Origin: Geosiphon pyriformis uo1 | Lineage: Eukaryota; Fungi; Glomeromycota | NCBI GenBank assembly: GCA_016748015.1 | Contig: JAAOMT010000239.1 | Location: forward strand, 547,554-611,553 | Reading direction: 5' to 3' | DNA: 64,000 nucleotides | In this document: one piece after another, positions 1 to 64,000 of the stretch | Numbering within the stretch: position 1 is the stretch's first letter | Layout: each line of letters begins with the position of its first letter | Translations under genes and position numbers: made by a program | Notes under the pieces: model-generated | What the model was told of the DNA's origin: nothing | Databases searched by the model: none | What the model saw: the letters and a program-made list of their open reading frames with translations, nothing else

Positions 1-1360
1 GTGGTTGTTGTTGCTGTTGTTGTTGGTTTGTGAAGTAGCTTTCAACTTTTTTTGTGAGTTGGTCTATCTTCTCTTCAGCTGCTGAGCTGGTTTCTCTAAT
101 TGCAAGGTTTACAAGCTTGGTGTGATTTGCTTCTTCCATTGCTATTTCATAGCTCTTTGCATGTCTAATAGCAGTTGCTAAGTCTGCTGGAGCATGTGGA
201 TGGACTTTCTTAATCAGTTTGTCTTTTAACTCTGCTATAAACTGATCCAGAATTTGAGCATCAGAATAGTAGTCATTGGTTTCCAATTGTCGGATTCGTC
301 TGAGAAGTTTGTTAAATCTTCCAAGATAGGTCATAACAGTTTTAGATGTTTCTTGTTTGATATTGTGAAAGTGGTTTCTGAGAGTGATAGAGGTATTGTT
401 GTCAGTAAATTGTTGTAAAAAAGCATCTTTGAATGCTTGCCAGTTTTCAAATGGTTTTTCTAAATTTTCAAACCATTCTTCTGCTGTTCCTTGGAGAAAA
501 TAGGGAATTGCTTTGAGCATTCTTGCTGCAATCCAACCATTTGCATCTCCTGCTTTTTGAACTTTGTCAAGCCATTCTTGAGAACTAGTATCATTGTCTT
601 CACCAGTGAATTCTGGGATTTTTGCAATGTAAGCAGTTGCCATTTCTTCTTTGTTTTCTGTAATTTCTTCTGGTTTTAATTCAGTTTCTTCACTTTCCAA
701 GCTTTCTGAATGATTACTTTCATTTTCCTGTAAGTAATCAATGATATTGGCACTTGTTGATATTGGTTTCTACTGTTGAGTAGGATTTTTAGGTGACTAA
801 AAATCTTCTAGTCTGGAGAAGCGGTTGAGTGATGAATTTGGTGTTTGTGGTTGAACAAATGAAATTGGAAATGGTGTAATAGAAAGTGGTAATTTGACAC
901 TGGTTCCTTGTTCAGGTGTTCGCAAGTGTTTGGCAGTTGTTTTTTGTAATGTTGGAGTGTTTGGAGTGGTTTTTGAGTATTGCTTCAATCTTTGTTTGCC
1001 TTTGTTGTCTGTTTCTGTCTTTGATTCAAAGTCAAAAAAGTATTTAGACTGTATTGGGTATTTTTCTTTACAATACTCAATAATGTTAAAATTAAGTTCT
1101 TGGAAGTAAATAGCAAGTGTTTCACTGTTCAGGTCTTCTGTTCCTAATTGTGAATAGTGCACTAAATTATTGTAGAGGTTGCTTTTAACTTCTGAAATGT
1201 TGTAGTTTCCAAAAAGATAATTGTTGATGCAGTTTTCAATGTATTAGTATACTGATTTCTTTACAACTTCAATTCCGTCTGAAATGTTGAATCTTTGTTT
1301 GCAGTGGGTGTAAATTGACTGGTAATACTCTAGAGTTGCTGTGTTTGGTATGGTTGCCAC
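1..1360 (-). pseudogene. Element A gag with GTG-started N-terminal extension (ATG at 643-641); premature stops
   Basis: ORF 797-1162 aligns with B ORF 10598-11422. Capsid start MATAYIAKIPEFTGE. Confidence 0.85.
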
Positions 1361-1387
1361 TTTGAATTTGTTGTTACTGTGTTATTT

Positions 1388-1403
1388 CTGTGGAAGAGCA
1401 CCA
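1388..1403 (-). promoter_or_regulatory. Primer binding site of A (TGGTGCTCTTCCACAG)
   Basis: TGG-starting motif 2 nt after the LTR end; near-identical to the B PBS. Confidence 0.8.
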
Positions 1404-1405
1404 AA

Positions 1406-2396
1406 TGTTACTGGAGGTTTTTGGTCTCTTTTCTTGAATGTTGTAACTGTCTGTTGGTTGCAAATTCACGTTTTCTAGAAGTAGTTGAACCTCCAATAAC
1501 TGAATTTATCTTCAAATTATCTCCTATAATTTGAACTGCTGGGCTTATAAGTGGAATAGCCAATTTCTTGCCAGTTACTTTATGTAGTTATGTTGTAGTA
1601 AATGTCAACTCTTTCCCAGGAATTGCTCGTCTGGAAGCTCACTAAAAATGTGTAGTTACTTTGCTGTGAAAGTCAACTCTTCTACAGGAATCTTGTCTGT
1701 AGGCTACTCTAATGATTGTAATAAGAAAAAAAAATAAAAATAAAAGAAATGTAAAAAAAATAGGATTTTATCAAGGGAAACATTTTCTATTCAGGCCTGG
1801 AATCACTAACAGTTTACTGAAATTGGTAGCTAATCAATTTCGAAATATTAGTTCGATTTTGGGGATTTTCCAAGTACAATAATTAAAGAATTTGGTTTTT
1901 CGAATTATTTGATATTTATTTCTTTTTGTGTATATAGAAACAGTTCTAAGTAATAAATCTAAAGTAAGATACATTTTCTTGAAGAGAAAAGCTTTTCTTT
2001 TATACAACTTGTTGTAGTACTAGTCTATAAACTTGCACTTTTTCTTTTTGCCCAAATTTTGGCGAACTAAAGATACATTTTGATGAACTACAAGTTATTT
2101 TGCTAAACTATTAATTAATTTGGGTAAACTATTCATAATTTCGGTGACTTTCTGTAAATTTCAGTGAATTTCTGTAAATTTCAGCAAATTTTAGAATATT
2201 ACAAAGTTCAGAGTATTGTGTAATTTGATCATTTTACTTTCTGTTATACTAATTAGATTCTTTTAATTGAATCATGATATGTGATAATTGATTAAATAAT
2301 AAATAATAATTTGAAATAATATTAATATACTAATTAATTATAGGAATTATAAGGGTAATTTCATGCTAATTAATAGCTAAAATTCTACTGGTAACA
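1406..2396 (-). repeat. 5' LTR of element A (991 bp)
   Basis: TGTTAC...GTAACA termini; homologous to B LTRs. Confidence 0.92.
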
Positions 2397-2642
2397 ACAT
2401 TTATGGAAGATATTGTACTAGGAGAATCATCAACTATCAAGCTGAACAAGCAATTGACAAAACTACGGTTTCAGGAAACTACTAATAAACTGTTACCTTT
2501 AAATCTCTGTCCATTATACAATGAACTCAATTGGAAAAACCTTTAGACAAAATACCTTCAGATTATTATTGTTACCAATTACTTTGAGCACCAAGTTATG
2601 AGTTTGTTATTCACAAAACACTCCAAAGAAACATTTGTAACA
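2397..2642 (+). repeat. 3' part of the 5' LTR of element C
   Basis: About 88% identical to 18939-19180; ends TGTAACA. Confidence 0.9.
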
Positions 2643-2644
2643 TT

Positions 2645-2661
2645 TGGTGCTCCCTGTGAGG
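2645..2661 (+). promoter_or_regulatory. Primer binding site of C (TGGTGCTCCCTGTGAGG)
   Basis: Follows the LTR end. Same motif in D, F and G. Resembles the complement of a tRNA-Met(e)/Ile 3' end; tRNA identity not established. Confidence 0.82.
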
Positions 2662-2704
2662 TATAATCCTACAGAGAACTAGCACCAATAAGAACAAACC
2701 AAAA

Positions 2705-5700
2705 GTGACAGAATCAGAAAATATAGGAACAAACCATTTAGGATTCATGAAATCCTTGTTTTAACAATACAGCCAACAATTAGAATTAAACAGTAATTAT
2801 TATCTAGCCAAATCAGTCTTCAATTTCTATGTCAATGACAAAATTACTGAATACTTAAGAGGAACAGTTAACATTGAAGCAGCAAGAAAAAACTTTTACA
2901 CAGAATTATTTTAACACACCAACTTACCAAGAAACTATAGTTTCGCACCAATAATCAGAGAAATTAACCAAACTATTGAAAGGTACACTCAACAACAATT
3001 TCCTATTACCTATGCAGATAAAGGCAAAGGAAGGTTACAAACACCAGCAGTAATACTTAAAGAGATACAACTACCAACCTGGAAGAAACAAAGAATTGAA
3101 TCCCCACCATATCCATCATATCATCACACACCTGGAAGCACTATCAATATTTCATCGGCAGGCGCATTCACACCAAACGTGACATCAACATTTGGACAAT
3201 TTCCATTCCAAAGTAAACAAAAGAAAGCGGAGTTATTAAAACCATATGGCAAATATTTCAAGAGATTTAAATTATGATCACCAACGCCATCAGGAATTCA
3301 ATTACTGCCACCTCCACCAAATTTTGGAATCTCTGATTCATGGGAAATAACAGAATCAGAAGAAAAAGAAGAAAAAGAAACTGAGGATCAAGAATTCACT
3401 TACCAGAATCTGATCACTAAAAACCCGGAATTTGAAATCCCAAATCTTTAGAACCAGTAAAATTTAAATTCAATAAATTCAAAAGTTGAAACTCTGAATA
3501 TTCAGACACCGCCAACTCAAGATAATTGAAACCCTGATTTAATTAATCAACTAAACTTATCTCCAGTAATTGTTATCAATCAACCACCAATTGATTCAAT
3601 AGCCAAACCCATCCAGCAGCCACTTCAACTACCATCTCAACAAAATCAACAACCACTTCAACAGCCACCACAATCACCCAACTTAGATCCAATAGTCTAT
3701 GCACCAATTGCGAAATTGGATAATTTCACCAGCAAAAAGAACGATGCTCAAGTATGGCTGAACAATGTGGAAAAAGCCATCACAGCCAATGGATGGAATG
3801 ACATCTGAGCAATGCAAGCCATTCCCTATTTTTTCAAAGATACTGCCAATTTATGGTATTAGAGCTTGATTAATAAACCACAAGACTTCAATGCCTTCAA
3901 AGTGGAATTTTTAAGATATTTCAGCAACAATAATAGTATCAATTACCTAGTCAATACATTTATTACTATGAAGCAAGGAAAAATAGAAGCAGTCACCACT
4001 TATCTGGAACACTTTCATAGAAATTTGCACCAGATCCAGACAATTGATGCCAACTATTTTACAGTGCCACAGATCCTTAACCAGTTTATCTGTAGCCTGC
4101 ACAGCAGCATCTTGCAACATATATGCCCATTGCATCCAGGCACCCTTCAAGATACAATTACACATGCCAGAAATTTTGAATCAGCTGAGTCTAAGGCCAA
4201 CCACGCCCAAGCTGTTAATTTAGTGATGAACGGATCATCTGAATTGGACTCCAAATTGAAACAATTCAGTAATTCAATTAATCAAAAATTAGAAGAATAC
4301 TTAGCTGACAATTGTGCAATTTATCAACCACCTCAATGATGCAGCAATTTAAGAAACTACAATCATTCCCAAAATTAAGCACATCCCTCAACATCAGCCA
4401 ATCAGCAATGGCAGCCAGAGACACATGTCTACCACAACTGTGATAAACAAGAGCACATTAGAGCAAACTGCAATGCTTATAACCACCAGCGATTGGGAAA
4501 TTAATATAGAAACCCCGATCACCAATTTCAAACTCCAAGATATCAACAAAATCAGAAACAATATTAAAACACCTACTTGTCAATGATGCAGCAGCCAATT
4601 TACCAAGCACCAGTATATCAGACTCTAGTTTATCAACTGCAGCCACCAGCAATATATCAACCACAGCCACCAGTAATATATCAACTGCAGCCACAAGTAA
4701 TCTATCAACCCCAATCAATTCAGACACCACCCCAAAATTCAGTTAATATAACATCAGGCCACTCCAGACTTAGAATTACACAAAACTGGAGATCGACGAT
4801 GGTTGTCCACCAACTGATCTCCAGTTTTTTCAACTCACCATCAGGATTGCATTTTCGAAATTTGGGTACCAGTGCCACCCAAAACCCAAATTCTCAGAAC
4901 TATTTAAGTCTTCTGGTTACCCCAAAAGATGCCACCACCAACAATTCGGGACCCAACCAACAACAAACACTTACCAGCAACATTTCACCAACAACTGTCA
5001 CCAATGACGAATTGCTTGCAGCCATCTTTCTCTTTGACTTGGAAGAAACAATCAAAATTCTATTATTCAGTGGAGCAGCTTTGGAAGAAAAGCCAATCAC
5101 CACCATGTATACAGATGCCAAAATCAATGGCCATGCCATCAAACTAATCTTGGATAGTGGATCAGCTGGCAGCATCATAACAAGACAACTCATGGATCAG
5201 TTAGGTTGCTGAGTTGACCAAACTGCCAATGCAAGGATCATCACAGCTGATGGAGCAACCAAAACTCCAATAGGTGAAATAGACAACCTACCTATCAAAA
5301 TTAATAGCATCACAGTACCCATCAAAGTCTTTGTAATAGAAGCCACACAATACCAGGCTTTGGTGGGTAACAATTGGTTGTCAAAAACCCATGCTACCCT
5401 TGATTGGACCACCTAAGAACTACAATTAATCTTTGGTGGTCAGCATACTTAAACACCAGCCATTTGTGGCCACTTTAAGCCAAGCAATATTCAACTGCTC
5501 ATCAAGTTCGAAAAAGAAACAAGGAAACCGACCTGGGAAGCCTACCAAGTCTCATGGACTGATGAAGACCACAACAAGCTATCACTGATACTTTCTTGGG
5601 ACAATAAGGGAAAAGGGAAGGAAAACAAGAAACTTATCTGGAAAACCAACCAAAACTGAGAAATGGATAATGACCAAGACAAACCAGCCAACTGGAAGTG

Positions 5701-8700
5701 GGAAGAAACTGATAAGGGAAAGAAGAAAGAAGAAAAAACCACTCTCATCAACAGCACTTAGAGTTCAGACATGTACACTTTATCACCACCAACCAATTAT
5801 CATTGACCAAAATTGGAATGCATTAATTGTGGCAAGAAATTGTTAACAATGAGTGCATGCTGTGGCGACAATGAGGAATACTCCACGGCCACAAGATTTT
5901 ACTGCCGCCCATGTATCATAGAACACTTTGAATGACCAAAACAACAAGGAAAGTGGGATAACCAACCATGTCTCACATATGGAACTATTCTACCAGACAA
6001 AGAAATATGGAGTGACATTCCTGGGCATGGAGGAACGTGTAATAAGACATGTCAGTACACTATACTAATAAATAATTGGATAAGCAAAGAAACACCAATT
6101 GATGACACCTGGAAATGAGCATTGCAATGATTGGAAGGATATTCCCACGACAAAGACGAACTATGGAGAATGGCGTATGCAAAAGTAGAAGGCGTGACAA
6201 CCAGCAAACTACTAGAGATAAAAAATAATCCTTTATCACTTCCCGAACTCAAATATGAGCAAACTTTTGACATCTTTGGCAACATTGAGGATGACCTCGA
6301 AGAATTTTATAAACATTATCAGCATTTGGCACCTACTAGGAAAGAACAAGAGCAATGTTTAGAGCAGTTGAATACTCGATTATGTCAACATTGCTTAATC
6401 CCATGTGACTTTCAGTATTGTAATGAGTGTGATCTCATCTACAATCCACCACCACGCATGATCTACACAATCCCAAAGGAAAAGGAACCAATCAGCAGTT
6501 GCACATCAGAATCAGAATTACTGTTTGATCCCGATTCAAACTCCAACAACGATGATAACAAAAACACTGGTTCCAGCTCTGTCCAATATGATGAGAGAAA
6601 TAACAATGATTCCAACTCAGATTTAAACTCCGATCCAAATTATGGACAATATATTGCACTTCCTGACCTCACCAAGGAACAGGAACTTAAATGGTTCAAC
6701 AATAATAATGAAGGTATTATGTCAGAATGCATGCATGATACTGATGCTGGGTTTGATTTGAGGTATTCAGGAAAAAATGCCATCAAATTGGAACCACATT
6801 CACACATCTGCCTGGATTTGAAAATAGCACTGGAAATTCTGACAACAACAATGGTTCAATTAGCATTTAGGAATAGTTTAATAAAAAGAGGAATTAATAT
6901 AAGAGGAGGAATAATTGATGCTGGATATGTGGAAAATATTATTACTATGCTACAAAATGACTCAGAAAAGGCTTATATAATAGAGCCCAACAAAAAAATA
7001 GCACAGACAATATTTCTGCCTCTGGTTAGAGTAGCTCAGTTAGTATCAGTGGGAAAGAGGGAGGAATTAGGAATAACAGTAAGAGGGATACAGAGATTCG
7101 GATCGACAGGTAAAGTAGATGTACCAGTCAATATGGCAGAAAAAGAAATTGTTGACCAAGAGAAAATTATCTCAACAGGTCAAACAATTTTCATTCCACC
7201 ATATGGCCAGTACATAATAGGAATAAAGCAAGAAGTAAAAGAACAAAATCAGATTTTTGAAGCAAAACCAACCCTTTGTGAATCAGGAAAGATTGAACTT
7301 ATCAATCTCTATATACCAGCCAAAGATTACAGCCACATCAAAATTCCCATCTACAATAACACAGGAAATGTCATAGTAATACCAGCCAGAATCACTATTG
7401 GATACTTAAGCACTGAAATAGAAGATTAATCACCAAGCACCATTCCGGACTTTCTACAGCTTTGTGGATATGTCAATATCACATCACAAATGATATATGG
7501 ATAAAGCAAATGTTATTTGCTCCAACCAGAACAATTAGAACAAATAAACATGAGAAACTTAGATCCACTCCAATGTATGCAACTTAAGATGTTGCTCAAC
7601 AATTTCAACAACATCTTTGTCAGCAAAAACAAGTTTGGCCAAACGGACATCATTCAGCATTAGATCAAGACTAGAGATGCAATGCCAATTAAACAAAGAG
7701 TATACAGAGTACTACCAGCTAGTCACAAGATTATCCATTAAGAGATAAATTGAATGTTTGACAACAGGCTAATTTAGCCATCAATAAATCCATGGTTATC
7801 ACCAGTGGTATTCATCTGGAAAAAGAATAGGAAAATCCGCTTTTGTGTGGATTATAGAAAACTCAATAGAGTAACTCATGGAGATAGCTACCTCACTCCA
7901 CGGATCTAAGAATTATTTGATGCTTTTAGTGGAAACAAATAGTTTTCAACATTAAACCTGGACAATAGTTACTGGCAAGTAGCCATGGACCCAGCTGACA
8001 AAGAAAAGACAGCATTTATCACCAGAAAAGAGAATTTTGAATTTGAAGTAATGCCATTTGGCTTAACCAATGCATCAGCCACTTTCCAATAGCTAATGAA
8101 AATTGTTTATATGGGCTTATTATGAAAATCAGTAGTTGTATACTTAGACAACACCAATGTATTCTCAAAAACATTTGATGATCATCTTCATCATCTTCAA
8201 CAAGTGTTCAAAAGACTAAAAAGAGCAGGACTAAAGTTAAATACAACAAAGTGCTTTTTTGGCAAGACAGAACTAAAATTCTTGGGACACATAGTCAGCA
8301 AAGATGGCATTAAAACAGATCCAGAGAAAATAGAGATAGTAAAAAACTTTCTAATGCCAACCAATATGACAGAACTGAAATCATTTTTAAGATTTGCCAG
8401 CTATTATCAACATTTTATCAAGAACCTTTCCAAGATAGTGCAGCCACTCAACCAACTGCAAATCAAAAATACAAAATATGAATGAACAGAAAGTCAACAA
8501 GAAGCTTTTGATATTCTGAAAAGAAAGCTTATTCAAACTTCAGTACTGATCTATCCAGATCACAGCAAACCATTTATCATTACTACTAATGCATCTGGCC
8601 AAGCATTGAGAGCAGTACTATCTCAGAGAGGACCAAACGGCAGAGAACATCCAGTAGCATATGCCAGCAGAGATTTAACACCAGCTGAAAAGAACTATGG

Positions 8701-8944
8701 AACACCGGAACAAGAACACTTAGCAATATACTGAGCAGTTATGAAATGAAAAAAATACTTGAGCCAGAAGTTTGAAGTATACACAGATCACAAAGAATTA
8801 ACATCATTTCAAAAACAAAAATTTGAAGATGGAAGACAGTCAAGATGAAAAATGGCACTTGCACCATATAATTATACTATACATTATAAAAAGGGAAAAA
8901 ACAATGGAAATGCTGACAGTTTGTTACAAATGAGACAAATCTAA
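2705..8944 (+). pseudogene. Element C polyprotein: N-terminal extension-Gag-aspartic protease-Cys-rich domain-dUTPase-RT-RNase H (one frame, many nonsense substitutions)
   Basis: ORF fragments at 3866, 4577, 6131 and 8204 share a frame. Motifs LILDSGS, RFCVDYR, MPFGL, YLDN, FLGH and RNase H NAD. Confidence 0.9.
6690..7110 (+). other. dut: Trimeric dUTPase domain within the element C polyprotein
   Basis: Motifs DAGFDL, GIIDAGY, IAQ, RG.xRFGSTG. Confidence 0.9.
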
Positions 8945-9006
8945 GAACATTTCAACCCAAAAATATAACAAAACCAGGACAATACCAATGAAAAATATAA
9001 CAAAAG

Positions 9007-9573
9007 ATGAACATACAAAAATATTAACAACTGCTACATTATATAAACACTCAACAGTTCAAGGAGAATTTATCTCAAACAGAATGAAAGAATATCAAAC
9101 AACAATCAAAATATTTTATCACTTACCAAAATATACTTTATCAGAAAAATAGAAGAAATCTAGAGCAACCAACCAGAGTAATTACAGAGCCAGAAAAAGA
9201 GACAATATTATTCAACATGCACTCAAATCCAACAGCAGAACACTTTTACAAAGAAGTAACTATGGAAAGAACCAGAAAAAGATACTATTGACCATTAATA
9301 TATCCAGACATCATCCAAAATTGTGATGCTTGTCAGCGAAGAGAAGGTATAAAACCCAGTGAACCATTAAGACCAATCAAAGTGGGACAACCATTCAACC
9401 ATATTGGAATTGATTTAGTCAGACCATTAACAATTACCAGCGGAAAAAACAGATACATAGCAGTAACCATAGACTATCTCACTAAATGGCCAGAGACAAA
9501 AGCAATTCAAAGAGCGGATGCAGAATCCATTGCCAAATTCATTCATCAAGATTTAATTTGTTGACATGGATGT
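9007..9573 (+). pseudogene. Element C integrase, N-terminal part (separate ORF with own ATG), interrupted by B
   Basis: HHCC zinc motif and GIDLV...DYLTKWPE core start. Confidence 0.88.
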
Positions 9574-10552
9574 TGTTACCAGATGAAATTAGAGATATTA
9601 TTTAGTATGAAACTATCTTATAATTCTTATCATTAATTAGCATATATTATCATTTCAAATTATCACTTATAACATTAGCAAAAATGTCCGAAATTATCAT
9701 TAATTAATAACCCAAATTGTACACAACACAAATGTAACCTAATTGCGATGATCAATCATGCAATACCCCGAACTATGTAACATTCAGAAGTTCGCCAAAA
9801 TTTGTAGAAATTCGCTGAAATAATTGATAGTTCACCGAAATATCTAATAGTTCGCCAAAATAACTTGTAGTTTGCCGAAATGTATCTTTAGTTCAGCGAA
9901 ATTGTAGAAAATAGCAAAGTTCAAGTTCATAGAATAGTGTTACAACAAGTTGTATAAAAGAAGAGCTTCTCTCTCCAAGAAAATGTATCTTACCTTAGAT
10001 TTATCTCTTAAAACTGTTCCTATATACACAAAAAAAAATAAATATCAAATAATTCGAAAAACCAAATTCTTTAATTATTGTACTTGAAAAATTCCCAAAA
10101 CCCAACTAACATTTCGAAATTGATTAGCTATCAATTTCAGTAAACTGTTAGTGACTCCAGGCCTGGATAGAAAACGTTTCTCTTGACAAAATTCTATTTT
10201 TTTTACATTTCTTTTAGTTTTCTTTTCTTTTCTTATTACAATTATTAGGGTAGCCTACAGACGAGATTCCTGTAGAAGAGTTGACTTTCACAGCAAAGTA
10301 ACTACACATTTTTAGTGAGCTTCCAGACGAACAATTTCTAGGAAAGAGTTGACATTTACTACAACATAACTACATAAAGTAACTGGCAAGGAATTGGCTA
10401 TTCCACTCATAAGCCCAGCAAGTTCAAATTATAGGAGATAATTTGAAGATAAATTCAGTTACTAGAGGTTCAACCACATTCAGAAAACGTGAATTCACAG
10501 CAAATAAGTATCAACAACATTACAGAAAAGAGACCAAAAACCTTCGATAACA
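9574..10552 (+). repeat. 5' LTR of element B
   Basis: Direct repeat of 15811-16789 with TG...CA termini. Confidence 0.95.
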
Positions 10553-10554
10553 TT

Positions 10555-10570
10555 TGGTGCTCTCCCACGG
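10555..10570 (+). promoter_or_regulatory. Primer binding site of B (TGGTGCTCTCCCACGG)
   Basis: 2 nt after the LTR end. Confidence 0.82.
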
Positions 10571-10597
10571 GAATAACACAGCAAAAACAAATTCAAA

Positions 10598-13500
10598 GTG
10601 GCGACCACACCAGTTGCAACAACTCTAGAGTATTACCAATCAATTTACACCCACTGCAAGCAAAGATTCAACATTCCAGACGGAATTGAAGTTGTCAAGA
10701 AATCAGTATACCAATACATTGAAAACCGCATCAACAATTATCTTTTTGGAAATTACAATATCTCAGAAGTCAGAAGCAACCTTTACAATAATTTAGTACA
10801 CTATTCACAGTTGGGAACTGAAGACCTTAATAGTGAAACACTTGCCACTTACTTTTACGAACTTAATTTTAACATTATCAAATACTGTGAAAAAACATAT
10901 CTAGTGCAATCTCAATACACTATTGATTTTGAATCAGAAACAGAAACAAGCAACAAAAACAAATTAAAGCAATATTCAAGAACCACCCCAAATACTCCAA
11001 CACTACCAAAAACAATTGCCAAACATTTACAAACACCTGAACAAGGAACCAGCTCAAAACTTCCACTTACTATCACACCTTTTCCAGCCTCACTTGTACA
11101 AGCACAAACACCTAATTCACACTTGAATCGATTTGCAAGACCAGAAGATTTTACATCACTCAGAAGTCCCACCAGACAACAAGAACCCCTTCAAACTAGT
11201 TCCAATCTCCTTGATTTTCTAGCTGAAAATCAAAGTGAACACTCTGAGACAGCAGCAAACAAAGAAAACAACTCTAAAATAACCAAAGAAGAATCAATAG
11301 ACAGTGAAAACAAAATGACAACATACATCGCAAAAATTCCTGAATTCAATGGAGAAGATATTGAGACCAGTCCCCAAGAATGGCTTGACCAAGTTACTAA
11401 AGCTGGAGATGCAAATGGATGAAACACTGCCAGAATGTTAAGAACAATTCCCTACTTTCTTAAAGGAACAGCAGAAGAATGGTTTAAAAACCTTGCCACC
11501 CCATTCAATGATTGGAATGCTTTCAAAGCAGCCTTCCTTGAACAGTTCACTGACAATAATACCTCTATCACTCTTCGCAATCATTTTTGAAATATCAAAC
11601 AAGAACCCTCCGAATCTGTTATGACTTATATTGGGAAATTCAACAAACTTCTCAGATGGATTCGCCAACTCGAGACAAACGATTATTATTTCGATGCTCA
11701 AATCTTGGATCAATTTATTGCTGGTCTAAAAGATAAACTAATTAAAAAGGTTTGCCCACATGTGCCAGAAGATTTAAACTCTGCAATACAGTATGTGAAA
11801 AGATACGAAATGGCCATAGAAGAAGCCAATCATACAAAACTTGTAAATTTGGCAATTGGAGAACCCAGTTCAGCAGCTGAGGAAAAAATTGACCAACTCA
11901 CAAAGAAGGTCAAAAACTATTTTACTAACCAACAACAACAACAACCCCAAAGATATCAACCACCTCAAAGACAAAATCAAAATAACTTTGCACCACTTTC
12001 CAATAACCAGCCCCAGAATTGCCATTACTGTGGAATCTCTGGCCACTGGAAAAGAGATTGCAGAAAGCTGCAACGAGACCAACAAAATAGGGGTAATCAA
12101 CATTACTCTCTACCACAGCAATCTTATTATTAACCATTACCACCAGCTTACTATCCACCAAGACCCCAATACCAAAATAACTATTATCAGCCTGCCCCAC
12201 AACCAATCCAACAGCAATACCAACAACCACCCACACAACATTATCAAGTACCTGCTCAAAGACTGATTACACAAAATCAATTCACACCACAAAACCAATA
12301 CCAAGTAAACAACATTAGAATCAGTTCAAACAACCAATTGGTTCCCCGAAATACCACTCAACCAAGATCCAACCATTACTACACTCAACCCAGTTATTTA
12401 ACAATGCCAGAAGAACAGGATTTTCACCATACTGCACCCTCGGAAGGTAAAGCTACAGCACAACAACAACAAAACCCTTCTTATAACCACATCACTATTC
12501 CACCAGTCCGAATTGCTGAAAATGCCAATCTCTCTGATATCTTTCCTTTTGAATTTGAAGCAAATAAATCACCATTCTTGCTTAGCAATGCAACAGCTAA
12601 TGAGCAAAAAGCCATCACTGCAATGTACGCAGAAGCTGAAGTAGAAGGAAAGCCAATTTGCTTGATCTTAGACAGTGGATCTGCCGGAAGCATTATTACC
12701 TACCAGTTAATGCAACAATTGAAAAGAAATGTCGACCGACCAGCTCAAACAGTAATCGTCACTGCTGATGGCATGAAAAAAACTCCAGTAGGAGAAATTG
12801 ACAATTTTCCATTCACTCTTGATGGAATCACCATTTCAGTCAAAGTTCTTATAATAGACGCACCCCAGTACCAAGCTCTCATCGGAAATGATTGGCTTCA
12901 AAAAGCCAATGCTAATCTGAATTGGGAAACACAAGAGTTAACAATCTCCTACCAAGGACAACATGCCCGAGTATCTGCCATTTGTGGTACATTCAACAAA
13001 CGCTCTGAAAAAGCCCTGGCTTTTGAATTTGAACCAAAAGAAGAAAAACCAATAATCGAAACATTCATGGCTCTTGGATCAACATCCAACTGGGCCGATG
13101 AAACAGAACAAGAACATTTTACTCCACACACTAAACCCAAAATCTCTGGATGGAATATACCTTACTCAAAACCTGAACCAAGAAAACAATGCCCTTATAT
13201 TCCCCTTAAATGTAAGGACTGTCACAAGAAACTATCGTCAATGGGAGCCTGCATTTCACCTGAAGAAGAATATGAGAATCATACTTGTTATTACTGCAAG
13301 GCTTGCCACAGAGAGCGATGGGGCCATCTAATAAAAAGGAGCGGAAAATAGGACAACACCCCTTGTTTGACTTGTGGAGATATGCTACCAGAAGAATGCA
13401 ATTGGATTGATATAGCAATGAAAGGAGGCATCTGCGATCAGACCTGCCAATATGCTTTATCAATTTCAGAAAAAGTAAAAAGAGGAACACTCTTTAATGC

Positions 13501-15260
13501 AGCATACAACAGTGCTCTCAACAAACTTTATCATTACCCTTATGATGCCGAGATGATTTTCGACTTAGCAATGGCATTAATTAATGGAACTACCAAAGAA
13601 GATATTCGTCAAATGAAGAAAGCAGAATACATTGAATACACTATAGAATTAGCTGGATTCAATTACGAAGATGAAGTAGAAGTCTATCACCAAATTGCAA
13701 GTTACATCTACCCGACCCAAGAAGCTCAAATTCAACGATTAGAGCAAATGAACATTAGGCTATGTGAAGAATGCATTATGCCTTGCGATGAACAATGGTG
13801 TCCTGAATGCTATGCTCTTAGTATCCCCTTGCCCAGCAAAAATGATGAGAATGAAATTGAATTTGGAGAACCTGAAGAAATGGAAGAAATTGAAACAACA
13901 CCCATCTACCTTATCAAAAATCAGCCTGTCTTACAACTTAAATACTTCAACAACAATGAACAAGGAATAAAACTTGAAAAAGCACACGAAATTAATGCTG
14001 GATATGACCTAAGATATCCAGGCAAGGATACTCTTGTTCTCAAACCCAAATCTCTCACAAAAATCAACCTCAAAATTGCACTTGAAATTCCGCCAGGAGT
14101 CATGATTTAAATCGTCTCTCGGTCCTCTCTAGCAAGCAAAAGAATTAATGTCAGAGGAGGAATAATCGATGCTGGATACACTGAAGACATAACAGTGATG
14201 CTTCAAAATGAAACTGACAAACTATTCAAGATTGAACATGCTGAAAAAATTGCCCAAGCTATTTACCTACCCTTAATCAACATTTCGGGTTTGCAACTAG
14301 TCAATCAAAGAGAACAATTAGGAAAAAGCGATAGAGGAACCCAAGGCTTTGGTTCAACTGGACAATTCACAGTTCCAGTTAATATAGCTCTTAATATACA
14401 GAACAAATCCCACCAAATTCTCAGACTTCCATAACCGATTACCATTTCACCCTTTGGAGAACATCCAGAAATTTACACTTGCATAAAGCCAACAACCACA
14501 CAACAAATTTTTGAGTCCAATGAACAAGTCTGCTTGGAACATAATATTTTGATCCCAAACATTTATATTCCAGAAGGAACAAAGAAAGTCTGAGTTACTT
14601 TTTACAACCCCAATAATTACCCCATAATTTTATTAAATAATTTAGAAATTGGAGTTATTCACAGTAATATATTTCAACAAGAATTACCCCAAACAGTCCC
14701 CAATTTCCCTGAAATTATTGGACATTCACTACCAAAAATCAACTTAAATCCCAGCTCCGAAAACTACCATGTTGTCATGAGAAAACTATCTCGAATTAAC
14801 ATGGGACAACTTGAACCACAACAACAGACCCAGCTCAAAGAGCTAATTGCAGAATTTGCTGATATCTTCGCCGAAAACAACAATGACTTAGGAAGAACTG
14901 ATTTGGTTCAACACCAAATCTATACAGGAGATGCCAAACCAAGGTGACAACAAGTTTACCGAGTTGCTCCAGAAAGTCACCAATTTATCCGAAAAGAAGT
15001 ACAATGGATGCTTAACAATGGGCTTATTCAACCATCAATGAGCCCATGGGCCTCATCTGTGGTTCTAGTTAAGAAAAAAAATGGAAAGATACGATTTTGT
15101 GTTGATTACCGACAACTTAACAGTGTCACTATTGGGGATGCCTACCCTCTTCTCCGAATTGATGACATGTTGGATGCCCTTGGAAAGTCCAAATACTTTT
15201 CAACATTAGATTTAGAGAGTGGATACTGACAAGTTGCTATGGATCCCAAAGACCGCCCCA
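10598..15260 (+). pseudogene. Element B polyprotein: GTG extension-Gag (CCHC knuckle)-PR-Cys-rich-dUTPase-RT N-terminus, truncated by deletion
   Basis: ORFs at 10598, 11621, 12338, 13367, 14195 and 15008 share a frame. Motifs CHYCGISGHWKRDC, LILDSGS, AGYDL, RGTQGFGSTG, RFCVDYR. Confidence 0.92.
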
Positions 15261-15842
15261 AATTCACGAAAATATCACCTGTATAAAAAGAAAACAAGAA
15301 GTTATACTGGAATTCACCTGCCAGAACTTTTAAAGCTTGCTTTAAGAGAAAACCTAATGTTCACTCCAATTAGTATTCCACCAAATGCTACAATTCAACA
15401 AAAACTTCAACTGTGTCTCAATGAGGAAAACACTGAATATCCTCCAATCTATAGATATTTTCACATTGGAAAAACACTTTATAAATAGAAACTGGAACTT
15501 ATAACAACAAACCTCACAAAAGAAGCTATTCAGAAACAACTCCACAATGAATTCAAGACAACAGCTGGATCAACAAACAGTTGCTACAGGCTTAGAGCTG
15601 CTCTTAGATTTTATGACCTATTCCACACCTGTGAAAACGTACTACAAAACCCAATTTTTCAACTTTTGAAGATTCAATACATTGAAAAGCTCACAAAACT
15701 GAAATTTTAACAATTTTCAGACCAAATTTCTTCAATAATTTTGGATTATTATCTGGAAATAACAGACAGTACTTGGATTTCGATGGAGCTCAGTCTTAAG
15801 GAGGAGGTTATGTTACCAGACGAAATTAGAGATATCATTTAG
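15261..15842 (+). pseudogene. Element B ORF3 remnant (unknown helical protein), running into the 3' LTR
   Basis: YFHIGKTL...AALRFYDLF...IEKLTKLKF pattern shared with the other ORF3s. Confidence 0.65.
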
Positions 15843-16789
15843 CATGAAACTATCTTATAATTCCTATCATTAATTAGCATATATTATCGTTTCAAATTAT
15901 TACTTATGACATTAGCAAAAATGTCTGAAATTATCATTAATTAATAACCCAAATTGTACACAACACAAATGTAACCTAATTGCGATGATCAATCATGCAA
16001 TACCCCGAACTATGTAACATTCAGAAGTTCGCCAAAATTTGTAGAAATCCACCGAAATAATTGATAGTTCACTGAAATATCTAATAGTTTGCCAAAATAA
16101 CTTGTAGTTCGCCGAAATGTATCTTTAGTTCAGCGAAATTGTAGAAAATAGCAAAGTTCAAGTTCATAGAATAGTGTTACAACAAGTTGTATAAAAAAAG
16201 AGCTTCTTTCTCCAAGAAAATGTATCTTACCTTAGATTTATCTCTTAAAACCGTTCCTATATACACAAAAAAAAAAATATATCAAATAATTCGAAAAACC
16301 AAATTCTTTAATTATTGTACTTGGAAAATTCCCAAAACCCAACTAACATTTCAAAATTGATTAGCTACCAATTTCAGTAAACTGTTAGTGACTCCAGGCC
16401 TGGATAGAAAACGTTTCTCTTGACAAAATTCTATTTTTTTTACATTTCTTTTAGTTTCCTTTTCTTTTCTTATTACAATTATTAGGGTAGCCTACAGACG
16501 AGATTTCTGTAGAAGAGTTGACTTTCACAGCAAAGTAACTACACATTTTTAGTGAGCTTCCAGACAAACAATTTCTGGAAAAGAGTTGACGTTTACTACA
16601 ATGTAACTACATAAAGTAACTGGCAAGGAATTGGCCATTCCACTCATAAGCCCAGCAAGTTCAAATTATAGGAGATAATTTGAAGATAAATTCAGTTACT
16701 GGAGGTTCAACCACATCCAGAAAACGTGAATTCACAGCAAATAAGTATCAACAACATTACAGAAAAAAGACCAAAAACCTCCAGTAACA
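15811..16789 (+). repeat. 3' LTR of element B, preceded by PPT AAGGAGGAGG (15798-15807)
   Basis: Direct repeat of 9574-10552. Confidence 0.95.
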
Positions 16790-17555
16790 ATGTCCAAAAG
16801 AATTATTATCAGACCAAGGAACTCATTTTGTGAACAGAACATTAACAGAATTGAGCCAAAGATTCGGAATTAAGAGACCATTATTATCACCATACCATCC
16901 ACAAACCAATAGATTAATCAAAAGATTCAACAGAACATTGTGTGAAGCAATAGCTAAGTTCAGCCAAAAAAACCAGAACAATTAGAATTTGTTGATATTA
17001 TCAGTACTATTTGCTTATCGGACAATAAAGCAAGATACTACATAAGCAACACTATTTGAATTAGTATATGGTAGAACAGCAACACCACCAGTGGAAATAA
17101 AAGTCAGCACATACCCAACCGAACTAATAACAGAAAAGAATTTCAAAAACACATTGTTGAGAAGAACATATGACTTAATGGAAACATTAGAAAACAAATG
17201 ACAAAGAACAGCTGATAATATACAAAAGTCACAAAAAAAACAAAAAAAAAGACATGATAACCAACTACCAGATAAACCAGTTGAATTCAAGATTGGAGAC
17301 AAAATACTACTACATTGTACCAAAGTGGAAAAACAATAGAATGGAAAATTTGACCCTAAATGGAACAGACCATTTCACATAGAAGAAATTCTAGGAAATA
17401 AAGCTTACAAATTAAGATTAAATAACAAAATCTTGACCAACGCAGCACATAGAGATTGACTGAAATCATATCACCATATAGCATCATCAGCCACCAGTAA
17501 TATTTTACAATTAGGAGTACAAAGAATACTAGTCCAACCAAATAAAATTCCATAA
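16790..17555 (+). pseudogene. Element C integrase, C-terminal part
   Basis: SDQGTHF, PYHPQTN and GPY/F-like region; no chromodomain recognised. Confidence 0.88.
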
Positions 17556-17596
17556 GATCTGGAATTAATCATTATTATTAACAACAACACATCCAA

Positions 17597-18283
17597 TTGA
17601 TCAACAAAAGAATATATAAGAACATGGTCAATGCAACAGAAGAGATCAAAAAAATGGAAATTATGGACAATATCCATTCACTAGCCCAACAAATTTTTCA
17701 ATTAATCCAACACCAGGAAATAGAAATTACAATCAATCAACAAACCATTCATTACAAAAATATGGCAAAAATACCACAAAACAAAGCACAGAAAAAACTT
17801 GAAAATATTGTTGACAAGATTATAACCAAGATAAAATTGGCCATAAAAGAACAACAAATAATTAGATTATACCAAGAACTTATCAGAGAAACTTGGATTT
17901 GGTGGACACAACAATTTCCGAAAAACTATTGTCATTTTCACTTGAGACAACACGTAAATATCCAGAATTTGTACACTGACAAAACAAAATGGTTATTTGA
18001 TACAACAATACTAAGACAACTAGAACAATTTGTGGGAAAAAACAATCTAACCACACAAGTTCGAGTTATTTACTGGCTATATATGGGATTTCAAGACTGA
18101 CCAAAAATTTTACTTAACACAGCAATGGATACAATTACGAGTAATCAATTGAGAAAAATGACCAATGCCCAATTTAAAAAACTACAAACTAAAATAACAC
18201 AAGTAATACTTGAAAAAAAAGTTCAAGAAATAATTCAAGAAGGAGAATTAAAGAAATTAGATTTCGATGGAGCTCAATATTAA
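17597..18283 (+). pseudogene. Element C ORF3 (unknown protein, one internal TGA), ending LDFDGAQY
   Basis: Clear homology to E ORF3 at 34888-35328. Confidence 0.78.
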
Positions 18284-18296
18284 AAGGAAGAAATAA

Positions 18297-19180
18297 TGTT
18301 ACTCATAGAATATAAGAAATATAGTATTATTAGTCAATAAATATTAGCCAATCAGATATAGACATAGTAAATGTGGAATTCCAAGATTTCTCTCAAAGGA
18401 ATTGCAGAATTCCAGGAATTTCAGAATTCTCCAACAAAAAATCGCAGAATTCCAGAATTCCAGAATTCCTCTCATCAGAAATTGCAGGATTTCAGGAATT
18501 CCAAGATTCCTGTTACAAAAAATTAAGGAATTGAGGAATCTTAAATATGTATATATAGCAGTAGCATTAAAAGCAGAAAAGACAGAATTGACACTAAGAA
18601 CTCTTAGCTTAGTTACCACAATCCTCAAATAAATAACTATTCACTATATCAAATTCATTCTTCACTATCAACACTTCATGTTGATAGTAATTGATACTTA
18701 ACTATACTAGAACAATAGCTCTTGATCACGGCTATTGATGGGATACTAACTTGTAAATTATCTTGGCTTATTTCTTATTTTTTTTTTTTATCTTTTCTTT
18801 ATTTTCTTTGTTGTCTACTAACTTGATTAAAAAATTTATTCTTGGAACACTTATGGAGGAATAAAACTTAATTAAACAATACTTACTCTTGGAGAACTTA
18901 CAGAGGAACTGACGTCAGGAAACAGCACTGGTATATACTTATGGAGGATATCATACTAGGAAAATCATCAACCATTAAGCTAAGCAAGCAATTGATGAAA
19001 CTACAGTTTCAGAAAACTATTAATAAACTGTTATCTTTGAATCTTTGTCTATTATACAAAGAACTCAATTGGAAAAACCTTCAGACAAAATACCTTCAGA
19101 TTATCATTGTTACCAATCACTTTGAGCACCAAGTTATGGGTTTGTTATTTACATGACACCCCAAAAAAACATCTGTAACA
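18297..19180 (+). repeat. 3' LTR of element C (884 bp) with GGAATTCCA/CAGGATTC tandem array
   Basis: TGTTACTC...TGTAACA termini; purine tract at 18282-18293; U3 shared with the D LTR. Confidence 0.93.
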
Positions 19181-20485
19181 CCAATTCAGAACACTCTTAA
19201 TCATACTCTCCTTATCTGAGCAAAATTGTTCCATATGTTTCTTAATAGCCTTTCTGATAGTAGTCTCTTGCAACAACTTTGACTCAAACATCTTGGATTT
19301 TCTGTACCCCTTTCTGACAAGTGACAAATAACTAAAAAAATTCTCCACTTTTTGGCCACCACGAGCCATGTTCTCCAGAATGAGAGCTCTATCAGCATCC
19401 AGAGCCAATTATTTCCTCACAAATTGATTGAAACCAGAAGTATTAGCAGAGGTCAGACATTTGACTATCTTGGCAACCAGCAACTCCAAACCCAAGAACT
19501 TAGAAGAATGTTTATTTTTTAAGCACTGAAAATCACAGAACCAATGTCTGGAAAATATTTTATCTGCAGAATCTACCACCACCTTTTCTAGCAAAGACCA
19601 TATAGCATCCAAATCAAGACCAGCAGCAGCACCAAGAAACCTCCCCTTTACCTCCAACATCTTAACAGAGGAACAATCCTTAAAACAAAACCACCCAGCA
19701 CCATCAGCATCCTTGATCCTAAATTTCCAACAATCCTTGTTGGCCTGCTTACACAAACCATTCAGCCGAACATCTAAGAGCCCACCTAGGCCAACCAAAA
19801 CCATAACAGATTTGTGATCCGTATCGAAGAAATCAGAAACAGAATTGACACAATGCTTTATAACAGCAGAAGATAGAGTTCCACTAACAAAAATAAAATC
19901 AATTGTCTTCTCCATCCCCTTAGAATTGCTCCATGTAGCCGTTTTGACTAAAGAGTATCCAGCAAAAGAATTGACTAAACCTAAACCCAAACAGAACTTA
20001 AAATTTGCACTCCTCCCAAAGTCATTCTTGTTGAAATCACCACCCAAAACAACAAAAGTGTTGGAATTAACAGCCTTAGCAATAAGAAAATTCACTGCAG
20101 GAGCCTGAGCAAACCTAGTCCCAGAAGAAGCACCAGCATACAAACCCAGAATTGTAACTGAAAGCTTGCCTTTAAACAAAAGCCAAATCAAAATCAAACG
20201 ACCAGAAACCTCCTTGACTCTAGAAACATGGCGAGCCAAAGAGTTGTCCATGATTACAGCAATGCCAGTACCAAGATAACCAATATCCAACCCAGAAGTA
20301 AAAATCCGAACCCCATCAAATTTGTTTTTAATCCATAATCCAAAAGAGGACCTCAATTTTGTCTCAGCAACAAAAAAAACCATATTTCCAGAACTCACAT
20401 GCCAATGGACAATGTCTGTCTGTTTTGTAGGGACATTGATACCCCAAACGTTGCATGTAGCAAATTTCCAGATCAGACCACTCAT
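19181..20485 (-). pseudogene. LINE L1 ORF2 N-terminus (apurinic endonuclease)
   Basis: Motifs ATCNV.G, ETK, LGGDFN, IDFIF, TDH. Confidence 0.9.
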
Positions 20486-22349
20486 TGGGATGACAAAAAT
20501 AGGGACAAATCTGAACCAGAACACAAAAAATCTAATCTCACCATAATCGAACTGAACAAAGCCTTTAAAGCAGACAATTTAGACTTCAAACTGCCCATCT
20601 TGGAAGTGAGAATCTTTAAACCATTTGAACTAAGACCATCTGCAGATTCACCACCATTTGAAAGGAGGGGAGCAGGTGAAGCCAACATACTATTTAGAGC
20701 CATATCCGAATCCACAACCAGAGCCAAAGGCACAGAAACAGCCAAAGAAGAAACACAAGATGGAGACACCAATAATACCAGTTCAATGAAACTCAATTTT
20801 TTAAGAATGACAGAAACTTGATCTGAGAAAATTTTCAAAGAGCACTCCAAAACTGCCAAATGCTCACCCAATCCATCAACTTGAGGACTGGAAGAACCCA
20901 AAGAGAGAGGTGGACCACCAGAGAGCAAACCAAAACCAAAAAAAGAGCCACCAGAAAAGGAGTCAAGAGACACTACCTAAGTCCATGATTTACCACCAAA
21001 GACAGCAGGGTGAGAGATGGGAACCTTCTTCTTTACGTACAACTTGGCCAACTGAAAACAATCAAAACCAGAAGCAGGCTTCTTGAATGAACTTGAGAGC
21101 TCAGAAGATGATGCTACTGATGCATCACACTTCAGGGTTAAATGGCCAGAACACTCACACTTCTCACATTTAACCAAATCCAATCTGGCCCATGAGAGTT
21201 GTGTACCACCAAAGATAGGCTTAGTATGAAAGGCAGTATCCAAATTCTTCTCAGATTTAAAGCCAACAACAGCACAACAAACCCTATTGCCAGTGTTCAA
21301 AGATCAATTAATGATGCAGGTTTTCCCACAGCCCCATCCAGAAGAGTACTAAGATTGTGCACAGTCATTCCCACCAGCAAAGTAAACAAAAGCACTCTGA
21401 ACTGATTCCTTAATGTCCATGTATTATGATCTCCCATGGCCTTGACCACACGCACCAAATTTTTTCTGATTAGGAATGACCATTTTGAGGCCAACAGATC
21501 AGCTTAACTTGATTTGGCAAACTCCACCACAGTCTTCTGCCATAACCTAATTAATTACACTCTGATCAACCTAATTTCATCAAACTCAGCAACTGCGGCG
21601 ATGATCATATCTTTAGGTGTATCCATGGGAATCTCTTTGATTACTATGGCCCGATCTGAGTGCATTCCTGATTTCTTAAGATTGGTGTTTACAATGATCT
21701 TATTTTTCCTGGCCAATAATGTAGCCACTTCTATGTTCTTTTCTGAAGTGAAGATAGATCTGATGATCTTTTCAAATTTTGAGGGGGTGGTGGCCCCCCC
21801 AAAACCATTGATTTTTGAAAAAATTTTTCTGATGAACTGAGTTTTTGACATAGCCAAATTCTCTTCCACAGCCAAAAAATTGATATCTAAAGCAAATGAC
21901 TTTTTAACCGACACCTCCACAGAAGTTTTGATGATCTTGGGATCAATCCAAATCTTTTCCAAAAGAACCTTTTTCTTAAGGGGAGGCAGAAGGGGCTTTA
22001 CTTTCTTATCTATCTCAAAGTCAGAAGGATTAATAGGAGAACCGAAATTTGTACCAGTATTTACTCATTTAATCTTGGGAGTGTAAACAGCCAAATCTAA
22101 GAGAGAACCATCAAAACCACCAGACATATTAGCATCTTTATCATCACCAGATAGGCTCTCTACATTAGAATATATACTAGCACCAGAACCAGACTTCAAA
22201 GAGATATTTTTCTTATCACCAGAGTGTTTAACATTCCCAAGAGGAACTTTCTTTCTTTGTGAAAAGAAACCACCAGCAGAACTGTAAAACACACTCTTAG
22301 GAGCCTTCTTACTAGACATGCTGCCACTAGAAGCAGTCTCTAAATCCAT
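20482..22349 (-). pseudogene. LINE L1 ORF1 (Gag-like; CCHC knuckle, Ser-rich, coiled-coil end)
   Basis: Knuckle CEKCECSGHLTLKC; aligns with L2 ORF1. Confidence 0.85.
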
Positions 22350-23335
22350 GACAAAAGGGTTATTAGTTAAAGAAATGTCGAAATAAAACTAATAAGAAAA
22401 AACAAAAAAAAACTTCTTTCTCGAAAAATGCTCTTTGGGGAATTTTGGACATAGAAGAGAAAGATTTTTTTTTAAACTAATTTTAAAATTATAATTAGTA
22501 TTAACAGAGCCAATAAAAAAATAATATTATAAAAACCTAAAAAATAATAATAATTTTTCTAAATAATATTTTATAATTTATTGTTATTATGTATTAGCTT
22601 TATTTAAAAGTTTTGTAAATATAAATAAAAATATATTATGAATATAAATTATATTTAATAAAATAAAATTGTTATTTTATGTGTGTGAATCAAGATTTTT
22701 AATTCAACTAAATTTTCAATTTCAATAACAACTTTTATTCAATAATAAAGATTGGTGATGCATTAATAAAAGTGTTTGTTTATATTATTATTATTAAAAC
22801 CTAAGTAAATAAAATAAAGAGATACTAAATTAAAATATATTTCTTCAAATTTACATTTTTTTATTTTATAATGGCGCTTATTGCAAGTGTTTCTTCTTGA
22901 AGCTTTTAGTGAAACAGAGGGATAAGTTTGGGCAATATAACGGTGAATAAATAAAAAGGGTAACGGCGATATCAAAGGTAACATTTACGTGTCGACCTTT
23001 TTTTGGAATTTAGAAACACGATAACATTTTTTGCCGCCGGCCATTCTCTATTTTAGTCCACAAAGAATTTCAGCAGTACAATATTTTTCATGTAATACAT
23101 GAAGCCTAAATCGTTTTTACTTGGCGTCTTTGTGTATTATAGCTACTTGGATTTGTTCATAGTTAAACCTATTTAGTATGATGAATAACGATATGTGAAC
23201 ACAGAGAAATAACATAAATACTAACTCCACCTTTAAAAAATTTACTTTCTAAAAAAAACCTTTGTTCTTGTTAAAAACCCTATTCGAATAATAGCCTATT
23301 CAATTTTATTTAATTTTATTCACATAAAGTTAACC

Positions 23336-24256
23336 ATGGAAAACAAAGAAATTAAAAGAACAACTCGTCCATACGCTCATAATTGCAATGAGTGTCGAGG
23401 GTGTCAACAGAGTATTAAAGATGATAGTAATAATTGTTGTAGAGAATGCTGGTTCATGTTTTTTGAAAAAAATTATAAAGACTTTTCAAGTGGTAACGAA
23501 GAAGTTGATAAAATAATTAAGAATCCAATCTATATTCCACCTAATCAATCTGATAATTGGTATGGTAGATTGAATTACTATGAATGGATTCCATGGGAAC
23601 GTTTGTTGTATATCAACGAAATTGCTAGAGGAGGGTTTGGTATAATTTATAAAGCAACTCTAATTGATGGATTAATTGATCTATATAGTATAAAACATCA
23701 TGGTTCATTGGAATTTGAAAGAGAAAGAATAGACATAGAAGTAGCAATAAAAATTATAAAAACGAACAGTTCAGAAGTGATTAAAGAGGTAAATAAAGTA
23801 TTATTATTTATATCTATATATTTAATTCATTTTTAATTAATTCATATTTACCTATTATTTATTTACTATATATATTATTTATTTACTTAATCTTTTTTTA
23901 CACTGTGTTTTGATAGTTAAATATTCAAAGAGCTATGTTTATTAATAACGGTGAATATGGAAGTTCTTATGTCTCTAAAATATTGGGGATTACGCGAAAC
24001 GCTGAAACACTCGAGTATGGAATTGTGATGGAGTTTGCCGAACATGGAGATATGCGAAAATATTTATCAACAAATTTTCATTCTACGAGTTGGAAAGATA
24101 AATTACAGATCGCGTACCGTATAGCTTCTGGACTTTCTTCAATTCATTCTTCTGGTATGGTTCATCGTGACCTACATTCGGGCAACATCCTACAATTATA
24201 CACTGATGTGGTAACTATTGGAGACCTCGGATTATGTCAACCTACAAACCATGAAG

Positions 24257-24287
<31 letters not shown>

Positions 24288-24915
24288 AACAACAGAGGAA
24301 AAAAAGATATTTGGAGTGATTCCATATATTCCACCAGAAGTTTTAAGAGGAGAAGAGTTTACAACAGCTGGTGATATTTATAGTTATGGAATGTTATTAT
24401 GGGAATTATCAATAGGAAAACCTCCTTTTCATGATTGTCCTCATGACGAAATCCTTATAATGGCTATTTTAAATGGTCAAAGACCTAATATTACCTCCCC
24501 ACTTATTCCACCTCCAATTGCCGAAATAATTATAAAGTGTTGGGATCCTAATCCTAAGAATCGTCCTACTGCCATAGAGGTTAAAGATAAGTTTTGGGAA
24601 CTTTTTAAGTTGTATTGGAATAATATTAATATTAATATTAATAAGTTTAAAAGATGGATATACTTTGGGAAATCAAATAAACTTATAAGAAAAACAGCAA
24701 AAAATGACTCGACAACAACAAAGATAGGAATTCATCCAGAAGCAGTTTATACAAGTCGTCTTTTAACTGCTCAAATGGTCAATTTTTCAACAGGTTTGTT
24801 TATTTAATTTATAAAATGATTCATTTTATTTGCTTTAATTACATATTTTAACTTTCTTTTTAAAGAATTAGTCTATTTACCTGAGAGTAACAAAGTTGAA
24901 GAAAATTTTGAATGA
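23336..24915 (+). CDS. Tyrosine-kinase-like (TKL) protein kinase, about 459 aa; exons 23336-23788, 23917-24793, 24866-24915
   Basis: Motifs RGGFG, VAIK, HRDLHSGN, GDLG, YIPPE, DIYSYG; N-terminal CxxC pairs. GT-AG introns keep the frame. Third exon is less certain. Confidence 0.9.
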
Positions 24916-25425
24916 ATTTTTCATGTGTAATCGTTTAAATGAGTTTAAATAGATTTAATCTTTTTAATTATAAATCAATCATAATTAGATTAGAATTATA
25001 TTTTATATTTAGCAAAATTATCTTTTATTAATAAAATTTAAATATATACATGTAACATACTTTTATTTTCCATTTTACCATTTTAAAAAAAAATTTTATA
25101 ATTATCTTTTAATATTTATAATATTAATTAAAATATTTAACTATTTTGTTTTATATTTGTAATAATTTAAATTAAATTAAATTAATTAATTAAAATCAAA
25201 ATAATCAATAATTAAAACATTAAAGCATTCTCTTTTTTTTTGTTTTCTGAATTATGATTTAATTTCTATATGGATTTATTAGAACAATTATTATTATTTT
25301 TATTAATGTTTTATGAGTGAGATCCAAACACTACCTAGAGCTATACATTAAAGAAATGACATAAACTAAGTGTGAATCATGCTCTTTCTACACGTAACCA
25401 ACCACTTAGGCTGATCAGGACAATA

Positions 25426-27074
25426 CTACACAGCTATATGAACTGAAACAGAGTCACCAATACCAGAAAAGAAAGAACAATGTTTACAAAAGCCAAAATG
25501 AACACCACAAGCTTCAGCCACACCAAGTAGCCTAACCACACCAGCTGAGATCCTAAAAGCTGAACCAGGAACTGAAATAGAAAACGAGCCATCAAGTGGG
25601 ATAAGATTATTTCTTTCCATAAATACATGATATTTCACCCAAACCAACCAAATATTACTCTTGAAAGCAAGACCAAGAGAGCGCACAAATTCAACAATAT
25701 TCAAATTAACAACTTCTGAGGCCTTAAAAAGATTGACAGCCTCTTGAGACCAATCACTAAAAACAAACCCCTTAAAGAGAGCCATAGACACAGAAATATC
25801 AGAGGCACAAGAAGACAACAATTGTAGCATGCAAAAAGAAGAGAGAGATAGGCCAGAAAGCTCTATCCAAGATTTAAAATGTGTACTCAGTATCTGGAGA
25901 TGCGCAAACTTATCAATCTCACAAGAGAAAACATGATCCGATGTTTCCATTTTGCCATAATATAAGCACAAAACACTAGAGTACCATCTGTTATACAGGT
26001 GTTTTCTAATTGCAACAGGCAGCCAGTGGTACAATGTCTTCATGAAAAAAGTGTGTGCATCTGCTATGGGCTTGCTAGTGTGGCCAGCAGCCATATGTGA
26101 ATCAAGATGCCATACCAGTAAGGAGCAAAACCAATTAACGTCTACAAGCGAGCTGGCAGGCAAAAATTTAGAACCAGAGCCAACTTCCCAATGTGCATAA
26201 CAAACGGAACAAAAAATATCATGAACAAAATGTCTAAAATTGCCAGAAATGACACGACCATCTACTAACAAGAAGCGCGCATTCAAATGCGAAGGAAGAA
26301 ACCAGCCAGAGTGAGAAGAAGCTCTGGCAATAGCATCTGCTCATTCATTTTCAATCACACCAGAGTGACTCTTCACCTTGTGCCATTCTACCATCAAATT
26401 TCTGTCACGAATAGTATTCACAATAAGCTGGCGTTCAACCCAACAAAAATTGCAAAAATCTGGACACATTAGACCTAATTCAGACTTACAGGCATCCAAA
26501 GCAGCTTGACTATCAGAGAACAGACAAACAGAGCTAAAAGAGGGGACACACACCAGTGCCAGTGCAATAGCTTGTATTTCCGCCAAAGTAGAAGATAACA
26601 AATCCGACATACCAATGCCCAAACTTAGATCAATGTCACTAAAAAAAACCCCAGCCCCAGCTGCGCAATTTCTGGTACCAAGGTTCATTAGAGACCCATC
26701 TGTATAAACAGAAATGTCACCATGAGAAATTCGGGAGAGCCGATCACAAACCAACATGAAGCCAGGAGATACAAGAACACTCTGAAGACCCACACCAACC
26801 AAAGTGGGAGAGGAGGCACAAGAAGACAACATATCAAGAAGGAACTTGACAGAAAGCACAAACCATTCAAGAGTCGGGCCATGGGGGTTCAATCTCTTCC
26901 ACTGCTTGAATTTGTACCAGTCAAACACTGCACCATAACGATCATGGAGTTGGTTAACAAAGGCAATGCCATATCGCCAGAGTGAAGAAAGAAACTTGAC
27001 AAATTTAGACTCACTGAGAATGTCAGACATGGGTATTCCACCATGAAGCTGAAATAGACTATCAAAAAAACCAC
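25426..27074 (-). pseudogene. LINE L2 ORF2 C-terminus: RNase H and C-terminal zinc finger
   Basis: Motifs VYTDGS, AEIQAI, SDSQ, KVKSHSGVIENE; CLY..ETSDHVFSC. Confidence 0.9.
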
Positions 27075-27614
27075 TGTTACGGTTTAAAAATTTAGTAAAA
27101 AGAATCATAAAAATAATACAAACTATTCAATCATAATATAGCACAGTAATAATCTTAGAAAGGTAATGATTAACATAGTAGCAAACACCATCTCGCAATA
27201 GTGATAAGCACCAGTTCACAATAGCAGCCAACACCAACTGGTGATAGCAGCAAACACCAGATTGAAATATCAAAAAAAGAAAGTATTACAATGTGTTTTC
27301 TCGTAGAACTACAAACATGTATATATACAATAGTTTTAATATTGGGAAATAATCAATCAAGTAATAAAAATCATAACTTATCAAGCAATAGATCCAATTT
27401 TATCCAACAAACTCCACTTTAAATCATACTTTCAAATTAAATATCCCAAGAAACCTTTAAAATTAAAAAGAAATGAAAAAGAATATTTAAAACTAAACTA
27501 TCACAACCCAAAGTATTAAGAAACTTACTTGTATTATTTATTGAATGAAACTATCATTCATTAACTGAATCCTTTGGAAGAATAATCCTTGATCAAGATT
27601 ATTCACATTGTTAC
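27075..27614 (+). repeat. 5' LTR of E, truncated (U5 and PBS missing)
   Basis: About 97% identical to 34405-34851 and 35349-35452, then jumps into coding sequence. Confidence 0.88.
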
Positions 27615-30600
27615 CTGTCTCTTATAATCCATCGAGAAATTGAGCAATACACCAACAAAAATTTTCCAATATCCACAGGAAACACTAGGGAATATGCCAA
27701 CAAAACCAAAGAAAATTTAGAAACTAATCAGGAAAGTAACCAGCAAAAACTAGAAACACCAGCTCAAACGCCAAAGAAAACTGTCACTCAATCAATAAAA
27801 AAACAACGTATTTATTCACTAGAAGATAAATCATACCATTTTTCACCAGAAAATAAGATACAAATTCCATTAGAAGCTGCATCATTATTAACATCAACTC
27901 CACAAATGCCAAGAACTCTTAGTTATACTGATAAAATTAAACAACATAACTGGGGAGACATACCAATTACAGGAGGATATTCATTACTATTCCAAAACCC
28001 TTTTTTTCAGCCAAAATTTAGAACAGGGTTTGAAAACCATGAAGAGGAGTCTGAATCGGAATCTGAAAAAGAGACCAGTAAAAAAACAATCACAAGACCA
28101 GTCACTGGAACAAACAGCCAGTCCAGAAACCAAGAAACTTGTGATCAAGAGAAAGAACTGGATATAAGGGAAGCCACCTTTAGGAATGCTCAAGGAAATA
28201 TCATCTCACCTCCTCTTAGACCAATAAACCCACCAGCAGAAAATGGCAACGAAATGACCACATCATACATTGCAAGACTAACAGATTTCTCAGGAGAGGA
28301 AGAAGAAATGGACATGCACACATGGCTCAGAGAAGCACAAAAAGCCATCCAGGCAAATAACTGGAATGACCAAAAAGCAATTCAAACATTATCTTTCTTC
28401 CTGAAAGGCACAGACGACTTGTGGTATCAAAGCCTGGAAACAAAACCCACGAGCTTTGCCAAATTTAAAAATGCACTTCTGGAGTATTTTAGTGACCCAA
28501 ACGCCATAATCCAACTACAGAACAAATTCAATACTATCAAGCAAAATACTGGTGAAACTGTCACCCAATACCTTGTTCGATTCAATCAAATTCGCCATCA
28601 GATTAAAGCAATTAAACAAGGATACTACACTGATTCTCAAGTTTTAAATCAGTTTATTAGAGGATTAAAAAGCAGCATTTTAAAAAGAGTATGCCCTGCC
28701 CACCCTAATTCCTTACCAGAAGCCATTACACTCGCCAGAGCCTTTGAATCAGCTGAGAAAGAAGCTAACCATAGTCAAATAGTTAACATGGTAATGGAGG
28801 AAAATAAGACAGAAACATTAGAGAAAAGAGTAATGCGATTAGAAGAGGAACTCTCTAAGAAAATAGAAAGTTACCTCATCCCGAATCTGAGAAAAAATAC
28901 ATACCAACCACCTCAAAGACGCAGCCAGGAAGTTAGTAACAGTTGAAATAATCACTCGTCGCACCAGGAATTCAGAACAGAAACACGCACCTGCCATTTT
29001 TGCAAATGCGTAGGACATTTGATTAGTCAATGTTGAACGCGAATGATGCAGAAAGCATGCGAAAATAATTACTACATGCCACCCCAAATGCCCAGAAACC
29101 AGTACATGCCAATACCATGCCAATATCTCACCATGTATTAAAATCAAAGAGCTTACCAGCAACAGCCCATGATAGCCAACCTGAATTGGTGTCCTGAGGC
29201 CCAAAATCAGCCCATGTGGAACCAGAACGTGTTAGTTTAGAGGAATCCAAACCGCGCCGGAACCAATCAGCAAACCAATCCAAACTACCAAAATTATCAA
29301 CAAACTTACCTTAATATACTGGAAAATCTGATTATCGGAAACAATGATGGTAGAAACATAAACAGAACCAAAAATTCCTCTAAATTGAGCCAGACAATAC
29401 CACCAGCAGTTGCCACCGAAGATAGCAGCCTCGCAGCTATTTTTCTTTTTGAATTAGAGGAAAACAAGGCTATGTTCAGTGGAGCAGCATTGGATGAAAA
29501 ACGCCCAATCACTACTATGTATACGGAAGCCACTGTAAACAATACCCCAATCAAACTTATCTTAGACAGTGGATCCACTGCAAGCATCATAACGCTTCAA
29601 CTAGTAAACCAACTGGGTTTCAAAGTTAATTGTGCCATGACATCCCAAATTATAACAGCCGATGGAAGTACAAAGCTGTCTCATGGCGAAATCGACTCAT
29701 TCTCTTTCGAAATTAATGGTATAGTAATACCTACAAAAGTATTAGTAATGGATGCTACACAATATCAAGCATTAGTAGAGAATAACTGGTTAACAAAAGC
29801 CAACGCCACCCTAGACTGGACCACCCAAGAGCTTCTGATCAATTATAATGGCCACCAGGCCAAAATTCCAGCCACTTGTGGCCACTTCCAAAAACCCAGC
29901 ACCAACCAAAGACCTATCTTCGAATTTGAGGAAAATCCAGCACTACCAGCCATTGAAATCTATTAGCTCTCTTGGGCTGATGACCAAAAAACAGAACTAC
30001 CAGCCATACCAACGTGGACCAGTGAAGAAAGATCCGAATGGAACCAGGTAAGTTCACAAAGAAACTACCAGCGACGCAGACCATAGCTAGAATGCTCGGT
30101 TTGTAAGAAGAAACTCTTGTCTATGACTGCGTGCAGCACACCAGACAAAAACCCAAGAAACCCCACCCACTACTATTGTAACTGTTGTAATAAAAAAAAA
30201 TACGGTTATCCAGAAAGACACGGAAAATGGGATGAGGAACCGTGTCTCGCTTGTGGAGAACCATTACCAAGAGGATGTAACTGGAATAACATACCAGACA
30301 AAGGAGGAACGTGTGACGCAACTTGCCAATACACGATCCTCATCTGTGACTGGGTAAGAAAAAGAATGCCGTTCGAAGCAGCATTCAACAGAGTGTTAAA
30401 AAGATTACAGCACTACCCACATGACGAGGACGAGCTGTACAACACCACACAAACCAAAGTAAGAGGAGGAACTGCCGAAGAAATACAATGTTGGAAAGAG
30501 TCAGCCGAAGTAGCTGACGAAATCGCCAGCTACAATATGTTCGACCCAGTGGACAAATTCCAGGACTACTACCAACAACTATGCCCCACTTAACAAGAGC

Positions 30601-32891
30601 AAAAACAATATCTTGCCCAAATCAACACTTACCTCTGCGAAAACTGTCTCATTCCATGCCAAAATCAGTGTTGTGAAGAGTGTCAAGATGAAAGGGACTT
30701 AAAAAGAAAAATGGAAATTGAGAATTAGCAGTCTCAAAATCAATCAATAAATCAACAAAACTTACCTGACAGTCCTGAGTTAGAAAAATTTGTAGTCTAT
30801 ACCGACCTAGAACAGGTAACTGATATCTGATACTTTGACAACAAGCACTTAGGAATAATATCCAAAAGAGCCCATCCAACCAATGCCGGATTCGATCTAT
30901 GTTATCCAGAAGACCAATCCACAACGTTACCACCCAGAAGCATCACCAAAATCGACCTAAAAATAGTGGTTGAAATTCCACCAGGAATAATGGTTCAAAT
31001 GGCGTCGTGATTAAGCCTCGCAAAAAAAGGAATAAGCATTCAAGAAGGAGTAATTGACTCTGAATACACTGGAAATTTGATGGTTTTGCTACAGAACAAT
31101 TCAGAAAAGCCTTATATCATTGAATCTAAGGAAAAGATTGCACAAGCAATTTTCCTACCATTGGTAAAAATTGGGAAATTTGTGCCAGTGGAAAATTGTA
31201 AGGAATTGTCACAAACAACGAGAAGAATTTTTGGTTTTGGATCGACAGGAAAAAGAATTGAAGTGAATTTTGCTGAAACAATAGAGGAAAAAGGCGAAGT
31301 AATTAAAAATGAGTGGTCTATCACACTCCTATCATATGGAAAATCAGAAATAAGAATAAAAAGGACAATTAAAGAAAAAGACTTAATATTTGAGCCCTAC
31401 TCAGAAACTTGCTAACAGTTTCTCATAGGACTTACTAACCTTTTTATTCCAGCTGATAAAGCTCAATGGATAAAAATTTCTATTGCAAACACCACAGAAG
31501 AACCTGTTTACATTCCGGAAAATACCATCATTGAATACCTCGGAATGGAGCTAAAAAATGCGTCAACACCACAAGAAATTCTAAATTTCCCAGAAATTGC
31601 TCTCTACTGTAAACTCACTTCAATAAATTGGCAACAACCATTAGAATGCTATCAATTTACACCAGAAAAATTGGCCAAATTAAACATTAGAACAATGGAT
31701 CCTGACCAACAGTGACAATTAAAAGCATTAATTTTAAAATACTCTGATATATTTTCAAGAAATAGCGAATTTGGAAGAACCAACTTGGTTCAACACCAAA
31801 TCTCCACTGGAGATGCCAAACCTAAAAAACAATGCACTTACTGTGTCCCACCAATGGAGCATAATTTTATCAGAGAAGAAGTCCAAAGCATGTTGGAAAA
31901 AGAAATAATACAACCATCAATGAGCCCATAGTCTTCACCAGTTGTTTTAGTAAGGAAAAAGAACGGAAAAATTAGATTTTGCGTCAGCTATCGCAAACTA
32001 AACAGCAAAACAACCAAAGACTTATACCCAATACTGTTAATTGACAAAATCTTCGACGTTTTTGGAGGAGCAAAATGGTTTTCTACACTGAACTTGACCA
32101 GTGGGTACTGGCAAGTGGAAATGGACCCAAAGAACAGGCATAAAACAGCATTCACAACACAAAATGGCAATTATGAGTTCAATGTAANNNNNNNNNNNNN
32201 NNNNNNNAAAAATGAGCTAGCATTTTTAGGACATGTAGTTGGAAAAGATGGAATAAAACCAGATCCATCAAAAATAGACAAAGTGAAAAATTTTCCAGTA
32301 CCTCGAAACATTTCAGAAGTTAGAAGCTTTTTAGGACTCGCATCTTACTACCGCCGCTTTGTAGAAAACTTTTCAAACATCACCAAACCCCTTAATTACC
32401 TACTATCTAAAAATGTGAAGTTTGAATGGACTGAAGCACAACAAAAAGCTTTTGAGTACCTTAGACAAAAGCTCATTGAATCACCAATAATGATCTATCC
32501 GAATTTCAACAAAAAATTTATTTTGGCCACAGATGCCTCTGGAACTGGACTTGGAGCCATTCTGTCACAAAAAGATGATAATGGAAGAGAACATGTAATC
32601 ACTTATGCCAGCAGAAGTTTCAGTATGGCAGAACAAAACTATGCAGCACATGAACTTGAATGCTTAGCAGTAGTCTGGAGTTGTGTTCACTTTGACACAT
32701 ATTTACGGTACCAACCCTTTGAGATTATGACAGATCATAGAGATCTGGTCTGGTTAAATAACAAAAAAGCACTAAAAGAAAAATACACCAGATGGTCACA
32801 AATGTTAGCATCATATGATTATATTATCAAATACAAAGAAGGTACCAAAAATGCTAATCCCAACTGTTTGTCAAGAATGAAACACACATAA
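27615..32891 (+). pseudogene. Element E polyprotein: Gag-PR-Cys-rich-dUTPase-RT-RNase H
   Basis: Motifs CHFCKCVGHLISQC, LILDSGS, AGFDL, FGFGSTG, ATDAS, ELECLA, TDH. Confidence 0.9.
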
Positions 32892-32920
32892 AAATCACCA
32901 ACCTACCCGCCACAACAACA

Positions 32921-34142
32921 ATGAACAACCACCTTTACAAAAACCTCAGCCAATACTTGGAAACACTACAAATAGACAAAAAAATGCCAGTAAAAGAGCT
33001 AATTAAGCTCCAAAAATTAGCAAAACACTATTTCATCCAAAATCACATACTTTATTACCAGAATCAACAAAATTCAGATAATTCATTAAGAGTTATAACC
33101 ACAGATAAAAAAGAAACTATCTTATTTAACATGCACTCAGATATTTATTTAGGCCACTTTGGAAAAACAGCAACCATCCAACATGCAACTAGCCATTACT
33201 ATTGGCCAAAAATAAGTTCAGACATAATCCAATACATAAGAAATTGTGACCCATGCCAATGAAGAAGAGGAACAAAAACAATGGAATTATTAAGACCAAT
33301 AAAAGTTGGACAGCCATTTGACAGAATTGGAATTGATTTAGTTGGACCCTTACCAATAACAACAAGAAACAACCATTATATTGCAGTAGTCATGGACTAT
33401 CTCACCAAATGGCCAGAAACTAGAGCTATTAAAACAGCTGATGCTATTTCCATAGCTCAATTCATACATGAAGACTTAATTTGCTGACATGGATGTTCAC
33501 AAGAATTGCTATCAGATCAAGGCACACACTTTGTAAACAGCACCTTAAAAGAACTTAGCCAAAAATTTGGAATCAAGTGACCACTGTCATCACCATACCA
33601 CCCTCAAACAAATGGATTAATTGAAAGATTTAATCGCACATTATGCGAATCACTGGCGAAAATTAGTAACGAAAATGAAAAAGAATGGGATTTGTTTATA
33701 CCAGCAGTACTACTAGTATATAGAACAGTAAAACAAGATACTACACAATTTACACCGTTTGAACTAGTTTATGGAAGAAAAGCCACATTACCAGTTGAAC
33801 TTACTATCCCAACTTATCCAAGTGACACTATCATGGAAGCAACATTCCAGGAAACACTACTTAGAAGAACATACGAATTAATGGGAACTTTAGAAAACAA
33901 AAGAAAAAAAACAGCACAAAATATTGAACAATCACAAGAACAACAAAAAGTGAGATATGATAACCAGTTACCAGATAATATAATTAGCTACAAAATTGGA
34001 GATAAAGTATTGTTGCATTGTACAAAAATGGAAAAACAGTGGAGTGGAAAATTTGATCACAAGTGGGATGAACCATTTTATATTCACAAAATACTTGGAA
34101 ATGGAGCATACAAGCTAAGACTAGATGATAAAATATTAAGAA
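32921..34142 (+). pseudogene. Element E integrase (separate ORF with own ATG)
   Basis: Motifs H...GHFG...CDPCQ, GIDLVGPL, SDQG, ERFNR. Confidence 0.9.
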
Positions 34143-34404
34143 NNNNNNNNNNNNNNNNNNNNTACATTCCATTCAAAAACAGTTTACAGAATTTTCAAAG
34201 CATTTGAAAACTGTCACAAATTATTGTTGGACCCAATTATGAACATAATAACAACCAATAGTATTGGATGACTTACCAATTCACAATTTCAAAAATTACA
34301 ACAACAAATTAATAACACAGTATTGAACCACTATAGTAACTTAGAATTTAATGAAGAAATTAACTTTGATTTTGATGGAGCTCAATCTTGAAAGGAGGTG
34401 ATAA

Positions 34405-35790
34405 TGTTACGGTTTAAGAATTTAGCAAAAAGAATCATAAAAATAATACAAACTATTTAATCATAATATAGCACAGTAATAATCTTAGAAAAGTAATGAT
34501 TAACATAGTAGCAAACACCATCTCGCAATAGTGGTAAGCACCAGTTCACAATAGCAGCCAACACCAACTGGTGATAGCAGCAAACACCAGATTGAAATAT
34601 CAAAAAAAGAAAGTATTACAATGTGTTTTCTCGTAGAACTACAAACATATATATATACAGTAGTTTTAATATTGGGAAATAATCAATCAAGTAATAAAAA
34701 TCATAACTTATCAAGCAATAGATCCAATTTTATCCAACAAACTCCACTTTAAATCATACTTTCAAATTAAATATCCCAAGAAACTTTTAAAATCAAAAAG
34801 AAATGAAAAAGAATATTTAAAACTGAACTATCACAACCCAAAGTATTAAGANNNNNNNNNNNNNNNNNNNNAAAATTAGAGATAGCATTGGGCAATACAT
34901 TAATAATGGAAGAAATAAAAATAAGTGAATTAACACCAGACACATTTAGCAACTTGAAAACAAAATTTTCAATTAATTACTGTTATTATCAACTAGGAAA
35001 GCACTTGAACATACAAACATTATACTCAAAAGACTCAACTAGAGTGTTTGACAAAACAACTATCCAACTATTAGAACCTTTCATTGGAAAAACCAACACT
35101 ACATTCCATTCAAAAACAGTTTACAGAATTTTCAAAGCATTTGAAAACTGTCACAAATTATTGTTGGACCCAATCATGAACATAATAACAACCAACAGTA
35201 TTGGACGACTTACCAACTCGCAATTTCAAGAATTACAACAACAAATTAATAACACAGTATTGAACCACTATAGTAACTTAGAATTTAATGAAGAAATAAA
35301 CTTCGATTTCGACGGAGCTCAATCTTGANNNNNNNNNNNNNNNNNNNNAAGTATTAAGAAACTTACTTGTATTATTTATTGAATGAAACTATCATTCATC
35401 AACTGAATTCCTTGGAAGAATAATTCTTGATCAAGATTATTCACGTTGTTACTAATTGATAAAAGCTTTATTGTAAGAATTAGAAAAGCACTAAAGACCA
35501 TTAACATTCTGTGTTTCTAGATTAGAGAAACACATCAGGCAATTGCAAAGATAGCCTTAGAGAAGACCCCAAACAGTGGGTAGATTTCAGTTCAGCCTCT
35601 GAGAAGGAGTACATAAACACACACAACAATCAAGAATTGAAGAATAACTTACATCGCAACAGTAAAAAAAAAGCCTTCAGTATAACAGTGACATTATTAC
35701 ACAAATAAAATTGAGGAACTTACGAAAGACTGATTGCAATTAAAATGGGATATCAGCAATTAAATATAACAAGAAAACCATTCCGTAACA
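34405..35790 (+). repeat. 3' LTR of E in two pieces (34405-34851 and 35349-35790) around a gap-bounded ORF3 contig
   Basis: The pieces overlap by AAGTATTAAGA; PPT GAAAGGAGG upstream. Confidence 0.8.
34872..35328 (+). CDS. E-family ORF3 C-terminal part (unknown protein ending NFDFDGAQS); second partial copy at 34163-34391
   Basis: Open 146-aa frame homologous to C ORF3. Confidence 0.7.
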
Positions 35791-38700
35791 CCACTCAAAG
35801 ATAAATTGCCATCGAGAAAAATGCAAACAACACCCGCTAAGAAATTATTCAAAGGGCTAACTCGAACATGAACAAGAACACTCAAAGGATGCACTGGACA
35901 CCAACACAAAACTTGTAAATCATGAGACCTATGGGAGAATAGAAAACCCAGGATCCCAGTTGAGTTTGCAAAACTAATAAGAGAAGTGACTTTACTCTTT
36001 GATTGAATTTGGGCAAAAAACTTCAAACCATAGAAAGAAGGATAGTGGATTGTGTCATTAGGAAAATCAAGGAGCAATCTAGACTTGGACTTCAAGCCTT
36101 TACAAACCAAAGAATCCCACTTGTTACACACACTAACAGGAACAAAACTGAATTGAGTCTTATAACTAATGATAGGGTAAAGGACAGCTAATACCAAATA
36201 TAGAAACTGTTTGTCTGACATGGCCTTCCTCAGAACCAAGTTGGTAAAAAAACAAACATCTGAATGTGCTTTTGCCAGACTGGGCTTCAACAGTCCCTCA
36301 GATGACAAAAAAATACTCGGGTAACAATGCGATTCACCTGATTTGGCTATAAAAATGGAGGACCCACTAATGAAAAGAGAAGGAGCTCTGATACGGCAAT
36401 TAATCAGAATGGCTATAGTCTTATCATTATTGATAGAAATATCATTAATGCAGAAAAATTCACTAGCAACATTAAGAATGTGCTGAGTAGCAGCCTGACT
36501 GTTACTCACCCAGATTGTATCATCCACAAAAGCGCCAGCAGCAAAAAAGAATGACAATCTAGTCTGAGACTCCATACAGCCCATCTTAGTAACAAAACAA
36601 GAAATTAATCTGTAGTCACACACATTCTCCTGCCTTTTAACTTCGCACAAAAGAGGATCATAAAAAATACACCAAAGAAGTGGTGAGAACACCTCCTCTT
36701 AGTCCAAGCCATCATGTACGTGATAACCCTTTGTCAATCCAAAATCAGTCATAACCTGGTTGGTACGACCACCATAAATATCCCCAAAAAACCTAATAAA
36801 TTTGCTGCACATTTTTATTCTAACCAAACTTTTCTTAAGGTGTTCTCAACCAACCAAGTCATATGCTTTTCTCATGTCTTGCAAAACCAGCCAGAGCTTC
36901 TGGTTTTTTTTAAGGGCATCTTCGATTACTGAACCAATTGCAAAAATGGGAGACTGAGTCATAGTGTCTTTGAGAACTGAAAAATTGTCCTCATAAAAAA
37001 CATCAAACTTGCTACATGGCAAAGAGATTCTATCAGAAAAAATCTTAGAAAGGATTTTCCGAGCCATCTCAATCAGAACAATAGGATGAGTGTTCATGAG
37101 CACACCTTCCCATTCATAAAGTTTGGGAATTATTGATACCCAGGCATCCTTTCAAGTACCAGGCACTGATTCACTACAGAGACAAGAATTAATAAGCACC
37201 AAGAGCATATCAAGAACAGATTTGTTATAATGCTTCCAAAGTTCATTGGAGATACCCAAGAGACCAGCAGCCTTCTCATCAAGTAAACTAGAGACCACGT
37301 CAAACATTTCAACAAAGCTAACACAGCTCATAACATCTGAAAAAGCACCATCAAAGATGTATTCCAAAGGCTGATATTGGTGAGACCAATCTCCTAGAAT
37401 ATTAAGAACCACTTTATGTGTACAAATCCACCCCTTCATAATCTTATCCACCTTAGTTTTAACAGGATCAGGTTCCAAATATAGTTTATCACCAATGACC
37501 AAATGATCCAAAACCACCCTATGAAAAGGCCTTTCCAAGACACTTCTAATAGTATGACCCTTGGTGGATTCAAAGCTTTCCATCCTCTTATCAATGGCAG
37601 ATCTGATTTGTGAGTCTTCAGCACGTTTCAATTCCGATAACTTCGAGGCACGATAAGATTTCCTGGTTTTGGACAGAGCTGAACAAATGATGTCAAAAGG
37701 GGACCCTGAGAGAAAAAGAGACCTTATCACAACAGCATTAGAAGAATCAAGCAAAGCCCAAGTATCGAGCAGTGATATAAACCCATCACAATTAACAAAA
37801 CGGGATGCCTTGACCAATTTGGACACTAAAAGCTCTAATTTGTGGAACTTGGACGAACTCTTGGTGAAAATGCCGTCATAATCCTTAAACCAATTCTTCT
37901 TGAAAACTTCATCTACCAAAAAGCACATTGTCTTGCAAACAGCATCCCACATCGCATCCAAATCTAACAGTTGTCTGGCAGCCATGAAATCATCAGAGAA
38001 CATGGCAGCATTCACTGCTGTGGCATCCTTGAATTTCAACCATAAGACAACATCAGCATTCTTGAAATTGTATTTCCAATGATTCTTATTGGCCTGCTTG
38101 CAGACAGAACACAAACATGTATCCAGAAGACCACCCAAACCAATTGACACTGAGACGGCTCAATGGTCAGTATCAAAGAAATCAATCACATCCGGAATAT
38201 TACGACCCACAATAGCATTGATCAAGCTGGGAGACACAAAAAAATAATCAATTGTCTTTGTTACACCTCAGAAATTACTCCATGTTGGAACCTTTAAAAA
38301 CTGACTACCAACAAGAGAGTTGACCAGACCCAAGCTACTACACTTTTTGAAACTAGTGCTTCCACATGAACCATCTTCATTGAAGTCACCACCCAAGACT
38401 ATGAAAGAGAATTCATTTACAGCCCTAGCAATCAAAGCATTCACGTTATCGGTCTGAGAGAAATGCACCGAAGCCAATGCACCAGCATACAGACCCAAAA
38501 TAGAAACTGAAAGTTTATTCTTAAAAAGTAACCTAACAGAAAGAAGACAGCCAGAGACTTCGGAGACTCTACACACATGTCTGGCCAGAGCAGTATTCAT
38601 AACAATAGCCACACCTAAACCGAGATGACCCAAATCCAAACCAGAAATAAAAACTTGAACACCAGCAAACTTATCAGCAATCCACGGACGAACTTTACCC

Positions 38701-38834
38701 TTCAATTTCATTTCTGTAACTATTGAAACCATATTGTTTATGCTCATATGCCAATGAATAATGTTGGCTTGCTTAGCAGGATTGTTCATCCCTCTAACAT
38801 TGCACGTAGCTATTTTCCACACAAAACTGGTCAT
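35791..38834 (-). pseudogene. LINE L2 ORF2: APE endonuclease and reverse transcriptase
   Basis: Motifs ATCNVRG, GGDFN, QDMRKAYD, SPLLW.IFYDPL, AFVDD. Confidence 0.92.
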
Positions 38835-40741
38835 TGAAGATTGAGGGACAATGATGACACCGAGCCAGCAAACAACTGATCTAACCTCACCAAAATGGAA
38901 TTTACTGACACCTCCAGAGCTACAAATTTAGATTCGAGACTGCCCAACTTAGAAGTTAGGACTTTAGAACCGCTCAAGCCAAGAATCAGATTGACAGTAG
39001 CAGTGGGAAGAGGAGTATCAGAAAGACCATCAGAACCATCCAAGACCATATCAGAAGGGAAATTTGAAAACACAACCACAGACGGAACTGAAGCAAGAGG
39101 TTGAGAGTCAGATACAGTAGGAATTTCATCCAAAATAGATGCCAAAAGCACCAACTTGGCACCATTCAATCGTTTTATTATGCATGATACTTGGTCCAAC
39201 AGAAGCCCCAAAGATCGTTTCAAAGACGACAATTGCCCATCCAAAGCAGAGTCAAGAGTGAGAGTAGAAGGAGACAAACTACCAGAGCCTGAACCACTAG
39301 AGGAAGAGAGACTCGAACTCGAGCCAGTAGAAAAACCAGAAGACACAGATGCAGAAGAAATAACCTGAGTCCACAATTTACTACCAAAGGCAGCTGGGCA
39401 AGAGATAGGAACACTCTTTTTCGCGTACAACTTGGCTAGTTGGAGGCAATTCTCATCCAAAGTGACCCACTTCATAAATGGTTTCGGAGGCTTGGGAACG
39501 GAAGTAATCTCATCATCACACTCCAAAACCAAATGACCAAACTTCTCACACCTACTACACCAAACCAGGTTTAATCTAGCCCAAGAAAGTTTCACCTTAC
39601 CAAAAATAGGCTTCGTACAAAATGCAGACTCCAATGCCTCATCATTTTCAAAACAAACAACAACACAACAAACTCTATTACCAGTGTCCAACAATCAATT
39701 TATGATACAAATTTTCCTACCAGCACCTGCCAGAAGATCACCAAGATCATGAGCCATTGTTCCCACCGGCAAAGTAAACAAAAGCGCCCTATACTGATCC
39801 CTAAATGCCCATGTCTCATGATCTCCCACAGCTTTGGCCACACGCACTGAATTTTTTCCAATTAAGAATGACCACTTAGCAGCCAACTAATCTGCCTGAC
39901 TTGATTTGGCAAACTCCACCACAGCCTTCTACCACAGCTCAATGAGTTGCAATCGGATTGACACCACTTGACCAAACTCAAATACTGCAGCGATAATCAT
40001 GTCTTTAGACGTATCCATAGGAATTTCTTTGATCACCACAGCCTGATCTGAATAAAACTCTTGTTTCCTCACATTGTTGTTTACAACGATCTCTTCTTTT
40101 TCAGCCAATGACACAGCTTTCCTCATGCTCTTCTCAGATGTAAACATCAATTGGATGATCTCTTCAAATTTTGAGGGGGTAGTGGCCCCCCCCAAAACCA
40201 TTGACCTTTGAAAAAATCTTCCTGATTAATTGAGTTTTTGCTGTCACTGATTTGCCTTCAACAGCTGCAAGATTGATATCCAAGGCAAAAGATTTTTTAA
40301 CTGCCACCTCTATAGGAGTTTTGATAATTTTGGGATCAATTCAGATCTTATCTAAAGGAACCTTTTTCATAAGGGGGGCGGAAAGCACTTCACCTCTTTA
40401 TTCATCTCAAAGTCAAGAGAACCAATAAGAGAACCAAAATTCACACTAGTATTTACACGTTTAGCCCTAGAAGTGTTAACAACTGAGTTCAAGAGAGAAC
40501 CATCAAAACCACCAGACATACTGACATCTTCATCATCACCAGAAAGGCTTTCTACATCAGAGTATACACTAGCACTAGAACCAGACTTCAAAGAAATATC
40601 TTTTTCATCACCAGAGTGTTTAACATTACCAAGAGAAGCCTTTTTTTTTTGTGAAAAGGAACCACTGACAAAACCATAAAACACGCCCTTAGAAGCCTTT
40701 TTATTAGACATGCTACCACTAGAAGCAGCTTTTGAATTCAT
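38831..40741 (-). pseudogene. LINE L2 ORF1
   Basis: Knuckle CSRCEKFGHLVLEC; aligns with L1 ORF1. Confidence 0.87.
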
Positions 40742-40853
40742 GACAAAAGGGTTATTAGTTAACAAAAACTTTTTCTTCAGAAAATAACTTGTTGGGGTTT
40801 TTGGGAGTAAAAGAGAAAAAAGTTTTTTTATTGGTTAATTTTAACAATTATTA

Positions 40854-43800
40854 AGATTAAATTTATTAATTTATTATTTTTTACAACTTTTAAAATTGCA
40901 AAATCTTTTATATATTATTTAAATTTGCTTTTGTTTTTGCTGTTATAAATTTTTGTAATAATTTTTTTTAATATCTTTTTAACATAATTAAGAATATTTT
41001 TGGTATTTTTAATAAAGTTTTTAATATTAAAATAAAGGTTGCTAGTTTTTAATAATATATTAATATATATTTCAAGTTTTTTAAAATTGCTAAATATATT
41101 TCTGCTTATTGGTTAATTTTAATAATAAAAAATAATATTTAAATTTTTTTTATTAATTAAAAACAAATTATTGTTTTTTATAATATGTTAAAAACTAAGT
41201 TAATGAATTTTTTTTTAATTATACAGTTTTTAAATTTAATACTTTAATTTTTTAAGCTAAAATTTTGCTATTGCAATTTTTAAATTCAAAAAAATACTTA
41301 ACAATCTTATTTTTAAAATTAATATCTTGTACAAAAATTATATTTATTGGTTTTTTTTAAAAATCTAAAAATAAAAATATATTTTATATTATTAATAAAA
41401 GATAATATAACTATAATTTATGATTAAAATTGTTATTTTTTAAAATTTAATAACAAATATTATTTGTAATTTTAGTAAAAATTAATTTATAAATACTAAT
41501 AATATAAAAATTAAAAAAATTATAATTATAATTAAAAAAATATTTATTGTTATTAATAATTTTAATACTTAAAAAGCTTTTTTAAAAATAAAAATTATTA
41601 AACAACATTTTTTATTTTATTATAATAAAGATATAAAACATTAAAGTTTTACTTATTATATAATTTTTTATAAATAAGAATTAAAACTGTTTATCAAATA
41701 TATTTACAACTTTAACTTAAATTTATTTATATATTCAAATCATATATATAAATTAGAATGTTATATTAAAAAAATATAAATCCAATTAATATTATTAGTT
41801 ATATAATTAACAATTATATTAACTTCAAACTTATTTTCTTATTTAAAATAAATAATTAAGTAATGTTTTAAATAAAATATTATATATTATTTAAGATACA
41901 AATATTATTTATTAAAAAAATCTCTTATTAATTATAATCAAAAAACTAAAAAATAAATAAATACTATTAATAAATTTATTTGCTATAATATTATTTATAA
42001 TATTTAAATAATTTTTAATTTAAATCAACAAATTAAAATGTTTTTCTTTAATATAATTAAAAATTTGTTGCTATTTTATTTAGTAATATTTGTAAAAATT
42101 AAAAAAATTTGTATATATTTTGTTATAATACAAATTTAAAACTGCTTAATTATTAAAAAATATTTTAATTTTATTAAATAGAAAAATATACTTAAGAACC
42201 AACCAAATAGTTTATAATTTAATCAATATAAACAAAACAAAAATTCTGAATTTTTATATTAATACTTATGTTCAAACTCTTAAAATAAACTGTATTACAT
42301 ATTATTTTAAAAATATTAAAACTTTATAACAAGCTATTTGTAAAAATTCTTATTATTTGGTAATTTAAACTTAACAAATTATTTTGTTTTATTAAAAAAT
42401 TAGTTAAATCTTAAATATTATAACTAAATATAAATAGTATTAAAATTCGACTTTAATTATACAAATATTAAACAGTAATTTAAACTAATAAAATACAAAA
42501 TTTTTAAAATTTAGTTATTTTTAATATTAAAATATTTTCTAATTAAAAACTAAACTTTATTTATTAATAAATTAATAAATAAATACTATATTAAATTTTT
42601 TTAATAAGCTTGTAACTTTATAATATAAATTAGTACCAAAAATATTAGATATTAAAGTTTTATTCAATTTGTAAAAAGTTGTAAGCAAAAAATTTAACAA
42701 AATAATTTTATAATTTAAGAAAATTTTGACTAATCTCATTAAAAAATTGTTAATTAAACTGATTTTTAACTTAATTAAAAACTAAAATAGATTTTTAAAG
42801 CTTATATAATAATCTGCAAATCCAAAAAATGATATTTAAACAACTTTTTAACTATGTTTTTTATATTTAAAAAGATTATTAGAGACACAATGTTGTTTTT
42901 AGCTTGAATTTATTTAAATATTTTTAAACTATATAATAAAAAATAATACAAAGTATTAATTAAAAAATTATTAAGCAAATTGGCTTTAATTTAAAACTTT
43001 TATGGATTAATAAGTTTTAGTTATAATATATATTTTTATTAATAAAACTGAATTAAATATAATAATTAATAATTAATAATTAGATATAATATAGCAAAAA
43101 CCAGATAAGAAAATTATTTATTAAATATTATCTTTTTTAAAATTATGTTAACAAAAAACTTTATATTAAAATAAGTTTTAAATAGACTAAATTTAGAAAA
43201 ATAATTTATAAACAAAAAAATATCAAAATATTTGTACCATTTTTTTTTGATTACAACAATCAAAAAATTATTAACAGACAAAAAAATATTAATTATTTTT
43301 TTGTTAATAAAAATAACAATTGTTTTTTCTATGTTAATTAAAATATTATTAATTTTAAAAAACTTACTAGTAATATTAAGTATATATTAAGTAATTATAT
43401 AACTATTGTTTATTTAAAATATTATTTATTAAACTTTAATTATAAAATATAAAATAAGATTAAGCTTTGTCTTTTATATATTTTGTTTTTATTATAAATT
43501 TAGTGTTAATATAATATTTAAATAATTTTTTATATTTTTTAACTTTACACAAAAATAAATTATAAAATATATATTACAACAAAAAAAATCTCATTCTAAT
43601 TTAATTTATTATAAGTCTTATAATTATCTAATAGTCTAAAATTAATTATAACATATTTAATCTAATTATTATGAATATTATAAAAAATTTAATAAATTTT
43701 TTACATATTTTACTTTTTTTTAAACAGATTTGCAAATGAAATTAATCTATTAAATTATATATTTTATATATGTTTTGCAAAACTAATTATAATTTATTAT

Positions 43801-45355
43801 TCTTTTTTAAACTATTTTTAATTACAATATTTACTGTCAAAATTGGAAAAAATATAGATGTATTTTTTAAGATTAAAAATTTTTTATTTTAAAACACATT
43901 AAACTTACTGTAAATAAATAAAATATAATTTAACAATAATTTAAAAAAAATATTTTTAATTGTTTTAATAAGTATAATTAGACAAATATTAATAAAAAAT
44001 TATTAAAATTTAAGTTTTTTTTATTAAATAAAAATTGCTTTTAAAATAAGACAAAAAATTAAAATCTTTAATAACAAATTAATAACTCTAATAATAAATC
44101 AATAATATATTTATTTATATATTTTTATAGATTATTAGTAGTATTAAAAAGATTTGTTATTTTACTATTTAAAAAATTCTTAATAATACTTATAAATTTA
44201 TTTAAAGTAATTTAATTTATAATTTTATTAAATATATTATTAATAATATAGTTAAATAAAACATAATATATATACCAAGAAATAAATATTATATTAAATA
44301 AAATATATGCTTTGGCTTAATATTTTATAATTAAATTTACAGAAAACTTGATACTTATAAAATTTAAGACAAGTTTATTATTAATTACCAAATAATTAAG
44401 AATTATTTTATAAAAACTATTTCAGTATATTATAAATCATGTAGTTTTTGTTATTAACAAAAATTTTTATATATTTTTTAATAATAGCAGTAATTTTTTT
44501 ACATTTAATCTTATAAAATTTTAAATATTTTAACTGTTAATATTTTTTTAGTTTTACTTAATATTTGTTAAATAACAAAAAACTTAATAATATTATACAT
44601 TAAATTAGAGACAATAAAAGCTTTAACAGAATTTTATTTGGTCTAAGTAAACATAAAATACTTAAAAATACTATTAAAACACAAAGTAAAAAACTTAAAA
44701 AACTTTAAAACTAACAGTTTTAGATTATAAAATATAATAAATAAGAATTTTTTATCACTAATAATTTATTAAACTAAGACTTAAAAAATGTTTTTTTTAT
44801 AGCCAAAAACACAATATTTTTGAAATAATACTACATAAAATTCAAAATTTTGGCTGATTTTATTATAAATTTTTTTTTAAAACTAATTTAGCATAAAACA
44901 ATAATGTTTTTTTAAATTTATTCTACTTAAAATCATTAGTTTTCTTAAAGTTAAACTTTTAATAATTCTTTTAAGCTTGTTTATACAAAACAAAAAATCA
45001 AATATTTAAGAAACTTTTTAAATTAACTAAAATAGATACTGTTTTATAATCTAATAAAAAATAATTTTGTATTGTTAAAATATTATTTACTATTATAGTA
45101 TTAGAAAAAAAACACCAAAATAAAATTAATTAATTTTTTTATATTATATAAATTGTTTTAAATTATTATTTTAACAAAAAAACTATTATTAAAAAATTGT
45201 TCAAATTTCAATATAGAAATTTTTTAAAACTTGTATTGTATTTAGTACTATTTTTATTAAAATTACTACTTAAAGCAATAAAAAATACATTGACAATAAG
45301 TAAATTTATTATATTAATTTAAATTAAATAAACACCAAATAAAATTTTATTATAT
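40854..45355. other. Extremely AT-rich desert, probably hypermutated repeat DNA
   Basis: No ORF of 60 aa or more; CpG almost absent. Origin inferred. Confidence 0.6.
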
Positions 45356-45997
45356 TGTTACAGTTGAAACCCATAATTTTTATTAGTTATCACATGTATT
45401 AGTTACTGATGTCATATAATTAGCCACTCTATTTTTAGATAGTAATCAATGACCTGACTGTTGACCTGGTCATTGACCACTTTCAATAGCTATATAAGCA
45501 ATAAGTCTCTTAGCTGTAGAAAATCATCTTTTAGACAAGAATTAAATAAATAAAAATAACAACTTTTATCTCAATCACTCTCTTATCGCTAATTTTCCTT
45601 TCCCTACCTTCAAGTATCCGAACATCTTAGGATAAAAGATTACTTGTTGGCCTTTTCCTGATGTATATAATTATAGCATTAGAAGATTATTTGAATAAAC
45701 GTGACTGAAAAACACAAGTTGATACCTGATATTGAATTCTAAAAGCGCCAATGTGAGGCATAGAATTATACCAGTGGTGATCAATTGTTGATAGTACGAA
45801 CTATCTCTCTACCTTTAGATTCTCCAGTTACCTTTGAAAAAAATAGCGACTGAGATATTTTATGAGACTGATCTCGCACATTGAATTCATACTCATTCAA
45901 TTTACTCTTTGAAGTTGAATCCTCTTTGATTATTTCCATCACCCTACAATCCTGTTCTCCCTTGCTATCTGTTAGCTTGTTACTCCAACCTGTAACA
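45356..45997 (+). repeat. 5' LTR of F (642 bp)
   Basis: Direct repeat of 52338-52991. Confidence 0.94.
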
Positions 45998-46003
45998 TAA
46001 AAG

Positions 46004-46020
46004 TGGTGCTTCCTGTGAGG
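46004..46020 (+). promoter_or_regulatory. Primer binding site of F (TGGTGCTTCCTGTGAGG)
   Basis: Same type as the C and D PBS; 6 nt after the LTR. Confidence 0.82.
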
Positions 46021-46069
46021 TTGTCAAAATTCACTTATTCCTTTATTGTATGAGTGATTACTCATATCT

Positions 46070-47609
46070 GCCATAGCAATCAGAAGAACACTTTACAACA
46101 CACAACAGAAATGACCTAGATTTCATTAAACTTAATTCTCTGCCCTCCTGCTTGATCTGCTTCCCCCTTGAAAAACAATCCAGTAGACAATTCTAAGACT
46201 TTTAGAACTGGTTCCTGAATGAGCATTCAGCTGAAACCTACACAGCTTATACAATCTATTACTTTGACCAAGCTTATTTTGAAAGTGACTTTGAAGAAAA
46301 AAACAACAGTATCAATCAGCTCTTATATTCTGCAACCTTTAAACAACAGCCCCCTGATTTCGAATATCTGAATTATTAAATCTACATTTGGATTGCTGCC
46401 CATCAAGCAACTGAAACTCCCTTTGAAACAGAAGAAGAAAGCTACCAAACTGCCCCTATTTTTGATCTTTTATCAAGCAAATCAGACTCATCTACACAAA
46501 CAGTTACCCCTGAACCAATGGCTAATGACCCCATGCAAGCAAACATTCTGGCCGCCCTCCAAGGTATATAAACTGCTCTAGGAAGAAAAAACAATACCCC
46601 ACTACCACTATTTAGAGGTAATGCACAAGATCCAATTGAATGGTTGGATGATTTTGAGAAAGCTGCCACAGCCAACCAGTATGATGAAGAATACAAGTTT
46701 CAAATTGTTGGTGGCTACTTCCAAGGCTCTCCTACTACCTGGTTCTCACAAGAAACAAATACCAATGCTCAACACAAAATAATCAGATAGACACCAATCA
46801 ATGCTGGAGAAGAAAATACCTCTTTTACTATCCGATTTAAGGCCAAGTTCAGAACTCCAATATTAATATCCAAATGGCACATGGAATTGGAAAGAAGAAC
46901 CCAAGGTCTTGGAGAAGTAGTGACTGAATATGCCAAAGCTATTAGAAAGCTAATCAAATGTGTAGACTCTGAAAGAAACTAGACAGAAGAACAAAAGATT
47001 TATTCCTTCACAAAAGGATTGAGAACCGATTTATCTTATGCTCTTTGGCCTCTCTTGGCCCTAAAAGACAACCCTACAATAGACATGGCCATTGAACTTG
47101 CCCAATGAATTGAAGACAACCAAAGAATACATTTGGGATCTACACTTCCAGTTTTTGCTCCTGCTCCTGTCATGGCTTCTGCCTCTCAAATGGCTGCTGC
47201 TTTTTTTGCTGCCCAAACTCAAGATCCAAATGAACTATTAATTGATAGACTTACAGCCAATCTTGCCCGGTTATTAGAACCTTTGGCACAAGCAGTCAGA
47301 GATAACCAGCAACCACCAAGACCTAGATATGAACCTCATTTTAACCAGCTCCAGCAATCTCCCTATCAAAGACAGCAAAATCGTGGCCCACCTGTGTGCT
47401 ATTGTTGTGGATTAACTGAATATTATTCAAGAGATTGTAACAATCCTCCACTGCCTCTTCTAGCTCCCAAAAACAATGACAACCAAAACAACAGACCCAA
47501 CAACAACAACAACAATGTCCCCAATCAAAGACCCAATCATGCCAACATCAATTTCTTTGGAGAGGATCTCTTAGTTGAAGCCACTGTTTATTAGCCTTTA
47601 AACTGGTAG
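46070..47609 (+). pseudogene. Element F gag (start uncertain)
   Basis: QDPIEWLDDFEKAA capsid-like segment; degenerate knuckle CYCCGLTEYYSRDC. Confidence 0.8.
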
Positions 47610-50290
47610 GTGCACCTCCAAAGGGTGAGAGTACAAGCCAACCAGAAGAAAACTCCTTTTACACTTTTAACTTAACTGATGATGACCATGACATGGATAA
47701 ACTAGCAATTAACACCTCAGAACCAACCAGAAAGAAGAAGAAAGCCAAGGTTGATTTCGTTCTAGACCCCAACAAAGCCTTAACTTCTGCTGCTAATAAC
47801 AATAAGCCACCAAAGGCTAAAGTCTTTAAGAATCCCCCAAAGTTGGAACCCTCAGAAATTGTACAAAAATCTGGATCCTATTCTGTTGTCAAAGATTTCA
47901 TGGAAACTCCAGCACATATTACCTTTGGCCAGTTAATGACCCACCCACAGTTCAGAAAGAATCTTCGCAAATCCTTGATCTCAAAGAAGAAGACACCAAA
48001 AACCAACAAGTGCCCTCGCCAAGCTGGACTTGCTGACAACAGCAATGTTACCCCTCTGATTTGTAAAGCCCAAGTGGCTGGATACTTCATTGACTTAATT
48101 CTAAACAGTGGATCATCTGTTAGTGTTATTGCCAAACACTTCTTGGAAGCAATTGGTAGAAAGATTGATGAACCTTCCACCAAACCAATGACTAACGTAC
48201 ATAGTGACAAAAAAAAAGGACTGGGCATTGCCAAAGCTGTTCCTGTCCACATCAATGGAATCAGCATTGAAACTGACATGGAAGTTTTTGAAGCCAAGGA
48301 ATACACCATCATTGTTGGCAATGAATGGCTCAAGAAAGCAAAAGCTTTGCTTGATTATGAACTTTGTGAATTAACCATCAGATGTGGTGAGAAACTTATT
48401 GTGGTTAAGTGTTGCCATTGGAAAACTCCCCCAGTATCCAAACAAAACCAAGAAGAAGAACAATCAGATAAATCAGATGATGAAGAGAGCGATGAAGAAG
48501 AAGAACAAAAAGAACAAGAAGAAACTGCTAAACTCGCCTATACCACCTTTATCAGCAATGGCAAACCACTGGACAATATTAAAGCAGACAAAGAAAGAAT
48601 CATTGTAAATGGCAAGCTGATCTGCTGGCCTTATTATAATATTCTTAGAAGAACCTTTAAAAGAAAACCTGGCAAGAAAGCCAAATACAGTTTTTGGTAG
48701 CATGGTCTTTGTGCCCGGTATTAGTGCAACAAACTCTTGTATTCTCCAAACGATGAATGCAAATCATGTCTGATCTATTACAGAGATTGGGAACCAATCA
48801 GTTTGATACCCAGAGAAGAATTGAAAAAAGTACAGAAGTCCTTTGAGAATGAACCACCTGAGATCCAATCACTGATTGTAGAACAAAAAAAACCCTTCCC
48901 AGAAGAAAGAAAAATAGACATTGAAAATTTGCTGGCTAGAAATAGCCCAGTTATCTCCAAAGAAGGTAATACCTCTGGACGTACCCATGTGATACAACAC
49001 ACCATCACCACCAGAGAAACTTGACCCATCTATTTGAAGCCTTATCAATCCAATCAGCACAATGATAAGTTTATCAAGAAAGAGATAAACTAAATGAAAG
49101 AACTTGGATTCATACAAAAAACCAAGAGTGAATAGGCTTTTCCAGTTGTAGTGGTATTCAAGAAAAGTGAAACACTACACTTCTGTGTTGACTATTGCCA
49201 ATTAAATGCCATCACTGAAAGAGACATGTATCCACTTCCCAAGATTGATGCAATGTTAAACCAATTCAAAGATGCTGCTTTCTTTTCAACTATTAACTTA
49301 ACTGCTAAATTCTGGCAAGTAGAGATGGATCCAGAAAGCAGAAAAAAAACTGCCTTCATCACCAAGTATGGCACCTATGAATTCACAGTCATGCTTTTTG
49401 GTCTCACCAATGCTCCTCCCACTTTTCAATGCTTAATAAATAAAGTATTTGAATCAGTTAAGGAAAACTTTGTTCTAGTCTATTTGGATAACATAATGGT
49501 ATACTCAAAAACCTGGGATGAACACCTAAAACATTTGCAAAAGGTTTTTGACCTCCTCAAAAATGCTGGCCTCAAGATCAATCCAATCAAATTTTTTTTT
49601 GAAAAACAATCCACCCAGTGCCTTGGTCATCTTATCACAAAAGATGGAATCTTTCCTGACCCAGCCAAAGTTGAAAAAGTCCAAAACATCAAACAACCAA
49701 TGAACATTCATGAACTATGCTCTTTTTTTGGTTTGGCCTCTTATTATCGCAAATTTGTTAAGGATTTCTTCAAAATCGCCTTTCCCCTCAATCAGCTATT
49801 CAGGAAAAATGTCAATTACCATTGGGGAACACATCAGCAAAAAGCCTTTGAAACTTTAAAAAAAAAACTGGTTACAGAACTTATTCTCAAGCAACCTGAT
49901 CTAAATTGACTCTTTATCCTCCACACTGATGCATCTGGTTTTGAACTTAGTGCTGTTCTCTCCCAGAAAGATGAAAATGGCAAAGAACATGCTATAGCCT
50001 ATGTCAGTAGAACTCTTTTCCCAGCAGAACAGAACTATTCAGTTACTGAACAAGAATGCTTAGTAGTAGTATGGTCCATCAGTTACTGGAGTAAGTATCT
50101 TCTTGGTATGAAGTTTTTGGTGGTAACAGATTACCAAGCTTTGGTTTGGCTGCACAACAAAAAGAGGCTAGAACATAAATGAATAACTTGCTGAATACTC
50201 CACTTGGATGAATTTGACTATGATATTCAATATCACAAAAGAGCTAATCATCAAAACGCCAATGCTCTCTCCAGACTTACCATCCAGTAA
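47597..50290 (+). pseudogene. Element F pol (PR-acidic/Cys segment-RT-RNase H), in the -1 frame relative to gag
   Basis: Motifs LILNSGS, FCVDY, YLDN, HTDAS, EQECL, NANALSR. Confidence 0.9.
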
Positions 50291-50351
50291 CAGAACAACT
50301 CTCTAAAACCAAACCAACTTAATTATTAGCAATTCCCCTTTTTTGACAAAC

Positions 50352-51610
50352 ATGATAATAGACTTGGACAACTACTTTGCCTTAATAGAATTTTTGAGTA
50401 AAGGACAATACCCACCAAAATATACACAACAACAAAGAGAACATTTGTGCAAACAATCAAATTTCTATTTGATTCACCAGAACCAACTTTATAAAAGAAA
50501 TAAAAAAGATCCTGACTGCTCTCAGAGAATCATCAGATTTGAAAAAGAGAAATTGTGATCTACAATATACACACTAATCCATTAGTTGGACACTTTGGAA
50601 AAACAAAAACAATTCAGAAAACTCTAGCTCACTATTATTGGCTTACCTTGGGAAAAGACATTGCTGAATACATCAAAACCTGTAATATCTGCCAAAGAAG
50701 AGGAAAACCCAATCGCAAAGAAGATATCCATCCAATCTCTGTTGGTCAACCTTTTAACAGAATTGGTATAGATGTTGTTGGACTTTTAACAATAACTCCT
50801 GATGGCAACAGATATATTATCACAGCTACCGACTATCTTATAAAGTGAGTAGAAGCAAGAGTCACTCCAGACCAAACAGCAGTCTCAATAGCCAATTTCA
50901 TTTATGAAGATATTATTTGTCACTATGGCTGCCCCAAAGAACTTTTATCTGACAGAGGAAGAGCTTTTCTCAGTACACTTGTTGAAAAACTTTGCAGAAA
51001 AATGGAAATATGTCACAAACTTTCCTCTTCTTATTACCCCCAAACAAATGGCCTAGTAGAACGTTTTAATAGAACACTATGTAAAACCCTAGCCAAAACC
51101 AGCGAAAAAACAAACTTATGGGACAAAGTACTGCCTTTAGCTTTGTTTGCTTATAGAACTGTAAATTATAACATAACAAGTTATGAACCCTTTTATCTAT
51201 TCTATGGACGAATGACAACTCTACTAATAAAAACTGACATTGAGACAATACCCTTTGAAGAAATAACAATAGGGAATTACAAAAACATTTTGCAAAGAAG
51301 ACTTGGTACCATTCTTGACTCATTAGTAGAAGCACGGATAATTGTCTTTAAAAAGATAAAACAATTTCAAGAGAAGCTTAAGAAAAAAAAAACATATAAA
51401 ACACTTTTCTTAAGTGTTGGTGACTTAGTTTTAGAATACTGTTTAGACAAAGACAATGTCTATGGTGATAAATTCTCTAGCTGGTGGAAAGGACCCTTTA
51501 TAGTCAACAAAGTTTTGAACAATGATTCTTATATCTTACAAGATCAATATGGAACAATCTTTAATGATTGCCCTGTTCATGACACACAACTCAAGAAATA
51601 TCACAAATGA
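50352..51610 (+). pseudogene. Element F integrase (separate ORF)
   Basis: Motifs GHFG...CNICQ, GIDVVG, PQTNGLVERFN. Confidence 0.9.
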
Positions 51611-51615
51611 CCTGA

Positions 51616-52368
51616 TTGGTTACCTGTTGTGGTAATACCAACCCAAATAATCAACAAAAATCAGATATAAATAAATGCACCATTCCTAAAACAGAGGTAT
51701 TTTCAATCAACATGAACAATTATTTTTTGGATCAAAACATTCAAAACACTTTCTATACTCTCCATGAGTACTGGATCAAAAATTATCCAAATGCTATTCT
51801 GACCATTGGAAAACAAACTACCATAACTGATAACAGTGGAATACATACTGTTATTAGACCAAAGAAAACCACTACCAAAAGAGAAAGAATTGGTAGCAAA
51901 ATGGATAAGTATTTGCTGGAAAGCATAACAGCAGCAATACTTACACCTTCCATGACAATTGGAAAAACAATTAAGGAAATTTTGCCTATAGACAAAAACT
52001 TGTCATATGGAAGGCAACTAAAACTCTATGGTTGTCTTGGTGAAATCATAGAAGAAATGAAGCTTATGAAGAAAACAACTTCAGAGATACAAGTGGAAAT
52101 TTTGGGCATTATACGTTTAGATGTCTCAAGAGTTTTGACCATTGCAAAAAGAGCCAAAACTCTTATACAAAGATTTGGTCTCTTGGATACAAAGCTTATT
52201 TTACCTCAAGTACTATATACTCTATTCACAAAAGACTTTAACAAACTAGTTAGTTTTGAGTTAAACAAAACCCTTCAATTAGAATACCTTATAAATAGCT
52301 TAATTTTGCCAGAGCTCAATTTCTTTGGAGAGGATGATATTACTGTTGAAACCCATAATTTTTATTAG
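51616..52368 (+). CDS. Element F ORF3 (unknown protein; open 250-codon frame running into the 3' LTR)
   Basis: Same position as ORF3 of B, C and E; weak LY..LG / A.RA..L / F.KL pattern. Confidence 0.65.
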   Translation: MVTCCGNTNPNNQQKSDINKCTIPKTEVFSINMNNYFLDQNIQNTFYTLHEYWIKNYPNAILTIGKQTTITDNSGIHTVIRPKKTTTKRERIGSKMDKYLLESITAAILTPSMTIGKTIKEILPIDKNLSYGRQLKLYGCLGEIIEEMKLMKKTTSEIQVEILGIIRLDVSRVLTIAKRAKTLIQRFGLLDTKLILPQVLYTLFTKDFNKLVSFELNKTLQLEYLINSLILPELNFFGEDDITVETHNFY

Positions 52369-52991
52369 TTATCACATGTATTAGTCACTGATGTCATATA
52401 ATTAGCCACTCTATTTTTAGATAGTGATCAATAACCTGACCATTGACCTGATCATTGACCTGATTATTGACCACTTTTAATAGCTATATAAGCAATAAGT
52501 CTCTTAACTGTAAAAAATCATCTTTCAGACAAGAATCAAATAAATAAAAATAACAACTTTCATCTCAATCACTCTCTTATTGCTAATTTCCCTTTTCCTA
52601 CCTTCAAGTATCCGAATATTTTAAGATAAAAGATTACTTGTTGGCCTTTTCCTAACGTATATAATTATAGCATTTGAAGATTATTTGAATAAATGTGACT
52701 GAAAAGCACAAGTTGATATCTGATATTAAATTCTAAGAGTACCGATGTGAGGCATAGAATTATACCAGTGGTGATTAATTGTTGACAGTATGGACTATTC
52801 TTCTACCTTCAGATTCCCCAGTTACCTTTGAAAAAAATAGTGACTGAGATATTTTATGAGATTGATCTCGCACATTAAATCCATACTCATTCAATTCACT
52901 CTTTGAAGTTGAATCTCCTTTGATTATTTCCATCACCCTACAATCCTGTTCTCTCTTGCTATCTGTTAGCTTGTTACTCCAATCCGTAACA
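52338..52991 (+). repeat. 3' LTR of F (654 bp; one extra 12-bp unit; 5' TG mutated to TA)
   Basis: Direct repeat of 45356-45997. Confidence 0.93.
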
Positions 52992-52995
52992 ATAT

Positions 52996-55900
52996 AAATC
53001 CAAATAATAATTAACTGTTTATTTTTAAACAATAAACAAATTAATAAAAATCTATTAAAAATTCTAGAAATTTTGAAAATATGTTTAATTAAATAATTAT
53101 ACATAATTATAGCAATATTAATATTTAAAAAACTTAAATTTAAATCTGAAATAAAAACTTATATACTATTATATTTATTTATAATTCAAGATTTTACATA
53201 TAAATAAAGCTTTGTTTTTGTAATATTTAAAATATTATTATTCAAATTTTTATATTATCTAATAATATTATTTTGTTTAACAGAAATATGTATATTTTTA
53301 ATATGTACCTATTTTTTATACTAAATTATTTATTAAAAATAAAATAAAAATATTAAATTATTATTTAAACAAAAAAAATTTAACTTCTTTAGAATTATTT
53401 TAACAAATTTTTTTAAAACCAACAAATTAATTTCTAAGTTATTAATTTTAGTAGTAAAAACTTTAAGCTATTTGTAGTCAATATTAGAGACCAGTTTATA
53501 ATACCAGTTATAATAAATTGTTTTAACAAAAATTTATTAACCACTATGTTTAAATTCAAATTAATTATATACAAAATTATTTTTTTAAAGTATAACAATA
53601 GAAAAGTAAAACAAAAAAGTTTAATTTATATATAATATTAAAAATTTAGTTAATTAAAAATTTCAGAAAATATTTTAATATACACAAACAAAAATCGAAA
53701 ACTAATATTATAAAAACATAATTAAATATATTGATTATACTATTTATTATTAAAATACTATAAATTAAAACATAAAAAAATATATTAATATTTTTATTAA
53801 TAATTAAAAACTATATTTTACCATTAAATAAAACTGAATAAAAAATTAAAACCTGTTTTTTATATATATATATATATATAATACTATTTATTAAATACAA
53901 AAAAAGTTATTTTAATATAATTTAATAATTTTTTGCCAAATTAACACTTACTTAAAACATAATTATTTTGTTTATATTTAATATACAAAAAAGATATTAA
54001 ATCAATTTAACACAAACTTATATTCTTAAATAATACATGTTTTTTACTATATAACAACAGAAAATTTAAAAAATTATAAACAATAATACATATAAAAAGT
54101 GTTTATAAAAAAGCATAATAATAATTTCTAAAATTTTATCTTTGTTTATTTATATTAGCTTTAATTATATATATAAAATTTTTACTTATTAAAATTAATT
54201 ATTTAAAAGTATTTAAATTAGTAATTTTGGTATTTTTAAATTTAACTAGTGATTTTTGTTAAAGACTAATTAATTGTATTTTGATTATTATAATTTTATT
54301 AAATTTAAATAATATTAATTTTAATATTAATTTAAAAAAATTTATTAGAATTTTTTTATTAATAATTTTTCAATCTAATTTAATATTAATTTAAAAAAAA
54401 TTAATATTTACAAAAATATTTTTTTAACAACCAATTTTTTTAATTTTGTTTAAACTTAATTTAAAAGTAAACATTAATTAAATAATGTCTCAAAATTATA
54501 GCAAAAAGAAAAATGCAAGTTTAAAAACTAGTATTACAACAAATTGTATAAAAAAAGAGCTTTTTTTTCAAGAAAATGTATCTTATTTTAGATATTTTAA
54601 TAATCAATTATTTCTTCTACATCTTTACAAAATTAAATAAAAATCAAATATTCAAACCCAAAAATCTTTAAATAATTATATCTGAAATCTTCAAAACTCA
54701 ACTAATGTTTTGAAATTAATTAGCTACCAATTTCAATAATCTGTTAGTGACTTCAGACTTGAATAAAAAATGCTTCTCTTAACAAAATTTTATTTCTTTT
54801 ATGTTTCTTTTATTTTTTTTATTTTTTTATTATAATTATTAGGGTAGCCTACAGACAAGATTCTTGTAGAAAAGTTGATTTTACAGCAAAGTAACTACAC
54901 ATTTTAATGAGCTTTCAGATAAGCAATTTCTGGAAAAGAGTTGATATTTACTATAATGTAACTACACAAAGTAACTGGCACAGAATTGGCCATTTTACTT
55001 ATAAGTTCAGCAGTTCAAATTGTAGGAGATAATTTGAAGATAAATTCAGTTATTAAAGATTTACTAGCTTCCAGAAAATGTGAATTGGTAGCAAACAGAA
55101 ATTAATAATATTTAAGAAAAGAGACCAAAAATCTCTAGTAATAATAGATTAAAATTGAATTTTAAAGTCAGTATTTAATATTATGAATTATTTTTTTTTA
55201 GTAATTATATTATGATTAATTTTTATGGCTTTTTAAATCAAATAATAATATAAAAAATTATCTAATTTTAATATAAGAATAAGTGTATTAGTCTTAATTA
55301 ATATTATTTTTAATTTATATTAGATTCTTGTTTAATGTATTGTTACTATTTTTTTATTTAATGATCTAAAAGTTAATTTGATGGGTTTTTCTTAACTTTT
55401 TAGCAGATATTAAATAATTTTTTTTAGTGAGTATTTTTGTTATTAAATTTAATATATGGCATAATGTTTTATTAAAATTATTATTAGTAATTACTGCTAT
55501 ACTAGTTTTTTAAAAGAATTTCTGTTATATTCTTATACTTTCAATTGTGTTTTTTCTTAAAACTTTTGTAAAAATACTTTTTTTATTTTACATTAATACC
55601 AGATATCTGTATTTTTTTACTTGTAGTAAAATAATACTTTATTTTTAATAAATTCAACAAAATTAGTATTTATAATATAATTTTAATTAGAGATTATTTT
55701 TTAAAAATATGAAGAGCTTATTTTAGATTTTTAAGTCAACTGTTAATTTTGGCCAAGATATTATTATAAGTAGTTTCTAGGTAATTTTATGTATTTAATA
55801 TTCTTTTAATGTGTTTTTAATCTTGTTAAGCTTGAATTTTATTCATGCTTTTGTTGGTGTATTAAATGTTTTTATTATTGTTTTTTATTAATAAAAAAAC

Positions 55901-58420
55901 AATAGTAAAAAAATAATAATCTTTTTGGTTATTCATAAAAAATCAGATTATAAAGATAAAAAGTTTTTAATTTTATTAATCTTAGTATTTGTAGATATTA
56001 TAATATAAAGCTTAAAAGACACATTTTTTAACTTTTTTAAAATTATAATCTAAGTCTTCTATTTTTTTTAATTTTTTTTATCTAATTAATTTTTTATTTT
56101 TTATTATTCTTTCTTCTTGTTTGTTTTTTTTCTAATTAGAAAGCTATCATATTTATACATATTTTGAGTTATATATAATCATGTATATTTTAACTAATTA
56201 ATAAATAATTGCTAAACTATTAAATCTTCTATTTAATTATAAGTGCTTTTTGGTTTACTTGTTTATAATTACATTAAATTGAATATGTTTGTACACATTT
56301 TGTATACTATTGTATACATGTTATGTTTTCTAATATTATTTATTAATCTGTATTATTTATACTATAATTTAATAATTAGTTAATATATTATGATATTATT
56401 ATTTTTGATTTTTGTTAATTTTTATTGGATAATACTAATTATAATATAAAAAAATAAAGCAATAACAGAAATAATAAGTGATAATTAGTAATAACATATA
56501 ATTAAAAACAATCTTATAAAATTAAAGAATATATATAAAAATAAGTAATTTTAACAAATAGAAAAAAACAAACAAAAAACAAAAACTTATTTTCTTAAAA
56601 TATATCTTATTTTTAATATGATAAAATTTTTTATCTTATTTTTTTTATATATTTTTATTTTATTAAAAAAAATATTATTTAATTTACTTGTACATAATTT
56701 CAAAATTCATGTTATTAAAGTTAAATTAATTATTTTTCTTAATTTATTTTAAGTTAGATACTATTAATATAAATAATTTTAGAACTTTAATGACTTAAAT
56801 TAATTGTTCTTAATTATAATAATTAATAATATTAATTTCTCTTCTATTTTTTTATTTTTTATTATTTTTTTATTATTTTTTTATTATTTTTTTTATTATT
56901 TTTTCTGCTAATAAAATGACAATATTAAAAATTAATTGTTTGAAAATAGACTTCATAATAGCTTAATAAAAGAAAAAAACTTTTTTTAAATATGAATATT
57001 AATTTTATTTTGTTAACTTACCAAAAAAATAAAAAACCAATACCAAATTTTAGCAACTGTGTTTAATTAGCTCAAAAAAATAATTTATATCTATAATTAT
57101 AAATTGCCAAAATATATTTTTGTGTTTTATAACCAAAAAACTCCACAGATAAATTTACATATAGCAAAAATTTTTAAAGATTGATAAACTCCAATACACT
57201 TTCTGTGTAATTAAAAAAAACTTCACAATTCTCTTACTAAAATTCAAAATACTAAATATTATTATATATTTTATTAAATTTATTTATAATAATATATATT
57301 TTATTTTTTTAATATTAAAATAATTTTTATTAGTTTTATTAATATTTATATTTTTGACCAAAGAATTAACTAGTTTATAATTATAAATAAGAATAAAATA
57401 GTTTAATATAGATATTAAAAAAAAAAACTTTTTTTTGCTTTTATTATAAACAAAAAATTAATAAAAAAAACATTAATATAAACTTTTTAAAGTTTATAAT
57501 TATGTTTATTAAAATTAGTTTTAATTAATATATAATTAAGTGGTTTAATATATTAAATTTTAATTAATTATTACTATTTTTAAAAACAAAACAAATATTT
57601 TTTTTACATATAATTTTAATTAATTAATTTATTAAGTTACTTAATTTTAAAAATTAAACCAATAAAACTTTTTTTTCTTTTATTTTTATGATTATAATTA
57701 AAACAAAAAGTAAAAAAATTGCATTATTTTTATTTTTATTATTATTTAAAACAATTGATATTTTTTTTTATTAGTAAAACTTTAATAGCTATAAAAACTT
57801 TTTATTAATATTTTATAAAAACAATTTTTTTAAATAAAATAATATTTAAGCAGTTTTTTGTTGCTTTAAAAGCATTTTTTTGTTTTTAATTAAAAGTTTT
57901 TTTTTTCAAAGTTTTTTTAAAATAGTTTATTTAGAATAATTTTGATATGATTTTTGTTTTCTCTAAAAATTTTAAAGTTTTTAATAAAAAGCCAATTACA
58001 AAGCTATTTTTCTCTTTAATTTTTTTATTTATTGTTGTTCAAAAAACCAAAAAAACTAAAATAATCAAAAAACAACTTTTTTATATTTCTGATATTTTGT
58101 TTGGCAATTTTTTTAAAATGGTAAAAGATTTTTTTTCTGGTAATTTTAATGGTTTTTGTGTTTTAAGATTTGTTTTTTTTTGTAAAAAATAATGTTTTAA
58201 TTTTTTCTGTCTTTTTAATTTTTTTATCAATCTTGTATTATTTATATTAATCATAATATTTAGTCTTATTGAAGCTATAAGTAAGAAATTTTTTTTATTT
58301 TAAGTAATAACAATAAAACATATTAGCCAATTTTGGTCAAGATTAGGTTTTGATTAATATATTAATTTTTGGGTGATTTTATTAATTTAAATTTAAAACA
58401 TAATATGTTTTTAAGTATAT
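52996..58420. other. Extremely AT-rich desert containing decayed repeats
   Basis: Composition; contains a recognisable decayed LTR. Confidence 0.6.
54490..55143 (+). repeat. Decayed A/B-family LTR (solo or 3'; no PBS follows; left end uncertain)
   Basis: Aligns with 9905-10552, mostly via C>T and G>A changes. Confidence 0.85.
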
Positions 58421-59521
58421 TATTACTTATAAAAAAAAATACCAAAAAATTTAAAAAAAACAGATTATAAAATAGACCAATAGAAGAATAATACTTAAAG
58501 AATAAACATATTTTTAGAAAATTATAACACATTTTTAAGAATAAGCATATTTTTTGAAAGTAATATAGAAAAAAAGTAGAAATATATAGAATCTTGTATA
58601 ATATAAATTATGTATATATAGCAAAAGTATTAAAAACAGAAAAAACAAAACAATAATAAAAACAGTAATTAGAGATAAATAATTATCTAATATCTCTTTC
58701 TTTAAATAATAATTTTCTATAACTTGAAATAGAATTATACCCATATTAATAAAAATATCTATTATTATCTAAATCTATATTATTATTGCTTAAATAAGAA
58801 ATATTAATTACTTTTGTACTATCAACAATTTATGTTAATAAAATTCAATACTTAACTTTACTGAACTAATAACTCTTAATTATAGCTATTGACAAGATAT
58901 TAATTTTTTATTTTTTATTTTATTTTTATTTTATTTTTTTATTTTCTTTTGTTTTGTTTTCTTTGTTGTTTACTAATTAATTAAAAAATTAAATACTAAT
59001 TAATTGACATTAAAGATAGTCTAATAAAAAACTCATAGAACAAAAATAAAAAAACTTAAAGATAGCTTACTAGAAAAGCACAACTGCCAAAATAAATCAG
59101 TTATTATACTGAAAACAAAAATTAGAAAAAACCATTGATAAAATTTTTGTCTATTATACAAAAAACTCAACCAAAACTTTTAGACTCCAAAACCTTCAGA
59201 AATTACTATCAAACTTAACTATTGAACATCAAGTTATGAATTTGTTATTTACTCTAACATTTCAAATAATTATCTGTAATACTTGGTATTTCCTATAAAA
59301 TATAATTTAACAAAAAACCAATACTAATATTAACTATTCAGAAAAGTGGCAAACCAAAAAAGCATAAAAAAAATCATTTAGAATTTGCAAAATTTTTATT
59401 TTAATATTACCAAACTCATTTTGGATTAACAAATAATTATTGGCCAGTAGAATTAGCTTTTAAATTCTATGTAAAAAAAAATTATACATTATTTGAAAGG
59501 CCAAAAAATTTCAGAAGCCAC
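58421..59521 (+). mobile_element. Heavily decayed C/D-related element G: LTR 58421-59281, PBS relic, start of gag extension
   Basis: TATTACTTATAAAA equals TGTTACTCATAGAA with transitions only; ends CTGTAATA; PBS relic TGGTATTTCCTATAAAA; AAAAGTGGC at 59342. Confidence 0.75.
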
Positions 59522-59682
59522 TATTACAGGTGATTATTTGGGATGTTGATACAAATAATAAATTCATAACTTGGTGTTCAATAGTTATTTCTGGTTGGTA
59601 ATGTTTGAAAATTTTGGTAATTCAAAGGTTTTTGGTTGAGTTTTTTGTATAATAGACAGAAATTCAATGGTTGTGTTAGTAG
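59522..59682 (-). repeat. Inverted LTR 3' end (element H, C/D-related), inserted in G and interrupted by D
   Basis: Reverse complement aligns with 60400-60567; no PBS after its end. Confidence 0.75.
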
Positions 59683-60567
59683 TGTTACTCATAGAAATAT
59701 AAGAAATATATTAGCATAATTATTAGCCAATCAGAAGTAAGCGTAGTAAATGTGGAATTCCAGGATTTCTCTCAAGAATTGCAGGATTCCAGGAATTTCA
59801 GGATTCCCAATGAGGAATTGCAAGATTCCAGAATTCCAAGATTCCTCTCAAAAAAATCACAGGATTCCAGGAATTCCAGGATTCCTGTTGTGAAGAATTG
59901 AGGAATTGAGGAATCTCAATTATGTATATATAACAGTAGTGTTAGAAACAGAAAAGACAGAATTGATACCACAGAATTCTTAACCTAGAAACACAATCAT
60001 CAAATAAATAATTATTTCATATCTTAAATCCACTCTCCACTATCAACCCTTCATGTTGATAGTAATTGATACTTAACCACACTAGAACAATAGCTCTTGA
60101 TCATGGCTATTAACGGGATACTAATTTGCAAATTGCCTTGGCTTATTTTTTTGCTTTCTTTATTTTTTCTTTTATTTCTTTTTCTTTATTTTATTTTGAT
60201 TTGTTGTTATATACTAATTGATAAAAAATTAAGTGCTGAGTTATTGATGTCAAGGATAGCCTGGTAAAAGACCCAAAAATACAGGTAGAATTTTATATAT
60301 TATTGGATAGCTTACCAGAAGGGCACAACTGCCAGACTAAATCTGGCCACCATGCTGAGAAAGAAATTGGGAAAACTCTTGGAAAATATATCTACTATCG
60401 ACACTATTGAATCTCTGTTCATTATACAAAGGACTCAACCAAAACCTTCAGATCCATTAAAACCTTCAGATACAGCACCTTCAGAACAGCCTCAACAGAA
60501 GTAGCTTTTGAGCACCAAGTTATGAGTTTGTTATTTAATTCAACAGCAGAAATATTTACCTGTAACA
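59683..60567 (+). repeat. 5' LTR of D (885 bp)
   Basis: TGTTACTC...TGTAACA termini, followed by the PBS. Confidence 0.92.
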
Positions 60568-60629
60568 TTTGGTGCTTCCTGTAAGGTATAATCTTACAAA
60601 GAACCAGCACCAACAACACCAAACCAAAA

Positions 60630-63600
60630 GTGGCAGAATCAGAAAATATAGGAGCAAACCATTTAAGATTCGCAAAATTCTTATTTCAACACTATTGTCA
60701 ATACTTGGGATTAAATCACAATTATATATCCGCTGAATCAGCCTTCAATTTCTACATTAATGAAAAGATTTTTTTTTTATTAAGAACACCAGTGAATACT
60801 GAATCAGCAAGAGAAACTTTCTATAGGGAATTAATTCAAAATACCAACCTGTCAACAAATCATAATTTCGCATCCATCATCACTGAGATCAACAAAAAAA
60901 TTGAACACTACACTCAACAAAGATATCCAATTACATACGCTAGTAAAGGCAAGGGAAAATTACAAACACCAGCAGTAATACCCAGAAAATTACAGCCACC
61001 TGCTTGGAAGAAAAACAGAGTTGAATCCCCAAGCAACCCATCTTACCACTATACATCTGGAAGTGCCATCAACATATCATCAACTGACGCGTTCTCATCA
61101 ACTGCAACATCAGCATTTGGACAATACCCATTCCAAAGTAGACAAAGGAAAACAGAATTGTTAAAACCATACGGCGAATACTTTGAGAGATTTAATTTGC
61201 AATCATCAACCCCATCAGGACTTTGATCACCACCACCTCCACCAGATTTTGGAATCTCTGATCCATGGGAAGCAGCAGAATCAGAAAAAGAGGAAGAAGA
61301 ATCAGAGGATCAAGAATTTACTTACCAAAAACCCGATCACTGAAAGCCCAGAAGTTGAAATCCTGGAAGTTGAAACCCCAAATCTTCAAGCTCAGCAAAA
61401 TTTAAATATAGAAAATTCGGAAATTAAAACTCTGAATCAGCAAAGACAGAACAATTCAAAACCCAAATTAATTAATCAGCAAAACTTACCTCCGATAATC
61501 ATCATCGATCAACTGCCGATTAATCCAGTAGCCGAACCTATACAACAGCCACTTCAACTATCATCCCAACAACTACTTCAACAGCCACCACAACCATCTA
61601 ACTTTGACCCAATGGCCTATGCACCCATCACAAAACTCGACAACTTTACTGGTGAAGAGGATGATGCTTAAGTATGGCTGAATAATGTAGAAAAAGCCAT
61701 TACAGCCAACGGATGGAATGATGCCTGAGCCATGCAAGCCATTCCCTACTTTCTCAAAGATACCACCAATTCATGGTATCAGAGCTTGGTTAATAAACCA
61801 CAAGATTTCAATGCCTTCAAAGTGGAATTCCTAAGATACTTCAGCAACAACAATAGCATTAATCGCCTAGTCAATACATTTACCACCATAAAACAAGGAG
61901 AAACTGAAGCAGTCACCACTTACCTGGAATGCTTCCATCGAAACTTGCGCCAAATTCAAGCAATTGATGACGACTATTTCACAGCACCACAGATACTTAA
62001 CCAGTTTATCCATGGCCTATGCAGCAGTATCTTGCAACATATATATCTGTTGCATCCTGGCATGCTTCAAAACACAGTCACACACGCCAAAGATTTTGAA
62101 TCTGCTGAGTCAGAGGCTAACCATGCCTAAGCTGTTAATCTAATAATGAATAGATCATCTGAATTGGATTCTAAATTGGAGAAGTTCAGTGAATTAATCA
62201 ATAAGAGATTGGAAGGATACTTAACTGACAATCACACCATTTATCAGCCTCCACAATGACACAATAACCAAGGACATTCTAATCATGGCCAAAATCAACC
62301 GTGTCCATCTTTATCAACCAATCAACAGTGGCAACAAAAAATGCGTATCTGCCACTATTGTGGTAACCAAGGACATATCCAAATTGACTGTTATCAGCAT
62401 TTAAATAACCAACGATCGGAAAATCAATATCGAAACCCTGATCACTGGTTCCAAACTCCAAATCATTATCCAAATCAAAGTCAAGACCAATATTGGAATA
62501 ATTACCTGCCAATAACACAGCAACCAATCTATCAACTGCCAGTATATCAACCTCCAATTTATCAACCGCAGCCACAAGTAATATATCAACCACAGCCACA
62601 AATTATTTATCAACCCCAACCAATTCAAACACCACTTCAGAATCCAGCTCAAATGACATCAGACAACCCTCAATCCAGAGTCACTCAAAACTGGAGATCG
62701 GCGATAGTTGTTCACCAACCAATTCCCCATTCACTAGACTTACCATTAAGATCACGCACCTAGAATTTGAATACCAGTCGCGTCCAAAACCCAAATTCCC
62801 AACATTATTTAAGTCTCCTGGTTACCCCAGAAAATGCCACATCCAACAACACAGAATCCAATTAGCATATACCTACCAACACAATTCTACTGGCAACCAT
62901 CTCTAGCGACAAATCCCTAGCAGCCATCTTTCTTTTCAAACTCGAAGAAAACACACCAATACTATTATTTAGTGGAGCCACCCTCAAAGAGAAACCCATA
63001 ACAGCAATATACATGGATGTCAGAGTTGATGGTCACCCCATCAAACTCATCCTAAATAGTGGATCAGCTGGCAGTATAATCACACGAAAACTCATAGATC
63101 AATTAGGTCACCAAGTTGATTGAGCTGCCAGCACCAGAATCATCACAGCCAATGGAGCGACCAAAACTCCAATCAGTGAAATCGACGAGTTTCCTTTTGA
63201 AGTCAATGGCATCATGACTCCCATTAAAGTTCTAGTAATGGAAGCCACTCAATACCAAGCTCTCGTTGGTAATGACTGGCTATCCAAAGTTAATGCAACG
63301 TTAAACTGGAACACCCAAGAACTCTAGCTAACGTATTAGGGCCAACACATAGGTGTTCTGGCCATGTGTGGCCACTTCAAAATGCCTCCAAGAAAAAAAC
63401 TATGGATTGAACTGGAGGAGGAGAAAGAAAAGCCTATCTGGGAAGCCTACCAAGTATTGTGGGCTAATGAAGAGCACAACGAGCTGCCGCCAATACTCTC
63501 CTGGGATAACAACAACAAGAAAAAAGGGAAACAAAAGGAAGAACTTACCTGGGAAACTGATGACCTGACATGGATCGACAACGATGAGAGTGAACTGACT

Positions 63601-64000
63601 TCAAGCTGGGAATGAGAAGAAGACAAAGAAAATAAAGAGAAAAGAAAAAAAAAAGAGACCACCCAAACCACTATCACTTATAACACCCACACTATACCAC
63701 AACAATCTACCTATCGTCGACCTAAGCTTATATGCATTGATTGTGGTAAGAAATTGTCATCAATGGGCACATGCTGTGGCGACGATGAGGAATACCACAT
63801 CACAACAAAATTCTACTGTCATCTATGCTTATTCAAACGCTTTGGATGACCAAAAAGACAAGAAAAATGGGATAACCAACCTTGTCTCACTTGTGGGGAG
63901 ACCCTGCTAGATGAAAGGATGTGGAATGACATTCCAGGATGTGGAGGAACGTGCGACGTATCATGTCAATACATGATTCTAATAAGTGACTGGGTAAGGA
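60630..64000 (+). pseudogene. Element D polyprotein N-terminal half (GTG extension-Gag-PR-Cys-rich)
   Basis: Motifs CHYCGNQGHIQIDC, LILNSGS, CIDCGKK; stops and at least one frameshift near 61330. Confidence 0.88.

Follow-up and report, generated by a model that had tools for sequence, protein, structure and literature searches.

Ty3/Gypsy-derived retrotransposons of Geosiphon pyriformis with the integrase outside Pol

Described relatives and the present elements

Fusion is the usual route by which integrase enters the particle. The reviews consulted here place Ty3/Gypsy integrase production inside Pol. Yeast Ty3 and the Metaviridae share with the elements described here TG..CA LTRs, a 4-bp TSD, a PBS, a PPT and the order PR-RT-RH-IN, but in the present elements the integrase has its own AUG, ORF3 belongs to a new family and Gag carries a long N-terminal extension. 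A dUTPase between PR and RT and a non-env ORF3 are already described (PMC2864245, PMC5408684) for Postia PosPlaTy3-5, Tuber Tmt1 and the bdelloid elements Juno, Vesta and TelKA, with an additional Zn knuckle near the dUTPase in Juno. Their integrase lies in pol and their ORF3s are exonucleases, esterases or membrane proteins, whereas the elements here add a 210-aa Cys-rich domain 5' of the dUTPase. A literature search, thin on subscription papers and without supplements, found no separate integrase ORF in Ty3/Gypsy, and a separate integrase in lokiretroviruses, considered as a precedent, is contradicted by PMC7947760.

Several translation systems offer parallels. PMC5972666 lists AUGA, UAAUG, UAGnnAUG and AUG-n-stop as termination-reinitiation forms, and PMC3542737 adds fungal victoriviruses. 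Such junction forms are shared with victoriviruses, hypovirus CHV1, SART1 and LINE-1, whose spacer is 63 nt (PMC5972666, PMC3542737); those reinitiators are RNA viruses or non-LTR elements, whereas here the upstream ORF reaches about 2000 codons, the product is integrase and reinitiation is putative. In murine leukemia virus, an in-frame near-cognate CUG yields an extended Gag and an AUG the short form (PMC3542737); here the codon is GUG and the extension spans about 240-330 codons with a predicted four-helix head. Caulimoviruses, through TAV, likewise translate consecutive ORFs on a reverse-transcribed RNA with tolerance of spacer sequence (PMC3542737), but they have no integrase, and no TAV-like ORF3 was found here.

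Elements in the window

The window is the whole stretch analysed, 64,000 nt of the forward strand (547,554-611,553) of contig JAAOMT010000239.1, assembly GCA_016748015.1, from Geosiphon pyriformis uo1 (Glomeromycota), a genome 41.2% covered by LTR elements (PMC11952901). It holds Ty3/Gypsy-derived LTR retrotransposons, now decayed, of a Glomeromycotina-type host (Table 1). Element B, with a TSD and 96% identical LTRs, is nested within the integrase of C. TG..CA LTR ends with a 4-bp TSD are found in B and E, C and D not being scorable; a PBS is present in A, B, C, E and F, and a PPT in B, C, D and E. BLAST pairs among B, C, D and E gave no LTR match, in agreement with the earlier note, which had called the LTRs largely unrelated; the matching pairs are A with B and F with C. 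An open frame in the C LTR was discarded, F having no such frame.

Table 1. Features of the retrotransposons in the window (positions of the window)
Feature	Position	Strand	Remarks
Element A	1..2396	-	B-family copy: LTR, PBS, GTG leader, gag; cut by window edge
Element C, span	2401-9573 plus 16794-19180	+	interrupted by B
C 5' LTR, 3' remnant	2401..2642	+	88% identical to 18939-19180; truncated by inverted element A
C PBS	2645..2662	+	TGGTGCT type
C Gag-Pol frame	2705..8944	+	from GTG 2705; extension, then capsid
C PR	5114-5383	+	within Gag-Pol frame
C Cys-rich region	about 5807-6439	+	within Gag-Pol frame
C dUTPase	6734-7108	+	within Gag-Pol frame
C RT	7817-8296	+	within Gag-Pol frame
C RH	8486-8869	+	Gag-Pol stop at 8942-8944
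C intercistronic spacer	8945..9006	+	62 nt, A/C-rich, unstructured
C integrase, N-terminal part	9007..9573	+	own ATG, frame other than Gag-Pol; Integrase_H2C2 E 3e-9
B 5' LTR	9574..10552	+	TSD ATGT
B Gag extension	10598..11314	+	GTG-led, AUG-free, 239 codons, zero stops
B AUG-led Gag, PR, Cys-rich, dUTPase, truncated RT	11315..15286	+	
B ORF3 remnant and pre-PPT motif	15273..15795	+	frameshifted; ORF3 profile E 1e-4 to 1e-5, small databases
B 3' LTR	15811..16789	+	96.2% identity with B 5' LTR
C integrase, core and C-terminal part	16794..17555	+	weak rve and SH3_Tf2-1 matches; stop 17553-17555
C ORF3	17624..18283	+	own ATG 68 nt 3' of integrase stop
C pre-PPT motif and polypurine tract	18262..18296	+	conserved sequence
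C 3' LTR	18297..19180	+	
Element D	27075..34851	+	Gag-PR-Cys-dUTPase-RT-RH; stop 32889-32891; integrase ATG 32921; N gaps
D ORF3 piece	34873-35325	+	
Element E	45356..52991	+	RH stop 50288-50290; integrase ATG 50352; ORF3 ATG 51712; TSD ATAT
Element F	59683..64000	+	C-family 5' part; GTG 60630; leader without Met

The proposal that all elements follow one plan is overstated: the split integrase/ORF3 layout is real, but B, D and E depart from the full plan. It is seen most completely in C, as proposed, where the LTR remnant, PBS, GTG, Gag, PR, Cys-rich region, dUTPase, RT and RH in one frame, the stop, the ATG-led integrase, ORF3, motif, PPT and LTR are all located. In B the 3' half of RT, RH and IN are deleted. 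D, which contains N gaps, has neither PBS nor GTG at its 5' junction, and E is without dUTPase, Cys-rich domain and GUG, its leader holding an in-frame ATG and its gag and pol frames differing (frameshifted). The plan has two tiers, a widespread combination of split integrase with ORF3 and a restricted set of GUG extension, Cys-rich domain and dUTPase. The restricted set is confined to families B/A and C/F and, in part, D; all 80 metagenome loci lack it, in a survey based on protein matches and contigs of one sequencing run.

Domain order (PR-RT-RH-IN) is that of Ty3/Gypsy, Ty3_capsid Pfam matches occur in B and D, and RT-RH of one relative (L074) matches the solved structure of Ty3 at E 6e-92, a caulimovirid-type entry at 6e-70 and foamy virus at 2e-37. 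The elements are a derived, non-canonical variant of Ty3/Gypsy (Metaviridae) with the integrase outside Pol. They are not chromoviruses, as no chromodomain appears in C, D (3' end gapped), E or the precomputed domains of 120 relatives; nor errantivirus-like env-bearing Metaviridae, ORF3 having a compact all-helical model and no transmembrane segment; nor stand-alone integrase transposons of the Ginger/GingerRoot kind, the integrase here lying between RT-RH and PPT-LTR. That the elements form a distinct fungal lineage, as earlier suggested, is a plausible reading, yet trees built from search matches alone disagree on the deep branch, with support from 31 to 97. RT-RH monophyly of the split-integrase clade reaches 0.977 in FastTree (140 rows) and, in quick IQ-TREE runs, 31 (60 rows) or 97 (58 rows, after removal of two flagged ones); a careful tree search left the deep nodes open, with 2 changes. 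C, D and E cluster at 98/86. Viral contigs searched for relatives yielded 5 integrases, all distant.

The junction between RNase H and integrase

All three window elements that retain the junction pass, as the earlier note had read, from a stop to an ATG-led integrase, after 62 nt in C, 29 nt in D and 61 nt in E; the ATG stands at the N-terminus of the integrase. Among 80 fetched metagenome loci, 49 are informative (RH on the contig); every one of these is split and none is fused, most with otherwise open frames. The stop of the C family is fixed, with no variant at or above 4% at its position among family contigs. Intact relatives, checked for collapse to a standard gag-pol, therefore show none. 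The frame of IN relative to RH takes all three values (21/18/10 of the 49 loci), which excludes a single readthrough or frameshift rule. Sixteen of the 49 junctions overlap or abut, as AUGA (5), UAAUG (2), UAGnnAUG (1) or AUG-n-stop (8; n = 2, 5, 8, 14; L058 re-read by eye), and they are scattered over four parts of the integrase tree. The 26 spacers of 10-170 nt contain 5 ATGs, whereas shuffling gives 23.8 and never so few in 2000 rounds, and a purine stands at -3 in 63 of 70 integrase starts, compared with 273 of 443 internal ATGs; start Met residues were chosen with a preference for M-D/E/N/S/Q, so the count of G at +4 is inflated. The sole ATG of the C spacer (8988) reads ACG in 64% of family depth and is thus a product of decay. 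The gaps at the C, D and E junctions exceed the close coupling of most viral reinitiation cases.

The explanation narrowly favoured is translation of the separate AUG-started integrase and ORF3 genes behind Gag-Pol from the same RNA, reached by restart after the RNase H stop; for the integrase, termination-reinitiation is the preferred mechanism, at roughly an even chance. A possible but rather unlikely arrangement retains the layout as real and makes integrase and ORF3 each from a subgenomic mRNA, which an internal promoter or a splice out of the 5' LTR would supply, like env or foamy-virus Pol. The AUG-poor spacers and strong start context fit this equally well and do not discriminate it from reinitiation. 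It gains from the spacers of L015, L017 and L021, which simple rescanning cannot cross because they span 192-365 nt with 2-7 ATGs each, from spacers before ORF3 of up to 201 nt, from a short motif shared by the T-rich spacers of the L003 group and E, and from the precedent that extra ORF3s of LTR elements typically come from spliced RNAs (PMC5408684). Yet no conserved donor or acceptor appears: neither AG nor GT holds a fixed position, and there is no AG within 20 nt at 30 of 70 starts (the D and L001 spacers have none at all), and the recurrent stop/start overlaps would be purposeless if the RNAs were separate. The most far-reaching version is doubtful: a truly polycistronic, widespread fungal lineage with GUG/AUG leaky scanning, serial restarts past an ORF as long as 2000 codons, ORF3 as restart helper or integrase-packaging adaptor, a new positioning RNA in one subclade, and an integrase that enters the particle having at no stage been joined to Gag or Pol.

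Steering by spacer RNA structure, through internal initiation or a processed RNA end (IRES-like or nuclease-blocking) with signals that differ by subclade, is improbable. Its basis is a strongly covarying, subclade-specific two-helix structure that 23 of 80 loci carry directly before the integrase AUG, without an Rfam match in the 10 loci searched. Paired cells make up 93% and two-sided changes occur in 8 of 12 pairs; slid controls give 31-54%. The sequences used to score the structure are also those from which it was drawn by eye, a bias in its favour. Moreover, it does not occur in the window, where Rfam gave one sub-threshold chance match and the spacers of C, D and E lack structure. It is highly improbable that decay or assembly noise makes an ordinary gag-pol look split, or that a small intron rejoins RH and IN. 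The Gag-Pol frame of C is decayed (36 stops in 2080 codons), and three fungal gene models are fused. One Rhizophagus gene model, P0126, joins RH and IN through a 172-aa linker. Against this stand the uniform split among mostly open metagenome loci, the family-fixed stop of C and the missing splice sites, and in two of the three fused models RH lacks its end and IN its start, as invented introns would leave them.

Under the favoured explanation, scanning ribosomes would start partly at the GUG, giving a long Gag-Pol with the four-helix head, and otherwise at the AUG just 5' of the capsid, giving a short form. A small share would reinitiate at the integrase AUG, 29-62 nt past the stop. Reinitiation would then substitute for proteolytic release of integrase and set its low dose, and entry into the particle would be non-covalent, via RNA or RT binding. 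ORF3 could be made by a second restart or from a subgenomic RNA. The label 'virus-like' suits this likely translation strategy and not the rest of the layout, where ORF3 is without a transmembrane segment. A large group with unfused integrase raises the question of how a fungal ribosome reaches genes two and three, and a second one of how free integrase is packaged; overlaps, short spacers and structured RNA are natural junction variants on offer for study. Also gained are a probable GUG start and, in ORF3, a conserved family of small proteins for which the model is confident and relatives are not known. The split layout explains the many lone 'integrases' and 'hypothetical proteins' in gene models of such fungi.

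Gag extension, ORF3 and the pre-PPT motif

The leader runs for 1329 nt without any ATG, against 12.5 expected (0 of 2000 randomisations). Of 90 aligned family copies, 68 show Val and 17 Met, and the capsid AUG is the sole majority-Met column. Between the leaders of C and F, pS is 0.52 versus a pN of 0.19, a contrast that vanishes in shifted frames. Judged from these sequences, purifying selection acts on the AUG-free Gag extension of families B and C/F, whose translation probably starts at the GUG. Residues 7-100 of the B extension are predicted to form a four-helix domain, which has no Foldseek match and reaches its best Z, 7.1, with a designed protein; a matrix-like fold is no more than possible. 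Upstream of the GUG, at 16 nt in A and B and at 22 nt in C and F, stands a YAG, so that splicing into the leader at this site is possible; no AUG exon was found in the B 5' LTR. The Cys-rich domain has no Pfam match. The role of dUTPase is to keep uracil out of DNA, and the putative enzyme here would exclude it from cDNA.

ORF3 is a conserved, non-membrane helical family without known match, and is not env. The C and D proteins are 36% identical over 135 aa, and the predicted model is compact, all-helical and confident. Among 26 relatives and four window ORF3s no transmembrane segment was found, the maximum 19-residue hydropathy being 1.32 and none exceeding 1.6. The 25 members compared share no Pfam family, and structure searches gave no Foldseek match in PDB or BFVD, a best VIA Z of 5.0 and Atlas scores below 0.9. 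The E ORF3 scores no better than reversed controls, hence no family link is drawn for it. Extension, Cys-rich domain and ORF3 are all conserved without a characterised match, which bears out the suggestion of several uncharacterised proteins. Most likely, ORF3 would act as a soluble helical helper that binds nucleic acid or protein.

In B, C, D and E, the sequence before the PPT, previously described as a conserved hairpin, shows no better folding than its shuffled versions (z +0.33 to +1.31). The frame in which the motif is translated varies from one ORF3 to another, and the unrelated ORF3 of L008 ends in it as well; on both grounds, it is a nucleotide signal.

Layout of the window and the separate integrase gene

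Self-comparison and translation show nested, decayed repeats in the window, including six Ty3/Gypsy LTR retrotransposon pieces, elements A to F. The earlier note had proposed one plan for elements with unrelated LTRs: LTR, primer-binding site (PBS), GUG-led extension, Gag, protease (PR), Cys-rich domain, dUTPase, RT and RNase H (RH), a stop, then an ATG-started integrase (IN), a third gene (ORF3), a hairpin, the polypurine tract (PPT) and LTR. The LTRs of B, C, D and E indeed have no match to one another, and C follows the complete plan. D follows it from Gag on, its PBS and GTG not being seen; B keeps the 5′ modules and has lost the 3′ half of RT, RH and IN. In element E only the split integrase and third ORF agree: there is no match to the dUTPase or Cys-rich domain, gag and pol lie in different frames, and the leader holds an in-frame ATG.

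Coordinates of elements and neighbouring features in the window
Feature	Position	Strand	Remark
Element A (B family)	1-2396	minus	
Element C	2401-19180		
Element B	9574-16789		within the integrase of C; TSD ATGT
Element D	27075-34851		contains N gaps; seemingly inserted into one LINE-like element
Element E	45356-52991		
Element F (C family)	59683 to window end		
LINE-like elements	19409-22388, 25426-27074, 35760-40800 (minus)		endonuclease, RT, RNase H
Host protein-kinase gene	23237-24807		amid repeats
Tracts near the elements	40000-45300, 52990-59600		GC down to 11-21%
Gag/pol boundary of E	47540-47600		resembles a decayed -1 frameshift site
Insertion sites	2397-2400, 9570-9573, 52992-52995		ATGT twice (one inverted), ATAT

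Within LTR pairs, identity is 88-98% and nearly all differences are transitions (119 against 6 transversions), which together with the low-GC tracts suggests strong C-to-T decay. The insertion sites, three cases only, hint at a target preference.

The split integrase is genuine and widespread, and it sets these elements apart from the standard Ty3/Gypsy layout. In C, D and element E, a stop closes the RH frame a few codons past the last RH motif, and the IN ATG follows in another frame at a spacing of 62, 29 and 61 nt, respectively. Because the Gag-Pol of C carries 36 stops in 2080 codons, decay was tested as the source of the split. Among 2438 contigs from one run, probably of the same genome and hence paralogues and not independent support, the stop at 8942-8944 shows no variant of at least 4%; at the stop at 9025 inside the C integrase, 68% of depth has a sense codon, and at the spacer ATG of C, 64% has ACG. 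The D integrase as query returns 1358 proteins of similar length; among the best 120, in which the named relatives are Rhizophagus, a pattern locates the first zinc-finger His in 98, of which 81 have their N-terminus 61-76 residues upstream of it. Of 80 metagenome loci (L numbers; the best of 580 found), RH lies upstream on the contig in 49, and the collapse to a standard gag-pol considered in the earlier note is seen in none of these informative loci, all 49 being split; 21 show the IN ATG on a contig without RH, and 10 are uninformative. Among the best 120 longer proteins, RT-RH-IN fusions above 37% identity are limited to three fungal gene models. In two of them the RH end and IN start are missing, as would result from a predicted intron running across the stop. 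The Rhizophagus model P0126, where a 172-aa linker joins RH and IN, may be a true exception.

C, D and element E cluster with support 98/86 in the careful tree run, in which the split sequences are not one clade and deep nodes stay open. FastTree (140 rows) unites 33 of 33 split RT-RH sequences and three fungal models in one clade (0.977). One quick IQ-TREE run, with two flagged rows dropped, gives the split clade support 97; another gives 31 and does not recover it as one clade. One origin of the split is allowed. Literature searches, which took in passages of PMC2864245, PMC6839031, 10.64898/2026.05.21.726589, PMC5408684, PMC13524379, PMC11952901, PMC5972666, PMC7947760, PMC3248453, PMC3542737 and PMC12440569, yielded no description of a separate Ty3/Gypsy integrase ORF; Repbase entries or a curated AMF library could already hold the layout.

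Translation of integrase

Judged from sequence, there is roughly an even chance that integrase is made by reinitiation, in which its AUG would be used downstream of the RH stop. Stop-to-ATG spacers in the metagenome loci range from -20 to several hundred nt and occur in all three frames, so no single readthrough or frameshift rule applies. Overlapping or abutting junctions (16 of 49: AUGA, UAAUG, UAGnnAUG and AUG-n-stop with n = 2, 5, 8, 14) are spread over four parts of the integrase tree; these are forms given for termination-reinitiation in PMC5972666 and for victoriviruses in PMC3542737. C, D and L001 cluster in this tree, with A/C-rich spacers of 24-62 nt. Few AUGs fall in the 26 spacers of 10-170 nt (5 versus 23.8 in shuffles), a purine occupies -3 at 63 of 70 integrase starts versus 273 of 443 internal ATGs, and no splice AG or GT holds a fixed position. 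Synthesis of integrase from a subgenomic RNA, the less likely of the two readings, predicts the same start context. Against reinitiation, the window spacers exceed the length of most coupled viral junctions, and three loci have spacers of 192-365 nt with 2-7 ATGs. Four further long values are probably premature stops in the post-RH tail, clearly so in L022 and L049.

Directly 5′ of the integrase AUG, 23 of the 80 loci (20 being the training set) carry a covarying two-helix element ending a few nt before it, as at L022:1116-1175, L026:4450-4509 and L044:6-65. In the 20 sequences, which are related and whose structure was drawn by eye, 93.3% of cells pair against 31-54% in slid controls, 8 of 12 pairs have both-sided changes, and a 2-bp pseudoknot possibly forms. 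The element is seen in one integrase subclade and otherwise only in L050; the window lacks it, and Rfam gives no match in 10 loci searched.

One subclade has an in-frame stop at a shared place between Gag-PR and RT (L014:2884, L015:872, L017:2500, L031:3292, L047:1957, L053:904), suggesting readthrough or a fourth cistron. A Cys/His-containing Pol tail of 235-343 aa follows RH in L024, L026, L041, L055, L061 and L069, with no Pfam match in L026, the one examined. L008 and L040 share the gag/pol frame relation of element E. The order is permuted to ORF3-LTR-PBS-gag on contigs L011, L017, L026, L027, L033, L051, L061, L064, L069, L074 and L080, an order that collapsed repeats or one-LTR circles would give.

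The GUG-led Gag extension

In B, the 1329 nt that begin just past the TATA region and run up to the capsid AUG (11315) hold no ATG (12.5 expected; 0 of 2000 as low), and 239 codons are open from GTG 10598. Three A precede the GTG in A, B, C and F. Of 120 family copies, 90 align at this site: 68 have Val and 17 have Met, as G-to-A decay and gene-finder bias could produce. The capsid start is the sole majority-Met column. All 120 listed relatives of the B leader bear the label of hypothetical proteins from Geosiphon pyriformis (identity 54-91%), which makes that fungus or a close relative the likely host. Between C and F, the leader (pS 0.52, pN 0.19; 198 codons) behaves like the protease (pS 0.64, pN 0.16); in shifted frames this signal weakens. 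Homology links the leaders of B and C (E 6e-4). The first 100 residues of the extension are predicted to form four helices (mean pLDDT 80) with no fold match. The GUG is probably the start of an extended Gag; murine leukemia virus, with a Gag that starts at CUG (PMC3542737), is a precedent for a non-AUG start.

Among 19 related Gag starts that were inspected, most open the extension with an early AUG and have a different, His/Cys-bearing head. A His/Cys N-terminal Gag domain without Pfam match is conserved in many relatives (L008:299-700, L024:301-800, L040:3569-4100). In L080, about 660 nt are free of ATG, and a CTG stands in good context; its Met-free Gag head of 207 codons (5086-5706), with CTG in strong context, likely has an independent non-AUG start.

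Accessory modules and ORF3

The Cys-rich domain occurs in B, C, D and F and the dUTPase in B, C and D; both are found in 0 of the 80 metagenome loci. A dUTPase likewise placed between PR and RT is described for Postia, Tuber and bdelloid elements in PMC2864245 and PMC5408684. The hairpin claimed before the PPT is not supported, folding no better than shuffles; a 16-nt motif there, common to B, C, D, element E and nine aligned loci, is instead a conserved sequence signal.

An ORF of at least 90 aa lies within 260 nt past integrase in 32 of 50 scorable loci, and 27 of these form one ORF3 family (612 representatives at E 0.001). The claim of uncharacterised proteins is borne out here: the ORF3 model is all helical and confident (pLDDT 92.8), with no transmembrane segment and no match to known families or folds (Pfam; Foldseek against PDB and BFVD). 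ORF3 of D and B fit the family profile, and that of C is tied to it via D (36% over 135 aa); that of element E fails to beat reversed controls in profile comparison. The ORF3 position is taken by a NUDIX hydrolase in L020 (1876-2889) and by an HTH-ending protein in L008 (6522-6944).

Follow-up and report, generated by a model that had tools for sequence, protein, structure and literature searches.

Dual initiation of Gag at a non-AUG codon and a downstream AUG is known from the gammaretroviruses and from one domesticated gene. In the available text of two accounts (PMC3423011, PMC3542737), the glyco-Gag of MLV (gPr80) is initiated at a CUG, an in-frame upstream non-AUG start that is followed by an AUG on the same unspliced RNA, with a long and a short Gag as the outcome. 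PEG10, a domesticated gene derived from a Ty3/Gypsy element, is described in the accessible part of PMC2800197 as making a Gag-like protein from an upstream non-AUG codon and from an AUG, both demonstrated by mutation. For ORF I/II of Rice tungro bacilliform virus, the excerpts available of PMC5902531 report that ~10% of ribosomes start at a non-AUG codon and that the rest scan ~900 nt of AUG-free coding sequence. The yeast element Ty1 makes p22, a protein that restricts transposition, by translation from AUG codons on an internal RNA (PMC5408680, in the portion available). The open literature, represented mostly by titles and abstracts, yielded no case of Gag starting at a non-AUG codon in a mobile Ty3/Gypsy element, and only general transposon surveys surfaced there for elements of Geosiphon pyriformis; PMC4600332 deals with a Pol ORF that follows a stop in Gag, which is a different topic. 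Here we analyse 64,000 nt of Geosiphon pyriformis uo1 (GCA_016748015.1, contig JAAOMT010000239.1, positions 547,554–611,553, forward strand), referred to as the window, in which a Ty3/Gypsy element carries a long N-terminal Gag extension that lacks ATG.

Element B and its ATG-free stretch

The window is CpG-poor and consists of nested, decayed LTR and non-LTR retroelements, among which two families are of interest here: one comprises copies A and B, the other copies C, D and G. Element B (9574–16789, + strand) is a decayed Ty3/Gypsy LTR retrotransposon that lies between 979-bp LTRs and is flanked by a 4-bp target duplication (ATGT). Its 5′ LTR (9574..10552, +; 979 bp, TG...CA) is 96.2% identical to the 3′ LTR (15811..16789, +), and these direct TG...CA repeats, the target duplication and a PBS are all hallmarks of Ty3/Gypsy elements. 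The PBS (10555..10572, +) begins with TGG two bases past the LTR, the location immediately behind the LTR being typical for LTR elements. From 10577 a single frame, interrupted only by decay stops, runs through the capsid, zinc knuckle, protease, a dUTPase-like region and the start of RT. Gag capsid and CCHC zinc knuckle occupy 11315..12070 (+), with two decay stops, and the aspartic protease follows in the Gag frame at 12632..12895 (+), with the dUTPase-like region and RT start behind it and also in frame; the stop between Gag and protease in B reads Gln in family proteins. Domain searches matched Retrotrans_gag and Ty3_capsid in A, and zf-CCHC and the protease in B. A copia order is excluded for B because the protease directly precedes dUTPase and RT, and since RT ends abruptly near 15300, with RNase H and integrase not seen in B, this is a deleted copy; the full PR-RT-RH-IN order is present in element E.

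Among the protein matches listed (the best 120 of 280, 120 of 156 and 120 of 298), 354 of 360 were hypothetical proteins of Geosiphon pyriformis, and a profile search found 337 proteins, 150 of which were listed. No relatives with DNA context were found in viral contig or metagenome contig collections, Rfam gave 0 matches over 9500–11500, and a tRNA gene search of the whole 64-kb window found none.

A TATA-like box at 9953..9959 (+) would place the transcript start ~30 nt downstream, where a stretch free of ATG begins. The last upstream ATG (9983..9985, +) is kept in A, in the 3′ LTR and in a solo LTR. It opens a uORF of 34 codons in B and of 46 codons in A and the 3′ LTR, and its conservation counts against a scanning model should the transcript start well upstream. 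The ATG-free stretch itself (9986..11314, +; 1329 nt) spans R/U5, the PBS and the extension and ends at the Met codon that heads the capsid (11315..11317, +), which has A at −3 and is found too in A, D and E. The first-pass annotation had reported both the absence of ATG and the position of the first one, and we find the same. The ATG-to-ATG gap from 9983 to 11315 (1332 nt) is the longest on the + strand of the window, the next being 594 nt; the longest on the − strand, at 1060 nt, falls inside copy A.

A conserved GTG anchors the frame in two families

The candidate start is the GTG at 10598, embedded in AAA-GTG-G (10595..10601, +), so that position −3 is A and position +4 is G. As had been noted from the sequence earlier, AAAGTG(G/A)C recurs at the same place in five copies, with the GTG at 10598 in B, 1360 on the minus strand in A, 2705 in C, 59346 in G and 60630 in D; the same 8-mer has five more matches elsewhere in the window. 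The GTG is in frame with the capsid ATG and precedes it by 717 nt in both B and A (643..1360, −; GTG 1360 to ATG 643), again in line with the first-pass annotation. In the second family, copy C (2705..3694, +) has 329 codons between the GTG and a capsid Met that has decayed to ATA at 3692, copy D (60630..61614, +) retains a capsid ATG at 61612 together with one decay frameshift and two out-of-frame ATGs, and copy G is a heavily decayed fragment in which the GTG (59346..59348, +) is retained. Element F has ATGs and lacks the GTG arrangement.

That the GTG is not a mutated ATG had been argued from mutation bias, and the population data agree. Across 521 contigs of one DNA run covering 10548–10660, no variant amounting to at least 1% of depth occurs at 10592–10600; in the same contigs the adjacent CpG shows 28% and 35% decay, and Gs at other positions outside CpG vary by 1–2%. 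Given this low background variation, the data demonstrate that the GTG is fixed and not that it is under additional selection. In annotated copies of the two families, which are gene predictions on decayed copies and neither independent nor unbiased, the residue at this position is Val in 175 of 221 (Met in 19) and in 104 of 127 (Met in 14). The Met copies are scattered on the tree, and gene predictors favour Met. On a rapid and incomplete tree built from 118 D-family rows to look for a sub-lineage starting at AUG, the 13 Met rows need 10 changes, a number as low being reached in 7 of 500 shuffles, and 7 of the 13 sit in one 23-row subfamily. Where the residue is Val, Lys precedes it in 169 of 175 copies and in 88 of 104 (Thr in 12), so that A at −3 is retained, and +4 is G; in the available text of PMC3542737, non-AUG starts need just this A−3/G+4 context.

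All three frames of the spacer precede Val in different copies (36, 15 and 13 by frame in the B-family, n = 171, with 107 other or spliced; 66, 15 and 9 in the D-family, n = 114, with 24 other), and the frame is therefore anchored at the GTG and the spacer is non-coding. Some of these differences may be homopolymer errors, against which five second-frame D rows cluster in one 7-row tree group. Between the PBS and helix 1 of the predicted domain described below, the GTG at 10598 is the sole in-frame CTG, GTG, TTG or ACG in B; helix 1 begins no more than 5 residues from the Val. An in-frame stop just upstream had been noted in B, C and D. The TAA is indeed present in B (10574), but annotated read-through copies have Gln (18 of 19) or His (1 of 19) there, and it therefore varies within the family. 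Copies A and B and the 3′ LTR share a TGA at 10490, with no ATG between it and the GTG. The extension quite likely starts at the GUG.

The extension is coding in the Gag frame only

In B the extension comprises 239 codons, from the GTG at 10598 to the ATG at 11315. It divides into a predicted four-helix domain (residues 5–108; 10610..10921, +), whose conservation spans the A/B and C/D families and which has no significant fold match, and a Met-free, S/T-P-rich linker of ~130 codons (10922..11314, +) that is first basic and then acidic. Copies A and B are 78.5% identical over the extension and differ by two indels of 6 nt each. Read in the Gag frame, they give a pN/pS of 0.52 (CI 0.39–0.70) over the whole extension, with 0.34 in the N-terminal domain (first 115 codons), 0.65 in the linker and 0.25 in the capsid, as against 1.0 and 1.4 for the extension in the two other frames and 1.58 for U5 read in the Gag frame. 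For D and C the corresponding values are 0.64 (0.41–0.93) for the N-domain and 0.74 (CI 0.59–1.04) for the whole extension. Since all of these ratios include neutral decay after insertion, the true constraint is probably stronger.

Substitutions are concentrated at third positions even after CpG-type changes are set aside (43/31/61 for B/A, p 0.006; 42/28/58 for D/C, p 0.005); in the linker alone the excess is not significant. Of 5000 shuffles of the sequence, 0 were free of stops. The 239 codons from the GTG to the capsid ATG are thus coding, and in the Gag frame only, which bears out the coding constraint that the first-pass annotation had put forward for checking. A coding U5 was considered separately: frame +1 gives a pN/pS of 0.56 (CI 0.32–0.96), but this is one of three frames, has no third-position excess and was rejected as chance.

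ATG is depleted up to the capsid Met

Within 9986–11314 of B there is no ATG against 12.4 ± 2.8 expected from dinucleotide shuffles, of which 0 of 2000 reach zero. The expectation is lower than the 15–20 estimated at first, and the comparison with shuffled leaders called for then still favours depletion. Both parts of the stretch contribute, with 0 against 4.8 expected in R/U5 and PBS (9/2000 shuffles) and 0 against 7.3 in the extension (1/2000). The remainder of the element behaves as a control, with ATG at expectation in U3 (8 versus 7.7), gag (15 versus 16.8) and pol (77 versus 74.0). Of the 64 trinucleotides, ATG is the most depleted in the B stretch (z −4.4). The antisense word CAT is scarce across the whole element, gag and pol included, and is therefore no marker of the ATG-free region. 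Copy A shows the same depletion (1 versus 6.0 and 1 versus 7.6 expected). Over the extension D has 2 ATGs versus 13.0 expected (0/2000 shuffles), C is more weakly depleted (7 versus 11.6; 91/2000), and the D leader has 4 versus 8.3 (79/2000). These nucleotide statistics rest on the copies in the window and on contigs of one sample.

The avoidance extends to codon pairs that would make an out-of-frame AUG. Codon shuffles of the B extension predict 5.3 out-of-frame ATGs and none is present (P 0.003). In the extensions a codon starting with G follows an NAY codon in 9 of 152 cases versus 141 of 643 after other codons (p 9e-7), and in those of B and D alone in 7 of 105 versus 96 of 453 (p 2.5e-4); downstream of the capsid ATG no such avoidance is seen (61/261 versus 293/1090, p 0.27). 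Met is itself rare, at 5 of 15267 extension residues versus 162 of 9786 capsid residues in 67 B-family proteins, and 8 of 5061 versus 34 of 2457 in 21 D-family proteins, all of these being non-independent copies. The purge stops at the capsid Met, which is kept in A, B, D and E despite the differing linkers before it. This is the pattern expected of leaky scanning, because ribosomes would have to scan the extension to reach the AUG.

In B, unphased variants at 10614–10616 could create an out-of-frame ATG in as much as ~22% of family depth, which counts against the scanning model. The C/D/G family also departs from strict depletion. The D extension had been described as holding only two out-of-frame ATGs, and it does; both are, however, shared with C and have a pyrimidine at −3 and hence a weak context, and the leaders of C, D and G carry ATGs. 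These leader ATGs and the two shared ones likewise count against scanning. Two other ATGs of C (3012 and 3246) read ACG in D, as had been pointed out. One leader ATG, 108 nt before the GTG and in good context, is present in 4 of 4 window LTR copies and is in frame, its reading being closed by a stop within the PBS. Annotated copies have Thr (21 of 31), Met (9 of 31) or Ile (1 of 31) at this residue, and since most read Thr the ATG may be a product of CpG decay; 26 further gene models begin at a Met of this type.

The extension is predicted to begin with a four-helix domain

Structure prediction, another check suggested at the outset, returned a four-helix domain for both families. AlphaFold2 places the helices of B at residues 5–24, 31–50, 56–69 and 79–108 (mean pLDDT 84.5) and those of D at 2–25, 33–50, 57–71 and 81–98 (mean pLDDT 76.9), although the two models are not independent because their underlying alignments overlap. 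The A/B and C/D N-domains are colinear with 21% identity over 92 columns, a modest match (E 3e-4, probability 39%), and despite this low identity both families begin with K-V-A. The extension has no match in Pfam, and at E 0.001 Foldseek found none in PDB or BFVD. VIA-align Z-scores stayed below 8, the best (7.0 and 7.4) being to unrelated helical proteins; such weak matches do not count as evidence for a new fold. No retroviral matrix appears among the top 50 fold-search rows.

Retroviral matrix lies N-terminal to capsid (PMC6525542, in the text available). The four-helix domain occupies this same matrix (MA) position in Gag, and the fold comparison gives only generic helical matches. A matrix-like role for the modelled domain is speculation. 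Equally speculatively, the long form may be a minor component of the particle, with the helical domain and linker serving as a matrix-like targeting or accessory module.

Leaky scanning and its alternatives

We consider it probable, if well short of assured, that leaky scanning produces two forms of Gag(-Pol), a long one of lesser abundance that begins at the GUG and a more abundant short one that begins at the AUG. Capped full-length RNA would begin near 9985, so that the ATG at 9983 would lie at or beside the cap and be skipped; short leaders are described as leaky in the available text of PMC3542737. Ribosomes would then scan 610 nt of leader to the GUG, where a minority would initiate in its strong context and make the long Gag(-Pol) with the predicted four-helix domain, and the majority would continue scanning as far as 11315 and make the short one from its AUG. 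In the parts of the literature available, non-AUG codons yield roughly 2–30% initiation (PMC3542737) and fungi have conserved near-cognate starts (PMC5487733). Predicted structure in the B leader is weak (−6 to −20 kcal/mol per 150 nt). Counting against the model, the 80 nt behind the GUG form no stable hairpin (−0.5 to −6.7 kcal/mol). As Pol continues the frame of Gag, it would be part of both forms and the Gag:Pol ratio would not be set by the dual start, which would instead set the number of subunits bearing the extra domain. The broader proposal, in which an obligatory GUG in two fungal Ty3/Gypsy families of deep divergence and very high copy number sets the ratio of two Gag(-Pol) proteins and places an undescribed four-helix, matrix-position domain on only a fraction of capsid subunits, is more tentative and falls somewhat short of probable.

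Of the alternatives, the one that survives best, though unlikely, accepts the GUG as the start of a real long Gag and has the capsid AUG used mainly on an internally initiated RNA or marking a protease cleavage site. There is a precedent in Ty1, whose truncated Gag comes from internal and not genomic RNA (available text of PMC5408680), and conservation of the capsid-head Met in three families is compatible with any use of the site. An internal RNA does not, however, predict that out-of-frame AUGs be purged across the whole 714-nt extension, and with a weak GUG and no AUG in between, scanning ribosomes would arrive at 11315 regardless.

Splicing could also supply an AUG, if a donor at the LTR end were joined to the AG in AAAG|TG to give A|TG, removing the PBS and making the conserved motif an acceptor. 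The base before GTAACA is A in copy A and in the 3′ LTR of B, a few copies have this join in gene predictions (e.g. P0097, P0349), and the LTRs contain T-rich stretches as well as words resembling branch points. In C, D and G, however, T precedes the donor and no ATG would form, the putative acceptor is an AAG that lies in A-rich spacer sequence and, in B, comes 17 nt after a CAG, and a strong AUG start would make the purge of downstream AUGs needless; we regard this route as quite unlikely.

It is very unlikely that a different near-cognate codon starts the extension, or that ribosomes reach it by internal entry or by shunting in place of linear scanning. The 610-nt leader ahead of the GTG, the in-frame ATA/ATC codons of the C/D spacer and the AUGs of the C/D leaders would suit such a mechanism, and shunting is known in pararetroviruses (PMC5902531, excerpts available). 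The lone candidate codon in B is nevertheless 10598 itself, the spacer frames vary, and the B leader has little structure and no AUG, which is what scanning predicts.

A plain long 5′ UTR ahead of the AUG at 11315 would be AUG-free as well, and the lack of a Pfam match in the extension would fit an open frame that is a mere relic, but Gag-frame-specific pN/pS of 0.34–0.64 in two families, A/B indels in multiples of 3, the 0/5000 stop-free shuffles and a confident predicted fold make this highly improbable and largely refute it already. A mutational or assembly artefact, by which ATG became GTG or biased decay removed ATGs, is extremely improbable: decay has brought abundant C>T and G>A changes to the copies, but the GTG is fixed in the family, which refutes the idea for the GTG, ATG counts are normal in U3, gag and pol, and CpG decay makes ATG rather than removing it.

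Should the leaky-scanning reading hold, non-AUG dual initiation of Gag would extend beyond retroviruses. It would also expose a Gag domain missed by ATG-based annotation, with hundreds of gene models here inventing introns to reach it, and would offer a cheap screen for LTR families that looks 5′ of annotated gag for an ATG-free leader, NAY-G avoidance and third-position bias.

Comparison with known systems

The element shares with Ty3/Gypsy elements (Metaviridae) its LTRs, PBS, Ty3-type capsid, CCHC knuckle and a protease before RT, with RNase H and integrase seen in neighbouring elements; it differs from them in the long ATG-less N-terminal Gag extension and in a dUTPase between protease and RT. 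Ty1 p22 is likewise a case of long and short Gag in one frame of an LTR retrotransposon, as we infer here, but involves no non-AUG start. In Rice tungro bacilliform virus the ORFs are separate and are reached by a shunt over a structured leader with uORFs, whereas here a single extension is in frame with Gag and the leader of the A/B family is free of AUG. PEG10 is a host gene with a CUG, a 34-residue extension and a −1 frameshift; the present elements are high-copy mobile families with a predicted folded extra domain and with Gag and Pol in one frame.

A further likeness is to MLV glyco-Gag, an analogy drawn by the first-pass annotation that stands for the translation scheme. The sequence arrangement of glyco-Gag-type dual initiation, an in-frame upstream non-AUG start with a downstream AUG, is found in A/B, C/D carrying in addition two weak-context out-of-frame ATGs; two isoforms would follow from it. 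The analogy is limited to translation because the extension has neither signal peptide nor membrane segment (peak 19-residue hydropathy 0.52 in B and 0.79 in D). Glyco-Gag belongs to a mouse retrovirus, starts at CUG and has an 88-residue extension with a signal peptide that makes it membrane-bound and glycosylated, whereas the fungal LTR elements have a GUG and 240–330 residues without a hydrophobic segment, beginning instead with a predicted four-helix domain.

Start codons and the region ahead of capsid

In the D family, one of the two Ty3/Gypsy families considered here (C/D), methionine at the position of the candidate GTG start is enriched in one subfamily, where it occurs in 7 of 23 annotated protein rows as placed on a quick, unfinished tree (P0200, P0204, P0214, P0232, P0368, P0374 and P0416). 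A sub-lineage of the D family may have gone back to an AUG start. Two further retroelements were compared with the C/D arrangement. Element E (27075–28946) carries a diverged extension of the C/D type (HH probability 96%), having lost the PBS and the beginning of the extension. Element F (45358–46520) shares the C/D type of PBS, but its region ahead of the capsid is shorter, unrelated to the C/D extension, lacks AAAGTG and contains three ATGs.

A uORF of 34–46 codons opens at a conserved ATG by the inferred transcript start (9983–10130 in B, a decayed copy of the A/B family; 1974 on the minus strand in A; also at 16220). Its GT also resembles a splice donor; at 10105 stands a word like a branch point, and an AG follows at 10128. 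T-rich tracts lie at 10197–10260 in B and in the C and D LTRs (18730–18860 and 60120–60240), the latter accompanied by the words TACTAAC/TACTAAT; these may be leader introns or polyadenylation elements.

Pol region and decay

In both families a dUTPase is located between protease and RT (13352–14400 and 6131–7429), and a Pfam search with the Cys-rich region ahead of it returned no match in either. In B (14000–15810), RT breaks off near 15300 and the 3′ end follows directly, without RNase H or integrase. A protein kinase ORF (23917–24807) sits amid the retroelements, and AT-rich DNA surrounds an A/B-family copy (54493–55145) that is decayed and resembles a solo LTR. The very AT-rich stretches at 40000–45300 and 52400–59400 (11–21% GC), with heavily decayed element relics among them, suggest strong C-to-T decay beyond CpG.

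Follow-up and report, generated by a model that had tools for sequence, protein, structure and literature searches.

In Ty3/Gypsy (Metaviridae) retrotransposons the integrase (IN) is normally cleaved out of the Pol polyprotein, which also packages it, and the release of IN from Pol, its carrier into the particle, is the accepted rule for LTR retroelements and retroviruses. The elements described here share with this family the long terminal repeats (LTRs), a Ty3-type capsid, the order protease (PR)-(dUTPase)-reverse transcriptase (RT)-RNase H (RH)-IN, an HHCC/DDE integrase with SH3 tail and 4-bp target duplications. They differ from it in that IN lies outside the Pol ORF with a start codon of its own and is followed by further sense ORFs, referred to below as ORF-X and ORF-Y. 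A dUTPase between PR and RT is, according to the pertinent part of PMC6431247, known in fungal elements. Excerpts of PMC5972666 describe that ORF2 of LINE-1 is reached by reinitiation over a 63-nt spacer while SART1 uses a stop-start overlap, and that several tandem sense ORFs reside on one reverse-transcribed RNA in caulimoviruses; restart of caliciviruses at stop-start overlaps is the subject of an excerpt of PMC10275272. With LINE-1 and SART1 our elements have in common an enzyme cistron downstream of a long ORF, the spacers being mostly 29-110 nt here, with one overlap. LINE-1 and SART1 are, however, non-LTR elements in which ORF1 is separated from the whole enzyme ORF, whereas here the split lies inside pol and reinitiation is a proposed mechanism. 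In foamy viruses, as far as the relevant excerpt of PMC7828637 extends, Pol is synthesised independently of Gag, and its packaging proceeds via genomic RNA. Both systems would share an enzyme that is not translated together with Gag and needs a route of its own into the particle, but in foamy viruses the whole of Pol is separated by splicing and IN is still cleaved from it, whereas here IN alone is separate. Ginger/GIN DNA transposons, integrase-only elements with terminal inverted repeats and without gag or RT, likewise possess a gypsy-like integrase in a free ORF of some 400 aa; an assignment to these was rejected since in our elements the IN ORF directly follows RH and gag-pol within LTR boundaries. 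In the full-text literature searched, with Repbase Reports, GyDB and subscription journals outside its scope, no account of a Ty3/Gypsy IN in an ORF of its own was found, though an earlier notice may exist. Where the passages retrieved mention a "separate ORF", they refer to gag/pol, env or aRNH, or else to elements of the non-LTR type (PMC6839031, bioRxiv 10.1101/2021.03.30.436303, PMC6431247, PMC7192593, PMC13468544, PMC2582038, PMC4427930, PMC5911963).

The window, i.e. the entire 64-kb stretch of DNA which was analysed, is AT-rich and contains clustered LTR retrotransposons and LINEs. Three copies, designated C, E and F, provide all of its RH-IN junctions (3/3); this region is lost from copy D, which is nested in the integrase of C and lacks RH and IN, and two further copies run off the ends of the window. 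The features of the three copies are as follows.

27075..27614, + strand: 5' LTR of copy E, beginning TGTTAC, 97.8% identical to 34405-34851 and 95% to 35349-35452
27549..32891, + strand: gag-pol of copy E, a single, decayed frame comprising Gag, PR, dUTPase, RT and RH (from translation)
32889..32891, + strand: Pol stop codon TAA of copy E, four codons past the RH end motif
32892..32920, + strand: RH-IN spacer of copy E, 29 nt, A/C-rich, without AUG or AG, unstructured
32921..34141, + strand: integrase ORF of copy E with its own ATG (Pfam Integrase_H2C2, rve_3, SH3_Tf2-1)
34029..34310, + strand: weak ORF-X remnant of copy E between IN and the polypurine tract (profile from outside loci)
34405..34851, + strand: 3' LTR of copy E, resuming at 35349-35452 beyond gaps (LTR comparison)
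2401..19180, + strand: whole element C with LTRs at 2401-2642 and 18939-19180, copy D nested within
8942..9009, + strand: copy C Pol stop codon TAA (8942-8944), 62-nt spacer and IN ATG (9007)
9007..17434, + strand: integrase of copy C, interrupted by nested copy D (9574-16789, 4-bp duplication ATGT)
45358..52991, + strand: whole element F with LTRs at 45358-45997 and 52340-52991, 4-bp duplication ATAT
50288..50354, + strand: copy F Pol stop codon TAA (50288-50290), 61-nt spacer and IN ATG (50352)
50352..51610, + strand: integrase of copy F, decayed, with a frame break near 50540

By their LTRs, domain order, capsid and integrase type, copies C, E and F are LTR-bounded Ty3/Gypsy elements. Paired LTRs are 97.8% (E), 90.6% (F) and 88.4% (C) identical, and TGTTAC...GTAACA ends together with 4-bp target duplications are present in D and F. 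Pfam matches run from Gag (scanned in C and E) through PR, a dUTPase where present (C and E), RT and RH to IN, and include a Ty3-type capsid and a gypsy-type HHCC-DDE integrase (PF19259, PF03732, PF17921, PF13683, PF24626). In the gag-pol frame of copy E, which matches Ty3_capsid, Asp_protease_2, dUTPase and RT_RNaseH, there are 13 in-frame stops and a gap of 20 N at 32188-32207. Its IN ORF has an A at position -3, places its Met 78 residues ahead of the second His of the HHCC motif, contains three TGA breaks and ends at an assembly gap.

The original prediction held that Pol ends exactly four codons after RH in three families, and that IN starts after a spacer of 29-62 nt at its own ATG in a different frame. 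In C, E and F the stops, tails, start codons, spacers and changed frames are indeed found at the positions listed above. The Pol ends read LLQ-MRQI-TAA in C, LSR-MKHT-TAA in E and LSR-LTIQ-TAA in F, and the IN frames relative to Pol are -1, -1 and +1, respectively. The N-terminus said to be shared by the three integrases is exact in E, but in C it contains a stop at IN codon 7 (with an out-of-frame ATG inside the spacer at 8988), and in F the ATG precedes the family register by two codons (MIIDLDNY). Since all three copies are dead, being full of stops and depleted of CpG, the case for a separate IN has to be made from intact relatives.

A search with the RT-RH region against proteins of at least 399 aa gave 3491 matches. 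Among the 120 listed, 61 end no more than 30 residues past the RH motif, 40 possess a longer tail without IN as judged by pattern, eight are fused and 11 lack the motif; the 40 long tails are mostly acidic extensions, the pattern having missed several fused outgroup proteins, and some of the short Pol entries may be cut at contig ends. Tail lengths of the 61 short-tailed proteins range from 1 to 30 aa with a mode of 3 and are exactly 4 in only five, so that the four-codon tail, correct for the three window copies, had to be given up as a rule for the family. Family-wide, Pol extends past RH by either 1-30 aa or about 150-400 aa. With IN as query (X at the breaks), 1358 matches of near-equal length were obtained, the best 120 of which are free proteins of 381-453 aa with 43-51% identity. 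Within these best 120, the initiator Met precedes the second His by 67-80 residues in 100 of 119 cases (by 78, as in E, in 66), and 95/120 start with a sequence of the type M[DEN]xxxYxxLxxYL. As a search confined to near-length proteins is blind to fusions, longer proteins were searched in addition, and among the best 120 of these only four reach at least 39% identity, compared to the 43-51% of the free integrases. P0242 and P0243 are gene models from which the end of RH and IN helix 1 are missing, and P0244 is without RT. P0246 (GBC54380.2), in contrast, a fused Rhizophagus irregularis gene model nested inside the split group, is a possible counter-example to the split as it retains a full RH end and has a long linker. 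Fused relatives are P0074, P0251 and perhaps P0246, fused forms being present near the base of the group; in P0074, P0251 and P0307 RH is connected by a short linker with that same helix 1 of IN. An uninterrupted RH-IN frame in young copies was not found; instead, near-identical free integrases of 430 aa are present at several R. irregularis loci. The close homologues bearing a name belong to Rhizophagus, Dentiscutata, Cetraspora, Entrophospora, Paraglomus and Gigaspora, all Glomeromycota, and the top Atlas clusters of one homologue are assigned to Mucoromycota, which suggests an arbuscular mycorrhizal fungus as host. A search of IMG/VR yielded nothing useful.

Of 80 metagenome loci we retained those alone in which the end of RH, the start of IN or both could be read, and from these 14 junctions and 20 IN starts were picked by eye; locus L084 was added later. 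All 14 outside junctions of the in-group are split, several of them between intact flanking ORFs (L001, L003, L013), so that together with the three of the window IN lies outside the Pol ORF at 17 of 17 in-group junctions. Pol tails readable at outside loci comprise 3, 3, 4, 4, 4, 10, 11, 20 and 315 codons. Distant loci, at about 30-35% identity, are fused. In the IN tree a group of 60 rows (support 91) has P0074 and P0246 among its members, as well as three gene models and two fused loci of plant-like character. In the RT-RH tree split elements make up 61 of 62 rows on one side of a branch (support 92), with two short-tailed rows outside, and an IQ-TREE branch (SH-aLRT 90) unites 30 split elements with P0074 and P0251 (30/32 split). 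These supports of 90-92, none of them starred, refer to unrooted trees without named reference elements which were built on subsets (every second to fourth match), and the motif filter dropped P0246 from the IQ-TREE tree. We regard it as nearly certain that Pol ends just past RH and that IN is encoded separately, in an ORF beginning at a conserved ATG of its own. Judged by the sequences compared, the separation of IN from Pol is real and lineage-wide in these, presumably glomeromycotan, Ty3/Gypsy elements and is confined to one side of the tree with few exceptions. The short-linker fusion seen in P0074, P0251 and P0307 is likely the ancestral state, the trees being unrooted. A large lineage spread across the named orders of arbuscular mycorrhizal fungi would thereby break the accepted rule and show that provision and packaging of IN do not require its release from Pol.

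The 17 junctions differ considerably in their geometry. Relative to Pol, IN occupies frame -1, +1 or 0 in eight, six and three cases, respectively, and the spacers range from -8 to 727 nt. In L017 start and stop overlap (AUG-GA-UAA), at two junctions the spacer measures 29-30 nt and at the remainder it is longer. The start codons of IN are distinguished by their context, with A at -3 in 17/23 IN starts versus 35/109 AUGs inside the ORFs (p 3e-4, and p 0.002 when the local base composition serves as reference). The 14 spacers shorter than 200 nt contain two AUGs where 11.5 are expected (p 2e-4). Over all 16 spacers the depletion is smaller (21 AUGs versus 30 expected) because the spacers of L002 and L015, 365 and 727 nt in length, hold seven and 12 AUGs, respectively. 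No structure is predicted by folding for the junctions of the window copies. An AUGA overlap in L007 couples IN to the subsequent ORF-X. The overlaps in L017 and L007 resemble the termination upstream ribosome-binding sites (TURBS) of caliciviruses and influenza B virus, from which our junctions differ in that most have spacers and that the core UGGGA occurs within 120 nt upstream of the Pol stop at only 1/17 junctions, on which account a TURBS core was rejected.

Upstream of the IN start, eight loci carry a motif of roughly 40 nt which ends 0-12 nt before the AUG and which, where Pol is visible, mostly accompanies a long acidic Pol tail. It may be drawn as two helices in which 88 of 88 cells are paired, with compensatory changes at five of 11 pairs. 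None of 500 shuffles scored as high and slid controls reached 20-51%, a contrast which is inflated because the structure was derived from the same sequences. The resulting model recognised the held-out L084 (E 2e-10) and a variant in L005 (E 0.11), but matched nothing in the window at E<=5, and in 15 loci Rfam gave no match at E<=1. In single-sequence folds of L003 and L084 the hairpin is not the best structure. In 9/10 loci its 3' end is a YAG immediately preceded by a bulged A, the YAG being located 5-22 nt before the AUG. Owing to this YAG and bulged A the hairpin might function in translation, as a splice acceptor with secondary structure, or in packaging.

Among the routes by which a separate IN could be made, namely reinitiation, splicing and a subgenomic RNA, the sequence evidence appears to place reinitiation first. 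Kozak-like starts, AUG-poor spacers, the overlap of AUG and stop, and further ORFs downstream favour termination-reinitiation on a polycistronic RNA, and the overlapping sites in L017 and L007 point to coupling; we consider this reading to have about an even chance of being correct (roughly 0.5). The spacers of L002 and L015, which would be hard to cross by simple scanning, count against it, as do the near absence of the UGGGA core (1/17) and the fact that AUG-free leaders and Kozak context are also expected of a subgenomic mRNA. Such an mRNA, spliced from the 5' LTR or started at an internal promoter, would yield a separate IN in a manner reminiscent of foamy-virus Pol (excerpt of PMC7828637). 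It would readily accommodate the long AUG-containing spacers and, in the hairpin subclade, the conserved YAG with its bulged A. In copy E, however, one has to go back 112 nt from the IN AUG to meet the first YAG, with three AUGs in between (at -44, -70 and -106), a poor fit to a spliced IN mRNA with a nearby acceptor. No YAG is present within 100 nt of the IN AUG in L022 either, or within 150 nt in L011, and the L005 variant of the hairpin is devoid of it. In L017, too, upstream AUGs would precede IN, and the stop-start overlaps in L017 and L007 do not speak for a separate message. We rate the subgenomic route, the main rival to reinitiation, as possible though doubtful. Internal ribosome entry independent of Pol termination, with the hairpin as entry element in one subclade, is less probable still. 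The complete pairing, the compensatory changes, the detection of the hairpin in L084 and its position 0-34 nt before the AUG are in its favour, but at 42 nt it is very small for an IRES, is not preferred in the two single-sequence folds, and has no counterpart at the unstructured junctions of the window.

A restored fusion, brought about by frameshifting, readthrough or a small intron such that IN would still be cleaved from a polyprotein, is very unlikely. In copy E (-1) and L017 the IN frame continues open through the Pol stop, L011 has a single in-frame stop, copy F would allow a frame-keeping intron of 43 nt, four fused gene models exist, and readthrough may occur elsewhere in the lineage. 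Yet open overlaps are restricted to the 2/17 junctions of E and L017, most spacers contain stops in the IN frame, slippery heptamers occur at two of 17 junctions and not in E, and the IN Met is conserved in its Kozak context. A frame-keeping GT-AG intron is conceivable at six of 17 junctions and impossible at the other 11, including C and E, so that the intron fusing RH to IN which was named beforehand as the alternative to a separate ORF is ruled out at these 11. With three frame offsets, open overlaps and heptamers at two junctions each and introns conceivable at six, no single recoding or splicing event can restore the fusion, and both a uniform -1 frameshift and a conserved fusion intron were rejected. 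That the stops merely reflect mutational decay of dead copies can hardly be maintained, even though all three window copies are riddled with stops and CpG-depleted. Given decay-stop densities of 14/514, 13/1773 and 6/496 codons in the three pol frames, the chance of three such stops at one shared codon amounts to about 2e-6, or to 7e-5 when the shared position may be any one out of 30 codons, both figures being computed prior to counting the change of frame. As the same split is carried by intact relatives such as L003, L013 and L001, decay was rejected, which bears out the earlier argument from the shared stop position.

For termination-reinitiation we envisage that in a fused ancestor resembling P0074 or P0251 the short RH-IN linker gained a stop and a start codon, whereby proteolytic release of IN would have been replaced by separate translation. 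Where the spacer is short, as in C, E and F, 40S subunits remaining after termination would traverse it in the absence of structure and AUGs, in L017 ribosomes may restart at the overlapping AUG, and in one subclade the conserved hairpin just upstream of the AUG could be used for the IN start. The free IN, untied to Gag, would enter the particle most likely by binding genomic RNA, in analogy to foamy-virus Pol, or else might act in trans. The junctions may serve as natural test sequences for reinitiation past long ORFs in fungi, and the lineage offers, in addition, a new family of proteins and a small RNA element supported by covariation. Annotation is affected as well: pipelines which demand an intact pol see these elements as broken, gene finders splice over the junction, and free integrases are recorded as host "DDE integrase" genes.

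The new family of proteins is that of ORF-X, a conserved ORF of about 145 aa which follows IN in ten loci, mostly 32-129 nt past the IN stop. A second downstream ORF, ORF-Y, is present in L001, L003 and L006, and the presence of both renders the elements polycistronic in layout. ORF-X retrieves 436 clusters (50% identity) at E<=0.001 and matches no Pfam family. Its predicted model is helical (pLDDT 95.5), and Foldseek searches of PDB and BFVD matched nothing to it at E<=0.001; the best VIA-align Z is 5.1 with an rmsd of 3.2 over 69 residues, which does not prove the fold to be new. Caulimoviruses, which are not known to have an integrase, share with these elements, as far as the excerpts consulted describe them, the tandem sense ORFs on one RNA; no likeness of ORF-X to their transactivator TAV was found by Pfam or structure comparison. 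A Glomeromycota-wide polycistronic lineage expressing Gag-Pol, free IN, ORF-X and ORF-Y by reinitiation, with a new structured RNA element ahead of the IN start in one branch and ORF-X as reinitiation factor or as adaptor for loading free IN into particles, is conceivable but, taken as a whole, rather improbable. In copy E the ORF-X remnant, listed above, has a second copy by duplication at about 35098-35247; the two are recognised by the outside-locus profile at E 0.002 and 1e-4 and by a deeper profile only at 0.014-0.08, and are thus to be regarded as weak matches.

In one subclade of the related elements carried by outside metagenome loci (L numbers, with locus coordinates after the colon), a covarying two-helix RNA motif is found immediately 5' of the AUG of the separate integrase (IN) frame:

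L003:4462-4503, L006:584-625, L007:184-225, two-helix motif just before the integrase start codon
L010:489-530, L012:174-215, L014:7-48, the same motif and position
L021:491-532, L024:18-59, L084:160-201, the same motif and position

Searches of 15 loci against Rfam gave no match to this motif at E<=1, and the motif model detected none in the window. L084, a 1.4-kb contig binned in a bacterial MAG, bears a fungal-type IN together with the hairpin; its placement in this bin is likely due to contamination.

Downstream of IN, the outside loci harbour two further conserved sense frames:

L001:2284-2712, L003:5890-6330, L006:1918-2364, L007:1488-1916 plus another six loci, ORF-X (roughly 145 aa)
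L001:3226, L003:6804, L006:2984 (starts), ORF-Y, about 1.05-1.1 kb past the IN stop

ORF-X, whose relatives form 436 clusters, matches no Pfam family and is predicted to be helical by a confident structural model that lacks a clear fold match. Within the window, open frames are present 3' of IN in the decayed Ty3/Gypsy copies F (51616-52368, 250 aa) and C (17582-18100, 172 aa); neither gives a convincing Pfam hit or matches the ORFs of the outside loci.

With respect to gag-pol, an in-frame TGA followed by CTA, a classical readthrough context, is observed 5' of RT at L002:870, L017:1585 and L015:3358 in a frame which is otherwise open, and this TGA may instead reflect the decay of a CGA codon. 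In L003 (3493-4438), L006 and L021 the Pol tail beyond RNase H is long and acidic and contains a cluster of conserved Cys and His residues that may be a zinc-binding domain. Copies C, D and E share a Cys-rich stretch between protease and dUTPase (window 30087-30593 in E), for which no Pfam hit was obtained in E.

The window contains in addition:

9574-16789, copy D, inserted within the integrase of C with a 4-bp duplication
19409-27126 and 35760-40834, minus strand, two LINE-like elements, both decayed, with endonuclease, RT and RNase H
23917-24807, fragment of a tyrosine-kinase-like protein kinase amid the repeats

The LTRs of D are 96% identical, and most of its RT, RNase H and IN is missing. 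A 229-bp duplication at the 3' end of E (34163-34391 and 35100-35328), flanked by 20-N gaps, is probably an assembly artefact. The two LINE-like elements are about 76% alike.
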